64,000 nucleotides of DNA from an uncultured Methanosarcinales archaeon. Lineage in GTDB: Archaea; Nanobdellota; Nanobdellia; Woesearchaeales; ARS49. Shown here one piece after another: positions 1-64,000 of the stretch (position 1 is the first letter of the stretch; each line of letters begins with the position of its first letter). The notes beneath the pieces are model-generated. The model was not told the DNA's origin. It worked only from the letters and a program-made list of their open reading frames with translations, and searched no databases. A program made the position numbers and the translations under genes. The stretch spans positions 706,774 through 770,773 of the forward strand of contig CAZJXP010000001.1 in NCBI GenBank assembly GCA_964550175.1, written 5' to 3'.

Positions 1-255
1 TTCTACCTCAGCATCGACGTCAAGGACGACGCAGCTGTCGGAAGCCATGTCTTCACCGCCACGATCAGCTCGGGCCAGCAGGTTGAGCAACTCGCGCTCA
101 CGGCAAATGTGACCGAAGCAGCATCCAGCATCTGGGCCACGTTGGCAAAGGTGTTCGGCATCGCAGTGCTCGTCGCATTGGTCCTTTTGGCGATCATGTT
201 GGTGTACAACCGCATGAGCGACGAAGACAAGACCGAGCCGCAGACGTACTACTAA
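1..255 (+). CDS. C-terminal fragment of cell-surface protein (CARDB-like beta domain + C-terminal TM anchor); continues upstream of window
   Basis: Frame 1 is open from nt 1 to TAA at 253-255. Product '...HVFTATISSGQQVEQL...IAVLVALVLLAIMLVY' ends in a hydrophobic anchor followed by an acidic tail. Paralogous to the next gene. Preferred over the 3..230 minus ORF. Confidence 0.5.
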   Translation, partial: FYLSIDVKDDAAVGSHVFTATISSGQQVEQLALTANVTEAASSIWATLAKVFGIAVLVALVLLAIMLVYNRMSDEDKTEPQTYY

Positions 256-284
256 ATTATTTTTTTTCCTTTTTTTTATTTAGT
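256..284 (+). terminator. T-rich archaeal-type terminator
   Basis: 'attattttttttccttttttttattt' directly after the stop codon. Confidence 0.4.
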
Positions 285-309
285 TTAGCGCATTGAATAT
301 GGGGGGCAA

Positions 310-2862
310 ATGAAACTTATCAATCTCGCATTGGTCCTGGTCCTTCTTGCTTCCGCTGTTTCCGCCCAATTCGTCGAAGACTTCTCCATTTCCTCAGAAC
401 CCACACTGCAGACGTTCCAAGGAACTCCGGCAGACTCACACTATCTCATCACCAACACGGGCAACGTCGCCTCGGGATATACGGTCTCGGTTGTTGATTC
501 TGACGCGGCATCCTGGGTCAAGCTCGGCCCGTTGAGCTTTTCGCTGCAGCCGGGACAGCAGCAAATCGTGCTGTTGCACCTTGATGTCCCTCGAGACGCG
601 GCTGTCGGCAGATATGATTTGCAGACGGTTTTCACTACTACGCTCGGCACAACGCTCGTTTCTGACCAGGACGTTCGCGTCGACGTCCCGCACAACATCG
701 ACCTAGAGGCGCCCGAATCAAAGGAAATCAAACCTTGCGGCACTGCGACGTACCCCATCACCATCTATAACACCGGCGCGTTCGCCGAAACCTTTGACCT
801 TTCCGTCAGCAAGAACCTCGCATCCGTTGCGACGTTCACCGATGACAACGTGGTTGTCGGCGCCGGCAAGAATGCAATCGTTACCTTGACTATCAAGCCC
901 GACGACTGCACCGTTTCTGGCGACAAGGAGTTCTCCGTCTTCGGCATCGCCGAAAGCACGAACGCGAAAGCCGAATTGGACTTGTTTTTGACCATACAAA
1001 ACCCGTTCATTCCTTCAATTGCTATTGATGATGCTCGTTTGACGATCGAAAGCGGCACGTTCAACGCGACCATCGTCAACACCGGCGACACGAAAGCTAC
1101 TTACAAGTTCGCGCTTGACGGTCCCGACTTCCTGAAAGTCACGCCGACACTTACGCTTGAGTCCGGAGCAGAAGGCACGATTGTTTTCACGTCAACGCCG
1201 GACGAAGAAGTTGCTCAGCAGAAGTATCCGGTCACGCTCAAGACCTCTGTTGAAGGGATCAACTACGAGCAGGACTTTGTCTTGACCGTCAAAGACCTCA
1301 GCTGGTTCGAGCGAAACCCCTGGCTAACGGCGGGATTGACCGTTGTGCTGATTATATTACTCATCGTCGGAGTCATCCTGTTGCAGCGCTGGATCGCGTA
1401 CACCAAGACCGACGAGTACCAAAAGAACAAGTCCGAAGCTGCGCGCGTCGCGGCCGAAGTCAAGGCGCAGCGCGAAGCCGAAAAGGCCGAGCTCGCGAAG
1501 GAGAAGGCGAAAGCAAAGGCAGCCGCCGAGAAGCAGCGCGAAGCCGATCGCAAGGCGAAGGAAATCGCGAAAGCAGCCGCCATCAAGGCGAAAGCGCAGG
1601 CGAAATTCGACAACGCCGTTGCGAAAGAACGCGAAGCCGCAAAGAAGGAAGCCGAACGCGAATTGAAAGCGACCAACGTGCTTGTCGCGAAAGAAAGCCT
1701 CCAAGGAGACACCGCGACCAAGCCGGGCAAAACCGGCTGGTGGATTGCGTTGCTGTTGCTGTTGCTCGTTCTGGCAGTCGTCGGCTATGGATTCCGAACC
1801 TACCTGATCGCGAACCTGTTCGCGTCACTTGCCGGCATCATCACGCTTGTTGTCGTCATCATTTTGTTCCTGTTCTACAAGAAGTTCTTCGGTGCGAAGC
1901 GCGTTACGCAAGAATGGACTGCGCTTAAGGCCCGCCGAGAAAACGAATTCGAGACGGGCTGGAAGCACGGACTTGGCCAATTGTGGATTCGCGTCAAGGA
2001 AGTCGTTCCGAACGTCAAGCTCACGCTCGTTGCGTCACGATCCAATCCGACGCTCATGGCGCCTGAAGGCGTCGTCTACCAGTACCTCTCCTTGCGTCCG
2101 GAAGGGCTCAATGAAGATTTGGTCGAGCGACAGCGATTCATTTTCCGTGTTTCTCGCCGATGGCTTGAAAACAACGACGTCTCCGAAGGAAACGTCAAGC
2201 TCATGAAGTACACCGATGACTGGAAAGGCATCGGCACCGAGAAGGTCCGTTCGGACGCCAAGTGGGTCTACTACAAGGCCGAGACGGTGGGCTTGGACAA
2301 CTTCGCAATCGTTGGCAAGAGCCGCACTGAGAAACAGACTCATTCAGGCCTGGCTCCCGGCTGGTGGTACGTCATCTTTGGCGCAATCATCCTCTTGGCG
2401 CTTTTTGGCGGCGCCTGGTATTTGGCAACCGCGGGCAGCGAAGGAACCATTCCGGTTCCGCCTTCTGGCGTCGGCATTCCGCCGCAAGTCTGGGACGAAG
2501 ACACCAAGCTCAGTATTGATTTGAAACAATACTTCGTCGATCCTGATGGAGATTCCTTGACGTTCACGAACACGCCTGTGCAGAACATCGTCGTCACGAT
2601 TTCGGGCATGGAAGCGACCTTGACTCCCGAGAAGGACTGGTTCGGCACGCGAAACATCACGTTTTCGGCCACGGATGGCAAGGGCGGCAAAGTCACCTCG
2701 AACAATGTCAGCCTGACCGTCCGCGACGTAGCGGAACCGACGTTCTGGACGAACCTATGGAACGGCATCCAGCACTACGCGGGCTACATCGTTGTCGGCA
2801 TCGTGCTGCTTGTAGTCTTGATTGCGATACTCGAGTATCGCAAGAGCTTTGTGAAAGCCTGA
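310..2862 (+). CDS. large polytopic cell-surface protein with CARDB-like domains and a Lys/Ala/Glu-rich coiled segment
   Basis: 850 aa. N-terminal signal peptide 'MKLINLALVLVLLASAVSAQ'; 'ITNTGNVASGYTVSV'-type beta-sandwich motifs; KAKAEAE low-complexity block; at least four hydrophobic TM segments. Confidence 0.6.
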   Translation: MKLINLALVLVLLASAVSAQFVEDFSISSEPTLQTFQGTPADSHYLITNTGNVASGYTVSVVDSDAASWVKLGPLSFSLQPGQQQIVLLHLDVPRDAAVGRYDLQTVFTTTLGTTLVSDQDVRVDVPHNIDLEAPESKEIKPCGTATYPITIYNTGAFAETFDLSVSKNLASVATFTDDNVVVGAGKNAIVTLTIKPDDCTVSGDKEFSVFGIAESTNAKAELDLFLTIQNPFIPSIAIDDARLTIESGTFNATIVNTGDTKATYKFALDGPDFLKVTPTLTLESGAEGTIVFTSTPDEEVAQQKYPVTLKTSVEGINYEQDFVLTVKDLSWFERNPWLTAGLTVVLIILLIVGVILLQRWIAYTKTDEYQKNKSEAARVAAEVKAQREAEKAELAKEKAKAKAAAEKQREADRKAKEIAKAAAIKAKAQAKFDNAVAKEREAAKKEAERELKATNVLVAKESLQGDTATKPGKTGWWIALLLLLLVLAVVGYGFRTYLIANLFASLAGIITLVVVIILFLFYKKFFGAKRVTQEWTALKARRENEFETGWKHGLGQLWIRVKEVVPNVKLTLVASRSNPTLMAPEGVVYQYLSLRPEGLNEDLVERQRFIFRVSRRWLENNDVSEGNVKLMKYTDDWKGIGTEKVRSDAKWVYYKAETVGLDNFAIVGKSRTEKQTHSGLAPGWWYVIFGAIILLALFGGAWYLATAGSEGTIPVPPSGVGIPPQVWDEDTKLSIDLKQYFVDPDGDSLTFTNTPVQNIVVTISGMEATLTPEKDWFGTRNITFSATDGKGGKVTSNNVSLTVRDVAEPTFWTNLWNGIQHYAGYIVVGIVLLVVLIAILEYRKSFVKA

Positions 2863-2892
2863 TTATTTTTCTGTTATTTTTTTCTTAGTAAC
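2863..2892 (+). terminator. T-rich terminator
   Basis: 'ttatttttctgttatttttttctt' after the stop codon. Confidence 0.4.
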
Positions 2893-2904
2893 CTTTAAAT
2901 AACT
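2893..2904 (+). promoter_or_regulatory. TATA box for tRNA-Trp
   Basis: 'cctttaaataac' about 32 nt upstream of the tRNA 5' end. Confidence 0.4.
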
Positions 2905-2935
2905 CTCGACGAGCCAGAATGCTAGAGACCTATGA

Positions 2936-3008
2936 GGGGACGTCGTCCAACCTGGCAGGACGGCCGCCTCCAGAGCGGCTAATCGGGGTTCAAATCCCTG
3001 CGTCCCCA
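2936..3008 (+). tRNA. tRNA-Trp (anticodon CCA)
   Basis: Hand-folded cloverleaf. Acceptor GGGGACG/CGTCCCC; D stem GTCC/GGAC; anticodon stem GCCGC/GCGGC with loop CTCCAGA; T arm CGGGG-TTCAAAT-CCCTG; 73 nt; no intron. Confidence 0.85.
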
Positions 3009-3350
3009 TAGCAGCGTATCACCGACTTTGATTGACGTTCTTTTGGGGATTTCCACAACATATCTCGCCTTGACTTTCGGCGAATACATCGCGAACGGGG
3101 AGAAGTTTTTCTTCACTTCGATGACCTTTCGGTCCTTGTTGAGGTAAAGCACGTCAATCGGGAAGAACACGAACCACATGTGCAGCGGGACGTGCTCGTC
3201 CTCCTTGAACGCGAACACCAAGGTTTTTTTCGGCGAAAACATCAATCCGCGGACCTGAGAGAGCAGTGAACGGCAGACGACCGCGTTTTTGAGCCGATGA
3301 TTCATGGCGTTGCAATCCTTAGTATCGTATTTAATGATTGCGCCATCCAT
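2979..3350 (-). CDS. DUF192-family protein
   Basis: 'RGLMFSPK...LVFAFKEDEHVPLHMWFVFFPIDVLYL' matches the DUF192 core. The 3' ~30 nt overlap tRNA-Trp on the opposite strand, so the true C-terminus is uncertain. Confidence 0.5.
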   Translation of the reverse strand: MDGAIIKYDTKDCNAMNHRLKNAVVCRSLLSQVRGLMFSPKKTLVFAFKEDEHVPLHMWFVFFPIDVLYLNKDRKVIEVKKNFSPFAMYSPKVKARYVVEIPKRTSIKVGDTLLWGRRDLNPD

Positions 3351-3383
3351 AATTATTTAAATCTCTCAGACATTGTTTTCATT

Positions 3384-3947
3384 GTGAAAGAGGTCTTGGT
3401 CAAGAAGGGACGCATCCGCGCGAAGATTAACGTGCCGGGCGTCGCGCTTGACATAAACGTCGCGCATTCTGCTGCTAGTTTGCGGGAAGTGCGACGGATT
3501 CTTGACACTCTTCGGCAGCAGGACGTTATTGTTGAGCAGGACCCGTACAACTGGCAGTTTTCTGAAGAGTTAAGGTCATCCCCCGCGGCGATGGATTTTA
3601 TTAGACAGGCGTCGCGCGCGGAGCAGGGGACGCTCTACCGCAAATTATCGTTTGACAATCTCCGTGTCGTCGACACGTACAAGAAAGAGTTTTTTTCAAC
3701 GCTGGACCCGGTGAAAACCAAAGAGGCAATCAAAACGCAACTGTCTGATGTCGATGGCGACGTCAGATTCGGGCTTGTGCACATCATCGGCACGGTGTCG
3801 AAAGATGACAAAGCGTTGCTTGTTGATTTGGTGCGCAAACGATTCGGCAACGCCGAGCTGAAGACGCAGTTCACGCACAAAGACGTGTTAGGTAAGACGG
3901 TAGTTGAGATGGTGCTGTTCGGGTCGCTGCAGAGAGATGAGTTCTAG
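3384..3947 (+). CDS. hypothetical protein
   Basis: Long ORF. Probable GTG start about 25 nt after the TATA-like 'aattatttaaatc'. No recognisable motifs. Confidence 0.4.
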   Translation: MKEVLVKKGRIRAKINVPGVALDINVAHSAASLREVRRILDTLRQQDVIVEQDPYNWQFSEELRSSPAAMDFIRQASRAEQGTLYRKLSFDNLRVVDTYKKEFFSTLDPVKTKEAIKTQLSDVDGDVRFGLVHIIGTVSKDDKALLVDLVRKRFGNAELKTQFTHKDVLGKTVVEMVLFGSLQRDEF

Positions 3948-3955
3948 CAGAGTTA

Positions 3956-4056
3956 CCTTTTTACCGCCCCGATTCGAACCGTTGGCTCAATTGAATTCAA
4001 AATTATTGCCGTACGCTACGACAAAAAGAGCCGGTAAAAAGTTTGGGCGGTAAAGA
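3956..4056. repeat. MITE-like interspersed repeat, copy A (TIR 'ctttttaccgccc' ... 'gggcggtaaagag')
   Basis: Shares a head and tail with copies at 6604, 10403, 16304, 20829, 30807 and 61137. Confidence 0.55.
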
Positions 4057-4067
4057 GCTTAACGACG

Positions 4068-5774
4068 TTAACGTTGTATTTCTTTCAAGAACTTCTTTGT
4101 CGGCAACGTGTTCACCACGTCCTTCGCCTCCAACCAGCCTCTCCGTGCCTGCGCGACGCCGAGCTCCATGAATCGCAGATGGTCGACGCTGTGGCTGTCG
4201 GTGTTGATGATGAATTTTGATTTGAGCGCTTTCGCGGCCCTGATGTGCGTGTCTTTCAAATCCAATCGGCTGGGCGAACTGTTGATTTCAAGGAAAACTC
4301 CCGTATCGGCGCAGGCCTGCGCGACAGATTCGAAATCGAAATCAATGGGCTCGCGCGCGTTTATCAGCCGACCGGTCGGGTGGCTTATCGCCGTTATATT
4401 TCCCGACTGGATGGCCTTGAGGTAGCGCTGCGTGGCTGCGGCGCGGTCTGGCGTGAAGCGCTGATGCGAACTAGCCATAACTATGTCGAGCTGCTTCAAG
4501 ATTGCTGGCTTGTAGTCGAGACTGCCGTCCTTTTTGATGTCCACTTCGCTACCTTTGAGGATGGTGACGTCAGAATACTTTTTTTGCAGCTTGTCAATCT
4601 CTTCGCAGTGCTTGAGCAGCCGTTTTTCGTCCAGTCCGTTGGCGATGACTGAGCTTTTGCTGTGGTCGGTGATCGCGAGATAGTCATAGCCTTGCTTGAT
4701 TGCGGCTTGCACCATCTCTTCCGTCGTGTTGTTCCCGTCGCTCCAGCGCGTGTGCATGTGGCAGTCGCCCCGCATCGCGTCGTACGGAATCAGGGTCGGA
4801 AGCTTCTTTGCTTCTATTTCGCCCGTGTTCTCGCGAATTTCGGGCGCGGGATACGGAAGATTGAGCTTCTTGTAGATGTCCTTTTCAGTCTTGCCCGCGA
4901 CATACGTTCCTTTGCGGGTGAACAGCCCGTATTCGTTGAGCTTGAACCCCTTGTCGATCGCGATCTGTCGCACGCGGACGTTGTGCTCCTTGCTGCCGGT
5001 GAAGTATTGCATCGCCGCGCCGAACGATTTCGGCTCGAGCACGCGAACGTCGGCCTGCAGGTTGCCGATGAGGATGGCTGATTTTGTCGGGCCTTTCGCC
5101 AGGACTCTCGTGACGTCAGACATCGTCGTGAAGAAGTCCATGACTCTTGAGGGGTTCTTGCTAGTGACTAAGATGTCGATGTCCGCGATGGTCTCCTTTC
5201 TTCGTCGGACGCTGCCGGCGACTTCGGCGCGGTCGACGCCCTGAATGGTTTGCAGTCGTGCTTGGAGCTCGCGCGCTATGTCAAGCCCGGTGACGAGCAA
5301 TTTTCTTTCCTGGCCTTGCGCGTGCAGGCTCAATCCCTTCAGAATCTCCTGCTCGCTCTTCTCGCCGAAACCTGCGAGCTTTCGTATTTTGCCTGACTCT
5401 GCGGCCTTCTGCAAGTCGCGCAAGCTTTTGATGTTCAGTTTTTTGTTGAGAATGACTGCCCGTTTCGGTCCGAGACCGGGGATGTGCATCATCTCGTCGA
5501 CCCCTTTCGGAATGCGCTTTTCTAACTCTTTTAGCTCCTTGATTTTGCCGGTTGTCAGGAACTCCTCGGTCTTGTTCGCTATCGCTTCGCCTACGCCCGG
5601 AAGCTCCTTCAGCGCGGCCATGCCGCCTTTTGCGTAGATGTCCTCGATGGGCTTGCTCAAGGTTTCGATTGTTCTCGCGGCTTTACGAAAGGCGTTCGGC
5701 TTCCATTGCACGGCGAGAATTTCGAGCAGGTCGGCGATTTCGTAGAAGATGTCAGCTAGTTCTTGGTTCTTCAT
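4068..5774 (-). CDS. polX: DNA polymerase X family with C-terminal PHP phosphoesterase domain
   Basis: N-terminal HhH 'GIGEAIANKTEEF'; pol-beta palm; PHP motifs 'GDCHMHTRWSDG', 'AITDH', 'SHPTG', 'NTDSH'. Confidence 0.9.
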   Translation of the reverse strand: MKNQELADIFYEIADLLEILAVQWKPNAFRKAARTIETLSKPIEDIYAKGGMAALKELPGVGEAIANKTEEFLTTGKIKELKELEKRIPKGVDEMMHIPGLGPKRAVILNKKLNIKSLRDLQKAAESGKIRKLAGFGEKSEQEILKGLSLHAQGQERKLLVTGLDIARELQARLQTIQGVDRAEVAGSVRRRKETIADIDILVTSKNPSRVMDFFTTMSDVTRVLAKGPTKSAILIGNLQADVRVLEPKSFGAAMQYFTGSKEHNVRVRQIAIDKGFKLNEYGLFTRKGTYVAGKTEKDIYKKLNLPYPAPEIRENTGEIEAKKLPTLIPYDAMRGDCHMHTRWSDGNNTTEEMVQAAIKQGYDYLAITDHSKSSVIANGLDEKRLLKHCEEIDKLQKKYSDVTILKGSEVDIKKDGSLDYKPAILKQLDIVMASSHQRFTPDRAAATQRYLKAIQSGNITAISHPTGRLINAREPIDFDFESVAQACADTGVFLEINSSPSRLDLKDTHIRAAKALKSKFIINTDSHSVDHLRFMELGVAQARRGWLEAKDVVNTLPTKKFLKEIQR

Positions 5775-6223
5775 TGCTCGACCTTCACCTTTTCAACGAT
5801 TGTGAATTCGATGGGACGCCCGTGCGTGTCATATGCAGCAACACGGTTGAACGTGTACGGCCGGCAGATGATGAGGTTGACAAGGCCCATCGTAAACAGC
5901 CCTCGCTTGTCCATGCTGCTAGGCAGGTTGTTGAAGCTCGGATGGCTGTGGACGGTCCCTACTACTTCGTGCAGCAATGGAAGGTCGGCGCTGATGATTG
6001 CCTGGCTCTCGTTCGCGTGGTAGTGCTCGTAGACGATGCCCTTAACGTAGAGAATCTTGTTCGTGACCTTTCCTTGTAGGTAGGCCGAGAACTCGTTCGG
6101 ATGGGCGTTCTTCGCGAACTCGATGACGGTCTGGATGACTTGGCGTTCGACGAAGACCGAATGGAAGACATACTCCTCAAGCCCCGAGGCTCGGAGAGTC
6201 CAACGCATCAGCTTCTTCCACAT
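5771..6223 (-). CDS. JAB/MPN (JAMM) metalloprotease, RadC-like
   Basis: JAMM motif 'HSHPSFNNLPSSMD' (HxHx7Sx2D); 4-nt overlap with polX. Confidence 0.75.
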   Translation of the reverse strand: MWKKLMRWTLRASGLEEYVFHSVFVERQVIQTVIEFAKNAHPNEFSAYLQGKVTNKILYVKGIVYEHYHANESQAIISADLPLLHEVVGTVHSHPSFNNLPSSMDKRGLFTMGLVNLIICRPYTFNRVAAYDTHGRPIEFTIVEKVKVEQ

Positions 6224-6348
6224 GCTATTGTTATCGGTGGTTGAGGTTAAAGAGCTTTTCGTCTTGTGAAAGTCAGTTTTCGGATTTTTTACTTGGGACT
6301 TTCACAAGACGGGCAAAGTTTAAATAGCGTTGGTGATGGGATGAGCGC

Positions 6349-6570
6349 ATGGGATGCACCGCATGCAACGCGCCGTTGGCGCCGAACGACAAGTTCTGCG
6401 CAGCCTGCGGCGCGGTCCAGCAAAATGCCGCTCAGGTTTCTGAGATTATCGAGGATAGCGCTGACAACCAGGTCACGACCACGTGCGACAGATGCGGCGC
6501 GGGCTTGGTTTCGGGACAGATATTCTGCACCGTGTGCGGCAAACCTTCAGTTCAACTCGGCGAAGAGTGA
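6349..6570 (+). CDS. double zinc-ribbon protein
   Basis: 'CTACNAP...CAACG' and 'CDRCGAG...CTVCG'; TATA 'gtttaaatagc' about 25 nt upstream. Confidence 0.5.
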   Translation: MGCTACNAPLAPNDKFCAACGAVQQNAAQVSEIIEDSADNQVTTTCDRCGAGLVSGQIFCTVCGKPSVQLGEE

Positions 6571-6603
6571 GTTTGTAGTAGTCTTGGTTTCCTTGCCGTT
6601 CTT

Positions 6604-6687
6604 TTCCCAGGCAGATTTTGAGTAGTTTAGGCAATAATTCTATTTTGAATAGAGCCAACGGTTCTAATCTGGGCGGTAAAAAGTTTG
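6604..6687. repeat. MITE-like repeat, copy B (inverted orientation)
   Basis: Starts 'cagattttgagtag' and ends 'gggcggtaaaaag'. Confidence 0.55.
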
Positions 6688-6767
6688 CTTGGGAGAGCTT
6701 ACGTCGACAAAAACTATTGGCATTCATCACCATAATCCTTAAAAACACCTGCCACTCTGGAATAGTC

Positions 6768-7184
6768 ATGGACGAACGTCGACAACAGCTCAGGCGCGAT
6801 ATGGACTCCTACCTTTCGCAGCGGCGAAAGTCGGACTGGGGATTCTTTTCGAAGCCTGTTCTGCACCCGACGGTCCATCCTTACAAGAATAAGGAAATGA
6901 AGGAGGAATCGACCGTGGAATCATCCGAATCAACCGAACAAAAGAAAGGCTGGCTTTCCGGCATGGTCGACAAGCTCTTCGGCGAAGCGGCCGATGAAGA
7001 CGTTCCGGCAGAAGCGGTTTCTCAGGTTACTTCCACTGATGCGTCTGCTGACTTGAAGGAATTGGCGCGAATCTCGCTCGCGGTGATGAAGAAGATGCCG
7101 GGCGACCTCGTGCACGAGTTCAAGCAGTCCGCCGATTACGACCGATTCAAGGAACTTCTCCGCAAGCACCAACTCATCAAATGA
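6768..7184 (+). CDS. hypothetical protein
   Basis: The ORF-track start at 6618 lies inside repeat B, so the first Met after the repeat is used. The stop overlaps the next start (ATGA). Confidence 0.4.
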   Translation: MDERRQQLRRDMDSYLSQRRKSDWGFFSKPVLHPTVHPYKNKEMKEESTVESSESTEQKKGWLSGMVDKLFGEAADEDVPAEAVSQVTSTDASADLKELARISLAVMKKMPGDLVHEFKQSADYDRFKELLRKHQLIK

Positions 7185-7387
7185 GACTATTCGCTCTTTT
7201 CTGTCTGCTTTTGGTTCTTGCCGCGTGTTCGACGCCTTCTGAAAAGCCGGTTGCCGGCGGCGAGCAGGCGCCGAGCTGCATGTGCACGGCAAATTACGCT
7301 CCTGTGTGCGGCTCAGACGGGAAGACGTACAGCAACTCTTGCTTCGCGAATTGCGTGAAAGTAACTTTTGTCGAAGGCGAGTGCTAG
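7181..7387 (+). CDS. lipoprotein with Kazal-type serine-protease-inhibitor domain
   Basis: Lipobox 'LVLAAC'; Kazal signature 'C-MC-x7-PVCGSDGKTYSNSCFANC-x9-C' with six Cys. Confidence 0.65.
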   Translation: MRLFALFCLLLVLAACSTPSEKPVAGGEQAPSCMCTANYAPVCGSDGKTYSNSCFANCVKVTFVEGEC

Positions 7388-8259
7388 TTTCTCCAGAGAA
7401 GAAGCGCGTCGTTGCTTAAGCTGAATTTGTTTCCGTCCGTTGTCAACGTCAACGTCCCTTTCTCGTCCGTGCGGTAGACGTTGTTGTCCGTTTGGGCGTT
7501 CAAGCGCGTCATTACTTCCTGTCCCGGATGGCCGTATTGGTTGTTCAGGCCGACGCTGATCAATGCGACGGACGGGTTGATGGCGCTCACGAATTCTGCC
7601 GTGCTTGAGGTCTTGCTGCCGTGGTGGCCCGCGACGTAGACGTCGCTTTCTAATTGCGCGCCGTATTGGTTGATGACGGCGTGCTCGCACGCGCTTTCGC
7701 AGTCGCCTGGTAGTAGGATGCTTGTGTTTTTGTACGTGATTTTTAGGACGATGCTGTTGTCGTTATCGCCGTTGAATGCCAATGGTGTGTCTGGGTTGAG
7801 AACGTCAATCTGCGCCCCGCCGACGAGGAAAGACTGTCCGTCGTGCCAGTCCAAAAGAACGCTGCCTTCTATTTCGGCTTTCGTGTTCAATGAGGCGCAC
7901 GTTTTCGTGTCGCAGGGGACCTTCGGCTGCAGGTAATTCTTGATTTTAACCGTGTCAAAGGCCTTGATTAATCCGGCGGCATGATCTGAGTCGAGATTGC
8001 TGATCATTGCGTAGTCTATCGTCGTTATGCTGTAGTTCTCGAGGTAGCTGACGAGCCGGGTTCCGCTCTTGCCGGCGTCGTACAGCAGGGTTTCGTTGTC
8101 GGGCAGCTTGATGAGAATGGCCTGCCCTTGGCCGACGTCGAGCATCATGAGGGTCAGGATGCCTTCGGGGAAGGCTATTTTAGCGGGTTGGGGGTCGTTT
8201 ATGACGTTTCCCGTGACACAGCCGGCCAAAAGGAGGGCTAAAACGAGCTGCAGTTTCAT
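7384..8259 (-). CDS. MBL-fold metallo-hydrolase lipoprotein (ComEC C-terminal-domain-like)
   Basis: Lipobox 'LLAGC'; 'DVGQGQAILI', 'HxxxD' and 'AGHHGS' beta-lactamase-fold motifs. Confidence 0.7.
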   Translation of the reverse strand: MKLQLVLALLLAGCVTGNVINDPQPAKIAFPEGILTLMMLDVGQGQAILIKLPDNETLLYDAGKSGTRLVSYLENYSITTIDYAMISNLDSDHAAGLIKAFDTVKIKNYLQPKVPCDTKTCASLNTKAEIEGSVLLDWHDGQSFLVGGAQIDVLNPDTPLAFNGDNDNSIVLKITYKNTSILLPGDCESACEHAVINQYGAQLESDVYVAGHHGSKTSSTAEFVSAINPSVALISVGLNNQYGHPGQEVMTRLNAQTDNNVYRTDEKGTLTLTTDGNKFSLSNDALLLWRN

Positions 8260-8529
8260 GCCATTTTCATGAGTGGGACGTCTATAAAAGCCTTCGGAAG
8301 GCTTATATTTCAGGTCGTTTTACCTGTCAGATACTACTCCAGAGTGCTCTTAAATAGAAAGGTTTATATACCCTTTACACTATATCGTAGTAGTAACTCA
8401 AGTTATAATCACCTCTTTTTCCCGCGCGTACGCCCGCAAGGACGTGCGCTCGGGTTTCAACACTGCTTGACGACAGTCTCTTGGGGATAGTTTAGTTGTG
8501 TTTCGTTTGCTCTCCTTGACGCTCTTTTC

Positions 8530-8662
8530 CCCGGCAGATTTTGAGTACGTTTAATCGTCTTTAGAATTCTAGAAGTAACGACGATACAAAACGTGGCGGT
8601 ACAATCCGAATCCAGTTGGTTCGGATGTACAACAGGACTTGTCCTGTTCGTAAAAAGAGACT
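8530..8662. repeat. composite repeat, copy G (MITE tail + palindromic hairpin modules)
   Basis: 'ccggcagattttgag...gtggcggtac' + 'aatccgaatccagttggttcggatgtac' + 'acaggacttgtcctgt'. Same composite as 61091-61235, inverted. Confidence 0.5.
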
Positions 8663-8680
8663 TGATGGGCAGTGCAGAAA

Positions 8681-10345
8681 CTAACGTTTTCTTTTCTTCG
8701 CCGGCCGCATGAACCACGCGATCAACAGTCCGAGGATAACGCCGCCGAAGACGAGCCCGACGCGGTCCCAAGGCATCTGCCTGCGCGGGGATTTCTGCTC
8801 AAAATAGATGTCGAGATTGCTAAGCTCGGTCGCGTATTCGGCGAACAGCAATGATGAGTATTGATCCTCGTTGCGCAAGGCCTTTGCGTATTCATAATAG
8901 GAGTAGCCGATTAACGGAAAGATGTTCTTCGATTGCGATCGTGCAAGTGAACGTTGGGCAATGCTTAATTTGAGGTCGATGAGCGCTTGCGTCTGGTTCT
9001 CTTCGACACCGGTGACGGTGATTAACAAATCAGCCTCGGCTTTTGCTTTCGCGGCTTCGTGCAGGCACACGACCGGATTACCATCTTTCAATTCGTTTTC
9101 CGCGTGCTTCAAGGTCTTTAACGTGGCTTGCAATCCTTCGGGGTAGAATGTCTGCACATAGTTGTATCGTTCCTCGGCTTCGCTGAGCTTTTCTTGGCAA
9201 GAACGTAGCAGCGTTTCGTTCGTGAAGGTGGTGGCTTTTCCGCCGGTGCCGAAGAATCTCGTCCAAGCTTTTGCGCTGTTCGCGCGCTCGGTCGCGTATG
9301 CGAGGTCGCGCGTTGTCTCGTCATCGGGGCTTTCGTTCAACAGAAGCTCCGCGGCTTCTCGTGCCTCGTCGATTCGTTCTTTCACCATCATGAACGTCTG
9401 GACGTCCGTGATGGTTTGAAGTGGACGGGCCTTCAACGCATTGTCTTGCGCGTCGATGTCTTGGATGAGTTTTGCGGCCTGTTCTCGGAACTCGGTTATG
9501 TCGTTGATCTTGCTGAACTCCTTCTGCGACTGCGCGAGGTTCGCCCGGAAGCAGTACGACGCGGCGGAGTAATATTCCCCCTGCGCGAAATATGTGTCGG
9601 ACAATAGCGTGAGGTTGAGGATTTTTGGGTCGTCAGTCCTTGGCTTGTCGCACAGCTCTTCAGCGACAGCGCGCATCGTTGTTTTGTAGGTCTCGTCAAT
9701 CGTGAATTTCAGCGTTGATTGGACAAGGGGTTTGTTGGTGAACTGCTCAAGCGCCTCTTGGATAGTCGCGACCTCGACGATTTCGACGCCCAAAGTCTTT
9801 CCGTAGGCGATGAGGTCTGTGGTTTCGTTGCCGTCGCGGTAATGCGACGTTCCGGCCGGAATGAGAATCTTTGTCAAGCCATTAGTTGCGGCCGCGGTTA
9901 TCTTTTCCTTCGTGCCGCCAACAGGGCCGATGATTCCGCCCGAGTTTATCGTGCCGGTCATCGCGACGCTTTCGTTCAGTTTTCGCCCTTCGAGCAAGGT
10001 TGCGACGAGGACTGCGGCGGCTCCTCCCGCGGACGGCCCGCCGACGATACCTGGCGCGGCGTTGATCGTGAAGAAGAAATCGGTGTCGTCGCAGTCGTGG
10101 TCAAGCTCGTTGCAGACGACCTGCTTTGCAAGCCGCATCGAGATCTGCGTTGCGATCTTGGTTAACGGGAAGGTTTCGAGGAACACCCGTCCTGACCCGG
10201 GCTGGGTTTCCAAGGATAGATCCGCAAGCATGCCCGTGCTGTTGCCGTTTTCCTCAACTAAGGCCAAGAGTTTTAGATGGGCTTCTGCGGCGGAAACTGA
10301 TGGGATTAATAGAAGCGATAGGAGAATTAATGCGATGCATTTCAT
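8681..10345 (-). CDS. secreted/membrane-anchored Lon-like S16 serine peptidase (no AAA+ domain)
   Basis: Signal peptide; 'GPSAGGAAA' with the catalytic Ser and 'GGTKEKI' with the catalytic Lys; C-terminal TM segment plus 'KKRKR'. Confidence 0.75.
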   Translation of the reverse strand: MKCIALILLSLLLIPSVSAAEAHLKLLALVEENGNSTGMLADLSLETQPGSGRVFLETFPLTKIATQISMRLAKQVVCNELDHDCDDTDFFFTINAAPGIVGGPSAGGAAAVLVATLLEGRKLNESVAMTGTINSGGIIGPVGGTKEKITAAATNGLTKILIPAGTSHYRDGNETTDLIAYGKTLGVEIVEVATIQEALEQFTNKPLVQSTLKFTIDETYKTTMRAVAEELCDKPRTDDPKILNLTLLSDTYFAQGEYYSAASYCFRANLAQSQKEFSKINDITEFREQAAKLIQDIDAQDNALKARPLQTITDVQTFMMVKERIDEAREAAELLLNESPDDETTRDLAYATERANSAKAWTRFFGTGGKATTFTNETLLRSCQEKLSEAEERYNYVQTFYPEGLQATLKTLKHAENELKDGNPVVCLHEAAKAKAEADLLITVTGVEENQTQALIDLKLSIAQRSLARSQSKNIFPLIGYSYYEYAKALRNEDQYSSLLFAEYATELSNLDIYFEQKSPRRQMPWDRVGLVFGGVILGLLIAWFMRPAKKRKR

Positions 10346-10402
10346 TAGCTATTCTTCCTTGGTTATTGTATATAAGGATTTCCACACATTCGTCCTTGCT
10401 GA

Positions 10403-10487
10403 ACTTTTTACCGCCCCGATTAGAACCGTTGGCTCTATTCAAAATAAACTGATAGCCTAAACGACTCAAAATTCGCTGGTAAAAAGT
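10403..10487. repeat. MITE-like repeat, copy C
   Basis: 'ctttttaccgccccgattagaaccgttggctc...cgactcaaaattcgctggtaaaaag'. Confidence 0.55.
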
Positions 10488-10508
10488 GTACTTGGGCGTG
10501 CAACGTGA

Positions 10509-11102
10509 ATGCAGGAATTTCACTGGACAATCGCTCGTAGCCTATTTGAACGCGTATTTTGTTCGCCGGTTGTGCGCCAGATGACCCTCCTTGAGTTCGG
10601 ACTGAAAATCAAGACCGAGTACGTCCCGATGCGGAACTATCCCTACAAATCAAGACATGGATTGTCCGAGTTGCAATTACGAAAACGGCTCGAGAAACAA
10701 GGCTGGCACGTGTGGCGCGGCGGGTTTTTGCACGCCGCTTCGGATTACTTTCCGTCAGTGCGGCGCAGATATAACCAATTGGCCGAGCTTATTACTGAGT
10801 TTTACGGCAAGGAGTTGTTTGAGCGACTGTGCTATCTTTCGTCCGTGCACCACGGCATGCCTGACTTTCTCTGCTATCATCCCGCCACCAAGGAGTTCAA
10901 GTTTGTGGAGTGCAAATTAGGGCACGAATCGCTTTCTCATCGGCAGATAATGACGATATCTAAATTGCGCGACGTTGGGTTCGTTACTGAGGTGCATAAA
11001 TTGGTTGATTCGTGCACGAAAACAAGACGGGCGACGGTTGACGTTTCTTTCGGAAAGAAGGAGGTGCTTGAGAAGGAAATGACGCTGAAGACGAAGTGGT
11101 GA
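10509..11102 (+). CDS. VRR-NUC domain nuclease (PD-(D/E)xK)
   Basis: 'HGMPDFLCYHP...FVECKLGHESLSHRQ'. Confidence 0.6.
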   Translation: MQEFHWTIARSLFERVFCSPVVRQMTLLEFGLKIKTEYVPMRNYPYKSRHGLSELQLRKRLEKQGWHVWRGGFLHAASDYFPSVRRRYNQLAELITEFYGKELFERLCYLSSVHHGMPDFLCYHPATKEFKFVECKLGHESLSHRQIMTISKLRDVGFVTEVHKLVDSCTKTRRATVDVSFGKKEVLEKEMTLKTKW

Positions 11103-13403
11103 TTACTTCTTCGCTTTTGTTTTTTTCACGGTTTTCTTCGCTTTTGGCGCAGGTTTCGTCGGAGCCGTTACATTAGAAGTTGCATTGGGCGTTCCAGGCA
11201 CCGTAGTCGTCCCATCCGCTGCTTTCGCCACACGCTCGGCCTTCTGGATGTAGCGACACTTCGGGAATTGGTCGCACGCGACGAACTGGCCGTAGACAGA
11301 CTTTCTCACGAGAAGCTTGCCAATTAAACACTTCGGGCAAGACTGCCCGACAATCTTTGATAAGTCGACATACTTCTTCGGGCAGTCCGTGTTGATGCAG
11401 ACTTCCTGCGGCTTCTTCGCCTTCTTGATGATGAGAATGATGGGGTGGGTGCAGACGTCGCAAATCTTGTCCGTCACCTGCGTCAATCCGTTCGTCGGCA
11501 GCTTGAATGTCGTCTTGCATTCCGGATAGGTGTCGCAGGCGATGAATTTGCCGAACTTTCCTTTTCGTAAGACCAAATGACCATTTACGCACTTCGGGCA
11601 CTTGCCGACGCGCGTGAGGCTTGTTCTTGTGTCTTGGAAAGTGACTTTGAGCCCTTCGCCGATTTCTTTTTCCTTGGTCTTGAATGCGGCCAGTATCTTG
11701 ATTAATAGTTTCCTTGCATCCTCAAGAATCAACGGGCCTTTTGCCTTGTGCTCGCGGATCTGGTCCATCTCATCTTCAAACTTTTTGGTCAAGTTTTCGT
11801 CGACAATTTCGGGAACGTTCTTTTCCAAAACGTCCGTGATGTGGATGCCGAGCTCGGTCGCCTGGATTGCTTTTCCGGTGATGTAGTTTCGCTCGTACAG
11901 CGTTTCGATGATGTTGGCTCGCGTCGCTTTCGTGCCGAGGTTGCGCTTTTCGAGCTCCTTGATGATGCTCGCTTCCGTGTATCGTTTTGGCGGCTGTGTT
12001 TCTTTCGTATGGAGCGTGAATTCTTTGACTGTCACGGTGTCGCCCTTTTCCATCGGCGGAAGCTCGTCCTCGCCGAACGGAACATACGGCGCGTAGAATT
12101 CGTGCCAGCCCTTGACAACCGTGGTTGTGCCGGCCGCGATGAACGGTTCGTTCTTCGCGTTTAATTCCACGGTCATTGTCTCTCGGGTTGCGGGATCGGA
12201 GAACGTCGCGAGGAATCGTTTGACAATCAAATCGTACACTTTCGCCGGTCGGTCATCCAATCGTTTCGGCAACACACCCGTCGGATAGATGGCCGGGTGG
12301 GCCGGGTCGGTCTTGAGGCCGTTGTGCGGCACCAGCGTGCCCTTCTTCAGGAGTTTGTTGACGAGCGCTTCGTACATGTCCTCGCGCTTGAGCGAATTGA
12401 AAATCTTGTTGAACCCCAACGCGGGCGGGAGCTGCTGGCTGCTCGTTCGCGGATACGAAATGTATCCCGAGGTGTACAAGTCCTGCGCGATGTCGAGCGT
12501 GAACCTCGGCGAGATGCCGAAGCAGCGGTAGGATTCCGTCTGCAAGGTCGTGAGGTCGAATGGCGTCGGCGGGTGCTGCTGGAACTGCTTCTTGACAAGG
12601 CTGGTGACTTCGACCTTCTTTTCGTCCTTCACCTTCGCGTAGATGGCGTCGGCCTTCGGCTTGTCCCAGAACTTGTCCTCCTTGTGCCACGCACTGACGG
12701 GCTTTTGTTTATGGTCACCCACAAGCTCAATCTGCCAGAACGGCACGGGCTTGAACGCGAGAATCTCCTTTTCGCGGTCGACGATGGTCTTGAGTGCAGG
12801 TCCTTGGACGCGACCGGTCGAGAGAATCTTGAACATGCCGGACGTCTTGATTGCGGACGTTAACGCTCGAGAAAAGTTGATGCCGTAATAGTAGTCGAGG
12901 AAATGTCGCGTTTCGCCGGCTTCGGCCTGTCCCCAGTCCAGGTGCGGCATCGCCTTAGCGTAGGCTTCGACAAGGTCTTCCTTGGTCAAGGTGCTGAACT
13001 TCATTCGATGTGCGTCCTTCTGGTTGCACGCGTACTTCACGATATTGAGCCCGATGACCTCGCCTTCGACGTCGTAGTCCGTCGCGACCGTGAACGAGTC
13101 GGCTTTTTTCGCTAAGGACTTGATTTCATCGAGATATTTCTTTGAGAATGCGGCGCTTCGCGAAACGTCGCTGGTTGGCACCCATTGGATGTCGAACACC
13201 GGATATTGGAATCCTTTCGTCTTCACTTTTTCGGCCAGACCGTACAAATGACCGACTGCGCAAGCCACGATGATCTTCTTGCCCTTGTGAGTGAGCTCGT
13301 AATACGGAGCGCCAGAGCCGCCCTTGTGCGCTTTGTCGTCGGCTAACGCGTCGGCGATCTTCTTCGCGGCGTTCGGCTTTTCAGTGATGATGAGCTCAAC
13401 CAT
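11103..13403 (-). CDS. topA: DNA topoisomerase I (type IA) with C-terminal zinc ribbons
   Basis: Toprim domain 'LIITEKPNAAKKIA'. C-terminal CxxC...CxxC ribbon pairs. The start is trimmed to the Met preceding the Toprim domain. Confidence 0.9.
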   Translation of the reverse strand: MVELIITEKPNAAKKIADALADDKAHKGGSGAPYYELTHKGKKIIVACAVGHLYGLAEKVKTKGFQYPVFDIQWVPTSDVSRSAAFSKKYLDEIKSLAKKADSFTVATDYDVEGEVIGLNIVKYACNQKDAHRMKFSTLTKEDLVEAYAKAMPHLDWGQAEAGETRHFLDYYYGINFSRALTSAIKTSGMFKILSTGRVQGPALKTIVDREKEILAFKPVPFWQIELVGDHKQKPVSAWHKEDKFWDKPKADAIYAKVKDEKKVEVTSLVKKQFQQHPPTPFDLTTLQTESYRCFGISPRFTLDIAQDLYTSGYISYPRTSSQQLPPALGFNKIFNSLKREDMYEALVNKLLKKGTLVPHNGLKTDPAHPAIYPTGVLPKRLDDRPAKVYDLIVKRFLATFSDPATRETMTVELNAKNEPFIAAGTTTVVKGWHEFYAPYVPFGEDELPPMEKGDTVTVKEFTLHTKETQPPKRYTEASIIKELEKRNLGTKATRANIIETLYERNYITGKAIQATELGIHITDVLEKNVPEIVDENLTKKFEDEMDQIREHKAKGPLILEDARKLLIKILAAFKTKEKEIGEGLKVTFQDTRTSLTRVGKCPKCVNGHLVLRKGKFGKFIACDTYPECKTTFKLPTNGLTQVTDKICDVCTHPIILIIKKAKKPQEVCINTDCPKKYVDLSKIVGQSCPKCLIGKLLVRKSVYGQFVACDQFPKCRYIQKAERVAKAADGTTTVPGTPNATSNVTAPTKPAPKAKKTVKKTKAKK

Positions 13404-13497
13404 GACGGTTTCGAACAAGAGGGAGTTTAAAAAACTTTGGCATACTATATTATATGCCAAAAGAAGAGTATTTAAAGGAGAAATCGTTACTTCAGCC

Positions 13498-14073
13498 ATG
13501 AGCATTTTCATGGCAGTGCGGATGTTCTTCGGCGGACCGGTCCCCGTCATCACCCGCATACGGAAGAATCCTGAATTGCAGCAGAAGATCGTTCACGCCA
13601 TCGCATTCATTTCGACTGGCTGCGCGCTTTCCGTTCACGAACGAATGCTGAAACAATATCCTCGGCTTAAGAGTATGAACTCATTACTCATAAAGCACGG
13701 ATTCGAACCGGTCACCAGTGTCGAACGTTCCGTTACGCCAAATGGTCAGCCCTTTTTTATGTCGCGAAATGCGCTGAGCGAGATTTTGTATTTGCTTCTG
13801 CCTGATCGAAAAGACATCCCGGCGGAACAGTCGCTTTCTTCCCTGATGAGGAGCCAAACAACCGATTACAAGCAGCATCTTCAGTTGGCTATTCTGTATT
13901 TTTGTGCCGAGGTCGCTCGGGCAGTGCTGCCCGACAACAAGAATAAGAGCGCGGAAACCAAGGCGCTCACGCAAAAATTGTACGGAGAGACCATGTTGTC
14001 TCTTGAGCACGAACTTCTCAACCTTTCTGAGATATCGACAGTTATCTATTCCATTGAGCAAAGCAAGGTTTAA
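13498..14073 (+). CDS. hypothetical protein
   Basis: ORF after TATA 'tatattatatgcc'. No recognisable motifs. Confidence 0.35.
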   Translation: MSIFMAVRMFFGGPVPVITRIRKNPELQQKIVHAIAFISTGCALSVHERMLKQYPRLKSMNSLLIKHGFEPVTSVERSVTPNGQPFFMSRNALSEILYLLLPDRKDIPAEQSLSSLMRSQTTDYKQHLQLAILYFCAEVARAVLPDNKNKSAETKALTQKLYGETMLSLEHELLNLSEISTVIYSIEQSKV

Positions 14074-14100
14074 ATACCCTGTTGCGCATTTTTCAGTTAT

Positions 14101-15120
14101 ATGCACCACGATTTCGCCACCCAGTTCAAAGGAGAGGCGTTCCCGCAGATTCTCGGCCAGACTCAGACGAAGCACCAGCTGAAGTCTGCGTTATTGATGG
14201 ACCGCCATGTCATCATCGTCGGCCCGCCGGGCATTGGCAAAACGACGCTGGCCAAGAACGTGGCGCAACTTCTTCCGAGTATTCTTGTAAATGATTGTGA
14301 TTATCATTGCGACCCGCAGAAGCCGATGTGCCCGTCTTGCAAGAATAAGAAGGCAAAGACAATCAAAGTTTCTGGTGAAGACCGATTCATCCGCGTGCAA
14401 GGCAGTCCCGACTTGACGGCCGAGGATTTGCTCGGTGACATAGATCCAGTAAAGGCATTGCAGTTCGGCCCGACAAGCATCCAGGCGTTCACGCCCGGCA
14501 AAATATTCAAGGCCAACAATGGCATCTTGTTCTTCGATGAATTGAACCGCGCGCCCGAAAAATTGCAGAACGCGCTGCTGCAAGTTCTTGAGGAAGGAAA
14601 GGCAACCATCGGCAGCTACTCAATTGATTTGCCGGCGAACTTCATCTTCATCGGCACGATGAACCCGGAAGAGACCGCGGCAACCGAGAAATTATCCGAC
14701 GTGTTCCTTGACCGTTTCGACATCATCCACATGGGCTATCCTGAGACGGTCGAGCTCGAACGGCAGATTGTTCTGTCCCACGGCAAAAAGATTGAAGTTG
14801 CTTTTGATGTGAATTTACTGACGCTCGCGCTGTTCTTCGTTCGCTCATTACGACAGCACAAGGACGTGCAGAAGAAGCCGTCCGTGCGAGCGTCTTTGGG
14901 AATTTATGAGCGCGCGCAAGCGAACGCCTTCCTCGCGAAGCGAAAATCAGTAACGAGCCAGGATGTTTCGGATGCGCTCATCAGCGTGCTCGGCCACCGA
15001 CTCGAGCTTAAACCTTCAGCTAAATACTTGCAGTCATCCGACCAGTTCGTCGCAGAACAGTTCAAGAATTTCTTGCGGGACACCCCTGCATTCGAAGAGC
15101 ACGGTGGTGGTGGTCTTTGA
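14101..15120 (+). CDS. MoxR/ChlI-like AAA+ ATPase with Zn-ribbon insertion
   Basis: Walker A 'GPPGIGKTT'; Walker B 'ILFFDELNRA'; sensor 'GTMNPEE'; insertion 'CDYHCDPQKPMCPSCK'. Confidence 0.8.
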   Translation: MHHDFATQFKGEAFPQILGQTQTKHQLKSALLMDRHVIIVGPPGIGKTTLAKNVAQLLPSILVNDCDYHCDPQKPMCPSCKNKKAKTIKVSGEDRFIRVQGSPDLTAEDLLGDIDPVKALQFGPTSIQAFTPGKIFKANNGILFFDELNRAPEKLQNALLQVLEEGKATIGSYSIDLPANFIFIGTMNPEETAATEKLSDVFLDRFDIIHMGYPETVELERQIVLSHGKKIEVAFDVNLLTLALFFVRSLRQHKDVQKKPSVRASLGIYERAQANAFLAKRKSVTSQDVSDALISVLGHRLELKPSAKYLQSSDQFVAEQFKNFLRDTPAFEEHGGGGL

Positions 15121-16297
15121 CGTGGAGGACGTCAAAGTCCAAGACCTCCAAGATATAGACGAACTCGACGGGAAGCTTTCCAATTCTAAGGACGAAGCGC
15201 TTATGCATTCGGTGATGCAGAACGACAAGCAAACAATTGATGATGGTAAATTAATCGCGGATTCGTTCAATCAAGGGCTCGGAAGCTTTACGCCGGACAT
15301 TCTTTTTGAGCAGATTGTGAAGAACTATTCGCTTGCGAAACAATTGCTAGGGGATACGATTTTGCGTCTTGTGTCGGGGTATGACCCGAATTATATCGAG
15401 AAGAACCTGCCGATTCCTGAGTTCAGAAAACAACTGATGTCGAACATCCGCAAGAAGATCGACCAGCTCAAGGATAAGAAATTGCTGACGGACGACGGCA
15501 TGATTGCCGAAAAGGGCGTTGATTTAGCGAGCATGGTGCTCTATGTCGAAGAGCTCGACCATCTGATTCCCAAAGGCGCATTTGGCGAACGGACGCTCAA
15601 AAAACGAGCGCAGTACGGCGAGCATGGTGAGGCTCGGATTTATCGAAAGGGGGATAGGTATCGTGACGTCAGCGTGCGCAAGAGCGTGCGACTCGCGGTG
15701 CGACGCGGAAACGCGAAGCTTTCTCCGAACGATTTGAAAATCCAAGAGCGCCGGAGCAAAGGAACGGTTCATTTGATTTACGGCATCGACTCGAGCGCGA
15801 GCATGAAAGGAAGCAAGCTCGAGACGTGCAAAAAAGCAGGGATTGCGTTAGCGTATCAGGCCATCCAGCACAAGGACCTTGTCGGGCTAGTCGTGTTCGG
15901 AAACGAAGTCAAGAACTCGATTGCACCGACGAGCGACTTCAACCAATTGTTGCGGGCGTTGACGACCGTTAAAGCGTCGCGCGAGACCGACTTCACCGCT
16001 TTGATCATGAAAGCGATAGAATTGTTTCCGATTAATGATTCGACCCGGCATTTGATTATTCTTACTGACGCGATGCCGACCGTCGGCTTGGAGCCGCGCG
16101 AGGAGACCATCGCGGCGGTTGGACGAGCTGCCGCAGCGGGAATCACGCTGTCCATTGTTGGAATCCAGCTGGATAGAAATGGAACGTCTCTCGCAAAAGA
16201 AATGGTTCAGATCGGCAACGGACGTCTGTACTCCGTGAAGAACCTTGATGAAGTTGATAAACTTGTTTTGCAGGAATACGATGAGATTAGGGGATAG
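15110..16297 (+). CDS. VWA (MIDAS) domain protein, partner of the AAA+ ATPase
   Basis: MIDAS 'GIDSSASM' ... 'ILTDAMPT'. Start uncertain: a GTG overlapping the upstream stop, or the ATG at 15209. Confidence 0.7.
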   Translation: MVFDVEDVKVQDLQDIDELDGKLSNSKDEALMHSVMQNDKQTIDDGKLIADSFNQGLGSFTPDILFEQIVKNYSLAKQLLGDTILRLVSGYDPNYIEKNLPIPEFRKQLMSNIRKKIDQLKDKKLLTDDGMIAEKGVDLASMVLYVEELDHLIPKGAFGERTLKKRAQYGEHGEARIYRKGDRYRDVSVRKSVRLAVRRGNAKLSPNDLKIQERRSKGTVHLIYGIDSSASMKGSKLETCKKAGIALAYQAIQHKDLVGLVVFGNEVKNSIAPTSDFNQLLRALTTVKASRETDFTALIMKAIELFPINDSTRHLIILTDAMPTVGLEPREETIAAVGRAAAAGITLSIVGIQLDRNGTSLAKEMVQIGNGRLYSVKNLDEVDKLVLQEYDEIRG

Positions 16298-16303
16298 TCA
16301 AGA

Positions 16304-16412
16304 TACTTTTTACCGCCCAAACTTTTTACCGCCCCGATTAGAACCGGTGGCTCAATCGTAAATAGAATTATTGCCTAAACGACTCAAAATCTGCCGGCGC
16401 GAACCAACGTAA
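16304..16412. repeat. MITE-like repeat, copy D (duplicated head)
   Basis: 'ctttttaccgccc' ×2 ... 'cgactcaaaatctgccggcgcgaaccaacgt'. Confidence 0.55.
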
Positions 16413-16458
16413 AGGGAACTCTTACTGCGTAGGAACGCGTAAATTGCCCTAAGAAACC

Positions 16459-16468
16459 TTTATATACT
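16459..16468 (+). promoter_or_regulatory. TATA box
   Basis: 'tttatatact', about 25 nt upstream of the ATG at 16489. Confidence 0.4.
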
Positions 16469-16488
16469 CTTAACTTAAAAACAAGCGT

Positions 16489-16617
16489 ATGAAAAAGAAG
16501 GTGACCAGCCATTCGAAGCACCCTGGCGTGAAGCGCGATCATCAAACTCTCTTCGTCTTTTGGGTGCTCGCTGCCGTGTTGCTCATCATCGTGGTTGCGC
16601 TCCTTCGCGCAGCATGA
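16489..16617 (+). CDS. small (42 aa) single-TM protein
   Basis: 'MKKKVTSHSKHPGVKRDHQTLFVFWVLAAVLLIIVVALLRAA'. Stop overlaps the next start (ATGA). Confidence 0.3.
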   Translation: MKKKVTSHSKHPGVKRDHQTLFVFWVLAAVLLIIVVALLRAA

Positions 16618-17852
16618 AGCGCACCCATTCGCCCGTTCTGACATTGATGCTTATCGTATCGATTGTCGGGTTTGTTCTTGCGGTTTCTGACCCGTCCGTA
16701 ACCGGGGCGTTCCATAAGGTGGACGTTGACAAGTTCAAGAGCATCGCCTGCACGCATCGCGGGCTTTGCCCGGAATCCTTTGCAGGAGGCTCAATTGACT
16801 GCGTCCCGAGCGCCCCAAAGAAAATCGCGGACAGATGCGAAATAGATTTGACTCCCGATGCGGGAAAATCCGCTTGCTATGATTACCCCGCGGGAACGGG
16901 CACGACCGGTCACGCGTGCTCGGGTGAAGACGTGACTTATGTTTGCGACGATACTGGCTTTTACGAGTTACGGCGTGACGCCTGCAAAACTGATGGCGTT
17001 TGCAGCGACAGCGACCATGGCATTGCCGTCACCATTAAAGGCATCGTCACGGTGAAAGAAGCCCGCGATGTGAGCAGCATATTCTCCATTGCCTCAGTTG
17101 ATAGTTCCACAGTTGATACGATTTACAAGGACCACTGCGTCGGAAGCTCAGGAAGCCCGGCGGTTACCAGCTCGATACTTCGCGAGTATTTCTGCACCGA
17201 TGACGGCGCGGGATTCGTCGATTACGACTGCTCGAAATCCGGCGGCACGTGCAAGGACCCGCCCGGCGGACCCGATGCGTGCACGCAATTGGCCGTCGGA
17301 GAAGTCCCGCCGCCCGTTCCGTGCGCGGGAATCGCAAATCCGTGCGGCATCTTCAACCCGTGCCAGCAGGGATTCACTTGCCTGAACTGCAAATGCCAGT
17401 GGGCTCCGCCGGCTTCGATATTCAATGCGCGCCTGGGTTATCCCGTTATTGATGCTGATTGCGTCTCGGGAACGACCGCGATGATGTACGGACAGGCGCG
17501 TGTCTGCACCGCGAACGGCGCGGTGAATAGCTGGGATGTTGTCACGCCCGTTCCTGCGGCGGATGATTTAGAAAATAGTTTCTTCGACGTTTTCGCGAAC
17601 TTGCCGTCGGAAGATTTGACGCTTGCAGGCGGCGCGGTGGTTCCGGCGGTCGCTCCTTCGGTGTCAACGATTCCTGCAACTACTTCAAATAACGTTGTTC
17701 AAGCAAATGTTTGCCCAGGAAACACGGAATGCCATGGGGCAACCATCGGCACGTCCATTGAAGCAGTCCAGGGCTGCAAGCGATTGTATCCGCAATCAAC
17801 GGTTCCGCTAGGTTGCAACACCCAGTGCCGGTGCGCTCCTACGCAGGGTTAA
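16614..17852 (+). CDS. secreted Cys-rich protein
   Basis: Signal peptide 'MKRTHSPVLTLMLIVSIVGFVLA'; many Cys spaced through 'CxxDGxC'-type segments. Confidence 0.55.
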   Translation: MKRTHSPVLTLMLIVSIVGFVLAVSDPSVTGAFHKVDVDKFKSIACTHRGLCPESFAGGSIDCVPSAPKKIADRCEIDLTPDAGKSACYDYPAGTGTTGHACSGEDVTYVCDDTGFYELRRDACKTDGVCSDSDHGIAVTIKGIVTVKEARDVSSIFSIASVDSSTVDTIYKDHCVGSSGSPAVTSSILREYFCTDDGAGFVDYDCSKSGGTCKDPPGGPDACTQLAVGEVPPPVPCAGIANPCGIFNPCQQGFTCLNCKCQWAPPASIFNARLGYPVIDADCVSGTTAMMYGQARVCTANGAVNSWDVVTPVPAADDLENSFFDVFANLPSEDLTLAGGAVVPAVAPSVSTIPATTSNNVVQANVCPGNTECHGATIGTSIEAVQGCKRLYPQSTVPLGCNTQCRCAPTQG

Positions 17853-17856
17853 TCAT

Positions 17857-18451
17857 GAAGATTCTCGCTTTCACCGACGTCCATTCCAGTTTGACTGCGA
17901 TCAAAAAAATTGAGTTGCTCGTCAAGAAAGAGAAGCCGGATTTTCTTGTGAATCTTGGAGATTTTACGGTGTTTGAGCAGAACATAGAGAATGTTTGCAA
18001 GAAACTCGTCAAACTACACCCGCACCAGCTGGTCGTGCACGGCAACCATGAGGAAGACGTCACGGCAGCATTGATGTGCAAGCGTCATGGCTGGACGTTC
18101 TGCCACAAGAAATGCGTGCAGATCGATGATGTCCTCTTTGTTGGGTATGGTGGCGGCGGGTTTGCCGACCGCGAGCCCGAGTTCGAGCGCTGCGTGAAAA
18201 ACGTCGCGAAAACGATACATTCGGCGAAGAAAGTCGTGCTATTGACGCACCAACCAGCCTATGGCACTGCCGTTGACAACAAATATGGTGACCATGTCGG
18301 CAACGAGTCATTCACAAAATTCATCAAAACGAACAAAAACGTGACTTTGGCGTTGAGCGGCCATATCCACGAGACTTCCGGAAAATCAAGCAAAATCGGA
18401 AAAACGTTATTGTGCAATCCAGGGCCGTACGGCAGGGTGTTCACGGTATGA
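17857..18451 (+). CDS. metallophosphoesterase (calcineurin-like)
   Basis: 'DVHS', 'GDF', 'GNHE', 'GHIHE' motifs. Confidence 0.7.
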
Positions 18452-19782
18452 AAATCAACGGCTCGCAAAAGCACATCCTCGACAGCGGAGGCTGGTGGGG
18501 AATGTACGACGGGCTCACAGCAGGCTATCTCATTGCGTATGCGCTCGCGCTCGGCGCGAGCAACACGATCGTCGGCGTCATCGGCGCGATCCCGTTCATC
18601 GCAGCGCTCTTGAGCGAGATCCCCGGTGCGAAATTACTTGAACGCTTTTCGCGGTTGAAGATTTACCGCGTCTCAAGCACGCTCGCGCGCCTCGGCTGGA
18701 TAGGGATAATCGTTGCGCCGTTCGTGTTCACGAAAGCCCCGCTGTTCGCCGTCGTCATGTTCTTCTTTTTGATACGTTGCCTCGATTATTTAGCTGACCC
18801 TGCGTGGACAACGCTGTTGGCAGATGTTATCCCCCCTAAAATCCGCGGCGAGTTCATCGCGCGCAGGATTAAGCTCATTGGCATCGCGGGAATGATCTCG
18901 CTCATTGTAGGCGGCTGGTATTTGGACCTGTTCATTTCCGGCGATTTGTTCGGTTTCGTCACGATGTTCGGCATCGGCGTGCTGTGTGGATTGGCGACGA
19001 CATTCGTGACGACGCGCGTCAAGGAACCGCCGTACCAAGACCACATCCATCATGGGTTCAGGGAGTTCTTCAAGATCGAGGGGGATTTCAAGAAATACAC
19101 CCTGTTCGTCTTCTGCTTCAATTTCGCGTTCATGCTCGCCTCTCCGTTTTTCACGGCGTACATTCTCCATGACTTGGGACAGAGTTACACGATTTTCGCG
19201 CTGTCGACGGCCGTCGCGACCATAAGCAAAATTCTCGTGTTCACGCACATGGGAAAGCTTTCGGACAAATACGGCGACAAGCCCGTTCTGCTATTGAGCG
19301 TCATGAGCACGGCGCTCGTGCCGTTCGCGTTTATTTTTGTCACGGTGGACACGCTGTGGCTGCTCTGGCCGGCGCAAATCCTCGCGGGCATCGCCTGGGC
19401 AGGCTATGACGTGTCCATCTTCAACATGTTCCTTAGCCTGACGACGCCGGACAAGCGCGCGGTGCAGACCGCGACATACAACATCGTCACGAGCATCCCG
19501 CTCGTGATCGCGCCGATCGTCGGCGGCTGGATCGCGGACAATATCGCGATCGGACTTGTTGGAATCCCGGTGATATTCCTGTTATCGGGCGGGCTGCGGT
19601 TCTTGACCTCGCTTCTTTTGATACGCATCCCTGAGAACAGAGTGAAGCACAATTACGCGCTGTCGGAAGTGTTCTTGCACACCATCGAAATGCACCCGTC
19701 GCGCGGGCTGCAGACAAGATGGGTCGGACTGATGCGCAATGTCAAGCGGCGCGGGCTTCTGTTCACTGGACTATTCCGGTAG
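18448..19782 (+). CDS. MFS-type transporter
   Basis: About 12 TM segments; overlaps the upstream stop. Confidence 0.7.
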   Translation: MKINGSQKHILDSGGWWGMYDGLTAGYLIAYALALGASNTIVGVIGAIPFIAALLSEIPGAKLLERFSRLKIYRVSSTLARLGWIGIIVAPFVFTKAPLFAVVMFFFLIRCLDYLADPAWTTLLADVIPPKIRGEFIARRIKLIGIAGMISLIVGGWYLDLFISGDLFGFVTMFGIGVLCGLATTFVTTRVKEPPYQDHIHHGFREFFKIEGDFKKYTLFVFCFNFAFMLASPFFTAYILHDLGQSYTIFALSTAVATISKILVFTHMGKLSDKYGDKPVLLLSVMSTALVPFAFIFVTVDTLWLLWPAQILAGIAWAGYDVSIFNMFLSLTTPDKRAVQTATYNIVTSIPLVIAPIVGGWIADNIAIGLVGIPVIFLLSGGLRFLTSLLLIRIPENRVKHNYALSEVFLHTIEMHPSRGLQTRWVGLMRNVKRRGLLFTGLFR

Positions 19783-19818
19783 CAAAGTTTTTTAAGGGCA
19801 GACGAACGCGAAAACCAA

Positions 19819-20517
19819 ATGGAAAAGGCAAAGAAACCGATTCTTTCATCAAAAGCAACGCAGACCAAATCAGACATTCCTTCTTCATTCGACCATAAGG
19901 ATGAGCAGAAACCGCAGCAATTCGTTATGAAGACGAGCATCTGGCGCAAGATCTGGTGGTTCATCTGGGAAGATACCAGCGTGTGGAGCTGGATTGTCAA
20001 TGTTATTCTTGCATTTGTGATTATCAAATTCTTGGTGTATCCTGGATTGGGATTCGCGTTGGGGACAACGCACCCCATCGTTGCGGTCGTTTCCGGCTCG
20101 ATGGAACACGACGAAAGCTTCGACAAATGGTGGACCGTGTCGGGACCGAACTGCAACAAAACCCCGTTCGAGCTTTACTCGCCGTATGGCATCACAAAAG
20201 AGCAATTTAATGCGTATTCATTCCATAACGGGTTCAATAAAGGAGACCTCATGATATTGAAGCGCACGAATTCGCTGCAGGTGGGCGATGTCGTCGTGTT
20301 CGACGGCGGAATGAGCGATCCCATCATCCACCGCGCGATATTGCTGGCCAATGATACAGTTTCGACGAAAGGGGATCATAACTGCGCCTCTGCGGCTTTT
20401 GAACGCGACATCTCATCCGATCGATTGATCGGCAAGGCAATCCTCCGCATTCCGTTCCTTGGTTGGATAAAGATAGGGTTCGTCGAGCTTGTTGGACTTA
20501 TCACGGGGCGTGCGTAA
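19819..20517 (+). CDS. signal peptidase I (archaeal/Sec11 type, S26B)
   Basis: 'VVSGSMEHDE' Ser box and 'GDVVVFDGG...HRAI' box. Confidence 0.7.
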   Translation: MEKAKKPILSSKATQTKSDIPSSFDHKDEQKPQQFVMKTSIWRKIWWFIWEDTSVWSWIVNVILAFVIIKFLVYPGLGFALGTTHPIVAVVSGSMEHDESFDKWWTVSGPNCNKTPFELYSPYGITKEQFNAYSFHNGFNKGDLMILKRTNSLQVGDVVVFDGGMSDPIIHRAILLANDTVSTKGDHNCASAAFERDISSDRLIGKAILRIPFLGWIKIGFVELVGLITGRA

Positions 20518-20828
20518 TGTTCTGCCCGAAATGCAAGTCGATATTGATGCCGCGCATGATGAATGGCAAACGAGTGCTTGGCTGTTCCTGCGGCTATAAA
20601 GCCGAAGGCAGCGTGACCATAACGGAAGAAGTCCGCAATAACAACAAGGAAGTCACCGTGATGGACAAGGAAGATCATGAGTCTCTTCCGTTGACGGACA
20701 ACATGTGCAAGAAGTGCAAGCACCCGAAGTCTTATTTTTGGGAATTGCAGACTCGTTCTGCGGACGAACCGTCTACTCGCTTTTACAAATGCCAGAAGTG
20801 CAAGCACGTCTGGCGGGAATATAAGTAA
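20517..20828 (+). CDS. tfs: transcription factor S (TFS/RpoM)
   Basis: N-terminal ribbon 'MFCPKCKSIL...CSCGY'. C-terminal 'CKKCKH...QTRSADEPSTRFYKCQKCKHVW' TFIIS-type ribbon with the acidic tip. Confidence 0.85.
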   Translation: MFCPKCKSILMPRMMNGKRVLGCSCGYKAEGSVTITEEVRNNNKEVTVMDKEDHESLPLTDNMCKKCKHPKSYFWELQTRSADEPSTRFYKCQKCKHVWREYK

Positions 20829-20908
20829 TCTTTTTACCGCCCCGTTTAGATGCGTTCAGGCCATAATTTTATTTACTATTGAGCCACTAACTCAAAATCT
20901 GCAGTGGC
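20829..20908. repeat. MITE-like repeat, copy E (divergent)
   Basis: 'ctttttaccgccccgtttaga...ctattgagccactaactcaaaatctgcag'. Confidence 0.5.
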
Positions 20909-20936
20909 TAGAACTGCCTGGGAAAAGTAACTTCAC

Positions 20937-21179
20937 ATGGATATTACGCAACACATAAAAAACGGAAAGCTCGCGGTCCGCGTAAAACCCTCGGCGTCTG
21001 AGACTGCAATCATCGGTTACGACGCGGAACGGGAGGCCGTTATCATCTCCGTCGCGGCGCAGCCGGAAGACAACAAGGCGAACATTGCGTTGTTGAAATT
21101 TCTTAAAAAACAGTTGAAGAAGCAAGTGCGACTGGTTTCCGGCGCGAAGTCGCGCGACAAAGTCGTTTCTGTCGATTAG
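20937..21179 (+). CDS. DUF167 (YggU) family protein
   Basis: 80 aa 'LAVRVKPSASETAIIGYD...LKFLKKQL...VRLVSGAKSRDKVV' matches the YggU signature. Confidence 0.6.
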   Translation: MDITQHIKNGKLAVRVKPSASETAIIGYDAEREAVIISVAAQPEDNKANIALLKFLKKQLKKQVRLVSGAKSRDKVVSVD

Positions 21180-21261
21180 TTCCGGAAATCTTCCGCTTTT
21201 TCAGCAAATCTTCCGGAAATTCTTCAGAAACGCATTTGAACGCGAAAATCATTGAGAGTGT

Positions 21262-21507
21262 ATGTCCAACGTCACGTTGATTGTCATGAGCGCCGGAACG
21301 ATGCGCATCACGCAGGCGCACTGGAGAACGGTCAAACTTCTTCTGCAGCACGGATTCAAAGGAGTGCACTGGGCCTCGCAGCCGTGGGTCTCGGAAACAG
21401 ATGCTGGCTATATATTATTGGATTACGGGCAAAAGGTGCTCATTAATGCGCAAAACGCGTTCGATTTAACCCAAATCAAGGGATGGGATGTCATACGGTT
21501 TGTCTAG
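21262..21507 (+). CDS. hypothetical small protein
   Basis: ORF only. Confidence 0.25.
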   Translation: MSNVTLIVMSAGTMRITQAHWRTVKLLLQHGFKGVHWASQPWVSETDAGYILLDYGQKVLINAQNAFDLTQIKGWDVIRFV

Positions 21508-21545
21508 AGAAACCTTTATAAATCACCCATTCGGGGATTGCCTGG

Positions 21546-23609
21546 GTGAATGTAATGGAATATACACAATTAGCACTACCATTTGTTATGATTGTGAGCG
21601 CACTCGGCCTCCTTTTGGCTTGGGGCTTAGCTCGAAACGTCATGAAGCAGGACAAAGGAACTGCTGCCATGCAGAACGTCGCGGGCGCCATCAAAGAAGG
21701 GGCAGAAGCGTTCTTGAAGCGACAGTACAAAACGATTGGCATCCTCGCCCTCGTGGCGGCTGCTGTGCTGTTCGGCGTTTACTGGGGCTTCGGCCAAGTG
21801 AACCTTGCCGTCAGCACCACCATCTCATTCCTTGTCGGCGCATTCCTGTCCGCGATTGCGGGCATCGTCGGAATGGCCATTTCGGTTCGCGCAAACTTGC
21901 GAACGGCCGCGGCCGCACAAACCAGCATGAGCAAAGCGCTGCTCGTCGCGTTGCGCGGCGGAGCCGTCTCTGGCTTGCTTGTTGTCGCATTATCTCTCTT
22001 GGGCGTCGCGGGACTCTATCTCGCGTTCGGCGGAAACCCGACCGAAACTCCCTTTATGATCGTAGGCTTCGGATTCGGAGCCTCATTCGTCGCGTTGTTC
22101 GCGCAGCTTGGCGGCGGTATCTATACCAAGGCAGCTGACGTCGGCGCGGACCTTGTCGGCAAAGTCGAAGCTGGCATTCCGGAAGACGACCCCCGAAACC
22201 CTGCAGTCATCGCAGACCTTGTCGGAGACAACGTAGGCGACTGCGCGGGCCGAGGAGCGGACTTGTTCGAATCAACGGCGGCCGAAAACATCGGAGCGAT
22301 GATTCTCGGAGTCGCGCTCTTCCCGACGTTCGGCGTCGCGGGCGTATTGTTCCCGCTGGTCGCACGAGCGTTCGGCTTGATCGCATCCGTCATCGGCTTG
22401 TTCTCGGTTCGACCGTCTGAAACCGGCGACCCGATGAAGGCATTGAACCGCGGCTACTGGGTCGCGTCAATCTTCGCGGTTGGCGGACTCTACCTCGCGA
22501 CAAAGATGCTCTTGAATAACATCTGGTTCTTCTGGGCGGGCGTTGTCGGCATCGTCGTCAGCATCCTCTTCGTGTACATCACCCAGTATTACACCGAGTA
22601 CAAGTACCGACCGGTCAAGACCATCGCAGAAGCGTCCAAGACCGGCCCGGCGACGAACATTATCGCAGGCTTGGCAATCGCATTTGAGAACACCGGCTTG
22701 CCGGTATTGGTTATTTCAGGCGCATTGTTCCTGTCCAACTGGCTCGGCGTCAACAGCGGCGTCGCGCACGGCGGACTCTACGGAACGGCCATCGCAACGA
22801 TGGGAATGCTGTCAACGGCAGCTTATGTGCTTGCTATGGACACGTTCGGCCCGATCACGGACAACGCAGGCGGCATTGTCGAAATGTCAAAGGCATCTGA
22901 AGCCGTCAGAAAGCGAACGGACAGGCTTGACGCAGTCGGCAACACCACCAAGGCATTGACCAAGGGCTACGCAATCGGTTCGGCTGCGCTTGCGGCGTTC
23001 TTGTTGTTCGCAGCATACATGGACGAAGTTGCCAAGCTTACGGGCGCGGCATTCGCCGTCGTCGACATCGCAAAGGTGCCGGTGTTCATCGGCGCATTGC
23101 TCGGCGGCATGCTTGTCTTCGTCTTCGCGGGATTGACCATTGCGGCCGTCGGAAAGACGGCGCAGTACATCATCACCGAAGTCCGTCGACAATTCAAGGA
23201 CAAGGGCATCATGAAGGGCACCAAGAAGCCTGACTACGCGGCCTGCGTCGACATCACGACCAAGGGAGCCTTGAGAAACATGGTCTTGCCTGGCATCCTG
23301 GCGATCGGATTCCCGATCCTCGTTGGATTTGCCTTGAAGGCAGAAGCCATGGCGGCATTCCTCATGGTCGGTACGATTGCGGGTATCTTGCTTGCGATTG
23401 TGTTGAACAACGGCGGCGGCGCCTGGGACAACGCAAAGAAGTACATCGAATCCGGTGTCTTTGGCGGAAAGGGCTCAGAAGCGCACAAGGCAGCTGTCGT
23501 AGGAGACACGGTCGGAGACCCTTGCAAGGACACGGCAGGACCGTCTTTGCACGTCTTGATAAAGATGCTTGCAACCATTACGTTGGTGCTTGCACCTTTG
23601 TTCCTGTAA
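21546..23609 (+). CDS. hppA: membrane-bound H+(or Na+)-translocating pyrophosphatase
   Basis: 'GDNVGDCAGRGADLFES', 'DNAGGIVEM', 'GDTVGDPCKDTAGP' and about 16 TM segments. Confidence 0.95.
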   Translation: MNVMEYTQLALPFVMIVSALGLLLAWGLARNVMKQDKGTAAMQNVAGAIKEGAEAFLKRQYKTIGILALVAAAVLFGVYWGFGQVNLAVSTTISFLVGAFLSAIAGIVGMAISVRANLRTAAAAQTSMSKALLVALRGGAVSGLLVVALSLLGVAGLYLAFGGNPTETPFMIVGFGFGASFVALFAQLGGGIYTKAADVGADLVGKVEAGIPEDDPRNPAVIADLVGDNVGDCAGRGADLFESTAAENIGAMILGVALFPTFGVAGVLFPLVARAFGLIASVIGLFSVRPSETGDPMKALNRGYWVASIFAVGGLYLATKMLLNNIWFFWAGVVGIVVSILFVYITQYYTEYKYRPVKTIAEASKTGPATNIIAGLAIAFENTGLPVLVISGALFLSNWLGVNSGVAHGGLYGTAIATMGMLSTAAYVLAMDTFGPITDNAGGIVEMSKASEAVRKRTDRLDAVGNTTKALTKGYAIGSAALAAFLLFAAYMDEVAKLTGAAFAVVDIAKVPVFIGALLGGMLVFVFAGLTIAAVGKTAQYIITEVRRQFKDKGIMKGTKKPDYAACVDITTKGALRNMVLPGILAIGFPILVGFALKAEAMAAFLMVGTIAGILLAIVLNNGGGAWDNAKKYIESGVFGGKGSEAHKAAVVGDTVGDPCKDTAGPSLHVLIKMLATITLVLAPLFL

Positions 23610-23641
23610 ATATCTTCTTTTTTTTCTTTTTTTTATTAATT
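23610..23641 (+). terminator. T-rich terminator
   Basis: 'tatcttcttttttttcttttttttattaatt'. Confidence 0.45.
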
Positions 23642-23653
23642 AATGGGACTGTT

Positions 23654-23853
23654 ATGGCATTGGAAATCAGACTTGGCGAAATAGAATTGGATATGCATCA
23701 TATCACCGTAGTTCTTTGCAGAGCGGCGCACACTGACACTGCGGTCAAAACGCCCGTCGTTTTCGGAAAGCAGATGGATGTTTATTGCCCGAAATGCAAA
23801 GTGCAGTATACCCGTCGGATGACCGCGCCCGAAAAAAGGATTTATACTTGATT
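23654..23853 (+). CDS. small hypothetical protein (possible CxxC metal-binding)
   Basis: 66-aa ORF containing 'CPKCK'. Weak support. Confidence 0.2.
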
Positions 23854-24498
23854 CTAATATTTCAGATTTACCAGCGTATTGTTCAGGAACTTGAAAATAT
23901 CCTCCGTGACCTTGTCCTTCGGCTGGTTCGCGTCGATGTGCTTGACGATGCCGCGCGGCTCGTAGAACGCGATGACGGGTTTTGTGAGGGTTTCGTACTC
24001 ATGCATGCGTCGTGCAACAATCTCTTTCGTGGTGTCATCGTGACGCGTGAACAACGGAATCCTGCACTGGCCGCATAGCGCGGGATTGCTCAAGCCGTCC
24101 GTTAGCCCGAAGACCCGTCCGCATTGGTTGCAGCAACGCCGCGCCATAAGGCGCTCTTTCGCGATTTCTTGCGGCAGATCCAACGCGAGCACATATTGAG
24201 GCCGGCTTATGTTGTCAAGCGCTTTCGCCTGAGCTACCGTTCTCGGGAAACCGTCCCAAAGCCTGCCTTGCCGCACCGGTTTCGTCATAAGATACTCGAT
24301 CATCAGGTCGTCCGGCACAAGCTGTCCGTCGTCTTTGATGACACGTAATTTTCTCCCGTAATACGTGTCCTGCTTGACTTCCGCACGGATGAGGTCTCCG
24401 GTTGAAAGATGAACGATGCCATAATGGGCTTCGATGCGCTTGCCTTGCGTGCCCTTGCCCGCGCCTGGAATGCTAATGAGCACGACGTCTATGCTCAC
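23854..24498 (-). CDS. adk: adenylate kinase (long form with Zn lid)
   Basis: P-loop 'GAGKGTQ'; lid 'CNQCGRV...CGQC'. Confidence 0.9.
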   Translation of the reverse strand: MSIDVVLISIPGAGKGTQGKRIEAHYGIVHLSTGDLIRAEVKQDTYYGRKLRVIKDDGQLVPDDLMIEYLMTKPVRQGRLWDGFPRTVAQAKALDNISRPQYVLALDLPQEIAKERLMARRCCNQCGRVFGLTDGLSNPALCGQCRIPLFTRHDDTTKEIVARRMHEYETLTKPVIAFYEPRGIVKHIDANQPKDKVTEDIFKFLNNTLVNLKY

Positions 24499-25235
24499 CT
24501 AAATCCCTCCAACGTGGACTGCTTCTTGTCAAACTCTTCCAAGTATTTCGGCGGCTTTATCGCTTTGAACTCGTAGCCCCAATCCTCGAGCATCGCTTTC
24601 GCGTTTTCGGTGATCTTCGGGGCGGCGAGGATGCCGCGAATCTTTGAGACTCCCTTGCTGACCATCATCTTTTCTATGTAACGTCGTAATTGTGTGACGG
24701 CTGAAAGGTCGGCGCAGTAGCGCTTGCATTCGACAATCGTTAACGTTCCGTTCTTGTCCGTCCCGAACACGTCGATGAACCCGTATGCGGTTTGTTCTTC
24801 TCTTGAGACTGGCTTGAACCCGGTTTCGATCATCTCTGGATGCTCATAGAGCATGTTGCTCATGTCCTCTTCCGTGCCACTGACGACAATCGTTTGGCTG
24901 TCTTCCAGCTTTTGCGAGTTGTAGAAATGGATTCGGTCAAGCTGGATGTCCAAGAATTCCTTGAACGCGAGGTTTTTGCTTTTGAGCAACAGATGGTTGC
25001 CCTCGACCACGACGCTGTGGCTCGTCTCGGGCTTCATGTAGTTGATCGGGGCGTTCCCGGTCGGCTGGTGCACAAGAATAGCTTTATCATTTTTGATGAG
25101 AATAATCCGGTCGCCGCGGCCCAAGACGCTTTCCGCTCGTCCCGAGTAGCGGATGGAACAGGTGCAGCCGATGACGAGAGTTTCGTTGCGGGACAGCGCG
25201 TCGGTGATGAGCGTGGCATAGTCCTGCAAGTTCAT
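24495..25235 (-). CDS. nucS: mismatch endonuclease NucS/EndoMS
   Basis: C-terminal RecB-like 'GFIDVFGTDKNGTLTIVECKR...QLRRY'. 4-nt overlap with adk. Confidence 0.85.
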   Translation of the reverse strand: MNLQDYATLITDALSRNETLVIGCTCSIRYSGRAESVLGRGDRIILIKNDKAILVHQPTGNAPINYMKPETSHSVVVEGNHLLLKSKNLAFKEFLDIQLDRIHFYNSQKLEDSQTIVVSGTEEDMSNMLYEHPEMIETGFKPVSREEQTAYGFIDVFGTDKNGTLTIVECKRYCADLSAVTQLRRYIEKMMVSKGVSKIRGILAAPKITENAKAMLEDWGYEFKAIKPPKYLEEFDKKQSTLEGFR

Positions 25236-25258
25236 GGTGAGAAGGAATAATTGAGGGT

Positions 25259-26305
25259 TTATTTACTTTTGGTCATGCCGGCGTACGTCAGCATTTCATC
25301 ATGGAGGACTTCGAGCTTGACATTCGCGCGCTTGAACAGCTCGCGGGTCTTCTGGGCGCCGTGGTAGCGCTTGTCAGCTACGACTCGCGCGATTCCCGCG
25401 GTGATGATGAGCTTCGCGCAGACATAGCAGGGCTCCATGCGCACATAGATTGTTCCACCGTTGATTGCGATGCCGTGCTTCGCGGCCTGTGCAAGTGCGT
25501 TCTGCTCGGCGTGCGTTGTTCGGATGCAGTGCATCCTCGGCTTCCCGTCGTCTCCGATGACTTCCTGAATCTCGTGGCCGACCTCATCGCAATGCGGGAC
25601 CCCTTTCGGTGAGCCGACGTAGCCGGTCGCGAGAAGCTGTTTGTCCTTGACGATGACCGAACCAGCACGTCCTCGGTCGCAGGTCGAACGCTTCGCGACT
25701 TCGTTCGCGATGTTCATGAAATACTCGTCCCAGCTCGGCCTCGGGAGCGCGAGCTTATGCCCCCAATCGTCGATGAACTTGTCAATTTTCTTGTGGAGCT
25801 GCTCTAACGTGCCGTCGTTCTTGATTACGATTCTTGCGAGCTTGACGGTTCGGTTGAGCTGCTGATGCGAGGGATTGTCGTGGTTTTCCTGCTGCTCGCA
25901 TCTTTTCAGGTCGTTCGCGGTCTTTATTTTCTTATCTTCCGGCTTGTTTCTTGCCTTTATTCTTTCAAACCGGACGCCGAACGGCGCATCGATGCACAAC
26001 AGGATGAAGTCTTTTCGTTTCTTTAGTTCTTCAACCTCGTGCGGGTTTCTGATGCTGCTGATGACAAAATTCTTGTCGGCGTCGATCTTCTTTATCGCGC
26101 GCTCGCCTAACACTCCCGGCCCGAACTTTTCTCTCAACTCGTTCCCGAGATTGATGAGATTCTCCCTGGTCACCTCTGTTCCCCGAACCTTCGCTTCCTC
26201 GCGGATCATGTCAGAAAGAGAAAAATGGCCGTATCCCTTGGACATCAAGTAGTCGGCGACCGTGTCCTTGCCGCTGCAATACAAGCCTGTGAGCCCGATA
26301 AGCAT
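25259..26305 (-). CDS. fusion of P-loop (d)NMP-kinase-like domain with dCMP deaminase domain
   Basis: N-terminal 'GLTGLYCSGKDT' Walker A. C-terminal 'HAEQNA...PCYVCAKLI' cytidine/dCMP deaminase zinc motif. Confidence 0.75.
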   Translation of the reverse strand: MLIGLTGLYCSGKDTVADYLMSKGYGHFSLSDMIREEAKVRGTEVTRENLINLGNELREKFGPGVLGERAIKKIDADKNFVISSIRNPHEVEELKKRKDFILLCIDAPFGVRFERIKARNKPEDKKIKTANDLKRCEQQENHDNPSHQQLNRTVKLARIVIKNDGTLEQLHKKIDKFIDDWGHKLALPRPSWDEYFMNIANEVAKRSTCDRGRAGSVIVKDKQLLATGYVGSPKGVPHCDEVGHEIQEVIGDDGKPRMHCIRTTHAEQNALAQAAKHGIAINGGTIYVRMEPCYVCAKLIITAGIARVVADKRYHGAQKTRELFKRANVKLEVLHDEMLTYAGMTKSK

Positions 26306-26472
26306 GGATTTTCAATTCTCCTGTTGCTTAAATGGATTCTGCGTCGCAGAAGTAGAGGTTAGAAACGCATCGTTATTGACGACAAATTTCGTCTTTATAA
26401 ACTTCTGACCAGTCAAGAATACACGTTGGATGACAATAATCGATTTAAGTATGGGTTGAGAGAAAAATCGAT

Positions 26473-27624
26473 ATGGGGGAGTTCGTAAAAAACAAATATG
26501 GCGTGCTACCGCGCCAGGAACTTCTCGACGCATTTGATTGCGGAATGCTCAGTTCTGAAACGGATCCAAAATCATATATGCAGCCCGCGAGCGTCGACAT
26601 TCCGCTCGGCGAACGAGTCATTCGTTTAAAATCATCGTTTTTGCCCGATAATAAGATAGGGTCCGTTGAGGCAACCATTAAAAAATTGAGTCGTGATGAA
26701 TTTTCTTTAAATGAGCTTGTTCCCAAAGCGTTAGTTCGCGGACAAACCTATCTTGCCGAATTGGATATGGAAGCTAACTTACAGAAAAATTATTCTGGCA
26801 CGCTTAATCCAAAAAGCACAACCGGACGAGCGGACTGTCTCACGCGGGTTATTGTCGACGGCGTGCGCAATTATGATACGGTGTCGGAAGGAAAGGGGCG
26901 AAAATTCTGGCTTGAAATCACTCCCTTGAGCTGGGACGTGAAAGTGACCAAAGGCCTCGCACTTAATCAGTTGCGATTATCCTACGGCGAAAATCCGCTT
27001 GATGAAGGAGCATTAGTCATGGCATACATGAAGACTCCGTTGCTTATCGACCCGGAAGGACAGACCATACCCATTGAAAAAGCGTGCTTCAAGCGAGGCG
27101 GGCTGGAAATGACCGTTGACCTCGATGCGGATATTGTAGGGTATAAAGCGAAAAGAAATTCGCTCCTCGAGTTCAATCTTAGCGCGGAAAAAGGGACGCT
27201 TGCGGAACAACAAAACAAGTTCTTTGAGCCGATTGAGCGCCCGAAAGATGGCGAGCTGGTTCTTGAACCCGATACGTTCTACCTGCTCGGCACGCGTGAA
27301 AAAGCGGTGATTCCCGAGGGTCTTTGCGGCACATTGCGGGCGTACGATCCGGCATCGGCCGAAGGACGCGTTCATTACGCCGGTTTCTTCGATCCGGGCT
27401 TTTGCGCGCACGCAACATTGGAAGTCAGACTCAATCATTTACCGTTCTTGATCAAGGATGGACAGCCCATCTGCGTCTTGCAGTACGAACGCATGAAGGA
27501 CATTCCCCGCGACGAGAACGGCGAACCAAAGCTCTATGTGGGGAATTACCAGGACCAGCCGAGAGGACCTAACTTGCCGAAACAGTTCGGCGTGCGGAAA
27601 GTAGAAGCGGGAAGTTTGAGGTGA
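26473..27624 (+). CDS. dcd: dCTP deaminase-like protein, long form (dUTPase fold)
   Basis: 'LGTREKAVIPEGLCGTLRAYDPASAEGRVHYAGFFDPGF' dUTPase/dCTP-deaminase beta-barrel motif. 383 aa. Confidence 0.65.
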   Translation: MGEFVKNKYGVLPRQELLDAFDCGMLSSETDPKSYMQPASVDIPLGERVIRLKSSFLPDNKIGSVEATIKKLSRDEFSLNELVPKALVRGQTYLAELDMEANLQKNYSGTLNPKSTTGRADCLTRVIVDGVRNYDTVSEGKGRKFWLEITPLSWDVKVTKGLALNQLRLSYGENPLDEGALVMAYMKTPLLIDPEGQTIPIEKACFKRGGLEMTVDLDADIVGYKAKRNSLLEFNLSAEKGTLAEQQNKFFEPIERPKDGELVLEPDTFYLLGTREKAVIPEGLCGTLRAYDPASAEGRVHYAGFFDPGFCAHATLEVRLNHLPFLIKDGQPICVLQYERMKDIPRDENGEPKLYVGNYQDQPRGPNLPKQFGVRKVEAGSLR

Positions 27625-29336
27625 ACAGGATGACAGGAACACTAGCCCCATTAGTCAAGCACAGAGAATATTCTGAGCCTGAAAAGGTTGTGCTGAATCA
27701 TTTTTTCACTAACACGGACAAAAACATCTATTGCCCAACCGAGCATATGCCCTCTCCTGTCTGGACATTCCTTGTCGGCCAATACAGCAGAACGCCAGTT
27801 TCAATGCGCGAGCGCTTCATCGACATCTTTGACATGATGAAATCGCGCTCGGAGAAAGGAGATTGGCCAAAGAATGAAACCGTGACCGTCGAGCAGGCTG
27901 CCGACGCCATCGGCGCAGGCAAGCACGTTCCGCTCTCGTTCTTTTTTAAGACCGCGGAGAATTTCCTCGCGAAATGGGGCGTGCAGTACGGCCACAACTC
28001 GCTCAAGGACGCAGATATCGTGCGTGTCGCAATTGAAGGAGTGACGCAGACAGCGACTAACTTCATTGAGATGCCTGACCCTGAATTGGGCGCATACCAG
28101 GAAAAATCAACCAGATACATTCCATTCAGCAAGGATGACGTTGTCATTCCGCCGAGATTGGCGAACTCCCATTTTGGTCAGCGCATCAAGGCGTTGAATG
28201 ACCAGCGTATGGAAACTTATGAGCGTTGGACGCCGATATTCAGGCAATGGCTCGCGGAAAACGTGGTGCTGCGAAAGGATCACAAGACTGATGCCGCGCA
28301 CAACGGCACGCTCACCGCGCGCACGTTCGACACGATGCGATACTTCCTTCCGTTGGGGCTGACGACGTCGCTTGGCGCAACATGGCCGACCAGAGTCGCG
28401 GAAATACACCTCTCTCAGATGCTCAGCCATCCGACGGAAGAGATGCAGCTTATTGGCAAAAGCATCCTTGAAGAAGGCGTCAAGATTACGCCAGGTCTTC
28501 TACGCCATGTTAAGCCGAACGAATATTTCGGGGAAACGACGGCATCTATGAGTGAGTTGACGAGAAGCATTATAGATGCACAGCCCACCAAATATCATCG
28601 TGGCGACAGCACACTCAAGCATGCGACACTCGTCCATGCAACGCCAGGACTTGAAGACTTGCTGATTACCGGCATGCTTTATGAGTTTACGGCCAACCGT
28701 TCGTTCGCAGAACTGCAGGGCACGATTAAGGGGTTCAGCGATGCGCAGAAAGACGCCATCTTTGATGAATATCTCCGTCGACGCGGACCTCACGACCTGA
28801 TGATGCGTGGCGTAAAGCTCGGCCAGTTCACATTTGATTATTTCATTGACCACGGTGCGGCGCGGGATGTAAAACGTCAGCGCGTAGGTACGATGCTACA
28901 CCAACGTATCGGCGCGGATGAAGGGTATTCTTACCCTGAGTTCATGGAGCACGAACCTGACCTTGCTCAACTGAAAGCAGATTATGAAAAGCTGATGGAG
29001 ACCACAAGCGAACTTTACCGCGAAGTCGATCGGGATTTCCCGAATGATTCCTGCTATATTCCATCGATGGGACACCTCGGGCGCTGGCTTCATGAACATC
29101 ATGCAAGGCAAGGATCTTATGAGATCGAGCTCAGAACCCCGAGCGCCGGTCACTTTTCGTATCGACGCCTTTACCAAGAGGAATTCCGAGAAATTGAAAA
29201 AATCGCGCCGCGGTTCGCAAAATACATCCGCGCAGTGATGGGCCAAACGTCCAGCGGACGAGCGGAAGCAGAAGAGCGTGCCGCAGCGAAAGCGGCTAAG
29301 GCACTGGAAGAAGACCGAAAGAGGGCCGCACAATGA
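27621..29336 (+). CDS. hypothetical 571-aa protein in the thymidylate-synthase position of the operon (at best a very divergent ThyX-like)
   Basis: 4-nt overlaps with dcd upstream and tmk downstream. Only weak ThyX-like fragments ('YQEKSTRY'; 'TSLGATWPTRVAEIHLSQ'). The canonical RHR is absent. No ThyA 'PCH'. Confidence 0.5.
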   Translation: MNRMTGTLAPLVKHREYSEPEKVVLNHFFTNTDKNIYCPTEHMPSPVWTFLVGQYSRTPVSMRERFIDIFDMMKSRSEKGDWPKNETVTVEQAADAIGAGKHVPLSFFFKTAENFLAKWGVQYGHNSLKDADIVRVAIEGVTQTATNFIEMPDPELGAYQEKSTRYIPFSKDDVVIPPRLANSHFGQRIKALNDQRMETYERWTPIFRQWLAENVVLRKDHKTDAAHNGTLTARTFDTMRYFLPLGLTTSLGATWPTRVAEIHLSQMLSHPTEEMQLIGKSILEEGVKITPGLLRHVKPNEYFGETTASMSELTRSIIDAQPTKYHRGDSTLKHATLVHATPGLEDLLITGMLYEFTANRSFAELQGTIKGFSDAQKDAIFDEYLRRRGPHDLMMRGVKLGQFTFDYFIDHGAARDVKRQRVGTMLHQRIGADEGYSYPEFMEHEPDLAQLKADYEKLMETTSELYREVDRDFPNDSCYIPSMGHLGRWLHEHHARQGSYEIELRTPSAGHFSYRRLYQEEFREIEKIAPRFAKYIRAVMGQTSSGRAEAEERAAAKAAKALEEDRKRAAQ

Positions 29337-29965
29337 GCGACGGACTGTTTGTTGTATTAGAAGGCATTGACGGCTGCGGCAAGGGCACGCAGATGAAACG
29401 TTTGGCGAACAAACTATTCGACATGAACAAGCGTCATCATGTCGTCATGACGCGAGAACCAGGACGAAGCGATTACGGTATCGAAATCAGGAAAATATTG
29501 GCGGAAACAAACGATCCTTACCAACAAGGCGTTCGGCTTGCGCAACTATTTGTTGATGACCGGCGCAGGCATGTTGAAGGAATTATTTTGCCAACACTCG
29601 CCTACGGCGGAATCGCTTTGTCCGACCGTTATAAACATTCCACGTTGACATTTCAACACGCGCAAGGCATTCCCATGGATGAACTGTTGGCAATGCATGA
29701 AGGGCTCCCCGTCCCTGACCTCACCGTGATACTTGATGTTCCTTCTGAGGTTGGAATGGCGCGAATCGGAAAGGATACGAGCCGCGAAAAGCCAGAGTCA
29801 TTTGAGAAATTGGAATTTCAGGAAAAGCTTCGTTGGTTTTATCGCGGATTGTGTCTTACGCTTAAAGATGAGACCATTAAAATTATTGACGCAAATCGCA
29901 AACCAGAAGAGATTGAAATTGATGTCTTGAATGCAGTTATGCCTTATTTAGAAAAGGTAAAATAA
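29333..29965 (+). CDS. tmk: thymidylate kinase
   Basis: 'VVLEGIDGCGKGTQ' P-loop, DRY-like 'SDRY', lid region. Confidence 0.85.
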   Translation: MSDGLFVVLEGIDGCGKGTQMKRLANKLFDMNKRHHVVMTREPGRSDYGIEIRKILAETNDPYQQGVRLAQLFVDDRRRHVEGIILPTLAYGGIALSDRYKHSTLTFQHAQGIPMDELLAMHEGLPVPDLTVILDVPSEVGMARIGKDTSREKPESFEKLEFQEKLRWFYRGLCLTLKDETIKIIDANRKPEEIEIDVLNAVMPYLEKVK

Positions 29966-30148
29966 TCACTCGGCCTTGACTTCATCTTCGTCAAAGCCCA
30001 TGAGCGTTTTGTTCTTCTTGATTGCGGCGTACGAAATAATGCTCTTTCTGATATCCACTTCAGCACCTCTTTTTCCCGCGCTCGCGAGAGTTTGATTGAG
30101 CGCGATTTCGTATTTAAACACTATGACGCTTTGAAGTAGAGTTTGCAT
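29966..30148 (-). CDS. hypothetical small protein
   Basis: ORF only. Confidence 0.2.
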   Translation of the reverse strand: MQTLLQSVIVFKYEIALNQTLASAGKRGAEVDIRKSIISYAAIKKNKTLMGFDEDEVKAE

Positions 30149-30243
30149 CTGTCATATCAGTTGTTGCGCGGGAGTGAAGAACTTGTTTGTCGACGGAAAA
30201 ACGCGAGTGTCACGGAAGAAATGGCGTTGAGTGACGCGCTTGA

Positions 30244-30753
30244 TTACTTCAACGGCTTGTCCATTTCCATCAATGTCTGGAACGAGTTCGACAACAATTT
30301 TCCGTCCTTCGCGTCGAACTTGAGGTTCAACGTTTTCATGGACTGGAAAAAGAATGTGACGTTGTAGACCGTTTCCGCGTTTATCTGCTGGATGATGAAG
30401 AACTGTTTTAACACTAATTCGCGCGGATGGTGCAGCTGGTGGTATTCGCGTGACTGCTTGAGAATTTGTTCGCTTTCAATTTTGATGTGCTTCACTTCGA
30501 GCGGTTCGATCGCGTTCGGGCTTCTCAGAATTTCCTGATTCGGGATGACCTCGACATGGAGCGCGGAAACGATGAACGTCGTGATGTTCTCCTTTTCCGC
30601 ATCGTAATAGCCGAGCTGCCAGGTGTCTTGATTTGCTTCGTCAAGCAGCTTGAACGCGTGCGCCAAGAACGGCTTCGGATTTTCCTTGCGCCAAACTTTG
30701 AATTCCTTGCTCGTGTCGAGTTGTTTGGCGATATCGGCGAATTCCATGGTCAT
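30244..30753 (-). CDS. hypothetical protein
   Basis: ORF with coherent codon usage. No motif. Confidence 0.4.
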   Translation of the reverse strand: MTMEFADIAKQLDTSKEFKVWRKENPKPFLAHAFKLLDEANQDTWQLGYYDAEKENITTFIVSALHVEVIPNQEILRSPNAIEPLEVKHIKIESEQILKQSREYHQLHHPRELVLKQFFIIQQINAETVYNVTFFFQSMKTLNLKFDAKDGKLLSNSFQTLMEMDKPLK

Positions 30754-30806
30754 TTGTCGAGAAGAGGGCTATAAAAGGTTTGCTGTGCAATTGTTCGTGA
30801 GTCGTG

Positions 30807-30897
30807 AACTTTTTACCGGCGAATTTTGTCGTACCGCGATTGTACTTAGAATTGATACGCTAACGACTAAACAAAACGTGGCGGTAAAAAGGTTGCC
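30807..30897. repeat. MITE-like repeat, copy H
   Basis: 'ctttttaccggcg...cgactaaacaaaacgtggcggtaaaaagg'. Confidence 0.5.
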
Positions 30898-30911
30898 GGA
30901 ATTAGCAAAGA

Positions 30912-32771
30912 TTACTTTTTCTCGTACACAAACGCCCCATCCCAGTCCTTGGCTGGCGGATGCTTCAAGTAGAGTTCGCAGCGTTCGATGAACAACGCGC
31001 AGGACGGGTCGTTCGGTCGGATCTTTGCAGTTTCTTTGAATCCCTTGAGCGCGTCGTGGAACTTTGCCTTGAAATACAGCTCCAACGCCTTTTCGAACGA
31101 CGTGACGAACGCTTGGTCCTGGTCGACGCATAAATGATAGAGTAAAACAGGAACCTTTTTTCCCTTCACTTTCACGGCGTCGAGCTTGCGGCATAAATAT
31201 TTGCCTTTGATGTGCTCGTACGTGCTTTCCGAGATGAGGATGCTGACGCCGTACTCTTTGGTGAGCCCTTCCATGCGCGAGGCAAGGTTGACCGTGTCGC
31301 CGATGGCCGTATAGTCAAACCGTTCTTCCGAGCCCATGTTACCGACTACGGCCGGGCCGGTGTGGATGCCGATGCCGATGTTCAACGACGGGACGTTGCG
31401 CTGCTTCCAATTGGCTTGCAATTCGCGAAGCGCTTTGATTTGCTCGACGGCTGTGTCACAGGCCTTCACCGCGTGGGCATCATCAAGTAAGGGGGCGTTC
31501 CACAACGCCATGATGGCGTCCCCGATGAACTTGTCAACAGTTCCTTGGTGCTTGAGCACGATGCGCGTCATCGTGGTGAGATATTCATTCAAGAGATGGA
31601 CCAATTCTTCCGGCGAGAGCTTTTCGCTGATGCTGGTGAAGTCGCGTATGTCCGAGAACATGACCGTGAGGATTCTTTTTTCGCCACCGAGCGTCAACTG
31701 CTGGTTTTTTGAAAGTATTTCATCCAACAGTTCTTTGCTCACATATTTCGAGAACGCGTCGCGCAAATACGCCCCTTTCGTTTTTTCCTCTGTGTACGCC
31801 ACGCTCACGCCTGCGCCGGTGAAGACGGCGAACGCCAACGGGGCGAAAAACAGGTCGATAAGGAGGTTGAACTGGTTGAACGAGATGATGGCGACAATTG
31901 CGTAAACGACAAGCAACCCGATTGCCAACGGGATGGCGTAATAATACTTCAGGCGCGCGATGAGAAACATGCCAGCAAGCGCGGCGAGGATGACGCCGAG
32001 CATTACAATCAGTTTGTCCGGCGCGCGCAAGAAATCATTGTTGATGATGTTTTGGAGTATGTTTGCGTGAATCTCGACGCCGGGCATAGCTTTTCCGTCC
32101 GACGTCGGCACAAAATAGTCGTCGTGCAAGTTCGGGGCCGTCGCGCCGATCAGGACAATCTTGTTCGCGAAACTGAGATTTTTTGCGAGCACGTCGTTGA
32201 CGCTGACGGTTTTGAACGAATGAGGGGCATCCGCGAAGTTGATGAGCAACGTTTCTTTTTCGGTCGGAGTGGCGTAACCAGCCTGTTCCGCGATGGCGAA
32301 TGAGAACGGCTTCATATCATTCGCGATGCTCGGGTTTACTCGGCGCGTTATCCCGTCAGCGTCCCCGAGAAGGTTCACATAGCCCGTGATTGACGGGAAT
32401 ATCGGCAAATACGTCACTCCTTGCTGGATTTCGGACGCTAACACGACGTTATCCATCGACTGTAACGTCGTATTCAAGAGAACATCATTCGGGCTCGGCT
32501 CAAAAAAAGAAACATCAATGCCGATTACTTTCGCGTCATTCAGTTTCTCGAGAAGATTCGCGTGGACGTCGCGGCTCCAAGGCCAGTGGCCGATTGAGTT
32601 GATGCTCGCGTCATCGATTGCGACGATGACGATGCTGTCAAGAACCGCGTTACCGCCGTACAGCTTGTCCGTGAGCGTGCCCCGCACGTGGCTGAACGAA
32701 TCAACCTGCACGAGCAGCAGCGCAAGCGCGAGCAGCCCGAGGAAAATCCCTAGCTTGCCAACTTTAGCCAT
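30912..32771 (-). CDS. CHASE2 sensor – class III adenylyl cyclase – TPR protein
   Basis: Signal/TM + periplasmic CHASE2 + 3 TM; cyclase motifs 'FSDIRDFT', 'DKFIGDAIMALW', 'IGIHTGPAVVGNMG', 'NLASRME'; C-terminal TPR-like helices. Confidence 0.85.
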   Translation of the reverse strand: MAKVGKLGIFLGLLALALLLVQVDSFSHVRGTLTDKLYGGNAVLDSIVIVAIDDASINSIGHWPWSRDVHANLLEKLNDAKVIGIDVSFFEPSPNDVLLNTTLQSMDNVVLASEIQQGVTYLPIFPSITGYVNLLGDADGITRRVNPSIANDMKPFSFAIAEQAGYATPTEKETLLINFADAPHSFKTVSVNDVLAKNLSFANKIVLIGATAPNLHDDYFVPTSDGKAMPGVEIHANILQNIINNDFLRAPDKLIVMLGVILAALAGMFLIARLKYYYAIPLAIGLLVVYAIVAIISFNQFNLLIDLFFAPLAFAVFTGAGVSVAYTEEKTKGAYLRDAFSKYVSKELLDEILSKNQQLTLGGEKRILTVMFSDIRDFTSISEKLSPEELVHLLNEYLTTMTRIVLKHQGTVDKFIGDAIMALWNAPLLDDAHAVKACDTAVEQIKALRELQANWKQRNVPSLNIGIGIHTGPAVVGNMGSEERFDYTAIGDTVNLASRMEGLTKEYGVSILISESTYEHIKGKYLCRKLDAVKVKGKKVPVLLYHLCVDQDQAFVTSFEKALELYFKAKFHDALKGFKETAKIRPNDPSCALFIERCELYLKHPPAKDWDGAFVYEKK

Positions 32772-33567
32772 ACGCCGACAGTTTTTGGATTTCCTTCGTT
32801 ATGTCCGCGATTTTGTTCAACGAATCGAACTGCATCGGAGACTTTGCCACGGCGTCGTCAATGTCGATTTCGCCGCGGTCGGCTTCCTCGAACTTCTGCG
32901 CGATTTCCGCGTCGTCCAGCCCATAGGTTGATTTTGCCAAGCTCACGAGAGTCGGATGTTTGTCTAATTCTTGCTGGCGTAAGAACCTCAAGGTTTGAAT
33001 GGTTTGCGCAACATGTTCTTTCACGGACGCAAGCTCTTCTGCCGTCGCGTCTCGTTCCATGCCGGCTTCCACGACTCGGCCGGCGTTGACGATGAACGTC
33101 ATTCCATCAGCATCATACGACACGCTTCCTTCGCCGGTGAGCATGAACCCTTCCGCGAATTCGAAGCCAGTTCCACGGACACTGGCGACGTTGTTGCCTT
33201 CCTTGATGGAGTAAGATTCAACGCCCAACAATTTGGTGAACGTGTTCCAGGTGCGGCCCGATTGTTGCGAAACGACTGGGTGCTCCTTGACTAATGAGTC
33301 GAGCGTGACTTGGCTGTTTTGCTCAAGATTGAGAATGACGCTTTCATATAGGATGACTGAGGCGTGGCCGTCTCCGGTCGCGATGACGTCGCCTTCGGAT
33401 AGCTTCGTGTTGCCTGAAACCGGGTTTCCGTTTACGCTAACCGCGCCGTCGTCCACGACAAGCTGCGCCTTAACGGTCGAAGAACCGGTCGCGATTAAGT
33501 ACGCCGAACCAAGCCCAACAACAAGCACCAGAATGACAATTCCAACGATCAACAATCCTTTCTTCAT
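32764..33567 (-). CDS. FecR-domain membrane-anchored protein
   Basis: N-terminal TM; 'GDVIATGDGHASVILYESVILNLEQNSQVTL' FecR beta-fold; overlaps the cyclase start. Confidence 0.65.
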   Translation of the reverse strand: MKKGLLIVGIVILVLVVGLGSAYLIATGSSTVKAQLVVDDGAVSVNGNPVSGNTKLSEGDVIATGDGHASVILYESVILNLEQNSQVTLDSLVKEHPVVSQQSGRTWNTFTKLLGVESYSIKEGNNVASVRGTGFEFAEGFMLTGEGSVSYDADGMTFIVNAGRVVEAGMERDATAEELASVKEHVAQTIQTLRFLRQQELDKHPTLVSLAKSTYGLDDAEIAQKFEEADRGEIDIDDAVAKSPMQFDSLNKIADITKEIQKLSAYG

Positions 33568-33629
33568 GTCAACACCCCGAGCATTTTCAGGCGCATACCT
33601 TTATAAAGCTTATCTTCGTAAATAAGCCT

Positions 33630-34211
33630 ATGCGAGTGAAGTTCCAACAGCGGTGCGTCAGGTGCAGAAAGAACCTCGTGCCGATGCATTCCGGCAGGCA
33701 ATTTCCCATCTGTTCCCAGTGCCAGATGAAGGAGATCAACCAGCCTATTGAAAGCAAGAAGATGGCGAAATTCTTTGACATTCCATTGACACTTTACGAA
33801 CAATCCTCGTTTTTACGCAGCATCAAGTCACAATATCTTAGATTCGGCAGTCTTACCACGGCACAACGCTCAACATTCATCAAAGTCGTGAAGGAATTGA
33901 AGGACCCGAAGCTGCAAGCCGAGCGAGCCGCCAAGCTGGCGAAGAGCAAGGAAATGCAGCTCTCCTCAAATGATGATTCTTCAAGCTCGGTGTTATTGGT
34001 CAATGCCATCAAGAATCTGCTTGAGAAAGACACGCCGACCAAGCGACGGGCGCTTCTTACCCTCCTGTCCGAATATCAACGTCAACCGATCACATCAGAG
34101 AAGTTGTTGCTCGCGGTGCACGCCCTCGCGTCGAAATCGCGCGGCCGGCCCAAGCTCCTGCTCATGACGCCTGACGAGATCAGGTACGTGTTGGCGGGAC
34201 TTGAAGTATGA
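33630..34211 (+). CDS. hypothetical protein with N-terminal zinc ribbon
   Basis: 'CVRCRK...CSQC'. Confidence 0.45.
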   Translation: MRVKFQQRCVRCRKNLVPMHSGRQFPICSQCQMKEINQPIESKKMAKFFDIPLTLYEQSSFLRSIKSQYLRFGSLTTAQRSTFIKVVKELKDPKLQAERAAKLAKSKEMQLSSNDDSSSSVLLVNAIKNLLEKDTPTKRRALLTLLSEYQRQPITSEKLLLAVHALASKSRGRPKLLLMTPDEIRYVLAGLEV

Positions 34212-34687
34212 AGGAAAAGCACGTCGGTTACTTCGAGGGAATTCTGCAGCTCCGAGACATCGACCAGACTATCTATGATTGGGTTTTCGACACGATTGAG
34301 CGCGACGGAAAAGCCAGAGTCGCGAAAGAAGAGATTCTTTCTAACGGGTATGACCTTTACTTATCTGACCAACATTATCTTCAGGCGCTTGGGCGCAAAT
34401 TGAAGGAAAAGTTTCCTGGCGAACTCGTGGTGAGCATGCGATTGCACTCCAAGGAGCACATGACGCAGAAGGCGCTGTACCGCGTCACGGTCTTGTTCCG
34501 GGCGTTGCCATTGCACGTTGGCACCATACTGAAAATAGCCGACAGTGAATTCAAGGTGCTGTTCGTTGACAAGAAAGTGCAGATTCAGGATTTGAAATCA
34601 GGGAAGAAATCAACGATGACGCTTGAGCAAGCCGCAAAATACGCCAAATTGAATCCGGATTACGAACCCCCTACTTCAGAACGATAA
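34208..34687 (+). CDS. hypothetical protein (possible distant NMD3-like OB domain)
   Basis: Overlaps the upstream stop; 'GYFEGILQLRDID' segment. Confidence 0.4.
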   Translation: MKEKHVGYFEGILQLRDIDQTIYDWVFDTIERDGKARVAKEEILSNGYDLYLSDQHYLQALGRKLKEKFPGELVVSMRLHSKEHMTQKALYRVTVLFRALPLHVGTILKIADSEFKVLFVDKKVQIQDLKSGKKSTMTLEQAAKYAKLNPDYEPPTSER

Positions 34688-35357
34688 CGTTGCCGCGGCC
34701 TTTCTTGATTTTCTCAATCAATCCTTTGTGCTCAAGTTCAGTGATGATGAGGGAGACTTTCGCCTCGCCCAACGGGGTTTTTTTCCGAATATCTTTCTGC
34801 GTCGTTCGTCCGCCTTGCTCTTTGATTATGTCGAGCACGTGCTTGGCATCGTCTTGCTTTGAACTCGTTTCTTTAGCCGAGTCTCCACCCTGATGTTTCT
34901 TTTTCTTTTCTCGCAGGAAAAACCATAGCAACGCAATCACTAGAGCTGCGCCGATGCCTACGCGAAGCCAGGTCGTGCCGTTGTCAAAAGTCTCGAGTTC
35001 GTCTATCTCGATCTGGTCCGTTTCATTGAGCAGCTCGCTCTGGTCATCGAATTCAGGAAACAGAATGAGGTCAAGCACATAATCATTGTCATCCGTTACT
35101 TGAATGGATTCGCTGGCACTCGCCTCGACCGTTCCGTTTTTGATCAGCTTCGCGGTAAGCGCATACGTTCCCGTAGGGGCGTTAAATGAGAATGTGCCGT
35201 CAAGCGCGATGAATACTTGTTTCGGGCTGGTTAATTCCACTTTGACGTTCTTGACCGGGTTCAAGTCAAGATTATAGACCGTGCCATGAATGGTCGCGGC
35301 TGAGACAATCGACACGTTCAGCAGAAGAATCAATAACAAGACGAAACCGCGGTTCAT
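34671..35357 (-). CDS. membrane-anchored winged-helix regulator with extracellular CarboxypepD_reg-like domain
   Basis: Signal peptide + 'IHGTVYNLDLNPVKNVKVEL'; TM 'LRVGIGAALVIALLWFFL'; C-terminal 'GRTTQKDIRKKTPLGEAKVSLIITELEHKGLIE' wHTH. Confidence 0.55.
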   Translation of the reverse strand: MNRGFVLLLILLLNVSIVSAATIHGTVYNLDLNPVKNVKVELTSPKQVFIALDGTFSFNAPTGTYALTAKLIKNGTVEASASESIQVTDDNDYVLDLILFPEFDDQSELLNETDQIEIDELETFDNGTTWLRVGIGAALVIALLWFFLREKKKKHQGGDSAKETSSKQDDAKHVLDIIKEQGGRTTQKDIRKKTPLGEAKVSLIITELEHKGLIEKIKKGRGNVIVLK

Positions 35358-35550
35358 ACAGGACCTGAATTATTATGAGTATAAATAGCTTCCTTCCCGC
35401 GTAAACTGGCGCAATAAAGCCTCGTAAAGGGTTCTAGAAAGCTTCCTGGAAAGTGTGTTTATAAAGTAATCCCGCGTAAATGAGAGTTAGGCGATGCAAG
35501 CATCGTCAATCAAGCTAAAACAATACGGGCGCAAGCCCGGAGGCAACACA

Positions 35551-36726
35551 ATGGATTTCAAGAAATGGACCACGATGTTCGTGTTGTCGCTGTTCATCGT
35601 CAGCGTCGTTCCCGCGGTATTTGCGGATGAAGGCTCTGATGATGCTACTGACGACACGGATGCAGAAGATATAGCGGAAGATACCGCGGATGATGCTGCG
35701 GATGCCGCAGAAGACGCCGCAGATGACGAAGCCGATACGGCAAAAGACCGTATGAAGGCACGCGCAGACCTGTTGAAGGACCGCGCGGACAGATTGAAGG
35801 ATGCGCGAGAAAAGATAGAAGCTTCGCGAGAAAAGGCGCGAGAGACTCGAGGAAAGATCCTGGAAGCTCGACGCGAGTTCAAGGACGCGCGCGAGCGATT
35901 GCACAGCCGAGACGCGACCAAGGAAGATAAGCAGGAATTCTTGCTTTCATCCGCGGACAAGATCTTGGAATTGCTTAACAATATCCGCGATCGAGTGGAC
36001 GCATCGGACCTTGAAGACAAGGACGAGAAGCTCGCGAGCATCGATGAAGCGATCGTTGTGGTCACGGAAGCGCAGGCGACCGTTGAAGCATTAGATATGG
36101 AGACTGCGACCTCGGAAGAGATCAAGGCAGCCCGTGACGAAGTCAAGGACGCCTGGGACAAGGCGCGCAAGGTCTTGAAGACCAGCGCAGGCCATGTTGT
36201 CGCGAAGCGTGTCGGCTTGATTGTCGAACGTATGGACCACTTGGATGACAAGCTGGACAAAATCATCGCGCACTTGAGCGAGAAGGGATATGATGTCAGC
36301 GTTGCAGAATCTCTGACGGCGGACTTCGAGGCAAAGCTCGAATCAGCCGAAGCAAACTGGGAAACCGCAAAGACAGCATATGATGCTGGCGATGCAAAGG
36401 CAGGTCACGACGCACTTGTTTTGGCGCACGCCGACCTCAAGGAAGCCCACAGGCTGTTGAAGGAAATCGTCAAGAGCATCCGAAGCACGACCAAGACGGG
36501 CGCGCTTGAGGACGCGGAATCGGCGACCGAAGACGAAACCGAAGACGAAACTTCCGAAGACGTCGATGATGACGCAGCCGATGACTCGGATGAAGCCGAA
36601 GAAGCGGATGATGATGCGGATGATGAATCCGAAGACACCGTCACTGCGGATGTCAGCACAACGACTGAGACCACTATCATTGACACAACGGCAACGACCG
36701 ATGTCGATGTTGGCGTGACAGTGTAA
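35551..36726 (+). CDS. secreted acidic coiled-coil protein
   Basis: Signal peptide; D/E/A low-complexity termini; heptad-rich middle. An alternative start at 35494 is possible. Confidence 0.5.
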   Translation: MDFKKWTTMFVLSLFIVSVVPAVFADEGSDDATDDTDAEDIAEDTADDAADAAEDAADDEADTAKDRMKARADLLKDRADRLKDAREKIEASREKARETRGKILEARREFKDARERLHSRDATKEDKQEFLLSSADKILELLNNIRDRVDASDLEDKDEKLASIDEAIVVVTEAQATVEALDMETATSEEIKAARDEVKDAWDKARKVLKTSAGHVVAKRVGLIVERMDHLDDKLDKIIAHLSEKGYDVSVAESLTADFEAKLESAEANWETAKTAYDAGDAKAGHDALVLAHADLKEAHRLLKEIVKSIRSTTKTGALEDAESATEDETEDETSEDVDDDAADDSDEAEEADDDADDESEDTVTADVSTTTETTIIDTTATTDVDVGVTV

Positions 36727-36758
36727 GCTTTATAAAGCTGAACACCGGAGCAACAACT

Positions 36759-36962
36759 ATGAAATGGCTCATCGTAAGTGTCCTCATCGCGCTCGTCGCG
36801 CTTGCGGGCTGCGGACAGAAGGCTGTCCCTGCGGCAACCACTCAGTCAACTGAGTCGCAAGTGTCGGGCTTCGAGCAGGACATCGCGGACGTCGATACCC
36901 TCGACAAGGACTTGGACACCAGCGAATTGGATTCGTTGGATCAGGATCTGGCAACAGTTTAA
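36759..36962 (+). CDS. small acidic lipoprotein
   Basis: Lipobox 'LALAGC'. Confidence 0.5.
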   Translation: MKWLIVSVLIALVALAGCGQKAVPAATTQSTESQVSGFEQDIADVDTLDKDLDTSELDSLDQDLATV

Positions 36963-37010
36963 TTTTTTTTATTTTTTAAATTTTTATAAAATTTAATTAA
37001 ATTCCTTCTT
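36963..37010 (+). terminator. T-rich terminator
   Basis: 'taatttttttttattttttaaattttt'. Confidence 0.45.
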
Positions 37011-37039
37011 GTTTCGCTTCGAGAAACAAATGATATCTG

Positions 37040-37122
37040 TTTCCTTCGGAAACAGGAATAAAACACAATCAGAACGTTCTACGTTCTGATGTGCATGAGA
37101 ACTTATAGTTCTCATTGCATTC
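37040..37122 (+). other. array of three perfect stem-loops upstream of rtcA
   Basis: 'ctgtttcc-ttcg-ggaaacag'; 'cagaacg-ttcta-cgttctg'; 'atgagaact-tat-agttctcat'. Confidence 0.4.
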
Positions 37123-37152
37123 TCTCAGCTCAACAATGAAGGAACCACTCAC

Positions 37153-38280
37153 GTGCGCTTAGCAAATCCATTTAAGGAACCACTTGTTTCTTCAGGTATG
37201 ATTGTCATTGACGGAGCGCAAGGGGAAGGCGGCGGGCAGATGCTTCGGACTGCGCTAGCACTATCTGCGGTTTCTCAAGAGCCGTTTCGAATGACCAATA
37301 TACGTTCTGGTCGAGATGTTCCAGGACTGAAGCCGCAGCATCTTGCCGCGGTTAAGACGGTGCAGAAGCTATGCAACGCGGTCGTGGAAGGAGATGCGAT
37401 TGGGTCGACTGAACTTACGTTCTTTCCGAAACCCATCAAAGGCGGCGCGATTGAGATTGATGTCGGAACGGCCGGAAGCGTCACTTTAGTTCTGCACGCT
37501 GCGGTGTTACCTTCATTGTTCGCGAAACAAAGCACGCGATTGCTGATTACTGGCGGGACGGATGTCGAGCATGCGCTGTCCATTGATTATTTTTCTGAAG
37601 TGTTTTTGCCGCAAATGAGGGGGTGGTGCGAGAAAATCGAAGTTAAACTGATTAAACGAGGGTATTATCCTGCCGGCGGCGGACAGGTTGAACTGTTTGT
37701 CAAGCCGAAGATCAAACGAAGCGAGTTTGAGACATTTGACTCGTTTGTTACGGCGTTGCGGGCGGTTGTTCCTCGAATGAATCTTTCTGAGCAAGGACAT
37801 CTGATGTTGATAAAAGGTGTTTCGCACGCGTCGCACGAGCTCGAGCGCGACAAAGTGGCTGAACGCCAGGCAAACGCGGCTTTAGCGATGCTGATGAAAC
37901 GCGGCGATGTCAAGATTATTTCTGAATACGTGAAAACAAGTTGTTCTGGCTCGGGGTTGACACTCTGGGCAATTTATTCTATTTTGCAGGATGACATTGA
38001 GTTTTCACGGCCGATACGACTTGGTTCTTGTGTCTTGAGTAAAGACCCGGAAGAAACGGGGAAGAACGCGGCACTGCGACTGATTGACGCGATGGATTCG
38101 TTATCTCCGGTTGACGAGCATCTGGGCGATATGCTGGTGCCGTTTGTCGCGCTTGCTACGGGGAGCTATGCAGTCGCGAACGTGACGGAGCATACGAGAA
38201 CGAATGTTTCTGTCGTGAACAGATTCTGTCCTGACGTTGTTATTGACGGAAACAAAATCAAGAAATTGCTGCAAGTTTGA
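37153..38280 (+). CDS. rtcA: RNA 3'-terminal phosphate cyclase
   Basis: 'IDGAQGEGGGQMLRTALALS' signature. The true start may be the ATG at 37198. Confidence 0.9.
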   Translation: MRLANPFKEPLVSSGMIVIDGAQGEGGGQMLRTALALSAVSQEPFRMTNIRSGRDVPGLKPQHLAAVKTVQKLCNAVVEGDAIGSTELTFFPKPIKGGAIEIDVGTAGSVTLVLHAAVLPSLFAKQSTRLLITGGTDVEHALSIDYFSEVFLPQMRGWCEKIEVKLIKRGYYPAGGGQVELFVKPKIKRSEFETFDSFVTALRAVVPRMNLSEQGHLMLIKGVSHASHELERDKVAERQANAALAMLMKRGDVKIISEYVKTSCSGSGLTLWAIYSILQDDIEFSRPIRLGSCVLSKDPEETGKNAALRLIDAMDSLSPVDEHLGDMLVPFVALATGSYAVANVTEHTRTNVSVVNRFCPDVVIDGNKIKKLLQV

Positions 38281-40444
38281 GCGACGTCTTCAAATCAAGA
38301 ATCTCGTAGCCCAAGGTGCGCTTGCTGTCGCCGTCACGCAACGACGCGTGGATGTGCTGCAGCTTTTGAAGTATGATTTTGGTCGTTGACAAATCATGGC
38401 TCGCCAACGCGTCATGCGCCTGGTTGAGCAGGTGCGGGATCTCTGCCGGTCGGGCAGCGGCGATGCCGGCTTCTTCATGACCTGAAATTTTTTCCGGCGG
38501 CTCGTACACGTGGTCTTCTATTTCTTCCACATGCGCCGGAGCTTGTGTTCTTGGCTGCGGCGGGGTGAATCGGTGCGGAACCGGGACTTTCTCGGATTTT
38601 TTAGCGGGGTGGTATTGTCGCAGTTCCTTCAATCGGTCTTCCTTGTGATGGATTGAGCTGGTTACGGAAATGACTTTGCGCGAATCCTTCTCCAACGTCC
38701 ATTCAAGTTCGTTTCGTAAGGCTTCAAGGCGCTTGATGTCGACTTTCGTTTCCTTAACCTTGGCGGCCTTTGCCTTCAACGCGTCGGCTTGTTTCCTCAA
38801 TTCTTCCGCTTTGGCCAACGCTTTCGTGATGAGCTGCTCTTTCTTCGCGAGCGAGGATTCGTATTGCTTCAATGCTGATTCTCTCTGCTTGAACTGCTCT
38901 TCGACCTTGCCGTGCGCATGAGCGACTCGTTCGAGCTCTCGGACGCGTTCAATGACGCTCTGCTCTTCCTTTGCAAGCTGCTTCTTGTCTTTTTCGAACT
39001 CTTTCGCGGCTTTCACGAGTTCGTCTTCCATTTCGCTCAAGGCGTTGATGTCGCCTTGAACGAGTTTGTTCAGCCCGGATTTCTCGTGCTTGACCTGGTC
39101 TTGGATTGCGGAAACGGTATCGCGTTCCGATTTCCATTGTGACATTGATTCTTGGAATTCTGCTTTGCGGCCATCGATTTCGCTTTGCAGCTCTTCCTTG
39201 AGCTGCGTGAGCTCCTCTTTCGCGTTTTCGATTGACGCACGGGCATTGGAGAGATTCAATTCGTCTTCCGCAAACTCCTTCTCTCGCGCAGCCATTTCTT
39301 TCTGATGCTTCTCGAGCTGGCGATCCAACGCGGTCAAACCATCTTCTTTCTGCGCGAGCGCCTTTTCTTTCTGGTCGAGAATATCTCGTCGCTTTTCAAT
39401 TTCGGATTGGAACTTGTTCATCTGCTGCGAGCGCTTCTGCAATTCCTTGTTCGCGCTTTCGGCGGCGGACTGGTGGTTCGCAAGATCTTTCTGGGCAAGC
39501 TTGATCTGCTGCTTTAAATCATCGAGACGGGATTGGGCTGCCTGCTCCTGCTGAGCGGTTTTTTGTCGGAAGACCTTGTTGAATTCCTTCTCTTTTTCAG
39601 CGTAGAGCGATTCTAGCTGCCTGATCTGGGCGCAGAGCTCGCTGTACTTCTTTCCGGCTTCCTGTTCTCGCTTTTCCTTCTTCTGCTGGAAGACCTTATT
39701 GTATTCCTTATCTTTTTCGTCGTAGAGCTTCTCTACCTGTCGGATTTGGGCGCAGAGTTCGCCGTATTCCTTTGCCGCGTTGTCGCGTTTGGACTGGGTC
39801 GCTTGCGCCGCGCGCTCCAATGATGCCTGCTTCGAGCTTAAGCTTGATTCTTGCGCGGAGATTTCCTTGGCGCGTTTTTGCAATTGGGCGTTGAGCGAAA
39901 GCAGCCCGGCGTCTTTGTCGTTCAGGACCTTTTCTTTGATATCGAGGAGCTGTTCTCGCTTTTCAAGATGATTCTGCAATCCTCGTAATTCGTGGTATTT
40001 TTTTGCGATCGCGCGCTCGCTGCTGCTCAATTCAGTTCTATTTTCGACCAAATCATCGCTGAGCGCCTTCAGTTCCGACTTCACCAATTTTACCTGTGCT
40101 TCCGCGTTTCTCTTTGCGTTTTCGAGCCCCTCGATTTCCTTCAGCACTTCGTGCTTCCGGTTTTCGGCGCGGTTGACCTTCGCCATCGTTTCCCTGATGA
40201 GGGACTCCTTGTCAGAGAATGCGCGCGCTTTTTGAACGAGAGTTGCTTCGAGATCGGCTAATGCGTGCTCTTTCTTCTTTATTTCTTGCGACTTCTTGTC
40301 AAAGACCTTTTCGAGGTCGTGCAATTGGGAGGATTTCTTTCTGAGAATGCGTTCGTAGTCCGCGGTTGACGGGGCGGGAGGAGGCGGGAGCTCGCTCTTA
40401 AACATCGAAAACAGGGTCCGCGCCCCTTTCGCGGTCGTTGCCAT
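38258..40444 (-). CDS. long coiled-coil protein with internal repeats
   Basis: 728 aa, heptad-rich, Q/E/K-rich. No enzymatic motif. Confidence 0.55.
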   Translation of the reverse strand: MATTAKGARTLFSMFKSELPPPPAPSTADYERILRKKSSQLHDLEKVFDKKSQEIKKKEHALADLEATLVQKARAFSDKESLIRETMAKVNRAENRKHEVLKEIEGLENAKRNAEAQVKLVKSELKALSDDLVENRTELSSSERAIAKKYHELRGLQNHLEKREQLLDIKEKVLNDKDAGLLSLNAQLQKRAKEISAQESSLSSKQASLERAAQATQSKRDNAAKEYGELCAQIRQVEKLYDEKDKEYNKVFQQKKEKREQEAGKKYSELCAQIRQLESLYAEKEKEFNKVFRQKTAQQEQAAQSRLDDLKQQIKLAQKDLANHQSAAESANKELQKRSQQMNKFQSEIEKRRDILDQKEKALAQKEDGLTALDRQLEKHQKEMAAREKEFAEDELNLSNARASIENAKEELTQLKEELQSEIDGRKAEFQESMSQWKSERDTVSAIQDQVKHEKSGLNKLVQGDINALSEMEDELVKAAKEFEKDKKQLAKEEQSVIERVRELERVAHAHGKVEEQFKQRESALKQYESSLAKKEQLITKALAKAEELRKQADALKAKAAKVKETKVDIKRLEALRNELEWTLEKDSRKVISVTSSIHHKEDRLKELRQYHPAKKSEKVPVPHRFTPPQPRTQAPAHVEEIEDHVYEPPEKISGHEEAGIAAARPAEIPHLLNQAHDALASHDLSTTKIILQKLQHIHASLRDGDSKRTLGYEILDLKTSLKLAAIS
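39570..39790. repeat. intragenic tandem duplication, about 120 bp ×2
   Basis: '...gaagaccttgttgaattccttctctttttcagcgtagagcg...gggcgcagagctcgc' repeated with about 85% identity. Encodes 'EYGELCAQIRQ(V/L)E(K/S)LY'. Confidence 0.6.
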
Positions 40445-40572
40445 GCATGCATTATCCTTGGTTTGCTTTAAATAAGTGTGTTATGATTACGGAGTGGTTG
40501 TATGGGGGTTTAACGCGGTTGAAAGAACCCTTCAGGCAAAGCTTTTTAAACCCCTGAGAAGCCCCAATCTTC

Positions 40573-40734
40573 ATGAAGCAATGCTCATCCTGTAAGACGC
40601 CGTTGGCGAATGTTCGTGGCGCGGTCACGTTCAAGTGCCCGGGCTGCGGCAAGCACGAACTGTGCCGATGCGCACACTGCCGCGAAATTGCGGCTGCCTT
40701 CAAGTGCGTCTGCGGATTCTCCGGACCGAACTGA
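40573..40734 (+). CDS. small Zn-ribbon protein
   Basis: 53 aa, four CxxC pairs. Conserved archaeal neighbour of aEF-1β. Confidence 0.6.
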   Translation: MKQCSSCKTPLANVRGAVTFKCPGCGKHELCRCAHCREIAAAFKCVCGFSGPN

Positions 40735-40735
40735 T

Positions 40736-41014
40736 ATGGGCAAAGCGTACGTCGTTCTCACTTATCGCGTTATGCCGACCTCTCCGGACGTCGACATGGC
40801 TCACTTGCAAAAGGATTTGCATGATGTTATTTCTAAAGAGTCCAAAGGCGAACCGAAGTTCGAAGTCAAGCCTTTTGCGTTCGGATTGAAAGCCATTGAA
40901 GTAACGTTCATGATTGACGAAGTCAAGGGCTGCGACGCCATCGAAGACACGATGCGTAAAGTGCCTCACGTTGAAAACTTGGAAGTTATTAGGTTGGATA
41001 GGGCGTTGGGATAA
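40736..41014 (+). CDS. translation elongation factor aEF-1 beta
   Basis: 'MGKAYVVLTYRVMPTSPDVDMAHL...FAFGLKAIEV...VENLEVIRLDRA'. Confidence 0.8.
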   Translation: MGKAYVVLTYRVMPTSPDVDMAHLQKDLHDVISKESKGEPKFEVKPFAFGLKAIEVTFMIDEVKGCDAIEDTMRKVPHVENLEVIRLDRALG

Positions 41015-42112
41015 TTATTTTAGAAGTTTCTTGATTAATTGTAATGGCGCATTTGTCCTTATTGCCGTGTCTCGGAAGTGCGTCGTCGCGGCGTGATAGC
41101 CTTTCTTGTCAAGCGCTTTGATGATTGATTCTGTTTTCGGGACTGAGACGTTTAACATACTCGCCAGCTTGTGCAAATCATAGAATCCTACTGTGTTGAT
41201 GTGCGATTCGTCGTGAATCAATTTGACGAGCTTCAGGTCGCTCATTTTGCGCATCTTCGCGACGATGGCATGGTTCCATAACGATCCGAGCCACAACGGG
41301 CCGGCGACGTGCATCATCGTTCCGCAGGAACAACGTTCGACGTTGATGCCTGACGAGGAGTGTTCGCCGCAGTTGTTGCAATAGCGCACAAACCCGTGAA
41401 GGCTGCTGATCGTCTTGATGACTGATTTTGATTTCTCCGAGTGGAGATAGATGCGCGTGTAATGGTCGGAGGCGTGGCCGAAGACCGGAATCAACGCCTT
41501 GTCGTACTGCATGCCAATGAGTTGGACTTTTCTGATGAGAATGCGCATTCCGATCTCGTGCATCAGTTCGTTGCGCAAAGGTTCGGCCCAGTATTTTCGC
41601 CGGCAGGCGTCCGGAAAACTTCCGGCAAGCGCGCCGGTGTCTGTGGCTGTAACTGCGAGAATGCCGTCGCGGCTCATCCGCTTGCATGCGGCATCGAGAA
41701 ATTGATTGGGACTGCCGAACGGGTCGATTTCGATGTAGTCGAACCCGATCCCGTCAAGCAGGAATTTAGATGCTTCTTTTTGCGAAATCGAAACGTTTTT
41801 TGCGGAAATCTTGTTGAGCTTCAGTTGCTTCTTGAACAAGGTTTGAAATTTAGGATTGCCGTCGTTCACAAAAATCTCTTTGACCATCCCTTTCGGAAGT
41901 TCTTTCAAGAATCTTAATGAACGAATTCCTGTTCCGGCCAACGGGTCGGCGATTATTAGTCCCTTTTTGCCGATGGCCTTCAACAGAAGAACGGAAATGT
42001 CGCGATTCAAACTCATCACCGGATTGTAGAACACTTCAAGTTCTTTCGAGACCACTTTCGCGACGGGAGCGAAGAATGCTATTTTGCCTTCGGAGAGTTT
42101 CGTTAACGTCAT
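41015..42112 (-). CDS. trm1: tRNA (guanine26-N2)-dimethyltransferase
   Basis: 'FYNPVMSLNRDISV', 'DPFGSP', C-terminal Cys cluster. Confidence 0.9.
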   Translation of the reverse strand: MTLTKLSEGKIAFFAPVAKVVSKELEVFYNPVMSLNRDISVLLLKAIGKKGLIIADPLAGTGIRSLRFLKELPKGMVKEIFVNDGNPKFQTLFKKQLKLNKISAKNVSISQKEASKFLLDGIGFDYIEIDPFGSPNQFLDAACKRMSRDGILAVTATDTGALAGSFPDACRRKYWAEPLRNELMHEIGMRILIRKVQLIGMQYDKALIPVFGHASDHYTRIYLHSEKSKSVIKTISSLHGFVRYCNNCGEHSSSGINVERCSCGTMMHVAGPLWLGSLWNHAIVAKMRKMSDLKLVKLIHDESHINTVGFYDLHKLASMLNVSVPKTESIIKALDKKGYHAATTHFRDTAIRTNAPLQLIKKLLK

Positions 42113-42196
42113 AGTCGCAACCTGGCGCGAGCGACCGGGGGTCGTCCCTTACGGGGTGGTCGCGAGCCTGCCACGGTTGCGCACGTCATTAAAATT

Positions 42197-42508
42197 CTAT
42201 TTATGCTTCTTCTTGTCCGGCGACGCGCCCTTGCTGAACCCTTCCTCGGCGTCGTCAATCTCGTCGTCGTCGATGAGCTCTTCGCGGCCTTCGTCCGTGT
42301 AGACGTCCGGCTCGGCTTCCTTCTTCTCGACCTTGTCCTCGTATTCTTCCTTCGTGAGATCGTAATCCTCGTCGTCGTGTGAGGTCTGCGGCACCATCGG
42401 CTCGTCGTCCTTCGCCTGGCTTTTTGACTTGACTTTAGGTTTTGGAGTGTATTTCTTCGGAGAACGGCTTGCTTTACGTACTACCTTCTTGACGCTCTTT
42501 TTTGACAT
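42197..42508 (-). CDS. highly charged disordered protein (basic N-terminus, acidic C-terminus)
   Basis: K/S/P-rich N-terminus; D/E-rich C-terminus. Confidence 0.4.
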   Translation of the reverse strand: MSKKSVKKVVRKASRSPKKYTPKPKVKSKSQAKDDEPMVPQTSHDDEDYDLTKEEYEDKVEKKEAEPDVYTDEGREELIDDDEIDDAEEGFSKGASPDKKKHK

Positions 42509-42530
42509 ACACGCACGCGTGTCTTTCGGC

Positions 42531-44426
42531 TTATAAAGTTTTTGCCGGGGCTTCTGCGGGTTTGGGAGTGAAGAACTGCTTAATTATAGGGAGCGGATTG
42601 AGCGCGATTCTCGGATTCCAGTCAGTAGGGAAGCATTTGCTATACATCGGCTGAGCGTAGCGCTCGTCCAAGAAGACCAACACTCCTCTATCGGTCTCGG
42701 AACGGATGCATCTGCCGGCGTTCTGCAACGTCTTCGTGATTGCGGGAAGGACATAGCCATAATCCCAGCCCTTGTGAAACTTCTTATCATAATAATTGAT
42801 GAGCTCCTTCGTCTCGAGATCGGGTCTATCAAGAGGAATGCCGACCACGATTACGCATTTCAACACGCCCGGCAGGTCGACCCCTTCCCCGAACGAGCCG
42901 GCGGCGACGCCTAACAAAACCGCGCCAATCTGCTTGTACTGCGAAAATCGCTCCAGCAAGCCTTGACGGTCCTCTTTGCTCGCTTTGGAATCTTCGGTGA
43001 ACACGGTTTTTTTGCACGCCGTGTTGAAATAGTTCGCGACGCTGTCGCGCAGCGCGTAGCTCGGAAAGAAAATAGCGGAACAGCCGGGAATCTCGTTCAC
43101 GATGTCGGCGCATTGCTTTGCGATGTTTTGGTACTGTTGTTCCGAACGCGACGCGAACTTCGTCGTGCCATTAGGAAGTATCAAACAGCACTTGTTGATG
43201 GACGGAAACGGACTCGGAAACTCTTTTTGGACGGTTGTTTTCGGAAACCCGAGCAAGTCCGCGAACATTGCAGTAGGGGTTAACGTTCCCGACATCAAGA
43301 TAGTTGTGTGCGCCTTCGCGATGACGTCGCGCGACAACAATGACGGGTCCATGCAGCGGTGCGAAAGAATGATCGATTTCTCGTTGCGGAAATCCTTGAC
43401 TGAAACGGTGCGGCTGAAGCCGGCATCTCCGGACGTCCAGCCCTTCATAAAAGCAGCCACTCCGCCGATGGCGCTCGCTTCCTCAAGTGCGCGGATGTCC
43501 TCGGCAGCTGAGTCAAGATCTTCCATGAGCTCGTCAATATCCTTGATTTTCTTGATTTCGTTGACGAACGTCTCTTTCGTCACGAGTTTTTCCTGGTCGC
43601 GATACAATCCGGTCGCGAGCTTCTGCAACACGGCTTGCATCTCAACAAGATAATCGTGCTCCTTGTCGTGGCCGTGCTTTTTCGCCTCGTTTATCGCGCG
43701 CCGGAGCATCGTCGTCGTGAGACGCTGCGTCATTTCGTCCCGCAAACGGTCGGGAAGGTTGTGCCCCTCATCGATAATGAGGATTGCCTTTTCCAGCTGC
43801 TTGTTTATTTTCGCCATGAATCCGTCGCGGATCCGGGCGTTGAACAAATAATTGTAGTCCGTGATGATGACCTTCGAGTCTTTCGCTAAGAGCAACGAAA
43901 GTTCGTACGGACACATCTCCTGCGTCATGCCAAAGTCGAGCACGCGCTCACTCGTGCACGGGCTTTCGCGCTTCAGCTGCACGGTCGCGAGGTCGGCCTC
44001 CATCGTCGCGAACCCCTTGTCATTCCGAGTGTTGAGATAGTTCGAGCATTTGCCTTCTTCCTTCATCGACTTGCAATAATGCGCAAAGTCGTCCGAGCGC
44101 ATCAACGCCGCGCCGGGCTGGGCGCACAGATGGCGCTTGCCAACGACGGAAACGGTTCCGAGATTCACGTCGAATTTATTTTTGATTGCGGTCAATGTTT
44201 GTAATGCAATCAAGTGCTGCGTTTGTCGTGAGGTGAGGAAAAATACTGTGAGATCTTTTTCTTTTACGGCAGTTAACGCCGGGGCGATTGTCGCCGCTGT
44301 TTTTCCCAGCCCCGTCGGAGCGTGCACAATCAGCGGCGTTTTCGTCTCGATTGCCTTTTTCACGCACTCGATGAGCTCGTTTTGGACCTTGCGCATCGTT
44401 TCGTGCGGAAAAAGCAGCGGAAGCAT
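42531..44426 (-). CDS. xpd: XPD/Rad3-family 5'-3' DNA helicase
   Basis: 'APTGLGKT', four-Cys FeS domain, 'DEGHNL', helicase C motifs. Confidence 0.9.
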   Translation of the reverse strand: MLPLLFPHETMRKVQNELIECVKKAIETKTPLIVHAPTGLGKTAATIAPALTAVKEKDLTVFFLTSRQTQHLIALQTLTAIKNKFDVNLGTVSVVGKRHLCAQPGAALMRSDDFAHYCKSMKEEGKCSNYLNTRNDKGFATMEADLATVQLKRESPCTSERVLDFGMTQEMCPYELSLLLAKDSKVIITDYNYLFNARIRDGFMAKINKQLEKAILIIDEGHNLPDRLRDEMTQRLTTTMLRRAINEAKKHGHDKEHDYLVEMQAVLQKLATGLYRDQEKLVTKETFVNEIKKIKDIDELMEDLDSAAEDIRALEEASAIGGVAAFMKGWTSGDAGFSRTVSVKDFRNEKSIILSHRCMDPSLLSRDVIAKAHTTILMSGTLTPTAMFADLLGFPKTTVQKEFPSPFPSINKCCLILPNGTTKFASRSEQQYQNIAKQCADIVNEIPGCSAIFFPSYALRDSVANYFNTACKKTVFTEDSKASKEDRQGLLERFSQYKQIGAVLLGVAAGSFGEGVDLPGVLKCVIVVGIPLDRPDLETKELINYYDKKFHKGWDYGYVLPAITKTLQNAGRCIRSETDRGVLVFLDERYAQPMYSKCFPTDWNPRIALNPLPIIKQFFTPKPAEAPAKTL

Positions 44427-44630
44427 GCGTTTTCAGTTCGGCCGAGCTATAAATTGGTTTGTGTTTTGCATTTTTTTGACGAACAAACGAATTCTTTTCA
44501 CTACTTTTCACGAAACATTTATATAGAATTTCGATGCGGGTGAAATTAGTGGTTTGATTTCGCGCCGGGAGCGTTTTCCGACGGAAAAATCGCGATGCGT
44601 CATTAGCGAAACATTTAAATATCGCTTAGG

Positions 44631-44954
44631 ATGTATCTATTCCACTATCTAACTAACATGGCAAGTACTTGGGGGGCATTATCAGCGAGCAACAAGGAGA
44701 TCTTCAAGGTCTTCTTCCGCGAAAAGCCCGCAATGATGCTTGTCGAACTTCGCAACGCGAAGACTGAAGTGTACGCGAGTTCATTAGCAAAGCAGATTGA
44801 TTGCACGTATTCTCACGTTGTCAAGATTCTTCAGCAAATGGAGAAAGAAGGCTTGATCAATTTCGACAAGCAAGGTCGATTGAAGCTTCTGACGTTGACC
44901 AAGAAAGGCACGGAAGTCGCGGAACGCATCGACCACATTAGAACGACGTTGTAA
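44631..44954 (+). CDS. winged-helix transcriptional regulator
   Basis: 'SSLAKQIDCTYSHVVKILQQMEKEGLI'. The start may be the ATG at 44658. Confidence 0.55.
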   Translation: MYLFHYLTNMASTWGALSASNKEIFKVFFREKPAMMLVELRNAKTEVYASSLAKQIDCTYSHVVKILQQMEKEGLINFDKQGRLKLLTLTKKGTEVAERIDHIRTTL

Positions 44955-44993
44955 TTCGTAAGCTTTTTAGACTCTTTCGCAGTATTTTCTCAC

Positions 44994-45395
44994 ATGATTG
45001 TCGCGGCTTCAGGCGGATTCGACCCATTGCACATCGGCCACGTTGAATATCTCGAGAAAGCGAAGAAGCTTGGAACTAAATTAGTCGTCATTCTCAATAG
45101 CGATGACTTCTTGGTGCGCAAGAAAGGACAGGCATTCATGCCGTTTGCCGAGCGAAAACGGATTCTCGAGGCGTTGCGCTGCGTTGACGAGGTCATCCCG
45201 TGCATCGATGAGGACCAGAGCGTGTGCAAAACACTAGAACTGTTGAAACCGGACATTTTTGCGAAAGGGGGCGACCGGACGTCCGGAAACATTCCCGAAA
45301 AAGAGGTCTGCGATCGTCTCGGAATCAATATTGTCGATGGACTTGGCGAGAAGATACAGAGTAGTTCTTCGTTGATTGAAAAGATAAAGAAATAA
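44994..45395 (+). CDS. cytidylyltransferase-family nucleotidyltransferase (HIGH motif)
   Basis: 'GGFDPLHIGHV'. Confidence 0.7.
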   Translation: MIVAASGGFDPLHIGHVEYLEKAKKLGTKLVVILNSDDFLVRKKGQAFMPFAERKRILEALRCVDEVIPCIDEDQSVCKTLELLKPDIFAKGGDRTSGNIPEKEVCDRLGINIVDGLGEKIQSSSSLIEKIKK

Positions 45396-45415
45396 AATAA
45401 GAAAAAAAGCAATGA

Positions 45416-45871
45416 TTATTGCGTGTACAGCTTGAGCTGCGTCGGATCGTACTTGAAGCTGATCGGCATCGTGCCGACGCGCTGATAGTACTTGATCAAT
45501 CGCTTGATCTTCGCATCCGTGAGCTGCATGCCTCGCAACGCGGGCATGTCCTGCTTGTTCGCGTCCAAGTGCTTTCTGACGGCGAACGCGCGCTTCATCA
45601 GCGCGAGCAAGTCGTCCGGCATCTTGGGCTTGTGGCCCTTTTCGACGAGCATTTCCGTGATGCGCTTGCCGGTGACGGTCTTCACATCAGGGATGCCGTA
45701 GCTGTCTCTTAATTCTAAGCCGATCTGGGAGGCGCTCTTGCCTTCCTTGTTCAGCTTCATGATGAGAAGTTCGACTTCCTTCTCCTTCATTCTGACCCAG
45801 CTGGGCTTTGTCTTGATCAACGGTTTCTTCGAACCGGAATTTCCTCGCTTTCTGCTGTGCATCTTTGCCAT
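45416..45871 (-). CDS. rps15: ribosomal protein S15 (uS15, archaeal type)
   Basis: Archaeal S15/S13e-type; 'AFAVRKHL...LRGMQLTDAKIKRLIKYY'. Confidence 0.9.
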   Translation of the reverse strand: MAKMHSRKRGNSGSKKPLIKTKPSWVRMKEKEVELLIMKLNKEGKSASQIGLELRDSYGIPDVKTVTGKRITEMLVEKGHKPKMPDDLLALMKRAFAVRKHLDANKQDMPALRGMQLTDAKIKRLIKYYQRVGTMPISFKYDPTQLKLYTQ

Positions 45872-46058
45872 TCATGACACCTTTGTCTGTTGATGACGAG
45901 ATTCGGAGAACTTGTCTCTCCCGTCCGCCCGAGTCTTTCAACCCTTGCGTCGCTCGATATCAGAGATTGCCGAGGGAGGCTTTAAAAAGGTTTCTGTCGA
46001 AATAGACACTGGACATTTTCGCGCAGAGCATATAAATGACTTTTAGATTGATTGTGCA

Positions 46059-46820
46059 ATGGAAATAAACGCACAAACTGCGGAATTATGCGGCATCATT
46101 CTTGGTGATGGTCACATGCATAAAACGAAAAATCGAATAACGATCTCTGGCAGCAAGGATGACATCCATTATTTCCGCAACCGAGTTATTCCCTTGTTTC
46201 TCCAATGTTTCCCAGACATACATCCCGTATTAGTTCGACTTAAAACAGCCGAGGCATATAATCTTCAAGTTGAGAATAAGTTAGCATTTCAGTTTTTTAT
46301 TCAATCATATAATTTGCAACGGGGACCCAAAGAGGCTATGCACATTCCTTTAGTCATCCTTGCGAATGATTCACTTATTCCTCATTTTCTCCGAGGACTT
46401 TTTGATACTGATGGTTCATTTAAATTTTGCAAACAGGCACGCGGTTATGCATATTACCCTCGAATACGCATTGCTTTAGCCGAGTCTCCTCTCACTGATG
46501 CGTTACAGTTCCTTTTTACGCGCGCGGGATTTAAGGCGATAAAATCAGTGAAACTGAATCATGGGTTTGCAACGATGAAGAATCTTGTAACCTACGAAAT
46601 TTCCGGTTGCGCGGCTTTTGAACGGTGGATGACTCATATTTGTCCCGCTAATCCTGTGCAAAAAGCAAAGTATGACTATTGGACGAAATATGGACGTCAT
46701 GAGCCAGGAATGATTTATGAAGAAAGAATTTACAAAATAGCCTCGGGCGGATTCGAACCGCCGTCAACGCGTCCAGAGCGCGCTATACTTGACCAACTAT
46801 ACGACGAGGCTTTAAAGTAA
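46059..46820 (+). CDS. free-standing LAGLIDADG homing endonuclease (double motif)
   Basis: 'LCGIILGDGHM' and 'LRGLFDTDGSF'. Own TATA 'catataaatg' about 22 nt upstream. The last ~28 codons are antisense to tRNA-Gln. Confidence 0.7.
   Translation: MEINAQTAELCGIILGDGHMHKTKNRITISGSKDDIHYFRNRVIPLFLQCFPDIHPVLVRLKTAEAYNLQVENKLAFQFFIQSYNLQRGPKEAMHIPLVILANDSLIPHFLRGLFDTDGSFKFCKQARGYAYYPRIRIALAESPLTDALQFLFTRAGFKAIKSVKLNHGFATMKNLVTYEISGCAAFERWMTHICPANPVQKAKYDYWTKYGRHEPGMIYEERIYKIASGGFEPPSTRPERAILDQLYDEALK
46738..46811 (-). tRNA. tRNA-Gln (anticodon CTG)
   Basis: Acceptor AGCCTCG/CGAGGCT (A1:U72); D stem GTAT/GTAT; anticodon stem GCGCG/CGCGT with loop CTCTGGA; T arm GGCGG-TTCGAAT-CCGCC. TATA 'agctttttaaacc' upstream. 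Confidence 0.8.
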
Positions 46821-46886
46821 AATAAACGTGTAATTGTGGGTTTAAAAAGCTTTATGTGGCTCTTGAGTTGGGCGTTCAAGAATTAT

Positions 46887-47327
46887 CTAAGCAAGCCAAA
46901 CAACAAAGAATCCTGTGAGCGTTCCCAACACGACGCCCCAGACACAGTCAGAGAAGTAATGTTTCTTCAGGAACGCGCGCGTGCTCGCGACCAATAACGC
47001 GACCACAATAAAGAACGTCGAGAGCCAAATCTTCTGGAACACATCCATCAAGACAATGGCGAGGATGGCGGCGCGCATCGAGTGCATGCTGACGGCGGTT
47101 CCGGCGTCGATCTTCTGCCACCAGGTGCGGTAGAGCACGGGCTTCGGTCGGTCGCGAATATAGAATGACCGGACAACCGAGATGATGACGTATGCGATGA
47201 CGAGACCGAGGAACAATCGCCAGAACGTTCCGAAGTCTTTGAGAAGAATGAATGTGGCGCTCGTTGCGAGATAGACTGGTAACCCGCCTAAGGCGCTAAG
47301 GTCGCTAATGACGTCGTCGAGTGACAT
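46887..47327 (-). CDS. PAP2-superfamily membrane phosphatase
   Basis: 'SMHS', 'SRAFLKKHYFSD' phosphatase motifs; 4-5 TM segments. Confidence 0.6.
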   Translation of the reverse strand: MSLDDVISDLSALGGLPVYLATSATFILLKDFGTFWRLFLGLVIAYVIISVVRSFYIRDRPKPVLYRTWWQKIDAGTAVSMHSMRAAILAIVLMDVFQKIWLSTFFIVVALLVASTRAFLKKHYFSDCVWGVVLGTLTGFFVVWLA

Positions 47328-47402
47328 AGCCGTACTTAGGAGTTGGAGGTATTTAAAGCTTGAGGGATATCTTTAAGTAGAGGTTATTCGCGCAAGACGT
47401 GT

Positions 47403-48041
47403 ATGGGGGAAACAGAGAAACAAGTCAAGAAGTATTTTTCGCGCAAAGTCAAGCGTGGAATCTATTCCGCAACGGTCGCGTTCTTGAAAAAGAATTACGC
47501 TCCCGGTAAAAAACTGCTCGACTTGGGCAGCGGCATCGGCATATTCTCCGATTACGCCAAGAAGCTGGGCTATGCCGTTCGAACGTGCGATTACGACCCT
47601 AACTATTGCGTTTTTCCGGATGTCAAAATAGATATCTGCGACGGCGACTGGAACCCGTTGCCGTACAAGAACCAATCGTTCGATGTTGTCTTGTATACGG
47701 AAGTCATCGAGCATGTCGGAAACCCGCTGCACTGGCTGCGGGAAATAAATCGAGTCTTGAAGCCTGGCGGAGTGGTCATTGTTTCAACTCCGAACCTGTT
47801 GAACTGGAAGCAGAAGCTTTGGTTCGTTTTCACGTCGTTCTTTGTCACGCACGCGATCGCCAAGAAACCCGGCGACCATATCACGCACATCACGCCGCAG
47901 TTCCTAAACTATTTCATGAACATCGAAGGGTTTGAGACGCACACGTTCTACGCGAACTCGTACGTTCCGTTCACTTCAATCAAGACGCCGAATTCTGCGC
48001 TGCTTTCCGACACGGTTTTTGTTGTCGGGAAGAAAAAGTAA
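47403..48041 (+). CDS. class I SAM-dependent methyltransferase
   Basis: 'LLDLGSGIGIF', 'VLYTEVIEHV'. Confidence 0.75.
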   Translation: MGETEKQVKKYFSRKVKRGIYSATVAFLKKNYAPGKKLLDLGSGIGIFSDYAKKLGYAVRTCDYDPNYCVFPDVKIDICDGDWNPLPYKNQSFDVVLYTEVIEHVGNPLHWLREINRVLKPGGVVIVSTPNLLNWKQKLWFVFTSFFVTHAIAKKPGDHITHITPQFLNYFMNIEGFETHTFYANSYVPFTSIKTPNSALLSDTVFVVGKKK

Positions 48042-48056
48042 CTAGCATACAATAAA

Positions 48057-48129
48057 TAGCCCCACCCGGATTCGAACCGGGGTCCGGTGGTCCAAAGCCA
48101 CCTATCCTTGACCGCTAGACGATGGGGCT
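48057..48129 (-). tRNA. tRNA-Gln (anticodon TTG)
   Basis: Acceptor AGCCCCA/TGGGGCT (A1:U72); anticodon stem GGTGG/CCACC with loop CTTTGGA; T arm CCCGG-TTCGAAT-CCGGG. TATA 'ctttttaaagc' upstream. Confidence 0.8.
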
Positions 48130-48227
48130 GGCGATACGTTTCCGTTCTCAAGACGCTTTAAAAAGGTTGCGTGAATAAGTTTTGCAGTTGCACAAAGATT
48201 AAGAATGAGCGGTCGTCCTGCAAAACC

Positions 48228-48995
48228 ATGATGAAGGGAATCATTCTCGCGGCGGGAAGAGGGTCGCGGATGCATCCGCACACCCACGCGACCAACAAGT
48301 GTTTGCTGCCCGTAGGCGACGTGCCAATGATCGTGCATCCGCTTAAGTGCCTGATCAACGCGGGCATCCGCGAGATATGCATCGTGACTGGCGGAGACCA
48401 CTTCGACGCGATCGCAAAACTATTGGGCTCAGGCCAAGACCTGAAGCATCTTGGAATCACCGTCCCTGTCTCGCTCGCGTACCGCGTGCAGGACAGCCCG
48501 CGCGGAAGCGCGGACGCCATCGGACTCGCGCGGATGGTCGTGGGCGAGAATGCTGTCGCGGTCCTGTTCGGCGACAACATCTATCAGGATTCGCAGGTTC
48601 TTAATGACGCGGTGGCGAGCTATGTCTCCGGCGGGCATATCTTCCTCAAAGAGGTCCCCGATGAACTCTTGTTCGAGGACAATAAAGGAATACGCAAGGC
48701 GAAGTACGGCATGGCGACGCTTCAAGGCGACAAAGTCATCAACATCGAGGAAAAGCCACAGCACCCGAAAAGCAATTTCGCGGTCACCGGAGCTTATCTT
48801 TATGACAAAGATGTTTTTGACGTGGTTTCGACGCTGAAACCGTCTGCGCGCGGCGAGCTTGAGATTACCGATGTGAACAATCACTATATCAACAAAGGAA
48901 CGATGCGTTCCTCCGTCATCAAAGGCTGGTGGACGGACGCCGGCAGCCCGAATACGTACGCATTGGCGAACAAACTGCTTTGGGAGAAAGAATAA
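48228..48995 (+). CDS. sugar-phosphate nucleotidyltransferase (RmlA/GalU-like)
   Basis: 'MKGIILAAGRGSRMHP...NKCLLPV'. Confidence 0.8.
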   Translation: MMKGIILAAGRGSRMHPHTHATNKCLLPVGDVPMIVHPLKCLINAGIREICIVTGGDHFDAIAKLLGSGQDLKHLGITVPVSLAYRVQDSPRGSADAIGLARMVVGENAVAVLFGDNIYQDSQVLNDAVASYVSGGHIFLKEVPDELLFEDNKGIRKAKYGMATLQGDKVINIEEKPQHPKSNFAVTGAYLYDKDVFDVVSTLKPSARGELEITDVNNHYINKGTMRSSVIKGWWTDAGSPNTYALANKLLWEKE

Positions 48996-49442
48996 TTATT
49001 TCTGCGCCGCATATTGTGACGCAAGAAGATCCGTGAAGAATTCTCGAATGCCGACAAAGTTCGCGAGCCTGATTCTTGCGTCTTTCCGAATCGGATACGC
49101 ATCTAGCCATTCGAGCGCGGGCTGGTCGGCCAAGAACGCGCCGTATGGTGTTCGTTGCGCAAGCCAAGGAAGGAATCGCGCAAGATCCTGCGCCTGAACA
49201 TCAAATCCTAATGAGTAGTTACCCCAATGCGAGGATGCGGCGATTTTGCGGCTTCCGATGCGGAACGCCAAGTGTTCCGCTTCGACACGGTAGAACTGCA
49301 CTTTTGCGTCGCCAACAATTGACTCAACCGCGAAATCGGCGTCATACTTCCTTCGCATCTTGGGGGATTCTTGCCAGGGCAGGCTCAAGTCCATCCATAG
49401 CTCTCTTGCGACGCGCTCAAGCTTGCTGATGGGTCTTTCCAT
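48996..49442 (-). CDS. hypothetical protein
   Basis: ORF only. Start ambiguous (49442 or 49394). Confidence 0.3.
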   Translation of the reverse strand: MERPISKLERVARELWMDLSLPWQESPKMRRKYDADFAVESIVGDAKVQFYRVEAEHLAFRIGSRKIAASSHWGNYSLGFDVQAQDLARFLPWLAQRTPYGAFLADQPALEWLDAYPIRKDARIRLANFVGIREFFTDLLASQYAAQK

Positions 49443-50181
49443 AGTCTTCCTCGGCAAAATGGCGTTTGCCCGGTATGATGAGGCAATGCACGGGTTTGCC
49501 AAAGTCTTTTTTTAGCACGTCTTTGGCTTTTCCTTGGATGATGAGCTGGGTTTTTGACGCAAGTCTGGCGCAGCCGATGACGAGCGTATTGTCGGTGACG
49601 AGCTTTTTCCCGTGCTTCTTTTCGAGCTTGAACAAATAATTGATTGCGTCATTGACGCTCATGAACTTGTTTTCGCCCGGCTTGAGGTCGAGCAAAAAGA
49701 GCGTGTGCGCGCCGATGGACTGGTTTTCCGCGAGGATTTGGTAAGGCGTATCCGGCTCGAAATTATCGTCCGTGAACGGGATGCTTGCTGTTTTTCCGAA
49801 CTTGTAGAGCTGCAATCCGGTTTCGCCGATTGCGGTCAAGATAGAGGCGTTATGGACGACGGCTGTTTTTATCTTCAGTTCCTTCGCGCGCATCAGCAAG
49901 TCCGTGTGCGTCGTTGCGGAAAGAGCGTCGCCGATGACGAGCAGCGAGACGTTCTTCGTTTTCGCGGGCTTTAACAGGAGTTCTTCTGCTTTCTGTTCCA
50001 CAACTGCGCGGTCAGCTAGGAGAATTTTCTTTCCGTAGAATGATTCGAGCTTTGAAACGGGAACTTGCAGCAAGGAAGTGTAGCTTTCCAAGTACACGAT
50101 GTCCGAATCCTTGACAAGCTCGAGCCCTTTGACCGAGATGTCCTTCTCGTCCGAAAGGCCGATGCCGATGAGGTTGAGCAT
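49417..50181 (-). CDS. dph5: diphthine synthase
   Basis: 'MLNLIGIGLSDEKDISVKGLE...DIVYLESYTS', tetrapyrrole-methylase fold. Confidence 0.85.
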   Translation of the reverse strand: MLNLIGIGLSDEKDISVKGLELVKDSDIVYLESYTSLLQVPVSKLESFYGKKILLADRAVVEQKAEELLLKPAKTKNVSLLVIGDALSATTHTDLLMRAKELKIKTAVVHNASILTAIGETGLQLYKFGKTASIPFTDDNFEPDTPYQILAENQSIGAHTLFLLDLKPGENKFMSVNDAINYLFKLEKKHGKKLVTDNTLVIGCARLASKTQLIIQGKAKDVLKKDFGKPVHCLIIPGKRHFAEEDYGKTHQQA

Positions 50182-50218
50182 GGCTCTTTTGTCGAGAGCT
50201 GCCTTTTAAACGTTGTGC

Positions 50219-50638
50219 TTAACGGCGAATCATGATACGCGCTTTTGGATTGTAAGGTACAATGCCATTAGGAAATCGATGCGCGATATCTTCCGTCTCA
50301 TCGAGAAAGGAAAATGAGGGAAAATTTTGCGGAAGTTCCAACATTAATGGTTTATTTTTTGAACTGTACAGTGTTATCACGTGGTCTACTAGGCGATCAT
50401 CTGGCTCTGCCGGAATTATGCTGATGATTTCCTTGGTAACGTTAATCTCGGCCACGATAGTGACCCAGCTTTCCTGCTCCTGCAAGTCGTCTTCTGAGTA
50501 CTGCAAACGGAAGATTCCGGGTTGCGCTTGAGCATGCAGATAAACTGACCTTCCATATGAGCCGGGTTGGTACTTGCCGCGCACCTTTTCAATCATGTGC
50601 TGTAGTTCTTGCGTTCGTTGTTCAAGCGTTTTTGCCAT
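50219..50638 (-). CDS. hypothetical protein
   Basis: ORF only. Confidence 0.35.
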   Translation of the reverse strand: MAKTLEQRTQELQHMIEKVRGKYQPGSYGRSVYLHAQAQPGIFRLQYSEDDLQEQESWVTIVAEINVTKEIISIIPAEPDDRLVDHVITLYSSKNKPLMLELPQNFPSFSFLDETEDIAHRFPNGIVPYNPKARIMIRR

Positions 50639-50695
50639 AATTCCAAGAAAAATTTAGGAATTTATAAACGGAATGAACTTCAGATCAGGATAAGA

Positions 50696-50722
50696 AATTA
50701 AAAAAATAAAAAAAGAAAGCCC
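50696..50722 (-). terminator. T-rich terminator of ftsZ (minus strand) followed by a GC hairpin
   Basis: Minus strand reads 'tttcttttttatttttttaattt'; adjacent hairpin 'gccctcgcgggccctc'. Confidence 0.4.
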
Positions 50723-50783
50723 TCGCGGGCCCTCTTGTGTCCTCCGCCATATTTGTTGGGGGGTACGGCGGAGGCAAAGAAAA

Positions 50784-51854
50784 TCAGTTGACGATTTCGA
50801 TGCCGAGTTCGTCGCTCATTCGCGCCTGCTTGGCGGCGACGTCCTTCTTGACGTTCGATGAGCCGGTGATGTACGGCGAAGTCACGCCGGTGATGATGGT
50901 CATCACCATGAACTTGCCCTTCATCTCGTCCTGCACTCGAGCGCCCCAGATGACGTTCGCGTCCTCATCGAGCGATTCGGTGATCAGTTCGCCTGCGCGG
51001 TTGATCTCGTCGAGGGTCATGTCCGGACCGCCGACAACCTGGATCAACGCTCCCGTCGCGCCCTGGTAGTTGATGTCCAGGAGCGGGTTCTCGAGCGCGC
51101 CGCGGACAGCTTCTTCGACTCGGCTGTTCGTGTCAGATGTTCCGACACCGATAGCAGCGACGCCGCCGTTGGTCATGATGGCTCGCACGTCGGCGAAGTC
51201 AAGGTTGACCAAGCTCGGAACTGCGATGGTTTCGACAATTCCGCGGATCATCGTGCTGATGAGTTCGTTCGCGACGGCAAACGCCTGCTGGATCGGGAGG
51301 TTTCCCGCGATCTGGACGAGTCGGTTGTTGTCGATGACGATGACGGTGTCAGATGCCTTTCGCAACTGAGCGAGACCGAATTCGGCCTTGTCGACCCGCG
51401 CGCGTTCAATCTTGAACGGCATCGTGACGGTGCCGATGACAATTGCGCCCATGTCCTTCGCGATTTGCGCGACGATCGGAGCTGAACCCGTACCGGTTCC
51501 GCCGCCCATTCCGGCGCAGACGAAGACCATGTCGGAACCCTTGAGCACCATCTTGAGTTCGTTGACGCTCTCCTGAGCGGCTTCGGCTCCCTTTTGCGGG
51601 AATCCGCCGCAGCCCAATCCGCGCGTGACGTCTTTGCCAATCAAGAATTTCTTGTCAGCTTCTGAGATTTTGAGATGCTGTTGGTCGGTGTTGACCGCGA
51701 TGATTTCCGCGCCCTTGACGCCTCGCTTGTACAACCAGGTAACCATGTTGTTACCGCCGCCACCGCAGCCGATGACCTTGATATTCGCTTGACCGACCGA
51801 GAGGTCGTCATTTTGCTGTGCCTGCTGTTGTGCTCGTTCTACAATAAAGTCCAT
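50784..51854 (-). CDS. ftsZ: cell division GTPase FtsZ
   Basis: 'GCGGGGNN', '[12 protein letters not shown]', 'IVIDNNRL'. SD-like 'ggggg' upstream of the start. Confidence 0.9.
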
Positions 51855-52242
51855 TTGTTTTTTCCCCCGTTTTTTGGTTTGTTGACAATGCATTAGCGTG
51901 TGCAGTATATAGGTTCCACTACCAAAACCTTTATATGCAACTTTATACCAATGCCTCTTAGAACAACACGATTGCTTCGCGCCAACGAACGATCGTCAGC
52001 GGTGTTTTTCGAACGCCAATTCGAAACACACGAAATTGAATTTTCCAAACCCACAGTTGATTTTTACTTCCCCGCCAAGGGTCGTCGAAATCGTTTATTT
52101 TATCTCTTTCGTATTTAAACTTCTTTATATACTTTATTGTGTTTAAATATAGCTTTTAAAGGACTAGGCCTACGGTTCTGATGGAATTCTACCTTGATTT
52201 CGCGTGGAAAGGTTTAAAAAGACACCGACGATAAATCATATC

Positions 52243-52587
52243 ATGTTCAAACAATTTGTTTATGCGGGATTGTTGGCAACAATTGCAGGCTGTGATATAC
52301 AATCAACCCCAGCCTCGTCAAAACCTACGTCACCACCTGTGCCCGTGCTCAATGCATACGAGAAAAACACGTACGTTCCCATCCAGTCATTTGATACCTT
52401 TGGTCGTTATGAAAACCCCAATGATGTCACGTATGAATGTAAAGGAGTTACTACGGGAGATCTTGATGGCGACGGTGATGTAGATGTCATCATCATTACG
52501 AATCGCGGATACTTTTTGATTGAAAATAAACTACCGCAAAAAACTCTCGACGCAAAATTAACTCCTGAACAAGAAGATAAGAAATAA
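52243..52587 (+). CDS. small lipoprotein with FG-GAP/VCBS-like 'GDLDGDGDVDV' motif
   Basis: Lipobox 'TIAGC'. TATA 'ctttatatact' upstream. Confidence 0.45.
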   Translation: MFKQFVYAGLLATIAGCDIQSTPASSKPTSPPVPVLNAYEKNTYVPIQSFDTFGRYENPNDVTYECKGVTTGDLDGDGDVDVIIITNRGYFLIENKLPQKTLDAKLTPEQEDKK

Positions 52588-53250
52588 CTATTTCACTTTC
52601 TGCAATTTCTTTAACGCGTTTTCGGCCCACTGACGCGCGGCCTGCAAGGCTTTCGAGACGTGCGTCGAATACGTGCCGAACAATTCGGCTTCGTCGCTGA
52701 CGCGGTTGCCGTGCTTGTGGAAAAAAACGAGATTGTGAAGTTCGAACTTTAAGGGCGCAACGGGTTTCTCGTCGGAATAACCAATAGTTATTACGCCGAT
52801 CGGCATGACGTCGTCGGGAATAACGCAGGCTTTTTTCAGCAAGCGCTCGTCGAATGCGCTGACCCAGCAGGCGCCGAGATGTTGCGCATGAGCGGCGAGC
52901 AACATATTTTCCGCCGCGGCAGCGCCGTCGAGAATCGCGTACAATTCTTGCCCGCGCTTGCCGTAATAGCGTTCTGACTTTTTCGGCTCGACGCAAATCA
53001 CGATATTTAGCGGGGCTTGCGCCATCCAGTATTGCTGGAGGCAGGCTTCTGAAATTTCGAGTCGTTGCTCGGGAGAAATGACGAGGATGAATTTCCACGG
53101 CTGAATGTTGCCTGCAGATGGGGCGAGACGCCCGGCGTCAAGAATGCGGCCTATCTTTTCGAACTCAATCGGGATGTCGAGATATTTCCTGATGCTTCTT
53201 CGCGAACGGATAGCCTCTAACGCGGACAGCATATCCTCTTTTTTGTGCAT
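52588..53250 (-). CDS. nitroreductase-family oxidoreductase
   Basis: 'RRSIRKY', 'PSAGNIQPW'. Confidence 0.8.
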   Translation of the reverse strand: MHKKEDMLSALEAIRSRRSIRKYLDIPIEFEKIGRILDAGRLAPSAGNIQPWKFILVISPEQRLEISEACLQQYWMAQAPLNIVICVEPKKSERYYGKRGQELYAILDGAAAAENMLLAAHAQHLGACWVSAFDERLLKKACVIPDDVMPIGVITIGYSDEKPVAPLKFELHNLVFFHKHGNRVSDEAELFGTYSTHVSKALQAARQWAENALKKLQKVK

Positions 53251-53324
53251 ACGATGTCTAACGAGAATCCGTTTATAAAGCTTTCAGTAGCTCGGAGGAA
53301 CTTTTTACGATGAGGATTCGAGGT

Positions 53325-53368
53325 CCACATGTACATCCGAACCCACTGGATTCGGATTGTGCCACCAC
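53325..53368. repeat. palindromic hairpin module of the composite repeat (solo copy)
   Basis: 'gtacatccgaacccactggattcggattgtgccaccacgtttgg'. Confidence 0.5.
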
Positions 53369-53529
53369 GTTTGGAAGTTCGTCGTCAGAGGTTAAAGAAT
53401 CTGAAGTTGCTGTAACGACGACTCAAAAATTTCGAACTCGGTTCGAAAATTCTCGAACGCAACGTTCGAGATATCTGCCGGTGCGAGCCCGCGTAGTGGG
53501 AACAGTAACGAACAAGGCAGCAGAGGTAA

Positions 53530-53850
53530 CTAATAACCCTTGCCCAACTCGTCCGCGATGTTCATGCAGGCAGTCGTGAGCTTTTGCCTTCGCGGCTGCT
53601 CGAGCCCCATATAGGCCCGGACATCGTTGATGAGCTGCTGCGGAGCATAGCCTTGCTTTGCGATTGCAGAAGAGAGCTTCATTCCATCCGTGAGCATTAT
53701 TCGCTCCAATTCTTCGATGAGTTTTGGAGGAACATCGGAGTCAGGATGAAAAACAAGATCAATTCCCGTGCGCCGGAACAGGTGGCTAAAATCAGTCTTA
53801 TCGCTTGCGCTCATCAAAAATACCTCTACAGCACGCTGATTTAAATGCAT
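53530..53850 (-). CDS. hypothetical protein
   Basis: ORF only. Confidence 0.3.
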   Translation of the reverse strand: MHLNQRAVEVFLMSASDKTDFSHLFRRTGIDLVFHPDSDVPPKLIEELERIMLTDGMKLSSAIAKQGYAPQQLINDVRAYMGLEQPRRQKLTTACMNIADELGKGY

Positions 53851-53910
53851 TATTGGTTTACAACAGTTGCTTTGCCATACTTTTTTATAGTAACATTCTG
53901 AAGAACTCCT

Positions 53911-55692
53911 ATGCGCTACGCAGAATTAGCCGAAGTCTACGAGAAGCTGACTTCGACGACGAAACGTCTCGAGAAAACGCATATCCTTTCGGAATTCATG
54001 AAGCGCATTCCGGAAACTGATTTTGACCATGTGCTGCTCTTGGTGCAAGGACGCATCTTTCCGGCATGGGACCAGCGCGACATCGGCATGGCGAACCAAT
54101 TGGTGTTGAAGGCGATGAATCTTGCAACCGGCGTCGATTTGGTAACTATTGAGAAACGTTTCAAAAAAACCGGCGATCTCGGGCTGACGACGTTCGAGCT
54201 GATGAAAACAAAGACACAAGCGACCTTGTTCAGCCAATCATTATCCACCAAAAAAGTGTTTGACAATCTTAGAAAGCTTGCGACACTTGAGGGGGCGGGA
54301 ATGGTTCAGGCGAAGACGCAGCTCGTGGCTGAATTATTGACGAGCGCGACCCCGATTGAAGCACAATATCTTGTCAGAACCGTGCTGCAGGACCTCAGGA
54401 TCGGGCTGGGCGAAGGAACGATGCGCGACGCCATCGTCTGGGCGTTCTTCCTCAAGGACACGGGCTGCCATTATGATGAAGCGAAGAAAACGCTCGTCAT
54501 CCCGGAAAACCGTGAGAAATACGCTTCATACGTTGCTGCCGTTCAGGACGCCATCAATCTCACAAATGACTTTTCTTCGGTAGCTCGAACTGCGAAGAAG
54601 AAAGGATTAGCGGGACTGAAAAACATTGAATTGAATTCCGAAACTCCGATTAAAGTCATGTTGTATCCTAAAGCGAAAGGAATTGAGGACGCGTTCGAGA
54701 TCGTAGGCTCGCCGGCCGCGTTCGAGTACAAGTACGACGGATTCAGGATCCAAATCCACAAGAAAGGCAAAAATGTCATGCTTTTCACGCGCAGCTTGGA
54801 AAATGTCACGGCGCAATTTCCCGAAGTCGTGAAGCTCGTGCTTGACAAAGTCAAGGGAGATGAATTTATCCTCGATGGCGAGGCCGTTGGGTTCGACAAG
54901 GCCACGAGCAAATACGTCCCGTTCCAAAGCATCAGCCAGCGCATAAAAAGAAAATATGACATCGCTGCGCTCGCGGCAAAGATTCCGGTTGAAGTGAATT
55001 TGTTTGACGTCATCTCGTACGAAGGGAAGGATTTGCTCTTGACGCCGTTTCACGAGCGTCGAGTATTACTGAAATCATTAGTTGCGAAGCCTGAGATTCA
55101 TAAGTTGAAATTGGCGGAGCAGATCATCACGGACTCGGTCAAAGAAGCCGAGAAATTCTACAAGCAAAGCCTCGCGACGGGGAATGAAGGAATCATGGTC
55201 AAGTCATTGTCGGGACAGTACATCCCCGGCGCGCGCGTCGGGCAGGGCGTGAAGGTCAAGCCAGTCATGGACACGCTCGAAGTCGCGGTTGTCGGCGCCG
55301 AATGGGGGGAAGGGAAGCGCGGCAAATGGCTGGCGACATTCGTCATCGCCGTGCGTGACGCCGATACCGGCGAACTGATGGAAATCGGACGCGTCGGCAC
55401 CGGATTCAAGGAAAAAGAGGAAGAAGCGGTCGACGGCGGAGTTACGTTCCAGAAGATGACGGATTTGCTGAAACCATTAGTTGACGGAACTGACGGTCGC
55501 GTCGTTTCGGTGCGGCCGAAAATCGTCATCGAAGTCAATTATGAGGAAATTCAGGCGAGCCCGACGTACTCTTCAGGCTATGCGTTGCGGTTTCCGCGAT
55601 TCGTGAAATTGCGAGAGGATAGAGGACCTGACGACGTTTCCACGCTCGCGGACGTCGAACAGCTTTATTCCGGCCAGCGCGGAAGAAATTAA
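53911..55692 (+). CDS. lig: ATP-dependent DNA ligase
   Basis: 'EYKYDGFRIQIH' (KxDG), 'DGEAV', 'EGIMVK', OB domain. Confidence 0.9.
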   Translation: MRYAELAEVYEKLTSTTKRLEKTHILSEFMKRIPETDFDHVLLLVQGRIFPAWDQRDIGMANQLVLKAMNLATGVDLVTIEKRFKKTGDLGLTTFELMKTKTQATLFSQSLSTKKVFDNLRKLATLEGAGMVQAKTQLVAELLTSATPIEAQYLVRTVLQDLRIGLGEGTMRDAIVWAFFLKDTGCHYDEAKKTLVIPENREKYASYVAAVQDAINLTNDFSSVARTAKKKGLAGLKNIELNSETPIKVMLYPKAKGIEDAFEIVGSPAAFEYKYDGFRIQIHKKGKNVMLFTRSLENVTAQFPEVVKLVLDKVKGDEFILDGEAVGFDKATSKYVPFQSISQRIKRKYDIAALAAKIPVEVNLFDVISYEGKDLLLTPFHERRVLLKSLVAKPEIHKLKLAEQIITDSVKEAEKFYKQSLATGNEGIMVKSLSGQYIPGARVGQGVKVKPVMDTLEVAVVGAEWGEGKRGKWLATFVIAVRDADTGELMEIGRVGTGFKEKEEEAVDGGVTFQKMTDLLKPLVDGTDGRVVSVRPKIVIEVNYEEIQASPTYSSGYALRFPRFVKLREDRGPDDVSTLADVEQLYSGQRGRN

Positions 55693-55714
55693 GTGTTGCG
55701 TTGGCTTTCCCCGG

Positions 55715-55790
55715 CCGTTATTGTCATGCCGTTTCGTACGTTAACGACGACTCAAAATCTGCCGGCGCGAGTCAACGTGTGGGGTAGGCT
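55715..55790. repeat. partial MITE-like repeat (tail module), copy I
   Basis: 'taacgacgactcaaaatctgccggcgcgagtcaacgtgtgggg'. Confidence 0.5.
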
Positions 55791-55830
55791 TGCGTTGAAA
55801 TGCATTCGTGCAGCGTCATTCTTTCCATAA

Positions 55831-55842
55831 GGTATATAAAGC
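55831..55842 (+). promoter_or_regulatory. TATA box for tRNA-Arg
   Basis: 'ggtatataaagc' about 25 nt upstream. Confidence 0.4.
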
Positions 55843-55861
55843 GACCCCGAGCTTTTCAGAC

Positions 55862-55935
55862 GTATTACCTTGCTCCCGTAGTATAGCTTGGATAGTACGC
55901 GGCCCTGCGGAGGCCGCAGCCGGGGTTCAAATCCC
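55862..55935 (+). tRNA. tRNA-Arg (anticodon GCG)
   Basis: Acceptor GCTCCCG/CGGGGGC; anticodon stem CGGCC/GGCCG with loop CTGCGGA; T arm CGGGG-TTCAAAT-CCCCG. Confidence 0.85.
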
Positions 55936-56022
55936 CGCGGGGGCGTCTTACTTCATTTGTAGTCACTTCGTAGTGGTTAATAATAGAAAGATTTATAAAG
56001 GGGAACTTGGGTTATTGACGGT

Positions 56023-57357
56023 ATGACCGAATCTGAGCACCGCATCGACGCGACGTCGAAAGACTCCCAGCACGGCGTAGATGCCCGACTCGAGAATGAG
56101 ATTCGAAAGCACGCGCTCAACGCGCTTCTCTACATCAACCAGCGCGCGAGCCTAACGACCGAAACCATTGATGGAAAGACCGTTGAACTCAGCCCGCTTG
56201 AATCGGCTTGCAGAGCTATTGCCTTGTCCGTTTCTGATGTGTTCTCCCATACCAAAAATTCGGAGGGCACCATCGATTGCGCCGTGAGCATTGCGCCGAA
56301 ATCCGATCCGAAGCAAGCGCGCGTCTACGCGATCAAGGAATCGGACGACGAACATTGGAAAGACCTCAACGGCGTGCACCATCGACAGGGAGCATCCAAC
56401 TTCGCAACCTACGAGATTCCCCTCGGCGCGGACGCGACGAACACCGCGCTGATTTACATCTGCGCACCGCTGAGCCAAGTTGACGATTATGTCCAATTCC
56501 GATTCTTGCAGGAAATAAAGCCCCATTTAGCGACGACCTTGAAGGTGGCGAACGGCCGCACCAAGGAACTTGACGCTAACCGAAACTTGACGAAGAAATT
56601 CGTGCGCAGCCATCTCGGCAAGAACTATGAGCTCGCCGAAATTTCAATCCTTCCGCCGTATTTCAAGAAAAGCTCGGGGTTGCAGCTGTTGGGAAAAGTC
56701 ATCCAGAAGATGCACAAGTCAAACGAACCGTTGAGCGTCATGATACTTGACTTCGACAATTTCCATGATTATAACGGTGCCTATGGCCACGGTCAAGGAG
56801 ATGTTGCGCTCACACATCTGGGACGGGAAATCTACAAAAATATCGATCATACCCATCCGCACGACATCAAAAGCATCTACGATTATTTGCTCGCCTCTTC
56901 GTGCCCGGGCGACTCGGCAAACCACGAGCCCGACGCGGAAAAGCACTTTAAAGCGTGCGAAGAATGGAAGAACCAAATTGTCGAGAACCTCGCGCACAAG
57001 ACTCCAGGCGACTTCCTCATCAGATACGGCGGCGAAGAGCTCGTCGCGGTTCTTGTCGGAGCAACTCCTCAACAGGCAGAAAGCGCGGCCAAGCGAGTGC
57101 AGCAGCACATCAACGACTTAGTGATTCCCGCGCCGATGAACAGCAAAGCCCAGAGGCTCTACGGCCCGAAGCAGCTGCCCGTCAGCAAAGTCACCGTTTC
57201 CATCGGGGTCAGCGGCATGCTGCCCGATTCGATGATATCAGGTAAAGAGCTCATTGAAGAGGCGGACGGCGCGCTGTACGCGGCGAAAGACGCGGGCAGA
57301 AACCGCGTCATGCTGTACGATCCTGCGACGATGAAACCGCACGTTACCCAAGAGTAA
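56023..57357 (+). CDS. GGDEF-domain nucleotide cyclase (GGEEL variant) with N-terminal sensor-like domain
   Basis: 'MILDFDNFHDYNGAYGHGQGDVAL', 'RYGGEELVAVL', 'VTVSIGVS', 'EADGALYAAKDAGRNRV'. Confidence 0.8.
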   Translation: MTESEHRIDATSKDSQHGVDARLENEIRKHALNALLYINQRASLTTETIDGKTVELSPLESACRAIALSVSDVFSHTKNSEGTIDCAVSIAPKSDPKQARVYAIKESDDEHWKDLNGVHHRQGASNFATYEIPLGADATNTALIYICAPLSQVDDYVQFRFLQEIKPHLATTLKVANGRTKELDANRNLTKKFVRSHLGKNYELAEISILPPYFKKSSGLQLLGKVIQKMHKSNEPLSVMILDFDNFHDYNGAYGHGQGDVALTHLGREIYKNIDHTHPHDIKSIYDYLLASSCPGDSANHEPDAEKHFKACEEWKNQIVENLAHKTPGDFLIRYGGEELVAVLVGATPQQAESAAKRVQQHINDLVIPAPMNSKAQRLYGPKQLPVSKVTVSIGVSGMLPDSMISGKELIEEADGALYAAKDAGRNRVMLYDPATMKPHVTQE

Positions 57358-57418
57358 CCTTTTAATAGTAGTAATTTAAAAAGCTCCCAGGAGCTTCAGG
57401 AAGGGGTGGAGATGAACA

Positions 57419-57976
57419 ATGAAAACATACTCCGAACTCAAAGAAGACAGCCTGCCCACGATTAAAGAGTACACTCCTGAATTGCTGGTTTCTCGCATTC
57501 AGGACGCCGTTGCTTCGCATCCTGAACAGCCTCGTTTGGCAATGCTGGCGGACATCGACGCCTTCAAGTGCTATTTCGACGAATACGGCCCTGAACAGCG
57601 ACTTATCGTGCTCGGCAACGTCAATGACTATTTCAGTCATTTGAAGAAAAAACACGAAATTTCATTAATTGACCGCATGAAGATCGACCAATTTTTCCTG
57701 CTCGCGCCGATGAAAGACGGGCTGGCAGAGCGAATCCGACAGGACATCGACCAAATGCGCTTTCCGAAGCACGATCTGAACTCGACAGAGGTCCCGCTTG
57801 AGGACGGAAGAACAATATCGCCGAACCACGTGACGGTCCACATCGGCCAGATCGGATTCATCCCGAACCAGTCGCTCGACTACAGAACGATGCTCTTCCG
57901 ATTACATGAGCTCACGCGTGGCATCGGCGCGGACAAGACGCTTAGAAAAGACTGGAACGAGTATTCAGTGCTTTAA
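57419..57976 (+). CDS. degenerate GGDEF-like domain protein
   Basis: 'MLADIDAFKCYFDEYGPEQRL' and 'VTVHIGQIG' are conserved, but the GGDEF motif is replaced by 'DRMKIDQFFLL'. Confidence 0.5.
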   Translation: MKTYSELKEDSLPTIKEYTPELLVSRIQDAVASHPEQPRLAMLADIDAFKCYFDEYGPEQRLIVLGNVNDYFSHLKKKHEISLIDRMKIDQFFLLAPMKDGLAERIRQDIDQMRFPKHDLNSTEVPLEDGRTISPNHVTVHIGQIGFIPNQSLDYRTMLFRLHELTRGIGADKTLRKDWNEYSVL

Positions 57977-59481
57977 TTGTGCTCTCCCGTCTGCTTCTTC
58001 ACGTTTAACGCGACGGCTTTTCCGAGAATGTCGGTGAGCTTTTCAATGGATGCTTTTCTGACGTCGCCCAAATCCTTGATGCCTGATTTGAACATTGTCC
58101 TTGCGCGGATGCGACCGATGCCTTCGAGCTTCAAAAGCGGCAACAATTCTTCCTTCGCGCCGTACTTCAATCTTGTTCGCGCGCGGTTTATCTCTTTGAT
58201 AATGGGGTTGAGGCCGAGGATGTTCGCCAGTTCCTTCATGCCGTACAGCAGCCAGTCCGCGTTGTCCTTCTTGACGTGCAGCTCGCCGGGACGCACATTG
58301 AACTGATCCAGGAGCGCCTGCTCGTCATCCTCCTCCATCCAGGCATTGAGCATCATCGTCGTCTTCACGGCGTTGAGGTAATCGTCGTATTCGGCCTCGA
58401 ACGCGCTCGGCTCGTCGACAAGCAGTTCAGGCTGCCATTCGACTAACTTAGCCTGCACTGGAGCGTAGTCTTTCGTTCCCACGTTGAGCAACGGCCGCAT
58501 CTCGAGCGTCGTGCACAACGTATGGATGAACGCAATCACATTCGTTGTTTTAGCCTTGATTGCCTTTCTCAATGCGGTTACGAGCTCGTGCGCGGTCAAC
58601 GGGTCGAGATACAGTTCAGCGACGCGCTTACCCAACACGGTTGCGTTGAACGCGACGTCTTTTTCCAGCTCGTCCGCCGAGACGAAATCGTCTGCTTTCT
58701 TTGACGGCAGGATGAATTCCCATTCTTCCAGCATCGCGAGCATGCGGTCAATGATGTGCTCGAGCTTTTCTAAATCTTTGAATTGGAATGCCCAGAACGT
58801 CTTGCTGAAGAACGTCATCAATTCTTTTCTTGTATGCACGAATCGTGACGCGATGAGCGAGAGAATGTAGGTTCTTAACACGGGCTCGACCGCGAGCTTC
58901 GAGTAGATGTCTTCCGGCACGCCGTTGATGTAGCGCACGGTAAGCTCGTCCTTGTCGAATTGCGAGCTCGCGACGCAGATGGCCTCGCCGACATTTTCGA
59001 ACTTCGGACGGCCGGCGCGGCCAGCAATCTGCAGATATTCCAGCACGGGAATGAACCCCATCCCGCGCTGGCTGTAGCGTTTCAGGTCTCGGATGATGCA
59101 GCGAAACGCCGGAAGGTCGACGCCCATTGCCAACGTCGGCGTGCATGCGATGAAGCTTATCGTCCCGTTGCGGAAGTTGTCCTCGATGAGCGTCTTTTGC
59201 GTGCCATGCAAGCCTGCGTGGTGGAACGCGACGCCTTGTTCGACGCAACGGGCGAGGCGCTCGCATTGGACTGTTGGTCGAGGGAGAGCGTGGAGCAATT
59301 TTTCCGAAAGCTCTTTCAGCGCGGGTGAGGAATGCTTGATTTTTTTCCCGATGTCCTCAGCGACCTTTTCGGCGCTGCGCTTGGCGTTGACGAACACCAA
59401 TGCCTGCTTCTTTTTTTCCAGCGTGTCGAGACAGAGATTGATGACACCATCAGACGTCTTTTCAGGGATTTTAACTAACAT
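57973..59481 (-). CDS. Hel308/Ski2-like helicase lacking the N-terminal RecA1 (DEAH) domain
   Basis: Motifs IV-VI present ('LVFVNAKR', 'TPTLAMGVDLPA', 'QIAGRAGRP') + WH + ratchet + HLH. Walker A/DEAH absent. Only 53 bp of AT-rich DNA upstream. Confidence 0.75.
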   Translation of the reverse strand: MLVKIPEKTSDGVINLCLDTLEKKKQALVFVNAKRSAEKVAEDIGKKIKHSSPALKELSEKLLHALPRPTVQCERLARCVEQGVAFHHAGLHGTQKTLIEDNFRNGTISFIACTPTLAMGVDLPAFRCIIRDLKRYSQRGMGFIPVLEYLQIAGRAGRPKFENVGEAICVASSQFDKDELTVRYINGVPEDIYSKLAVEPVLRTYILSLIASRFVHTRKELMTFFSKTFWAFQFKDLEKLEHIIDRMLAMLEEWEFILPSKKADDFVSADELEKDVAFNATVLGKRVAELYLDPLTAHELVTALRKAIKAKTTNVIAFIHTLCTTLEMRPLLNVGTKDYAPVQAKLVEWQPELLVDEPSAFEAEYDDYLNAVKTTMMLNAWMEEDDEQALLDQFNVRPGELHVKKDNADWLLYGMKELANILGLNPIIKEINRARTRLKYGAKEELLPLLKLEGIGRIRARTMFKSGIKDLGDVRKASIEKLTDILGKAVALNVKKQTGEHN

Positions 59482-59534
59482 AATGAAATAAGAAAAGAAG
59501 AGATATAAGAATTATGCCCAATTTGGGAGGGTAA

Positions 59535-59936
59535 TCATGCGCAGCTTTTGGTGCAGTCGCGCTTGCATTCGCTTCGGAAGACGATTTCGCATTCTTTCGT
59601 GGCTTCCGTGTTGCACGAGGCTTTGCAGCCTTCCGGTCGAAGGAAGGTTCCGCAGTTCTCCACGCAATCATAATAGTTCGTGCCTTGGCCGCAGACTTTG
59701 TTTGAGTTCATTGCGCAGGCATCGGTGCAGTCAGGAACGCACGTTTCAGAGGTGATTGGGGTTTCAGAAGCCGACGGAGTTGTGGGCGTTGGAGTCGTGA
59801 CTAGGGGGGTTTCTGGCGCGGGAGCAGTCGGAGTCTCAGGGGGAACCGTCATCGGCGTTTCGACAACGGGCGGAGTTGTTGGCTGGCAGGCTGCCAAAAT
59901 AATTGAAAGCAGTCCGACAATCAGGATTTTTTTCAT
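59535..59936 (-). CDS. Cys-rich lipoprotein
   Basis: Lipobox 'ILAAC'; Pro/Thr linker; 16 Cys in the C-terminal 70 aa. Confidence 0.55.
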   Translation of the reverse strand: MKKILIVGLLSIILAACQPTTPPVVETPMTVPPETPTAPAPETPLVTTPTPTTPSASETPITSETCVPDCTDACAMNSNKVCGQGTNYYDCVENCGTFLRPEGCKASCNTEATKECEIVFRSECKRDCTKSCA

Positions 59937-59945
59937 ACATTCACC

Positions 59946-60872
59946 TCAACAGGTCACGGCGCAGGCGGCTTTACAGGCCACCAAATCATCGCTGCACGTT
60001 GATGTGCAGCGTGGAACAAGATAGTCTTGGCATTCATCGATCGTGCCTTCTTGGCAGCCGTCGCGGCAGTATACCGGGTGCATGAACACGTTGCATGCAT
60101 CTCGGCAGAAGTCCTCATCTTCGGCTTCGCAGCCCGCGGTCACGGCGTCCTCGCAACCAGCGCCGCAATCATCATCGGCCGTGTCGCAGGCATCGGAGCA
60201 ATCGTCAATGCAGCTTTCGCGCGAGGTGTTGAGCTGCAGTACGGTGAACAGTTCGTCAGATGAACGCACAACCGTATCTGCAAGCGTTGTGAACGTGACT
60301 GTTCTGTTCATAATTTCGACTCCATCCCAGACTTCCGCCTTGAGCGACGGCGTGATGTAGGCGCTTTCACCGACAAGCCTGACGGTGCCGGGCAAAATCG
60401 TGAGCAGCACGCCCGTCGGGTGCGTTTCAACGAGCTTCAGCGTTATTGGCAACGTGATTGTGCCATAAGGAATTTCGCCGTCATATTCGACGTTATCTTT
60501 CGTCGCTTCGGCATCCAATTTGAATCGCATCTGCGTGAATTCCTGCGGCGGCATCTGGACATCGATCACCAATTGCGGGTTCTCGTTCGCGACGATGTCC
60601 ACGCTCACCTTTTCTGAGCTGAGCTTTTTCCAGCTGTCTTTTGTCTTGTCGTACAGCTCGATTTCGCCAACTTTGAGCTTGAACACGTCAAAGCCTTCAA
60701 CTGTCCCGGTCGTCGCGACGACGAACTGCGCGAGCTTTTCTTCGACTTCAACGGGCTCGGGAGTCGTGTTCGTGACGTTCGGAATCACAGGAGATTCAAC
60801 CGGGACTTTCGAGGAGCAGGCGACTAACAAGAATACGATTAACAACAACCACTTTTTTTGCATAGCATTCAA
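59946..60872 (-). CDS. Cys-rich lipoprotein (paralogous C-terminal domain)
   Basis: Lipobox 'LLVAC'; beta-rich middle; C-terminal 'CxDDCSDACD...CRDGCQEG...C' cluster. Confidence 0.55.
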   Translation of the reverse strand: MNAMQKKWLLLIVFLLVACSSKVPVESPVIPNVTNTTPEPVEVEEKLAQFVVATTGTVEGFDVFKLKVGEIELYDKTKDSWKKLSSEKVSVDIVANENPQLVIDVQMPPQEFTQMRFKLDAEATKDNVEYDGEIPYGTITLPITLKLVETHPTGVLLTILPGTVRLVGESAYITPSLKAEVWDGVEIMNRTVTFTTLADTVVRSSDELFTVLQLNTSRESCIDDCSDACDTADDDCGAGCEDAVTAGCEAEDEDFCRDACNVFMHPVYCRDGCQEGTIDECQDYLVPRCTSTCSDDLVACKAACAVTC

Positions 60873-60927
60873 CTTCTCTTTCGTTATTTAAGCTTTATGG
60901 GGATGAAGTTGGCTCGATGAAGACTGA

Positions 60928-61000
60928 CGCCCCCCGCCAGAATCGAACTGGCGACCTCGTGGTTAACAGCCACGCGCTCTAACCGCTGAGCTAGGGGGGC
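60928..61000 (-). tRNA. tRNA-Asn (anticodon GTT)
   Basis: Acceptor GCCCCCC/GGGGGGC; D stem GCTC/GAGC; anticodon stem CGTGG/CCACG with loop CTGTTAA; T arm GCCAG-TTCGATT-CTGGC. Confidence 0.85.
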
Positions 61001-61090
61001 ACTTGTTCTTGGCTTTCGAGTCGGTTTAAAAGCTTTTCTTCGTCATTTGAGGAAGTCGCTTTGCTTGTCCCATTCTACCTTTTTACGAAG

Positions 61091-61235
61091 AGGACTCGAA
61101 GTCCTCTTGTACATCCGAACCCACTGGATTCGGATTGTACCGCCCCGATTGGACGAGTTTAGGCTATGATGCTATTTACTATCGAGCCACTCACTCAAAA
61201 TCTGCCGGGGCGAAGCCAACGTGCGGGGAAGAGCA
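61091..61235. repeat. composite repeat, copy F (hairpin modules + MITE core + tail)
   Basis: 'gaggactcgaagtcctc' + 'gtacatccgaacccactggattcggattgtacc' + 'gccccgattgg...ctcactcaaaatctgccggggcgaagccaacgtgcgggg'. Confidence 0.55.
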
Positions 61236-61271
61236 GGCTAAACTCATCAAGACGCCATTCAGGAATAGTGA

Positions 61272-62440
<1,169 letters not shown>

Positions 62441-62473
62441 CTATTTTTTATAATTCAGCGCAACTTCAAACCC

Positions 62474-63643
62474 ATGCCCTTCCGCACCATCAAGGACCTC
62501 GACGTCAAGCGCAAGAAAGTGCTTGTGCGCGTTGATTTCAACGTGCCGATGAAGGACGGCAAGATAACGGACGATTCTCGCATCAAGGCATCCATTCCCA
62601 CGATTGAATACTTGAAGAAACAGAAAGCGATTGTTATCCTCATTACGCATCTCGGTCGGCCTGAGGGAGTTGATGACAAGTTCCGACTCGATCCCATCGC
62701 AATCCACTTGAGCAAACTCTTGAAGTCGCCCGTCTACAAATGCGACGACCTCATCGGCAATGATGTTGAGGAACGACTGAATACGTTGGCGTACGGCGAA
62801 GTGTGTTTGCTCGAGAATCTCAGATTTTATCCTGAGGAAGAAGCGAATGACTCAGGGTTTGCGCGAGCGCTAGCTGAACTGGGACAAGTGTACATCAACG
62901 ACGCGTTCAGCGTTTCACATCGAAGCCACGCGAGCGTGACTGGCATCACAAATTATCTTCCGAGCGCTGCCGGATTACAGCTCCAGCACGAAATAGAAAC
63001 AATGGACAAGGCATTGCACCATCCGAAAAAGCCGTTTGTCGCGATTTTGGGCGGAGCTAAAGTCTCGGACAAGATTGAGGTCATCGAACACTTGATCACC
63101 AAGGTTGATGCGTTGCTGATCGGCGGGGCGATGATGTTCACGTTCCTGAAATCGCAGAAACTCGAGATCGGGAAAAGCAAAGTGGAGCTGGATAAGGTTG
63201 TTGTCGCGAAGAAATTATTGAAATCGCGCAAGATTATCCTTCCGGTTGACTGTATAGTTGCAGATTCGCCCGACGGCAAAGGAACAGTCGTTGACGTTCG
63301 AAAGATGCCTAAAAACAAGATGGGATTGGATATCGGCCCGGAAACGGTTGCGGTGTACCAATCAATACTTTCAAAGGCTAAAACGGTTTTGTGGAACGGC
63401 CCCGTCGGCATGTTCGAGAAGAAACCGTTCGCGACAGGCACGCTTGAGCTCGGAAAGACCATTGCGAAATTGGACGCCACGACGATTTTGGGCGGAGGCG
63501 ACACGGCTGACGCGGTCAAGGGAATCAAAGGGTTCACGCACATCTCGACCGGCGGCGGAGCGTCGCTTGAATTCTTCGGTGGAAAAACACTGCCGGGTAT
63601 CAAGGCATTAGAAGATAATTTCAGGAAATTCAAGCGAGTGTAA
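62474..63643 (+). CDS. pgk: phosphoglycerate kinase
   Basis: 'VRVDFNVP', 'ILGGAKVSDKI', 'GGGDTA', 'STGGGASLE'. Confidence 0.9.
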   Translation: MPFRTIKDLDVKRKKVLVRVDFNVPMKDGKITDDSRIKASIPTIEYLKKQKAIVILITHLGRPEGVDDKFRLDPIAIHLSKLLKSPVYKCDDLIGNDVEERLNTLAYGEVCLLENLRFYPEEEANDSGFARALAELGQVYINDAFSVSHRSHASVTGITNYLPSAAGLQLQHEIETMDKALHHPKKPFVAILGGAKVSDKIEVIEHLITKVDALLIGGAMMFTFLKSQKLEIGKSKVELDKVVVAKKLLKSRKIILPVDCIVADSPDGKGTVVDVRKMPKNKMGLDIGPETVAVYQSILSKAKTVLWNGPVGMFEKKPFATGTLELGKTIAKLDATTILGGGDTADAVKGIKGFTHISTGGGASLEFFGGKTLPGIKALEDNFRKFKRV

Positions 63644-64000
63644 GCGTCAATCCTGTCTTTTCTTTGAGCTGTCGCAACAATTCTTGTTCTAGTGCTCGCC
63701 GTCGTTGCTCTTCCGCTTGTTTTGCCGCATCAATCTTGTCCTGCGCTGCTTTTAATTGGTCTCGCGACAATCGCACTCGGGTTCTCGCGTTCGCAAGCGA
63801 GTGGAACGCGGCGGAAGAATCAATCTGCTCGATAATTTTATTTTGATCAAGGACGAGCGCGCCGTAACTTCGCAGGAAGGTCCCGATGCGTTCTGAGGTC
63901 AGGCTGCTGACGATCGGTTGCAGCTCCGGCGTCGTCGGTAGAGAGTCAACTACTTGCAGAATTGCGAGCTCCCGGTCGCGCGCGAGCGTTTCGACGGGTT
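63630..64000 (-). CDS. partial CDS (C-terminal part), coiled-coil protein; N-terminus beyond window
   Basis: Minus frame is open from the window end to TGA at 63630-63632 and encodes '...RLSRDQLKAAQDKIDAAKQAEEQRRRALEQELLRQLKEK'. Overlaps the pgk 3' end by 14 nt. Confidence 0.4.
   Translation of the reverse strand, partial: PVETLARDRELAILQVVDSLPTTPELQPIVSSLTSERIGTFLRSYGALVLDQNKIIEQIDSSAAFHSLANARTRVRLSRDQLKAAQDKIDAAKQAEEQRRRALEQELLRQLKEKTGLTLTLA

Follow-up and report, generated by a model that had tools for sequence, protein, structure and literature searches.

The closest described relatives of the system reported here are bacterial. The S. meliloti cyclases CyaD1, CyaD2 and CyaK consist of an N-terminal transmembrane (TM) helix, an extracytoplasmic CHASE2 domain, further TM helices and a class III cyclase domain, with CHASE2 serving as an inhibitory sensor, since CyaD1 without it is constitutively active (PMC5498481). 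Signalling there runs through NsrA, an outer-membrane beta-barrel protein, and Clr, a regulator of the Crp type (PMC13001267), and the FecR-domain protein SMc02177 belongs to the same cAMP pathway as the product of a Clr-target gene. In Campylobacterota, one cluster encodes a CHASE2-adenylate cyclase, a phosphodiesterase, a FecR-domain protein described as outer-membrane-associated and a TPR protein, with CHASE2 as the sensor of the cyclase (PMC9239204). The 'BiofilmReg' operon of Burkholderia comprises a response regulator, a LysM and FecR domain protein and a CHASE2 histidine kinase, and the gene for the extracytoplasmic FecR-domain protein directly precedes that for the CHASE2 receptor (PMC5192318). 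Neighbourhoods in which a FecR gene is followed by a CHASE2-receptor gene are already documented in bacteria (PMC9239204, PMC5192318).

In archaea, cAMP has been measured, but a 2023 review notes that none of their proteins has been characterized as producing, degrading or binding it, and that the class IV (CYTH) proteins widely annotated as 'cyclases' do not deserve the name (PMC10249747). Archaea are also reported to have very few class III enzymes (PMC8646023). Here we describe a two-gene operon of a Woesearchaeota-type DPANN archaeon, a tiny organism of the symbiotic type, that probably forms an extracytoplasmic perception module coupled to cAMP synthesis.

Organization of the locus

The window, i.e. 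the whole stretch of DNA analysed, covers 64,000 nt of contig CAZJXP010000001.1 (GCA_964550175.1, positions 706,774-770,773), and all coordinates below are in window numbering. As the preliminary description had reported, two overlapping ORFs lie on the minus strand. The upstream one, 32764..33567 (-), encodes a 267-aa membrane-anchored FecR-fold protein (the partner), and the downstream one, 30912..32771 (-), encodes a 619-aa protein that ORF, profile and structure evidence marks as a receptor-type class IIIb adenylyl cyclase. Their junction reads GCG TATGGCTAA AGT, in which the TAA of the partner and the ATG of the cyclase share exactly 8 nt (ATGGCTAA, 32764..32771 (-)), and translation of the two genes is probably coupled. 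About 36 nt upstream of the partner ATG, an archaeal TATA-box-like element can be read (TTTATAAA, 33600..33607 (-)), which may serve as the promoter, and a possible Shine-Dalgarno-like GGGGTG (33573-33578 (-)) precedes the partner gene. T-runs (TTTTT and TTTTGTTT, 30869..30890 (-)) located 22-45 nt past the cyclase stop possibly act as an archaeal terminator. We excluded the 169-aa gene that follows (30244-30753) from the operon; it has a TTTATA box of its own and does not resemble the genes downstream of the pair in the homologous loci L001 and L005. An exact-sequence look-up of the partner returned one 5.5-kb Logan contig with identical gene order, and the same look-up of the cyclase matched no record.

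Catalytic domain and predicted product

The class III catalytic domain (residues 368-540, 31152..31670 (-)) matches Guanylate_cyc PF00211 with an E-value of 1.1e-28 (100.6 bits vs GA 21.9). All six catalytic residues are present in one chain and invariant across 65 homologs: D374 and D418 for the metals, K414 and T488 for adenine recognition and class IIIb, and N495 and R499 for the transition state. The preliminary description had proposed cAMP as the likely product from the adenine-specifying Lys in 'DKFIGD'. Lys414 indeed lies in 'VDKFIGD' and matches the Lys of the adenylyl cyclase pair in CyaC and CyaB, and the intact hexad speaks against an inactive cyclase. The earlier account left out Thr488 ('FDYTAIGD'), the residue that places the enzyme in class IIIb and that aligns with the Thr of 'SDFTAIG' in CyaC and of 'MDYTIIG' in CyaB. 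Class IIIb is defined by the replacement of the substrate-binding Asp by Thr with the Lys kept (PMC2613629); the Lys414/Thr488 pair therefore assigns the window enzyme, by sequence, to the class IIIb adenylyl cyclases such as CyaC and CyaB, with cAMP as the predicted product.

Structural comparison gave the same picture. The query matched 51 solved cyclases at E<1e-5, the best being CyaB of P. aeruginosa (3r5g, 4.5e-39) and CyaC of Spirulina (1wc0/1wc1; 8e-35 for 1wc1), which are 37-42% identical to it and share its Lys/Thr substrate pair, two Asp, Asn and Arg. The AF2 cyclase model (pLDDT 88) was aligned by Foldseek to 1wc1 and 3r5g with a TM-score of ~0.9 (0.90-0.91, target-normalised) and an rmsd of 1.8 A over ~195 residues. 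The solved constructs are catalytic domains alone, without the CHASE2 sensor or the TPR-like tail of the query. CyaC and CyaB natively carry N-terminal sensor regions other than CHASE2. As all prokaryotic IIIb adenylyl cyclases tested respond to inorganic carbon (PMC2613629), the window enzyme may, by analogy, be stimulated by CO2/bicarbonate.

CHASE2 sensor and membrane topology

The domain search confirmed the proposed CHASE2 and class III cyclase architecture, with PF05226 and PF00211 both above GA. CHASE2 (residues 18-267, 31971..32720 (-)), which follows TM1 (residues 4-22), was matched over 239/257 profile positions with an E-value of 7.3e-50 (170.4 bits vs GA 26.3), and its DDxSxxxxGxWPWxR signature is found at residues 53-67, with these residues invariant in 65 sequences. 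The AF2 pLDDT of this region is about 90. Hydropathy peaks at 3-21, 253-271, 279-297 and 306-324, together with AF2 helices at 252-272, 275-300 and 308-339, place the sensor between TM1 and a second group of TM segments ahead of the output domain, in which three TM helices (residues ~254-325, 31797..32012 (-)) bring the chain back to the cytoplasm. The charge distribution suggests that CHASE2 faces outward. Since an archaeon has no outer membrane, the domain should be called extracytoplasmic, not periplasmic as before. The rhizobial homologs (L031, L038 and L055) align to the query over nearly the full length with 30-33% identity, and the CHASE2/TM layout of the Burkholderia histidine kinase is the same.

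Between TM4 and the catalytic domain lies a cytoplasmic helical linker (residues 336-367, 31671..31766 (-)) with AFxKYVS and LxLGG motifs, in which A338, F339, K341, Y342, L358, L360, G361 and G362 (alignment numbering) are almost invariant. It can be aligned to the linker in the Cya2 fusion 6fht and may act as the signal transducer.

The chain ends in a three-helix tail (residues 546-619, 30915..31136 (-); AF2 helices 552-566, 570-581 and 588-602), for which the cyclase had been called a TPR protein. This label was not borne out: a permissive Pfam scan of five tails (the C-terminal 75 aa in the window protein) gave no TPR match above threshold. The sole match of the window tail was ANAPC3 (E 0.12, 13 bits), the tails of archaeal homologs reached E 0.06-0.1 against TPR models, and a deltaproteobacterial homolog scored 25.7 bits vs GA 27. 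Furthermore, six family members of ~550 aa lack the tail altogether. In the model, it is at best a marginal, single TPR-like element. The TPR element is a separate protein in Campylobacterota, whereas it forms the C-terminal tail of the window cyclase; a separate small TPR gene is present in one archaeal locus (L089).

The FecR-like partner

The partner begins with a TM helix (residues 3-27, 33487..33561 (-); Kyte-Doolittle peak 2.78; AF2 helix 2-26 in -1 numbering), preceded by about two residues (M-K or M-K-K) and in homologs by at most a short charged N-terminus. By the positive-inside rule, this helix is probably a signal anchor that leaves the remainder outside the cell. It is followed by an all-beta FecR-fold domain (residues 34-173, 33049..33468 (-)), delimited by Foldseek and by PF04773 in the family, with a family-invariant VASVRGTxF motif at residues 127-135, and by a C-terminal helical region (residues 176-266, 32770..33042 (-); AF2 helices 175-265). 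The mean pLDDT of the AF2 model is 87.4.

The claim of a FecR domain stood at the level of family and fold and failed at the Pfam threshold for the window protein itself, which scores 18.5-18.6 vs 24 bits (E 2.7e-3, positions 1-80/97). PF04773 matches 20/22 partner orthologs at E<=0.01 (best 1.1e-10), and Foldseek retrieved the BDI_1681 anti-sigma structures 4m0h/4m0n (E 1.4e-6) and the PupR CCSSD 6ovk (E 9.5e-4), with about 134 columns aligned to FecR-family structures at an rmsd of 3.3 A. The assignment is thus based on family-level and structural evidence. With the FecR/PupR anti-sigma regulators of TonB-dependent cell-surface signalling, the partner has in common the beta-domain fold (Foldseek probability 1.0 for BDI_1681 and for the C-terminal domain of PupR) as well as the single TM helix, but it is without their N-terminal cytoplasmic anti-sigma domain. 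Genes for an ECF sigma factor or a TonB-dependent transducer were found neither in the window nor in the nine archaeal loci, and would not be expected in an archaeon. The partner shares a domain with FecR and is not a member of an anti-sigma system.

The search for relatives yielded 134 partner homologs, of which all that carry a name are DPANN, and 263 clusters (50% identity) at E<=1e-30. Bacterial FecR neighbours match the partner profile only up to position ~190 and have no counterpart of the C-terminal helical region; full-length matches were confined to archaeal-named proteins. In addition, the Campylobacterota FecR protein is described as outer-membrane-associated, whereas the archaeal partner sits in the cytoplasmic membrane and has the extra helical C-terminus. 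Weak matches of the partner to S4 and S4_2 (21.7 bits, below GA 22.8, in 3/22 orthologs only) were discarded as spurious, and weak matches to PADR1_N and to a TOMM kinase/cyclase model (20.8 against 705 bits) were likewise set aside.

Conservation of the gene pair

The features of the locus go far beyond chance, as over 120 full-length homologs of the cyclase score E < 1e-158. That such cyclases are rare in Archaea holds for the domain as a whole according to the literature (PMC8646023), but not for Woesearchaeota/Pacearchaeota, in which the family is large and common (>120 clusters at 90% identity). In 9/9 assessable archaeal (DPANN) loci the partner lies directly upstream of the cyclase on the same strand, with varying remaining neighbours; the spacing is -8 nt in the window and -4 to +30 nt in the homologous loci. 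The two proteins also co-diverge (r=0.886, Mantel p about 0.002).

Outside DPANN, 77 of the best 80 GTDB cyclase-homolog loci are bacterial and come from many phyla. A FecR gene is detectable within 4 kb in only a minority, 24 of the 80, and the cyclase can therefore work without a FecR partner. The FecR to CHASE2-cyclase order occurs in 12 of these loci by iterated profile, in distant phyla including CPR, and nine of ten bacterial upstream ORFs tested pass the Pfam FecR GA; in a Sulfurimonas locus (L067), the FecR ORF is immediately upstream of the cyclase. Together with the published clusters (PMC9239204, PMC5192318), this bears out the likeness to a bacterial FecR and CHASE2-cyclase module noted before.

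Origin of the pair

The preliminary description took the host to be an archaeon and the pair to be acquired. The former agrees with the archaeal genes in the window, namely uS15 with S13_N, Trm1, a Hel308-type helicase, NucS and an ATP-dependent ligase, and the latter met with contrary evidence. A recent horizontal import of a bacterial cassette would accord with the much greater diversity of the family in bacteria (the 77 loci above) and with the scarcity of class III adenylyl cyclases reported for Archaea (PMC8646023), but GC, GC3 and codon usage of the pair agree with those of 31 neighbouring genes (z = 0.74/-0.98 and -0.34/-0.06, all within +/-1). Moreover, 67 archaeal cyclase sequences form one monophyletic DPANN clade in 98/100 bootstraps of an NJ tree, which leaves the sister group of this clade unplaced; the nearest bacterial proteins among the best matches listed are 36-41% identical to the query, vs 45-69% within the clade; and archaeal flanks, of differing gene content, surround the conserved pair in 9/9 archaeal loci. 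We thus consider a recent import highly improbable. A wrong joining of bacterial DNA to an archaeal contig during assembly or binning is more improbable still, to the point of being negligible. The homolog P0064 was deposited under the name 'Candidatus Binatia bacterium', but its contig (L090) has TFS/RPB9, NucS and DCD ordered as in the Woesearchaeota locus L001, and is therefore a mis-binned archaeal contig, so that we rejected this protein as a bacterial member of the clade. In the window, archaeal genes of uniform composition lie on both sides of the pair, and the same junctions were found again in an independent assembly (L086). With native composition, a single clade and a pair conserved in 9/9 loci, any transfer must be ancient. 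On this sequence record, we regard the pair as a long-established and conserved feature of its lineage, a vertically inherited copy of a module that also occurs in many bacterial phyla, for which an ancient bacteria-to-DPANN transfer is likely.

Proposed mechanism and implications

In the mechanism that we favour, the upstream gene would provide a type-II-anchored surface protein, composed of the FecR-fold beta-domain and of the C-terminal helices that have so far been found in archaeal members only, and the downstream gene a four-TM receptor with an outward CHASE2 domain and a cytoplasmic linker, class IIIb domain and short TPR-like tail. Like other class III enzymes with the full residue set in one chain, the cyclase would form a homodimer whose interface holds two active sites, and the Lys414/Thr488 enzyme would convert ATP into 3',5'-cAMP. 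An external cue would be perceived by CHASE2, with the FecR-like protein most likely bound to it as a stoichiometric co-sensor or modulator, and would be relayed via the TM helices and the linker to alter cyclase activity. As the analogy to S. meliloti CyaD1 suggests, the sensor domain probably keeps the enzyme off until the signal arrives.

The FecR-like protein could instead be an independent surface protein, e.g. an adhesin or S-layer-associated factor, that shares only the transcript. The partner shows a weak likeness to the Leptospira FecR-type adhesins Lsa33/Lsa19, but this match (18.5 vs 420 bits, E 9e-4) is far under the cut-off and was dismissed, as the common FecR domain explains it. 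In favour of this reading, S. meliloti SMc02177 is not needed for signal perception, which weakens the view of FecR neighbours as co-sensors, and many bacterial cyclase homologs among the best 80 loci have no FecR neighbour. SMc02177 is a downstream target and not a co-translated operon partner as in the archaeon. The strict same-strand adjacency (-8 to +30 nt) amid changing surroundings, the strong co-divergence, the same gene order in distant bacterial phyla including CPR and in the published clusters (PMC9239204, PMC5192318), and the predicted location of the partner and CHASE2 ectodomains on the same side of the membrane all argue for a functional link, and we judge an independent role unlikely. 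Regarding the product, the cyclase might make cGMP, or cCMP/cUMP as the Pycsar defence cyclases do, or be a catalytically dead receptor. The specificity call depends on two residues only, side activities are possible for class III cyclases (PMC8646023), and the guanylyl cyclase Cya2 is among the close structural relatives of the query. Cya2, however, has Glu/Gly where the query has the Lys/Thr pair of CyaC and CyaB, the invariance of all metal, substrate and transition-state residues in 65 sequences argues against a pseudo-enzyme, and the receptor architecture and housekeeping-like conservation of the pair differ from defence islands. We therefore hold these outcomes to be very unlikely.

The Burkholderia gene order argues that FecR plus CHASE2 is a reusable input module, although the output there is a histidine kinase/response regulator and here a cyclase, and the peptidoglycan-binding LysM domain of the Burkholderia partner would be meaningless in an archaeon. 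Besides this conserved two-protein input module, the locus shows that a large archaeal lineage, the Woesearchaeota/Pacearchaeota-type DPANN, stably carries an intact canonical receptor adenylyl cyclase, of predicted activity, with a dedicated surface partner, which corrects the view of such DPANN genes as recent bacterial imports or contamination. It is among the few credible candidates for archaeal cAMP synthesis, and provides a concrete candidate enzyme that can be expressed in E. coli.

A bolder reading, which we find rather doubtful as a whole, takes the pair to be the principal sensor of the environment or of host contact in Woesearchaeota/Pacearchaeota and, among archaea, the first genuine receptor system that generates cAMP. 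If so, the FecR-fold protein with its archaeal-only helical domain would recognize a macromolecular cue, either on a partner cell or in its surroundings, and thereby turn on cAMP synthesis, in analogy to the response of rhizobial CHASE2 cyclases to a plant protein, and cAMP would steer an attachment or symbiosis programme via effectors not of the classical Crp type. The same pair in episymbiotic CPR (Patescibacteria, Saccharibacteria) would then represent a shared solution or an exchange between ultra-small symbiont radiations.

Other signalling genes in the window

Unlike S. meliloti with its Clr, the archaeal window shows no Crp-like effector. Among its ~47 ORFs, we found no cNMP-binding protein or dedicated cAMP phosphodiesterase, and the output of the pathway is therefore not visible there; no phosphodiesterase gene was linked to the pair in the archaeal loci examined either. 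A metallophosphoesterase (17813-18451) was rejected as a cAMP phosphodiesterase, being YfcE-like and sub-threshold. Finally, the GGDEF pair mentioned in the preliminary description was found at 56023-57976, with the motif of the GGDEF protein reading GGEEL.

A class IIIb receptor cyclase and its FecR-fold partner

The two ORFs of the module both lie on the minus strand, exactly where the preliminary description had placed them, and encode a partner protein of 267 aa (32764-33567) and a cyclase of 619 aa (30912-32771). Their 8-nt overlap was likewise confirmed, with the cyclase ATG and the partner TAA at the junction GCG TATGGCTAA AGT. Reading of the sequence further located a TTTATAAA box ~36 nt upstream of the partner ATG, followed by GGGGTG, and T-runs after the cyclase stop codon. 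A promoter, a terminator and translational coupling are predicted for the pair on these sequence signals. The gene that follows downstream carries a separate TTTATA box and is not kept in related loci, and therefore the unit comprises two genes.

We then analyzed the domains of the cyclase. Pfam searches assigned residues 18-267 to CHASE2 (E 7e-50) and residues 368-540 to Guanylate_cyc (E 1e-28), both far above the curated cut-offs, while the third proposed domain, FecR, fell short on the partner alone (18.5 vs 24 bits). Hydropathy, together with an AlphaFold model of high confidence (mean pLDDT 88), gave an N-terminal TM helix, the alpha/beta CHASE2 domain and three more TM helices, then a long linker, also helical, followed by the catalytic domain and, at the C-terminus, three helices. 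The presence of four TM helices, and of lysines both at the N-terminus and in the loop between TM2 and TM3, would place CHASE2 outside and the cyclase domain inside. The closest solved relatives were P. aeruginosa CyaB (E 4.5e-39) and Spirulina CyaC (E ~1e-34), on which the model was superposed with a TM score of 0.9 and an rmsd of 1.8 Å.

In full-length numbering, D374 and D418 are the metal ligands, K414 and T488 the substrate-specifying residues, and N495 and R499 the transition-state residues, and none of the six varied among 65 aligned family members (the alignment and the AF2 models begin at codon 2, and their residue numbers are one lower). Thr488 was aligned with the Thr of CyaC and CyaB, and the guanylyl cyclase Cya2 has Glu at the position of Lys414. 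Subclass IIIb is defined by replacement of the substrate Asp by Thr, and a response to inorganic carbon/CO2 is shown by its tested prokaryotic members (PMC2613629). Since Lys414 and Thr488 accompany the full invariant catalytic set, the earlier argument that the Lys in DKFIGD specifies adenine, and hence ATP, was right and could be sharpened: as judged from its residues, the 619-aa protein is a complete class IIIb adenylyl cyclase, and not a degenerate one.

The label "TPR protein", by contrast with these assignments, was not supported. The last ~70 residues form three helices in the AlphaFold model, and none of the TPR models scored above threshold on the tails; the archaeal tails gave E ~0.1, and the best score, from the tail of a deltaproteobacterial homolog, was 25.7 bits against a cut-off of 27. 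Furthermore, six archaeal family members of ~550 aa stop before this segment. "Optional, degenerate TPR-like cap" describes it best.

The assignment of the partner to FecR, missed by its own Pfam score, was recovered through its orthologs and its fold. PF04773 was matched by 20 of 22 orthologs (best E 1e-10), and the AlphaFold model (pLDDT 87) contains an all-beta domain which, in a Foldseek search, matched the solved periplasmic domains of two FecR-family proteins, BDI_1681 (E 1.4e-6) and PupR (E 9.5e-4), and nothing else significantly. Only two residues precede its single TM helix, so that the partner cannot be a FecR/PupR-type anti-sigma factor, and we rejected this possibility; it is a surface protein anchored in the membrane. 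Helices make up its C-terminal ~90 residues, and the bacterial FecR neighbours match the beta-domain part of the partner profile only. Full-length matches numbered 134 in a word-indexed search and, as clusters at 50% identity with E<=1e-30, 263 in an exhaustive search, and the named ones were all from Woesearchaeota, Nanoarchaeota or "archaeon".

Known systems and proposed mechanism

The proposed likeness to a bacterial FecR/CHASE2 module was supported by published neighbourhoods. These include a Campylobacterota cluster of a CHASE2 cyclase, a phosphodiesterase, a FecR protein and a TPR protein (PMC9239204), a Burkholderia operon of a response regulator, a LysM-FecR protein and a CHASE2 kinase (PMC5192318), and the S. 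meliloti CHASE2 cyclases CyaD1, CyaD2 and CyaK, which share a regulon with the FecR protein SMc02177 (PMC5498481). Of the best 80 loci, 24 had a FecR-like ORF no more than 4 kb from the cyclase, and in 12 it was immediately upstream; nine of the ten upstream ORFs tested pass the Pfam threshold. In the woesearchaeotal locus L089, a gene for a 145-aa TPR protein (2462-2899, plus strand) lies immediately upstream of the FecR gene; this TPR-FecR-CHASE2 cyclase order resembles the Campylobacterota four-gene cluster.

As for function, CyaD1 lacking CHASE2 is constitutively active (PMC5498481), and the rhizobial CHASE2 cyclases answer a protein signal from the plant, relayed by an outer-membrane protein (PMC13001267). 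SMc02177 is dispensable for signal perception (PMC5498481), and caution is thus needed in assuming that the partner is a co-sensor. Starting from the observed architecture, intact chemistry, linkage and co-evolution of the pair, we infer a contact between partner and CHASE2, the sign of regulation, the product and a CO2 effect, as follows. CHASE2 would sense an external cue, most likely jointly with the FecR-fold partner, which would be co-produced in stoichiometric amounts; the change would then pass through the TM bundle and conserved linker to the homodimeric IIIb catalytic core, which would make cAMP, and CO2/bicarbonate may modulate the activity. Neither a cNMP-binding protein nor a cAMP phosphodiesterase was visible in the 64-kb window.

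Both proteins are already annotated in Woesearchaeota, as "adenylate/guanylate cyclase domain-containing" and "FecR domain-containing", and the module type is already known from bacteria. According to reviews, Archaea contain very few class III cyclases (PMC8646023) and no archaeal cAMP-making enzyme has been characterised (PMC10249747), and cyclases and cAMP are absent from the text of a comparative genomics study of Woesearchaeota. The interest lies in the context: in a major DPANN lineage an intact receptor cyclase is conserved, and it offers a directly testable candidate.

History of the gene pair

The window is archaeal in gene content, with uS15 carrying an S13_N domain, Trm1, XPD, a Hel308-type helicase, NucS and an ATP-dependent ligase; it also holds FtsZ, RtcA and a dCTP deaminase/ThyX/Tmk cluster. 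More than 120 homologs match the cyclase over its full length (43-69% identity), and almost all the named ones are from Woesearchaeota, Nanoarchaeota, Pacearchaeota or "archaeon". One homolog is assigned to a "Candidatus Binatia bacterium" MAG (GCA_035476335.1), in which an 8-kb contig (L090, DATILO010000033.1) carries the FecR/cyclase pair. We rejected a bacterial origin for it, because TFS/RPB9, NucS and DCD stand on the same contig in Woesearchaeota order; the contig is almost certainly archaeal and mis-binned.

The preliminary description had read the pair as acquired signalling. However, in GC, GC3 and synonymous codon usage neither gene deviated by more than one standard deviation from 31 genes around it. 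In all nine archaeal loci with enough upstream sequence, the partner was directly upstream of the cyclase on the same strand, at a spacing of -8 to +30 nt, with all other neighbours varying. The pairwise divergences of the two proteins were strongly correlated (r = 0.89, Mantel p ~0.002), the partner evolving faster. When 67 archaeal and 70 bacterial cyclases were placed in a neighbour-joining tree, the archaeal set formed one clade in 98 of 100 bootstraps, and its sister group was not recovered. Together with the many homologs, these results argue for an old presence of the pair in its DPANN lineage, and not for recent acquisition. An ancient transfer from bacteria possibly preceded this long residence. 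Among the matches listed in a GTDB scan with one genome per species, the nearest bacterial cyclases were 29-41% identical, usually aligned through the tail, and came from many phyla, including Patescibacteria, Saccharibacteria, Nitrospinota, Bdellovibrionales, Acidobacteriota, Leptospira and Proteobacteria.

Four loci from Patescibacteria/Saccharibacteria (L008, L014, L016 and L027) share the FecR-to-CHASE2-cyclase order of the archaeal pair. Their FecR proteins are much longer (450-690 aa, one with DUF5667), and their cyclases are among the bacterial ones nearest to the archaeal clade by distance. These CPR loci hint at a link between two ultra-small symbiont radiations.

Other features of the window

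The GGDEF pair described earlier is real. The 444-aa protein (56023-57357, plus strand) matches GGDEF (Pfam E 1e-25; TIGR00254 94 bits vs a cut-off of 37); its domain is split by an insertion, and its active-site motif, YGGEEL, is near-canonical. Its 185-aa neighbour (57419-57976, plus strand) is only GGDEF-like, being sub-threshold (21.7 vs 23.8 bits) and motif-less. Codon usage of both is native, and GGDEF matches are known in DPANN/Asgard (PMC8646023).

A dense pyrimidine deoxynucleotide gene cluster occupies 25259-29965, comprising a kinase-dCMP deaminase fusion (25259-26305, minus strand), a two-domain dCTP deaminase (26473-27624), an unusually long ThyX-like protein of 571 aa (27621-29336), of which only residues 110-291 match Thy1, and a thymidylate kinase (29333-29965). 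The last three genes are linked by 4-nt overlaps, and DCD/ThyX also lie near the cyclase in the woesearchaeotal locus L001 and in L090. Divergent from the FecR gene, a plus-strand 193-aa ORF without a Pfam match (33630-34211) overlaps by 4 nt a 159-aa ORF (34208-34687, plus strand) matching only the C-terminal part of NMD3. Since both are also present in L001 and in a further homologous locus, L086, they look like a conserved pair of NMD3-like genes, split or truncated.

A highly acidic, Asp/Glu/Ala-rich 410-aa protein (35494-36726, plus strand) has a signal-anchor-like N-terminus and no Pfam match, and the Ser-rich 259-aa ORF on the opposite strand (35487-36266, minus) is probably a low-complexity mirror artefact. 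The 728-aa ORF at 38258-40444 (minus strand) gave no family match at all. A 253-aa ORF (46059-46820, plus strand) with a weak LAGLIDADG_3 match is homing-endonuclease-like and overlaps tRNA-Gln(CTG) on the opposite strand (46738-46811, minus); a second tRNA-Gln(TTG) lies at 48057-48129. A stand-alone metallo-beta-lactamase-fold protein (7384-8259, minus strand) resembles the C-terminal domain of the DNA-uptake protein ComEC/Rec2 (TIGR00361, 120 bits, under the 190-bit cut-off). Finally, the gene of a MoxR-type AAA ATPase precedes that of an overlapping VWA-domain protein (14101-16297, plus strand), and the two form a typical MoxR-VWA pair.

What the first reader, a model, noticed from the sequence alone, without database searches (positions are those of the whole stretch)
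46059..46820. Free-standing LAGLIDADG endonuclease gene with own promoter, antisense-overlapping tRNA-Gln(CTG)
The double LAGLIDADG motifs are intact, implying an active-looking enzyme. The gene is not inside an intron or intein. It has a TATA box about 22 nt upstream. Its 3' end runs through the entire tRNA-Gln gene on the opposite strand. It may be a domesticated homing endonuclease, or the remnant of a mobile element that targeted the tRNA or ribosomal-protein locus.
Basis: seen in the sequence. Interest (0 to 1): 0.55.

Follow-up and report, generated by a model that had tools for sequence, protein, structure and literature searches.

The report
Homing endonuclease cassette beside tRNA-Gln
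A small selfish gene for a DNA-cutting enzyme sits right at the end of a glutamine tRNA gene in a tiny DPANN archaeon, and it belongs to a large, apparently undescribed family of such genes that nearly always sit against tRNA genes.

Summary
ORF 46059-46820 (+) encodes a 253-aa protein with two LAGLIDADG motifs, both catalytic Asp intact, and a conserved TATA box 21 nt upstream. Its last 27 codons read antisense through the whole tRNA-Gln(CTG) gene (46738-46811, -).

It is not a domesticated host gene or a dead remnant. The closest relative found (L089, uS15 86% identical) has the same tRNA-Gln(CTG)/rps15 locus without the ORF, so window 46000-46725 is a 726-bp insertion starting within 12 nt of the tRNA 3' end. 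The cassette carries a promoter module and an ORF core with no stop codon of its own.

Relatives show:
- purifying selection (dN/dS about 0.1);
- GC3 far below host genes;
- a tree incongruent with host genes;
- one copy at the paralogous tRNA-Gln(TTG) instead;
- flanking 18-21-nt copies of the tRNA 3' end in three loci.

More than 400 DPANN species genomes encode relatives. About half of the 84 copies examined abut a tRNA gene, against 3% of control ORFs. A conserved CACTGGAC-N14/16-TATA module lies upstream of many of them.

Best reading: an active free-standing homing endonuclease cassette that targets tRNA gene ends. Cleavage activity and target site are inferred, not shown.

The parts
46000..46725 (+). 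Inserted cassette (726 bp): promoter module plus ORF core, absent from the closest relative
   Evidence: Global alignment of the window with L089. Homology runs through the tRNA and about 12 nt of trailer (to 46726), then resumes at 45999. Each boundary is ambiguous by a few nt (ATTTC-like microhomology). GC is 0.40 against 0.52 for the rest of the window.
46007..46014 (+). CACTGGAC upstream element, 16 nt before the TATA box
   Evidence: Invariant in the eight-sequence upstream alignment A2. Family-wide, 39 of 67 occurrences of CACTGG[AT]C in 2.5 Mb lie within 250 nt upstream of a family ORF (0.6 expected). Spacing to the TATA is fixed at 14 or 16 nt.
46030..46037 (+). TATA box of the endonuclease gene (ATATAAAT), ending 21 nt before the ATG
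   Evidence: Read directly from the sequence and conserved in position across the clade. Promoter function is inferred.
46059..46736 (+). Endonuclease core, residues 1-226 (two LAGLIDADG domains plus a conserved C-terminal helical region)
   Evidence: AlphaFold confidence is high through about residue 229 (10-residue block means 80-98 for residues 1-230; residues 231-253 below 50). Foldseek matches I-Tsp061I and I-DmoI. Core length is 226 codons in 7 of 8 clade members, with dN/dS 0.07-0.15 where calculable.
46086..46112 (+). LAGLIDADG motif 1 (LCGIILGDG, catalytic Asp17)
   Evidence: Alignment A1.
46389..46415 (+). LAGLIDADG motif 2 (LRGLFDTDG, catalytic Asp118)
   Evidence: Alignment A1; R112, G113, F115, D116, T117, D118 and G119 are invariant.
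46737..46820 (+). 27-codon tail plus stop, encoded antisense to the tRNA (IASGGFEPPSTRPERAILDQLYDEALK*)
   Evidence: pLDDT is below 50. Eighteen homologues carry the same GGFEP-type tail, and 14 more distant ones end before it.
46738..46811 (-). tRNA-Gln(CTG), complete and intron-less; its 3' end is the insertion site
   Evidence: ARAGORN and Rfam at 58.2 bits. It aligns with the tRNA-Gln(CTG) of L089.
46841..46848 (-). TATA-like box of the tRNA gene (TTTTTAAA on the minus strand), 30 nt upstream of the tRNA 5' end
   Evidence: Read from the sequence. It aligns with the equivalent box in L089, 12 of 14 nt. The endonuclease stop codon (46818-46820) lies between this box and the tRNA.
48057..48129 (-). 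tRNA-Gln(TTG), the unoccupied paralogous site
   Evidence: In L006 the cassette sits at this paralogue instead.

Best explanation
This is a free-standing, single-chain LAGLIDADG homing endonuclease gene carried on a compact cassette of about 726 bp. The cassette is inserted immediately 3' of tRNA-Gln(CTG), in the opposite orientation to the tRNA. It brings its own promoter (a CACTGGAC element, then a TATA box, then a leaderless or short-leader start) and a 226-codon enzyme core with no stop codon. Translation therefore runs on, antisense, through the tRNA gene and ends between the tRNA and the tRNA's TATA box. This adds a disordered 27-residue tail that probably has no function. Sitting in the 3' trailer leaves the tRNA intact. 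The inferred mechanism is that the enzyme cuts cassette-free tRNA-Gln alleles at or near the tRNA 3' end, and the break is repaired from a cassette-bearing allele, copying the cassette in. The 18-21-nt copy of the tRNA 3' end found on the far side of the cassette in some relatives would then act as a portable homology arm. That would let the cassette enter any tRNA-Gln gene whatever its flanks, including the TTG paralogue. Shown here: the fold, the intact catalytic residues, purifying selection, a filled-versus-empty site polymorphism at nucleotide resolution, relocation to the paralogous tRNA, the flanking tRNA-end repeats, and a family-wide link to tRNA gene ends. Inferred: cleavage activity, the target sequence, the repair pathway, and the role of the CACTGGAC element (possibly autoregulation).
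For: Enzyme:
- Pfam LAGLIDADG_3 hit.
- D17 and D118 conserved.
- AlphaFold pLDDT 89, with I-Tsp061I and I-DmoI as top structural matches.
- dN/dS 0.07-0.15 and no frameshifts in eight clade members.

Mobility:
- L089 has uS15 86%, the 73-aa neighbouring protein 98% and the methylase 80% identical to the window. It has tRNA-Gln(CTG) followed 145 nt later by rps15 and no ORF. The alignment defines a clean 726-bp indel at the tRNA 3' end.
- In L006 the ORF overlaps tRNA-Gln(TTG), while tRNA-Gln(CTG)-PAP2 stands without it.
- L003, L006 and L009 carry an 18-21-nt copy of the tRNA 3' end just upstream of the promoter (shuffle p=0 of 200-300). Similarity between cassettes starts exactly at that copy.
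- L042 shows the same architecture at a tRNA-Met. L053 and L050 show the mirror image with tRNA 5' ends.
- Endonuclease identity between host groups (58-74%) does not track host-protein identity. For example L004-L010 is 74% with the methylase at 58%, while L004-L012 is 72% with the methylase at 78%. Equally distant hosts L007 and L015 are only 45-50%.
- GC3 is 0.35 against 0.59-0.81 for host genes.

Family:
- At least 411 relatives in GTDB species genomes, nearly all DPANN, with several genomes holding more than one copy. There are 2334 representative clusters at E<=1e-10.
- 45 of 84 copies have a tRNA at their 3' end, against 28 of 929 control ORFs. Counting intron-less tRNAs only gives 20 of 84 against about 1% expected. 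ARAGORN gave 2-3 false calls on reversed sequence against about 100 real.
Against: - No cleavage assay and no target site are known.
- The intact tRNA in the filled allele still holds any target that lies wholly inside the tRNA, so how the filled allele escapes cutting is unexplained.
- Synonymous sites are saturated between all sampled copies, so no recent transfer is documented. The L089 difference could be a precise loss rather than a gain.
- Within one host group (L002, L003, L009, L010) endonuclease divergence roughly tracks host divergence, consistent with long vertical residence.
- The window copy has no flanking tRNA-end repeat.
- Only one empty-site contig was found, and it is a 3.7-kb metagenome contig.
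- Several intron-bearing tRNA calls by ARAGORN were not confirmed by Rfam.
Confidence: 0.7

Rival explanations
1. This is a domesticated LAGLIDADG protein. It would be a host-beneficial DNA-binding factor, for example a regulator of the tRNA-Gln locus or of its own CACTGGAC promoter class (in the way WhiA is a domesticated LAGLIDADG transcription factor). It would be kept by selection and inherited vertically, with occasional loss.
For: - The neighbourhood is conserved (XPD-like helicase, 73-aa protein, rps15, the ORF, tRNA-Gln, PAP2, methylase, FtsZ) down to 41% identity.
- There is strong purifying selection while synonymous sites are saturated.
- Divergence roughly tracks the host within one group.
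- A nucleotide-conserved upstream element at a fixed distance from the TATA box suggests regulated expression.
- WhiA appears among the structural matches.
Against: - Both catalytic Asp are kept family-wide, unlike typical domesticated LAGLIDADG proteins.
- The closest relative lacks the gene cleanly.
- The gene relocates to a paralogous tRNA.
- tRNA-end repeats flank it.
- It occurs in several divergent copies per genome next to many different tRNAs.
- GC3 is far from host genes.
- Its tree is incongruent with host proteins.
Confidence: 0.15
2. The gene is a passenger or relic of a larger integrative element. An integrase would have inserted that element into the 3' end of the tRNA gene, creating the tRNA-end direct repeats (att sites), and the endonuclease gene is what is left.
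For: Direct repeats of a tRNA 3' end flanking an insert are the classic signature of tyrosine-integrase elements in archaea (established knowledge). They are seen here in L003, L006, L009 and L042.
Against: - The indel against L089 is only 726 bp and holds nothing but the promoter and the ORF.
- No integrase or other element genes lie next to it in any of the clade loci.
- The same compact unit recurs at many tRNAs.
- Relatives in viral contigs are only remote (23-32% best-segment identity for all but one short hit, mostly partial).
Confidence: 0.07
3. The gene is a decaying, no longer functional leftover. The run-through into the tRNA would simply mark the loss of its original stop codon.
For: The ORF has no stop of its own, and its 27-residue tail is predicted to be disordered. 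Homing endonuclease genes are expected to decay once fixed (established knowledge).
Against: - The core is intact at 226 codons in 7 of 8 clade members, with dN/dS about 0.1 and conserved catalytic residues.
- The stop-less junction is shared by 18 homologues, and by distant copies at tRNA-Glu and tRNA-Ile at the same protein position. It is therefore an old, maintained arrangement.
Confidence: 0.05

Closest known systems
Archaeal rRNA-intron LAGLIDADG homing endonucleases (I-Tsp061I, I-DmoI)
   Same: Single-chain enzyme with two LAGLIDADG motifs, two alpha-beta-beta-alpha-beta-beta-alpha domains and one acidic residue per motif. These are the best structural matches.
   Different: Those enzymes are encoded inside bulge-helix-bulge introns of rRNA genes. 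This one is free-standing with its own promoter, sits in a tRNA 3' trailer, has an extra conserved C-terminal helical region, and shows no detectable sequence match to any PDB chain.
Phage T4 SegB, and (from memory) the HNH endonucleases in phage T5 tRNA regions (free-standing homing endonucleases in tRNA gene clusters)
   Same: A free-standing endonuclease gene lodged among or against tRNA genes and using that conserved region for preferential inheritance (PMC2330249, found).
   Different: Those are GIY-YIG or HNH enzymes in phage genomes that act during co-infection. This is a LAGLIDADG enzyme in cellular DPANN chromosomes, with the ORF physically overlapping the tRNA gene and tRNA-end repeats flanking the cassette.
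Fungal mitochondrial mobile ORFs that insert in a host gene and carry a replacement copy of its end (e.g. Allomyces atp6; recalled from memory, not checked here)
   Same: The endonuclease cassette is flanked by a duplicated terminal segment of the target gene, so one intact copy is kept and a displaced fragment is left behind.
   Different: The target there is a protein-coding gene and the ORF is fused in frame to it. Here the target is a tRNA gene end, in either orientation.
Integrase-type integrative elements at archaeal tRNA genes (SSV-type, pNOB8-type)
   Same: Insertion at a tRNA gene end, with direct repeats of about 20 nt or more of tRNA sequence.
   Different: There is no integrase. 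The whole insert is 726 bp and encodes only the LAGLIDADG protein.
I-TevI autorepression at its own promoter (recalled from memory)
   Same: A possible parallel for the conserved CACTGGAC element at a fixed distance from the TATA box of the endonuclease gene.
   Different: Binding of this protein to the element has not been tested, and the element does not resemble the empty-site sequence.

Membership tests
LAGLIDADG homing endonucleases (single-chain, two-motif type) | Two LAGLIDADG motifs, each with the conserved acidic residue at motif position 8 | tested here: met
   LCGIILGDG (D17) and LRGLFDTDG (D118). D118 is invariant and D17 is kept in at least 90% of 33 homologues. Pfam PF14528 scores above its cut-off.
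LAGLIDADG homing endonucleases (single-chain, two-motif type) | Pseudo-dimeric alpha-beta-beta-alpha-beta-beta-alpha fold | tested here: met
   AlphaFold pLDDT 89, pTM 0.85, with the secondary-structure order as expected. Foldseek gives probability 1.00 to I-Tsp061I, I-DmoI, PI-SceI and I-SceI.
LAGLIDADG homing endonucleases (single-chain, two-motif type) | Site-specific double-strand cleavage of a long (14-40 bp) target | not testable with these tools
   Needs an in vitro cleavage assay on the empty-site sequence from L089.
LAGLIDADG homing endonucleases (single-chain, two-motif type) | Presence/absence polymorphism of the gene at one defined site in related genomes | tested here: met
   L089 lacks the 726-bp cassette at the tRNA-Gln(CTG) 3' end. 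L006 has tRNA-Gln(CTG) empty and tRNA-Gln(TTG) filled.
Free-standing (not intron- or intein-borne) homing endonuclease genes | Not embedded in an intron or intein, so the host gene is uninterrupted | tested here: met
   The tRNA-Gln(CTG) is complete and contiguous. Rfam finds no intron family in the window. There are no intein or host-protein flanks in the ORF.
Free-standing (not intron- or intein-borne) homing endonuclease genes | Own transcription signals | tested here: inconclusive
   The TATA box and upstream element are conserved in sequence and spacing. No transcript data are available.
Domesticated LAGLIDADG proteins (WhiA-like regulators, maturases) | Loss of catalytic acidic residues and/or fixed presence in all members of the host clade | tested here: not met
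   The catalytic Asp residues are retained, and the gene is absent from the closest relative.
Integrase-mediated integrative elements at tRNA genes | An integrase gene within the inserted segment | tested here: not met
   The insert is 726 bp with a single ORF. No integrase lies in the flanks of the clade loci.

The most novel reading that the evidence does not exclude
DPANN archaea may harbour a large family of LAGLIDADG cassettes specialised for the ends of tRNA genes. They would sit in the 5' leader in sense orientation or in the 3' trailer in antisense orientation. The ORF is left open so that it reads into the tRNA, and a 13-28-nt copy of the tRNA end serves as a portable homology arm, so an intact tRNA is always regenerated. 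Expression would be set by a shared CACTGGAC-TATA operator, possibly bound by the enzyme itself. If true, these cassettes are a concrete, still-active agent that duplicates, truncates and separates pieces of tRNA genes. They would then be a candidate origin for the long or oddly placed tRNA introns and the split tRNA genes of Nanoarchaeota and other DPANN.
Probability: 0.3. Interest if true: 0.8.

Novelty: new variant of a known kind. Interest (0 to 1): 0.6.

Why it matters
Homing endonucleases are well known from introns, inteins and phage genomes. A cellular family that systematically colonises the ends of tRNA genes has not, as far as the searched literature shows, been described. It would have three consequences.
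- It shows another "safe harbour" strategy for a selfish gene. tRNA leaders and trailers are trimmed off by RNase P and RNase Z (established knowledge; not tested here), so the host gene survives the insertion.
- It gives a testable mechanism for the tRNA-gene debris, duplications and rearrangements seen in DPANN genomes.
- It offers a set of compact, monomeric, probably tRNA-gene-specific meganucleases with natural variation in target (Gln, His, Leu, Ser, Arg and others).

It also flags an annotation hazard. Gene callers extend these ORFs through tRNA genes, giving proteins with spurious GGFEPP-type tails.

Tried and rejected
- **PDB sequence search:** the protein found nothing even at E<=10. 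Only fold comparison linked it to solved enzymes.
- **NCBIfam:** the only hits were far below cut-off, to intein-containing host proteins. There is no named family.
- **tRNA-intron idea:** I considered that the ORF lies in a tRNA intron or a group I intron. ARAGORN with unlimited intron length called two tRNAs with introns of about 870 nt enclosing the ORF (L042, L053). Reading the sequences showed instead a complete tRNA plus a second, partial copy of its end. Rfam finds no intron family in the window. The archaeal group I introns reported in PMC6125680 are all in rRNA genes.
- **Decayed tRNA fragment in the window:** I suspected a decayed tRNA 3' fragment upstream of the window ORF (45967-45986, 13 of 20 matches). 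L089 has the homologous stretch in its empty site, so it is ordinary flank.
- **Inverted tRNA-like match:** a 13-nt inverted match at about 45923-45935 (p about 0.01) lies in the same shared flank and was not pursued.
- **CACTGGAC versus the tRNA-Gln anticodon loop:** the similarity (CTCTGGAC, 7 of 8) is probably coincidence, because the element also precedes copies next to other tRNAs.
- **Viral contigs:** these hold only remote LAGLIDADG relatives.
- **Metagenome scan:** a scan with uS15 returned a single locus, though it proved decisive.
- **Source organism:** cluster look-up gave no source names.
- **dS-based dating:** this failed because synonymous sites are saturated.
Full report
**What is in the sequence.** The ORF at 46059..46820 (+) is real. 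It is 253 codons long and starts at an ATG. It matches Pfam LAGLIDADG_3 above the curated cut-off (E=7.9e-7). ARAGORN and Rfam both place a complete, intron-less tRNA-Gln(CTG) at 46738..46811 on the minus strand, wholly inside the ORF's 3' end. A second tRNA-Gln (TTG) lies at 48057..48129 (-). The ORF is AT-rich compared with its surroundings: GC 0.40 against 0.52, and GC3 0.35 against 0.59-0.81 for six neighbouring host genes. The identical protein is encoded on an independent assembly of run SRR13076506, so the open frame is not an assembly accident.

**The protein.**
- It has two LAGLIDADG motifs: LCGIILGDG (residues 10-18) and LRGLFDTDG (residues 111-119). Each keeps the acidic residue at motif position 8 (D17, D118). 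D118 is invariant and D17 is present in at least 90% of 33 homologues.
- AlphaFold with that alignment gives mean pLDDT 89 and pTM 0.85. The secondary-structure order is that of a pseudo-dimeric LAGLIDADG enzyme, followed by a conserved helical C-terminal region.
- Residues 231-253 have pLDDT below 50. These lie within the 27-residue tail (227-253) that is encoded antisense to the tRNA.
- Foldseek against the PDB ranks I-Tsp061I first (E=4.6e-11), followed by intein endonuclease domains and I-DmoI.
- Sequence search of the PDB found nothing. NCBIfam hits only intein-containing proteins far below cut-off.
- Among eight clade members the core is 226 codons in seven, with no frameshift or stop. 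dN/dS is 0.07-0.15 wherever dS can be calculated; synonymous sites are otherwise saturated. The core is therefore under purifying selection.

**Signals around it.** An alignment of the regions upstream of eight clade members shows two conserved elements. One is CACTGGAC, often in the tandem form CACTGGnCACTGGAC. The other is a TATA box 14-16 nt further on. In the window these lie at 46007-46014 and 46030-46037, and the ATG follows 21 nt after the TATA box. On the other strand, a TTTTTAAA box at 46841-46848 lies 30 nt upstream of the tRNA 5' end and aligns with the equivalent box in a relative. The endonuclease stop codon (46818-46820) falls between the tRNA and the tRNA's own promoter. Only one of the three frames is open across the antisense tRNA.

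**The decisive comparison.** A metagenome scan with the neighbouring uS15 protein returned one contig, L089. Its proteins are by far the closest to the window's:

| Protein | Identity to window |
|---|---|
| uS15 | 86% |
| 73-aa neighbour | 98% |
| methylase | 80% |
| PAP2 | 66% |

(All.) L089 carries tRNA-Gln(TTG), PAP2, tRNA-Gln(CTG) and rps15 in the same order and orientation. However, only 145 nt separate tRNA-Gln(CTG) from rps15, and there is no LAGLIDADG ORF. A global alignment shows homology through the tRNA and about 12 nt of trailer. It then shows a 726-nt gap in L089 corresponding to window 46000-46725, and homology resumes down to rps15. The boundaries are ambiguous by a few nucleotides (ATTTC-like microhomology). 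The inserted unit is therefore just the promoter module plus the ORF core, and it has no stop codon of its own.

**Evidence that the unit moves.**
- *Relocation to the paralogue.* In L006 the ORF overlaps not tRNA-Gln(CTG) but tRNA-Gln(TTG). That tRNA has an 18-nt intron, which ARAGORN in bacterial mode miscalled as tRNA-Pro. In the same locus tRNA-Gln(CTG)-PAP2 stands without the ORF. The C-terminal tails of the 18 close homologues divide the same way. PEP, PER or SES tails are the antisense of a CTG anticodon loop, and PKP tails are the antisense of TTG (inference from the codons).
- *Flanking repeats.* L003, L006 and L009 carry an 18-21-nt copy of the tRNA-Gln 3' end (TAGCCCyGGGCGGATTCGAA) immediately upstream of the CACTGG element. 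This is a direct repeat of the sequence at the other end of the cassette (0 of 200-300 shuffles reach the score). Similarity between cassettes at different sites begins exactly at that repeat. The window copy has no such repeat; the stretch I first took for a decayed copy is ordinary flank shared with L089.
- *Incongruent divergence.* Endonuclease identity does not follow host identity.

| Comparison | Endonuclease identity | Host-protein identity |
|---|---|---|
| Between host groups (window; L002/3/9/10/11; L004/6/12) | 58-74% | methylase 52-61%, XPD 47-57% |
| L004-L010 | 74% | methylase 58% |
| L004-L012 | 72% | methylase 78% |
| To L007/L015 (hosts equally distant) | 45-50% | - |

 This is hard to reconcile with strict vertical descent. 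Within the L002/3/9/10 group, however, divergence does track the host, so residence can be long.
- *Composition.* GC3 of the endonuclease is below host GC in nearly every locus.

**The wider family.** A scan of one genome per GTDB species found at least 411 relatives. Almost all are in DPANN lineages: Woese-, Nano-, Pace-, Aenigm-, Alti-, Micr- and Iainarchaeota. An exhaustive profile search found 2334 representative clusters at E<=1e-10. Several loci hold two copies. Viral contigs hold only remote relatives.

I annotated tRNAs with ARAGORN. It made 2-3 calls on reversed control sequence against about 100 on the real loci. The results were as follows.
- 45 of 84 family copies have a tRNA gene starting within -120..+150 nt of the end of the protein core. 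Of these, 36 are co-directional and 9 convergent. The control was 28 of 929 other ORFs.
- Counting intron-less tRNAs only, the figure is 20 of 84 against about 1% expected.
- Rfam confirmed the intron-less and short-intron calls in a 20-locus sample and added one convergent case. It did not confirm several calls with long introns, so the higher figure is an upper estimate.
- The tRNAs are of many kinds: Gln, Ser, Leu, His, Arg, Cys, Met, Val, Phe and others.
- In distant convergent cases (tRNA-Glu in L039, tRNA-Ile in L086) the tRNA 3' end starts 1-2 nt after the same protein position as in the window.
- Terminal repeats recur. L042 has a complete tRNA-Met overlapped antisense by the ORF end, plus a second copy of the tRNA 3' end beyond the ORF start. 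L053 and L050 show the mirror image, with a 28-nt or 13-nt copy of the tRNA 5' end upstream of a co-directional ORF that runs into the complete tRNA.
- The CACTGG[AT]C element is family-wide. Of its 67 occurrences in 2.5 Mb, 39 lie within 250 nt upstream of a family ORF on the same strand (0.6 expected). All nine tandem copies do so. The spacing to the TATA box is 14 nt in 19 cases and 16 nt in 6.

**How it most likely works.**
- *Shown:* the fold, the intact active-site residues, selection, a precise filled/empty polymorphism at the tRNA 3' end, relocation to a paralogous tRNA, flanking tRNA-end repeats, and a family-wide association with tRNA ends.
- *Inferred:* the enzyme cuts cassette-free tRNA-Gln alleles at or near the tRNA 3' end, and repair from a filled allele copies the cassette in.

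Placement in the 3' trailer (or, in relatives, the 5' leader) leaves the mature tRNA intact, because these parts are trimmed off. The tRNA-end repeat would give homology on the far side of the break that does not depend on the local flank. This explains entry into the TTG paralogue and into different neighbourhoods. The 27-residue tail is most simply a by-product of an ORF that ends at the edge of the mobile unit: it is disordered, variable and absent from more distant relatives. The CACTGGAC element may be an operator for autoregulation; that is speculation.

One open problem remains. An intact tRNA persists in the filled allele, so immunity of that allele requires the target to extend into the trailer, or some other protection.

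**Comparison with what is known.** By fold and motifs this is a member of the single-chain LAGLIDADG homing endonucleases, closest to archaeal rRNA-intron enzymes, but it is free-standing. The nearest functional parallel is phage T4 SegB, a GIY-YIG enzyme lodged in a tRNA gene cluster (PMC2330249, found). The flanking duplication of a target-gene end recalls fungal mitochondrial mobile ORFs and integrase-type elements at tRNA genes; both parallels are from memory and were not checked here. Four full-text searches found no description of a DPANN LAGLIDADG family tied to tRNA genes. The paper on archaeal group I introns reports LAGLIDADG genes only in rRNA introns. Absence from this literature library is not proof of novelty.

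**Rivals.**
- *Domesticated regulator (0.15).* This is favoured by the conserved neighbourhood and strong selection. It is opposed by the retained catalytic residues, the empty site, relocation, multi-copy spread and composition.
- *Relic of an integrase element (0.07).* This would explain the repeats, but the insert is only 726 bp with one gene.
- *Decaying pseudogene (0.05).* This is contradicted by selection and by the age of the stop-less junction.

**Verdict.** The feature is an intact, probably active, mobile LAGLIDADG cassette at the 3' end of tRNA-Gln(CTG). It is one member of a large DPANN family that lives at tRNA gene ends. It counts as a new variant of a known kind, of moderate to good interest.

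Noticed in passing
window 46007-46014 and 46030-46037; upstream of family ORFs in 31 of 92 copies (e.g. L003, L006, L019, L053, L058): A CACTGG[AT]C element, often in the tandem form CACTGGTCACTGGAC, sits 14 or 16 nt before the TATA box of the endonuclease gene. It is conserved even between copies only 25-30% identical in protein. Of the 67 occurrences in 2.5 Mb, 39 are upstream of family ORFs.
   Followed up: partly
L053 9860-10047 and 14439-14624: Two divergent paralogues in one locus share a promoter module of about 185 bp that is 90% identical, although the ORFs differ strongly. This suggests exchange or homogenisation of the module. The second copy lies just downstream of a tRNA 3' end.
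   Followed up: partly
L042 1-972 (minus strand): A complete tRNA-Met(CAT) is overlapped antisense by the ORF end, and a second copy of its 3' end lies beyond the ORF start. ARAGORN with unlimited intron length misread this arrangement as a tRNA with an 876-nt intron.
   Followed up: yes
L033 9671-9801 and 10758-10868: Two tRNA-Tyr genes, both called with introns, flank one family ORF.
   Followed up: no
L061 573-684 and L070 1864-1976: 5S rRNA genes lie directly upstream, on the opposite strand, of family ORFs that are followed by tRNA-Leu.
   Followed up: no
window 46887-48129 compared with L089 902-1981: The stretch between the two tRNA-Gln genes is rich in indels. The window has an extra methyltransferase gene (47403-48041) and lacks the 122-aa ORF that L089 and the L003 group have between PAP2 and tRNA-Gln(CTG).
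   Followed up: no
L006 5695-5785: A tRNA-Gln(TTG) with an 18-nt intron at the canonical position was called tRNA-Pro(TGG) by ARAGORN in its default mode. Several ARAGORN calls with long introns elsewhere were not confirmed by Rfam.
   Followed up: partly
L016 about 10690-10733 and L021 about 1195-1234: Short tRNA-like fragments (an antisense T-arm GGCGGATTCGA and a 5'-end-like AGCCCCG...) lie between the ORF end and the co-directional tRNA-Gln(TTG). They look like debris of earlier arrangements.
   Followed up: no
record titles of L009, L010, L012, L013, L019 and others: Many contigs with DPANN-type gene content and synteny are titled 'uncultured Methanosarcinales archaeon'. This is probably a labelling error in those MAG submissions.
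   Followed up: no

Follow-up and report, generated by a model that had tools for sequence, protein, structure and literature searches.

A putative diguanylate cyclase gene and a degenerate GGDEF partner gene that appear native to a clade of Woesearchaeota

The closest described relatives of the locus studied here are bacterial diguanylate cyclases (DGCs) in which a sensor domain is joined by a coiled coil to a GGDEF domain, such as the phytochrome-DGC of Idiomarina (5LLW), the GAF-GGDEF protein Dcsbis of P. aeruginosa (4ZMU), a LOV-DGC (8C05), WspR and PleD. In PleD, D327 and E370 are metal ligands, N335 and D344 contact guanine, and K442 and R446 contact phosphate (PMC12943098, PMC7288161). 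A Ser at the D344 position gives Hypr specificity (PMC7288161, PMC12943098). Another set of proteins, comprising E. coli CdgI, the GGDEF domain of FimX, PelD and PopA, keeps the GGDEF fold, but the active site is destroyed. Degenerate GGDEFs of the CdgI type have been proposed or shown to bind other GGDEF domains or c-di-GMP (PMC5635695), and heteromeric GGDEF-GGDEF contacts that involve degenerate domains have been reported in E. coli, with a proposed regulatory role (PMC5635695).

According to reviews, c-di-GMP is yet to be detected in any archaeon (PMC10249747), and the GGDEF, EAL and HD-GYP genes reported from archaeal MAGs may be contaminants (PMC10249747, PMC10086821, PMC5847659, bioRxiv 10.1101/2021.11.05.467447). 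GGDEF genes from archaeal genomes, DPANN included, have been described before, namely RCIX2274 of Methanocella arvoryzae (REC-PAS-PocR-GGDEF-HD-GYP) and REC-inactive-GGDEF genes of 'Ca. Micrarchaeum' (PMC5847659; bioRxiv 10.1101/2021.11.05.467447). Each is a lone multidomain gene of bacterial appearance, and the earlier reports left its archaeal provenance unsettled. The locus described here differs from them in the architecture of the cyclase, in having a separate partner gene, and in that its provenance is backed by synteny, native promoters and purifying selection. It lies in a 64-kb stretch of DNA, the whole of which was analysed (hereafter the window), and has the following features:

53911..55692, + strand: ATP-dependent DNA ligase (Pfam DNA_ligase_A_N/M/C, E = 1e-41 to 6.5e-53)
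55871..55947, + strand: tRNA-Arg(GCG), immediately 5' of the cyclase gene (ARAGORN and Rfam)
55960..55977, + strand: candidate operator, near-palindromic TAGTCACTTCGTAGTGGT, 5' of the cyclase promoter
55985..55999, + strand: archaeal BRE/TATA box AGAAAGATTTATAAA, ending 23 nt before the ORF1 ATG
56023..57357, + strand: ORF1, 444 aa, GAF-like/coiled-coil/GGDEF protein, putative diguanylate cyclase
56080..56472, + strand: alpha/beta sensor domain at the N-terminus of ORF1 (aa ~20-150), called GAF-like from its predicted fold alone
56485..56616, + strand: long helix (aa 155-198; AF2 helix H155-198) linking sensor and GGDEF domain
56644..57327, + strand: GGDEF catalytic domain (aa 208-435), from alignments to WspR and GcbC
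56845..57000, + strand: insertion of ~50 aa (aa 275-326) inside the GGDEF domain, predicted helical at low confidence (pLDDT 48-62)
57028-57042, + strand: GGEEL motif of ORF1 (RYGGEEL = aa 334-340)
57358..57418, + strand: 61-nt ORF1-ORF2 spacer with a TATA-like box, an AGTAGTA element and a Shine-Dalgarno-like motif
57363-57374, + strand: AGTAGTA element upstream of the spacer TATA-like box
57375-57382, + strand: second TATA-like box, TTTAAAAA, in the spacer
57405-57411, + strand: Shine-Dalgarno-like GGTGGAG in the spacer
57419..57976, + strand: ORF2, 185 aa, a degenerate GGDEF fold as a stand-alone protein, 'GPEQR' family
57973..59481, - strand: Hel308 helicase without the N-terminal RecA1 domain, convergent and overlapping ORF2 by 4 nt

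ORF1 has the GGDEF fold and scores well above the cutoffs of both Pfam GGDEF (PF00990; E = 1e-25, 90.8 bits, cutoff 23.8) and TIGR00254 (6.4e-27, 94.3 bits, cutoff 37.4). It carries the motifs LDFDNFHDYNGAYGHGQGD, RYGGEEL, TVSIG and YAAKDAGRNRV, which the initial annotation had taken as hallmarks of a diguanylate cyclase domain with an insertion loop between the first motif and the GGDEF motif; both readings hold. The insertion separates the GHxxGD helix from the GGEEL hairpin, splits the GGDEF match in two and has no counterpart in any of the alignments to bacterial GGDEFs. It has its full length in the window protein and NC_groundwater_1244 and is shorter, ~20 aa, in the other lineages. No Pfam family matched the N-terminal domain. 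The long helix aligns with the coiled-coil linkers of 5llw, 3i5c and 6ttr, and is presumed to be a coiled coil for dimerisation and signalling. The domain order is the same as in the bacterial sensor DGCs, with which ORF1 also shares its metal-, guanine- and phosphate-binding residues as well as the GGEE(F/L) hairpin. Unlike these enzymes, it has an archaeal host and archaeal promoters, an N-terminal domain without a sequence family, the insertion within its GGDEF domain, a His for Lys332 and no RxxD I-site.

Residue by residue, D243, N251, D260 and R334 of ORF1 correspond to D327, N335, D344 and R366 of PleD, and G336, G337, E338, E339, K422 and R426 to G368, G369, E370, E371, K442 and R446; the metal, guanine and phosphate ligands are all present. 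The transition-state-stabilising Lys of PleD (K332) is His248 in ORF1. Of 69 related sequences, 65 have Lys here; the archaeal cyclases have K, H, R or G (H, R or G in 6/10). Five residues upstream of GG(D/E)EF, where the RxxD I-site would lie, ORF1 has TPGD. The equivalents of D327, D329, F331, N335, G339, G343, D344 and K442 are invariant in all ten archaeal cyclases, nine of which have GG(E/D)E(F/L/I/M) in the variants GGEEF, GGEEL, GGDEI and GGEEM. Among 69 related GGDEF proteins, most of them bacterial, 41 end the motif in Leu as ORF1 does. Within the archaeal set, lineage L014 additionally has R366H and L020 has QGEEL. Lys332 is kept in L017, L021, L022 and L023; the last two, which are distant relatives, are fully canonical and alone have an RxxD I-site (RAYD and READ, respectively). 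Judged by these residues, the GGDEF domain of ORF1 is apparently catalytically competent, and its activity may be lowered or altered by the exchange of K332 for His.

ORF2 matches Pfam GGDEF weakly (E = 1.9e-4, 21.7 bits, under the cutoff of 23.8), and five of six close family members match this profile. Comparison of the ORF2-family profile with the GGDEF profile in hhalign gave 98% probability (E = 2e-13, 137 columns), and a PDB profile search with the family returned GGDEF proteins only (best E = 1.2e-4). For the AF2 model of ORF2, which is of low confidence (pLDDT 64), the best Foldseek match is the degenerate GGDEF of FimX (3hva, E = 4e-4). These profile comparisons indicate that ORF2 is a GGDEF homologue. 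The GG(D/E)EF motif and the substrate-binding residues of an active DGC are gone: RMKIDQF stands at the RxGGDEF site, N335 and D344 are replaced by Phe and Leu, and the equivalents of K442 and R446 are lost. The loss of GGDEF from the downstream ORF ('DRMKIDQFF') had been noted in the initial annotation, which likened the protein to the receptor or inactive GGDEFs of bacteria. That likeness extends to the fold and stops at the RxxD I-site, as ORF2 has HEIS at this position and only two of 15 aligned family members have RxxD (P0123, RDVD; P0124, RDID). The close clade of ORF2 has an invariant polar cluster around the former active site (D45, E55, E59, Q60, R86, D90, Q91, H141); the hairpin residues D90 and Q91 are not kept across the wider family.

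A search of 1.84 billion representatives with the ORF2-family profile yielded 13 matches at E ≤ 1e-10, and in four further archaeal neighbourhoods a member lies directly 3' of a GGDEF cyclase gene. By profile and gene order, ORF2 defines what we regard as a previously undescribed family of small pseudo-GGDEF proteins, here termed 'GPEQR', whose genes almost always follow directly on that of a GGDEF cyclase, and the GGDEF cyclase and GPEQR genes form a conserved two-gene module. In L018 the small gene occupies the syntenic slot alone, without an adjacent cyclase, so a cyclase next door is no strict requirement for the partner. Members differ from CdgI, FimX, PelD and PopA in being bare single domains (155-205 aa across the family) without a conserved I-site, in the signature NE[YF]GPEQR in place of NDxxGHxxGD, in their coupling to a cyclase gene and in their occurrence, so far, only in archaeal contexts. 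An origin of ORF2 as a recent duplicate of ORF1 is unsupported, its profile scoring bacterial GGDEFs above the ORF1 family. The sole hint of a common origin of the two ORFs is a shared Gln (GHxQGD/GPEQR), which is rare in bacterial matches (5/65).

Both genes of the pair are preceded by archaeal promoter-like elements. The BRE/TATA motif upstream of the cyclase is kept in all lineages examined, and its box ends 23 nt before the ATG; the ORF1 mRNA is therefore expected to be leaderless or nearly so. Within the window, a TTTAWAWA box occurs no more than 60 nt upstream of 11 of the 59 genes, mostly at about -30 to -40, where 0.02 would be expected per 60 nt. The spacer box (TTTAAATA/TTTAAAAA) is kept in nearly all pairs examined and is not evident in the 36-nt spacer of L020. 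That ORF2 has a promoter-like box of its own counts against assuming co-transcription with ORF1. The TAGTCACTTCGTAGTGGT element can be aligned in 7-8 lineages, although their cyclases share only ~30% identity, and its equivalent in L014 is a perfect GTCACT/AGTGAC inverted repeat. It has one exact match in the 64-kb window, and its two matches at ≤ 3 mismatches are not above chance. We regard it as a candidate operator on the basis of this alignment.

The surrounding genes are of archaeal kind, as the initial annotation had proposed: TFS, aEF-1beta, NucS, Trm1, XPD, an archaeal/eukaryotic-type uS15, RtcA, the ATP-dependent ligase and Hel308. The ligase is a conserved upstream neighbour and syntenic anchor that lies outside the module. 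It has the same position in L002, L004, L014, L017 and L018, and its aa identity between lineages is 71-73%. In L002 and L017 a tRNA gene lies between ligase and cyclase; in L018, L020 and L023 tRNA-Arg(GCG) adjoins the pair or the small gene, despite differing neighbourhoods. Hel308 matches NCBIfam PRK02362 (3.4e-132) over profile positions 223-705 of 739 only, as well as Pfam Helicase_C, HTH_61, Helicase_dom4_arc and HHH_5. Its missing N-terminal half was not found in the 64-kb window. This truncated form adjoins or is near the GGDEF pair in most lineages and is a syntenic anchor for it.

The protein of ORF1 is encoded on a 969,452-bp NCBI contig, the gene order of which was matched in an independent Logan assembly. 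The order ligase > tRNA-Arg > GGDEF > dead-GGDEF < Hel308 is found again in six lineages of Woesearchaeota that were assembled independently (NCBI, JGI, ENA and Logan assemblies), which include contigs of 969, 548, 242 and 138 kb. No break in composition or codon usage was seen at the locus, and the codon usage of the two genes is genome-typical (z = +0.71 and +0.42). With dN/dS values of 0.054 for the cyclase and 0.074 for the partner, both GGDEF genes are under purifying selection; the value for Hel308 is 0.045. Between lineages, identity is 67-82% for neighbouring genes, 30-47% for the cyclase and 27-65% for the partner, and the two genes are fast-evolving relative to their neighbours. Because synteny is conserved on large contigs, the promoters are archaeal, codon usage is native and selection is purifying, the GGDEF module appears to be resident and vertically inherited in a clade of Woesearchaeota (DPANN).

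A chimeric contig, with bacterial GGDEF genes mis-joined into archaeal DNA, is what the literature suspects by default when GGDEF or HD-GYP genes turn up in archaeal MAGs (bioRxiv 10.1101/2021.11.05.467447; PMC5847659), and the initial annotation had named it as an outcome that would overturn its reading; in one MAG the contig breaks within the GGEEF motif. Against it stand the identical gene order across six lineages and independent assemblies, the unbroken composition and codon usage, and the archaeal TATA promoters kept across lineages. The nearest bacterial relatives, moreover, are ≤ 32% identical where the alignment spans the GGDEF domain; values of up to 45% are confined to alignments that cover 23-27% of the query, and no donor recurs consistently. 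Synteny, promoters and codon usage rule out contamination as far as sequence data go; we consider it extremely improbable and take the contig to be archaeal rather than chimeric.

A pattern scan of GTDB species genomes returned only the two known Woesearchaeota MAGs and weak bacterial matches, and a scan of JGI metagenome contigs gave nothing useful; such scans are limited by their pattern and missed relatives that the profile search later found. A neighbour-joining tree built on the GGDEF domain, with nine archaeal cyclases among its sequences, groups these nine in the point estimate, but with no more than 20% bootstrap; the clade in the ligase slot has 57%. No bacterial donor of the archaeal GGDEF domain was identified.

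Components for turnover or read-out of c-di-GMP were not seen within the 64-kb window and related loci: Pfam searches of the window and the gene tables of the related loci fetched showed no EAL, HD-GYP, PilZ or MshEN domain, and Rfam searches of the window and of five related loci gave no c-di-GMP riboswitch. Neither ORF had a PADLOC match to a defence system (CBASS, Pycsar, type III CRISPR-like), and an anti-phage role was rejected on this ground.

Our preferred reading, to which we give somewhat better than even credence, is a native signalling module of two genes, one for a sensor diguanylate cyclase and one for a non-catalytic partner. ORF1 would be a cytoplasmic sensor enzyme whose GAF-like domain is connected, through a long helix presumed to dimerise as a coiled coil, to a GGDEF domain in which the GTP/Mg2+ site is intact. 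The sensor domain would align the two GTP-loaded GGDEF domains of an ORF1 homodimer, so that 2 GTP are condensed to c-di-GMP. Classical product inhibition is not expected, because ORF1 is without an RxxD I-site. In the active/degenerate palm pairs of the cyclase superfamily, mammalian adenylyl cyclase (C1/C2) and Cas10 (palm1/palm2), two halves form one shared active site; here the two are separate genes, and a GGDEF/dead-GGDEF heterodimer could not make c-di-GMP, because the chemistry needs two substrate-loaded domains. ORF2 most likely works through protein-protein contact with the GGDEF domain of ORF1, either as a regulator that competes against productive homodimerisation or as an adaptor or effector that relays the state or the product of the cyclase to a target. 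We infer this contact, like the activity, product and dimerisation of ORF1 and any ligand of ORF2, from the comparisons above.

ORF1 may, alternatively, be a GTP-binding or otherwise re-purposed GGDEF protein, in which case the pair makes no cyclic dinucleotide. PdeA, a GTP sensor, and YybT, an ATPase, are re-purposed GGDEFs on record (PMC12943098, PMC7288161), and the exchange of K332 for His at a position that varies in the family (H/R/G/K), R366H in L014, QGEEL in L020, the fast evolution of both genes relative to their neighbours and the absence of a PDE or effector found nearby would fit such a role. We nevertheless hold it to be unlikely: the remaining catalytic and substrate-binding residues are invariant under strong purifying selection, the His could still give a positive charge, and Lys332 is kept in L017, L021, L022 and L023, of which L022 and L023 are fully canonical. 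Because such Lys332-keeping and canonical relatives exist, c-di-GMP synthesis is argued to be the ancestral function of the module. As to the product, the initial annotation had raised a hybrid cyclic dinucleotide of the Hypr type. Synthesis of cGAMP or another mixed dinucleotide, by ORF1 alone or by an ORF1/ORF2 heterodimer, might be suspected from the odd features of the pair (insertion, K332H, degenerate partner), yet we consider it very improbable. The selectivity position (PleD D344) is Asp260 in ORF1 and Asp, not the Ser of Hypr enzymes, in 10/10 archaeal cyclases, Asn335 is retained too, and ORF2 has no base- and phosphate-binding residues with which to present a second nucleotide. Given Asp at this position, conversion of GTP to c-di-GMP is expected, and the Hypr proposal was dropped.

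For ORF2, the reading that competes with a protein-contact role is that of a receptor or effector for c-di-GMP (or GTP) in a minimal circuit, with an output possibly directed to DNA repair by Hel308 and the ligase. The invariant polar cluster in the close clade, the precedent of FimX, PelD, PopA and CdgI as degenerate GGDEFs that are receptors, with FimX (3hva) as best fold match, and the proximity of the pair to the (split) Hel308 gene in most lineages while other neighbours differ all lend it some plausibility. It is weakened by the lack of a conserved RxxD I-site, since no other c-di-GMP site is established for GGDEF folds, and by the poor conservation of D90/Q91 in the wider family; Hel308 is encoded on the opposite strand, and the adjacency of tRNA-Arg and Hel308 may be mere retained ancestral synteny. 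We judge a receptor role rather improbable, and favour the module of a sensor cyclase and a non-catalytic partner.

The locus provides sequence-level evidence against contamination for archaeal GGDEF genes, and turns the use of c-di-GMP by archaea into a testable question, with expressible genes that include fully canonical relatives. The GPEQR family and its coupling to a cyclase offer a simple system for the regulation of a GGDEF enzyme by a dead paralogue. More speculatively, and in our view doubtful, a subset of DPANN archaea may run a minimal c-di-GMP circuit of a sensor cyclase and a GPEQR receptor/effector, without EAL, HD-GYP or PilZ proteins, whose output is perhaps Hel308/ligase DNA repair or interaction with a host cell. 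If true, this would be the first archaeal c-di-GMP pathway, and the GPEQR proteins would be a new class of c-di-GMP effector.

The two GGDEF-type genes of the window lie next to each other on the same strand:

56023-57357 (+), ORF1, 444 aa, matched by Pfam GGDEF and TIGR00254
57419-57976 (+), ORF2, 185 aa, homologous to GGDEF through its family profile

ORF1 far exceeds the curated cutoffs of both models (Pfam GGDEF, E=1e-25; TIGR00254, 6.4e-27). Together with the ORF2 family profile, this confirms the initial annotation of a GGDEF protein followed by a degenerate one; the interpretation attached to that observation is supported in part. NCBI automatically annotates the proteins as diguanylate cyclase or GGDEF-domain proteins. 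ORF1 aligns in two blocks to the solved diguanylate cyclases GcbC, WspR, DosC and PleD, with an insertion of ~50 residues (aa 275-326) separating the GHxxGD helix from the GGEEL hairpin. Its AF2 model (pLDDT 74.6) has three parts:

aa ~20-150, N-terminal alpha/beta domain
aa 155-198, single long helix
C-terminal to the long helix, GGDEF domain

Catalytic-site residues in PleD numbering (roles from PMC12943098 and PMC7288161) and their ORF1 counterparts:
D327 and E370, metal ligands: D243 and E338, kept
N335 and D344, guanine ligands: N251 and D260, kept
R366 and GGEEF, hairpin: R334 and GGEEL, kept with F to L
K442 and R446, phosphate ligands: K422 and R426, kept
K332, transition-state stabiliser: H248, replaced
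RxxD, I-site: TPGD, lost

ORF1 thus has most features of an active GGDEF cyclase and lacks Lys332 and the I-site. GGEEL is a frequent natural variant (41 of 69 related proteins). The K332 position is Lys in 65 of the 69, so H248 is a genuine deviation, and it counts against reading ORF1 as an active cyclase. A Hypr-type or hybrid dinucleotide product had also been proposed; Hypr enzymes carry Ser at the D344 position (PMC7288161, PMC12943098), where ORF1 has Asp, which rules out this assignment and predicts a probable specificity for GTP.

ORF2 alone scores slightly under the Pfam GGDEF cutoff (21.7 against 23.8 bits). Its family profile matches the GGDEF profile over 137 columns (98% probability, E=2e-13) and retrieves GGDEF proteins as the sole matches in the PDB; its low-confidence AF2 model (pLDDT 64) comes closest to FimX, at the degenerate GGDEF domain of that protein. 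ORF2 retains the initial Asp of DxD, the hairpin-preceding Arg and, within the hairpin, a D-Q-F remnant. Missing are both guanine ligands (Phe in place of Asn, Leu in place of Asp), the two glycines of the hairpin, and the Lys and Arg that bind phosphate; ORF2 is predicted to be incapable of canonical GTP binding. The proposed likeness to bacterial receptor GGDEFs holds for the degenerate fold and fails at the I-site: those receptors use RxxD, whereas ORF2 has HEIS. Judged from its residues, ORF2 is a GGDEF-fold protein, yet neither an active diguanylate cyclase nor an I-site receptor. When 1.84 billion representatives were searched in full by HMMER with the ORF2 family profile, 6 proteins passed E<=1e-30, and the number rose to 13 at E<=1e-10. 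Further members are single-domain proteins of 155-205 aa, one of which comes from a Woesearchaeota MAG and is annotated there as hypothetical, and the signature NE(Y/F)GPEQR replaces the NDxxGHxxGD of cyclases. The profile also matches two longer proteins, P0128 (1274 aa) and P0131 (576 aa), with 3-6 tandem GGDEF-like repeats whose motifs are degenerate to varying degrees (YGYEEGD, YGLGEGE and ARYGRDEF among others). Such arrays, which place active and dead GGDEF domains on a single polypeptide, may represent a fused counterpart of the ORF1/ORF2 gene pair.

The literature default for archaeal GGDEF genes is chimerism or contamination (bioRxiv 10.1101/2021.11.05.467447, PMC5847659), and the initial annotation had itself named a chimeric contig as one possible refutation. 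Pfam scans of ~60 window genes gave a plainly archaeal gene set, including TFS, aEF-1beta, NucS, Trm1, XPD, RtcA, FtsZ and PolX, together with uS15 with an S13/S15 N-terminal domain, a diphthine-synthase-like methylase, an ATP-dependent ligase and Hel308. The ORF1 protein is found unchanged on a 969,452-bp NCBI contig and in an independent Logan assembly with identical gene order, and the closest relatives are labelled Candidatus Woesearchaeota, a DPANN/Nanobdellati phylum. The order nitroreductase < ligase > tRNA > GGDEF > small GGDEF < Hel308 was found in six lineages (the window genome, NC_groundwater_1244, NC_groundwater_1245, SRR32573209, GCA_975468935.1 (= JGI 3300031576) and SRR12262942). 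Among these, flanking genes share 67-82% identity, the cyclases 30-47% and the small proteins 27-65%, which indicates that the pair evolves fast within a genomic slot that is stable. Neither ORF1 nor ORF2 stands out from the window in GC, GC3 or synonymous codon choice (z=+0.71 and +0.42), and the window shows no compositional step. For the two closest lineages, dN/dS comes to 0.054 in the cyclase and 0.074 in the small protein, against 0.045 in Hel308.

AGAAAGATTTATAAA lies 5' of ORF1, ending 23 nt short of the ATG. This TTTAWAWA box occurs within 60 nt upstream of 11 of 59 window genes, mostly at ~-30 to -40 (0.02 expected per 60 nt), and is kept 5' of the cyclase in every lineage. A second TATA-like box occupies the ORF1-ORF2 spacer in nearly all pairs and is not evident in the 36-nt spacer of L020. 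Synteny, independent assemblies, native codon usage, conserved TATA boxes and dN/dS lead us to reject chimerism or contamination; the archaeal context is borne out by gene set, relatives and synteny. As in-silico evidence goes, this is of the strongest kind for a c-di-GMP-type module being native to some archaea.

The small gene also lies 36-64 nt 3' of a same-strand GGDEF gene in four neighbourhoods unlike that of the window, represented by the loci L020 (GCA_018302085.1), L021, L022 and L023/L024. These contexts are decisive: the cyclase and its dead paralogue are conserved as a two-gene module across a wider group of archaea, beyond this contig. The cyclases of L022 and L023 are entirely canonical (GGEEF, Lys332, RxxD I-site). 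In L018 (ENA ERZ23498356, 293-kb contig), the ligase/tRNA-Arg/Hel308 slot holds a small gene without a cyclase (6001-6471), whose 156-aa product, P0129, is further degenerated with the GPEQ region deleted; this suggests either cyclase loss or an independent partner. The Gln of GHxQGD/GPEQR is found in 9/10 archaeal cyclases and 15/15 small proteins versus 5/65 bacterial hits, a weak hint that the partner may have arisen by duplication within the lineage. In GCA_016203265.1, the cyclase gene is broken between two contigs (end of L004, start of L011) exactly at GGEEF. Joined through their 11-nt overlap, the contigs would read RYGGGEEF, with one extra Gly; this may be an artefact of the contig ends or a sign of strain heterogeneity, and not a true variant.

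At 55960-55977 (+), immediately before the TATA box of the cyclase, lies a near-palindromic element, TAGTCACT-N3-TAGTGGT, with one exact match in the window. It is kept across lineages whose cyclases are only ~30% identical, and the L014 version is a perfect GTCACT/AGTGAC. A related AGTAGT(A/G) element (57363-57374) precedes the TATA box of the partner gene, and the two are candidates for a shared operator. A tRNA gene adjoins the pair or the small gene in either orientation, even where the wider neighbourhood differs:

window 55871-55947; L018 5842-5917; L020 4722-4797; L023 1627-1699: tRNA-Arg(GCG), beside the cyclase/partner genes

Hel308 lies repeatedly 0-4 kb from these genes; the proximity of both may be synteny retained from deep ancestry or may point to a functional link.

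Other genes of the window were also inspected:

30912-32771 (-), membrane CHASE2 sensor fused to a class III adenylate/guanylate cyclase domain
46059-46820 (+), low-GC ORF between two tRNA-Gln genes, overlapping the end of one
57973-59481 (-), Hel308 without the N-terminal RecA1/DEAH domain
59535-59936 (-) and 59946-60872 (-), two Cys-rich predicted lipoproteins downstream of Hel308

The CHASE2 gene (CHASE2 1.4e-49, Guanylate_cyc 1.4e-28; PADLOC likeness to Pycsar PycC cyclases 1.5e-32) is a second bacterial-style signalling gene of the window, with genome-typical codon usage. The low-GC ORF (GC 0.419, GC3 0.37, codon-usage z=-3.25) has no Pfam match in its window copy; the gene at the corresponding position in L017 has a faint LAGLIDADG_3 match, and the ORF may be a homing-endonuclease-like mobile gene. 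Hel308 matches profile positions 223-705 of 739, and tblastn found no N-terminal half in the window. The shortened form (489-526 aa) occurs in most related lineages, L021 having instead a long intein-containing gene. A separate 221-aa DEAD/ResIII protein in L022 (2545-3210) resembles the absent N-terminal part, which suggests that this clade has a split Hel308 gene. The lipoproteins keep their position in related lineages and evolve fast (33-53% identity between lineages); homologues of the larger carry DUF4382, and its window copy has no Pfam match.

As the best-supported reading, we infer that ORF1 is a sensor-regulated diguanylate cyclase that would be active as a homodimer and make c-di-GMP, and that ORF2 would interact with it as a non-catalytic partner. 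GGDEF catalysis requires two GTP-loaded domains, so an ORF1/ORF2 heterodimer would be unproductive. ORF2 might then either compete with productive pairing, as a regulator, or act as an adaptor or receptor. In E. coli, degenerate GGDEF domains have been described as contacting active ones in heteromers, with an inhibitory role proposed (PMC5635695). The stand-alone small gene of L018 counts against, or at least complicates, the cyclase-partner reading. A further point of this kind is that neither the window nor the related loci yielded EAL, HD-GYP, PilZ or a riboswitch.

According to reviews, c-di-GMP is undetected in archaea and archaeal GGDEF genes are unconfirmed (PMC10249747, PMC10086821, PMC5847659, bioRxiv 10.1101/2021.11.05.467447); our full-text literature search found no paper on Woesearchaeota GGDEF genes or the GPEQR family. 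The enzyme family is familiar, and what is new is its archaeal residence with evidence of vertical inheritance, its unusual architecture and, as dedicated partner, a family of pseudo-enzymes. The module brings no new chemistry; it now names the exact proteins with which archaeal c-di-GMP can be tested.
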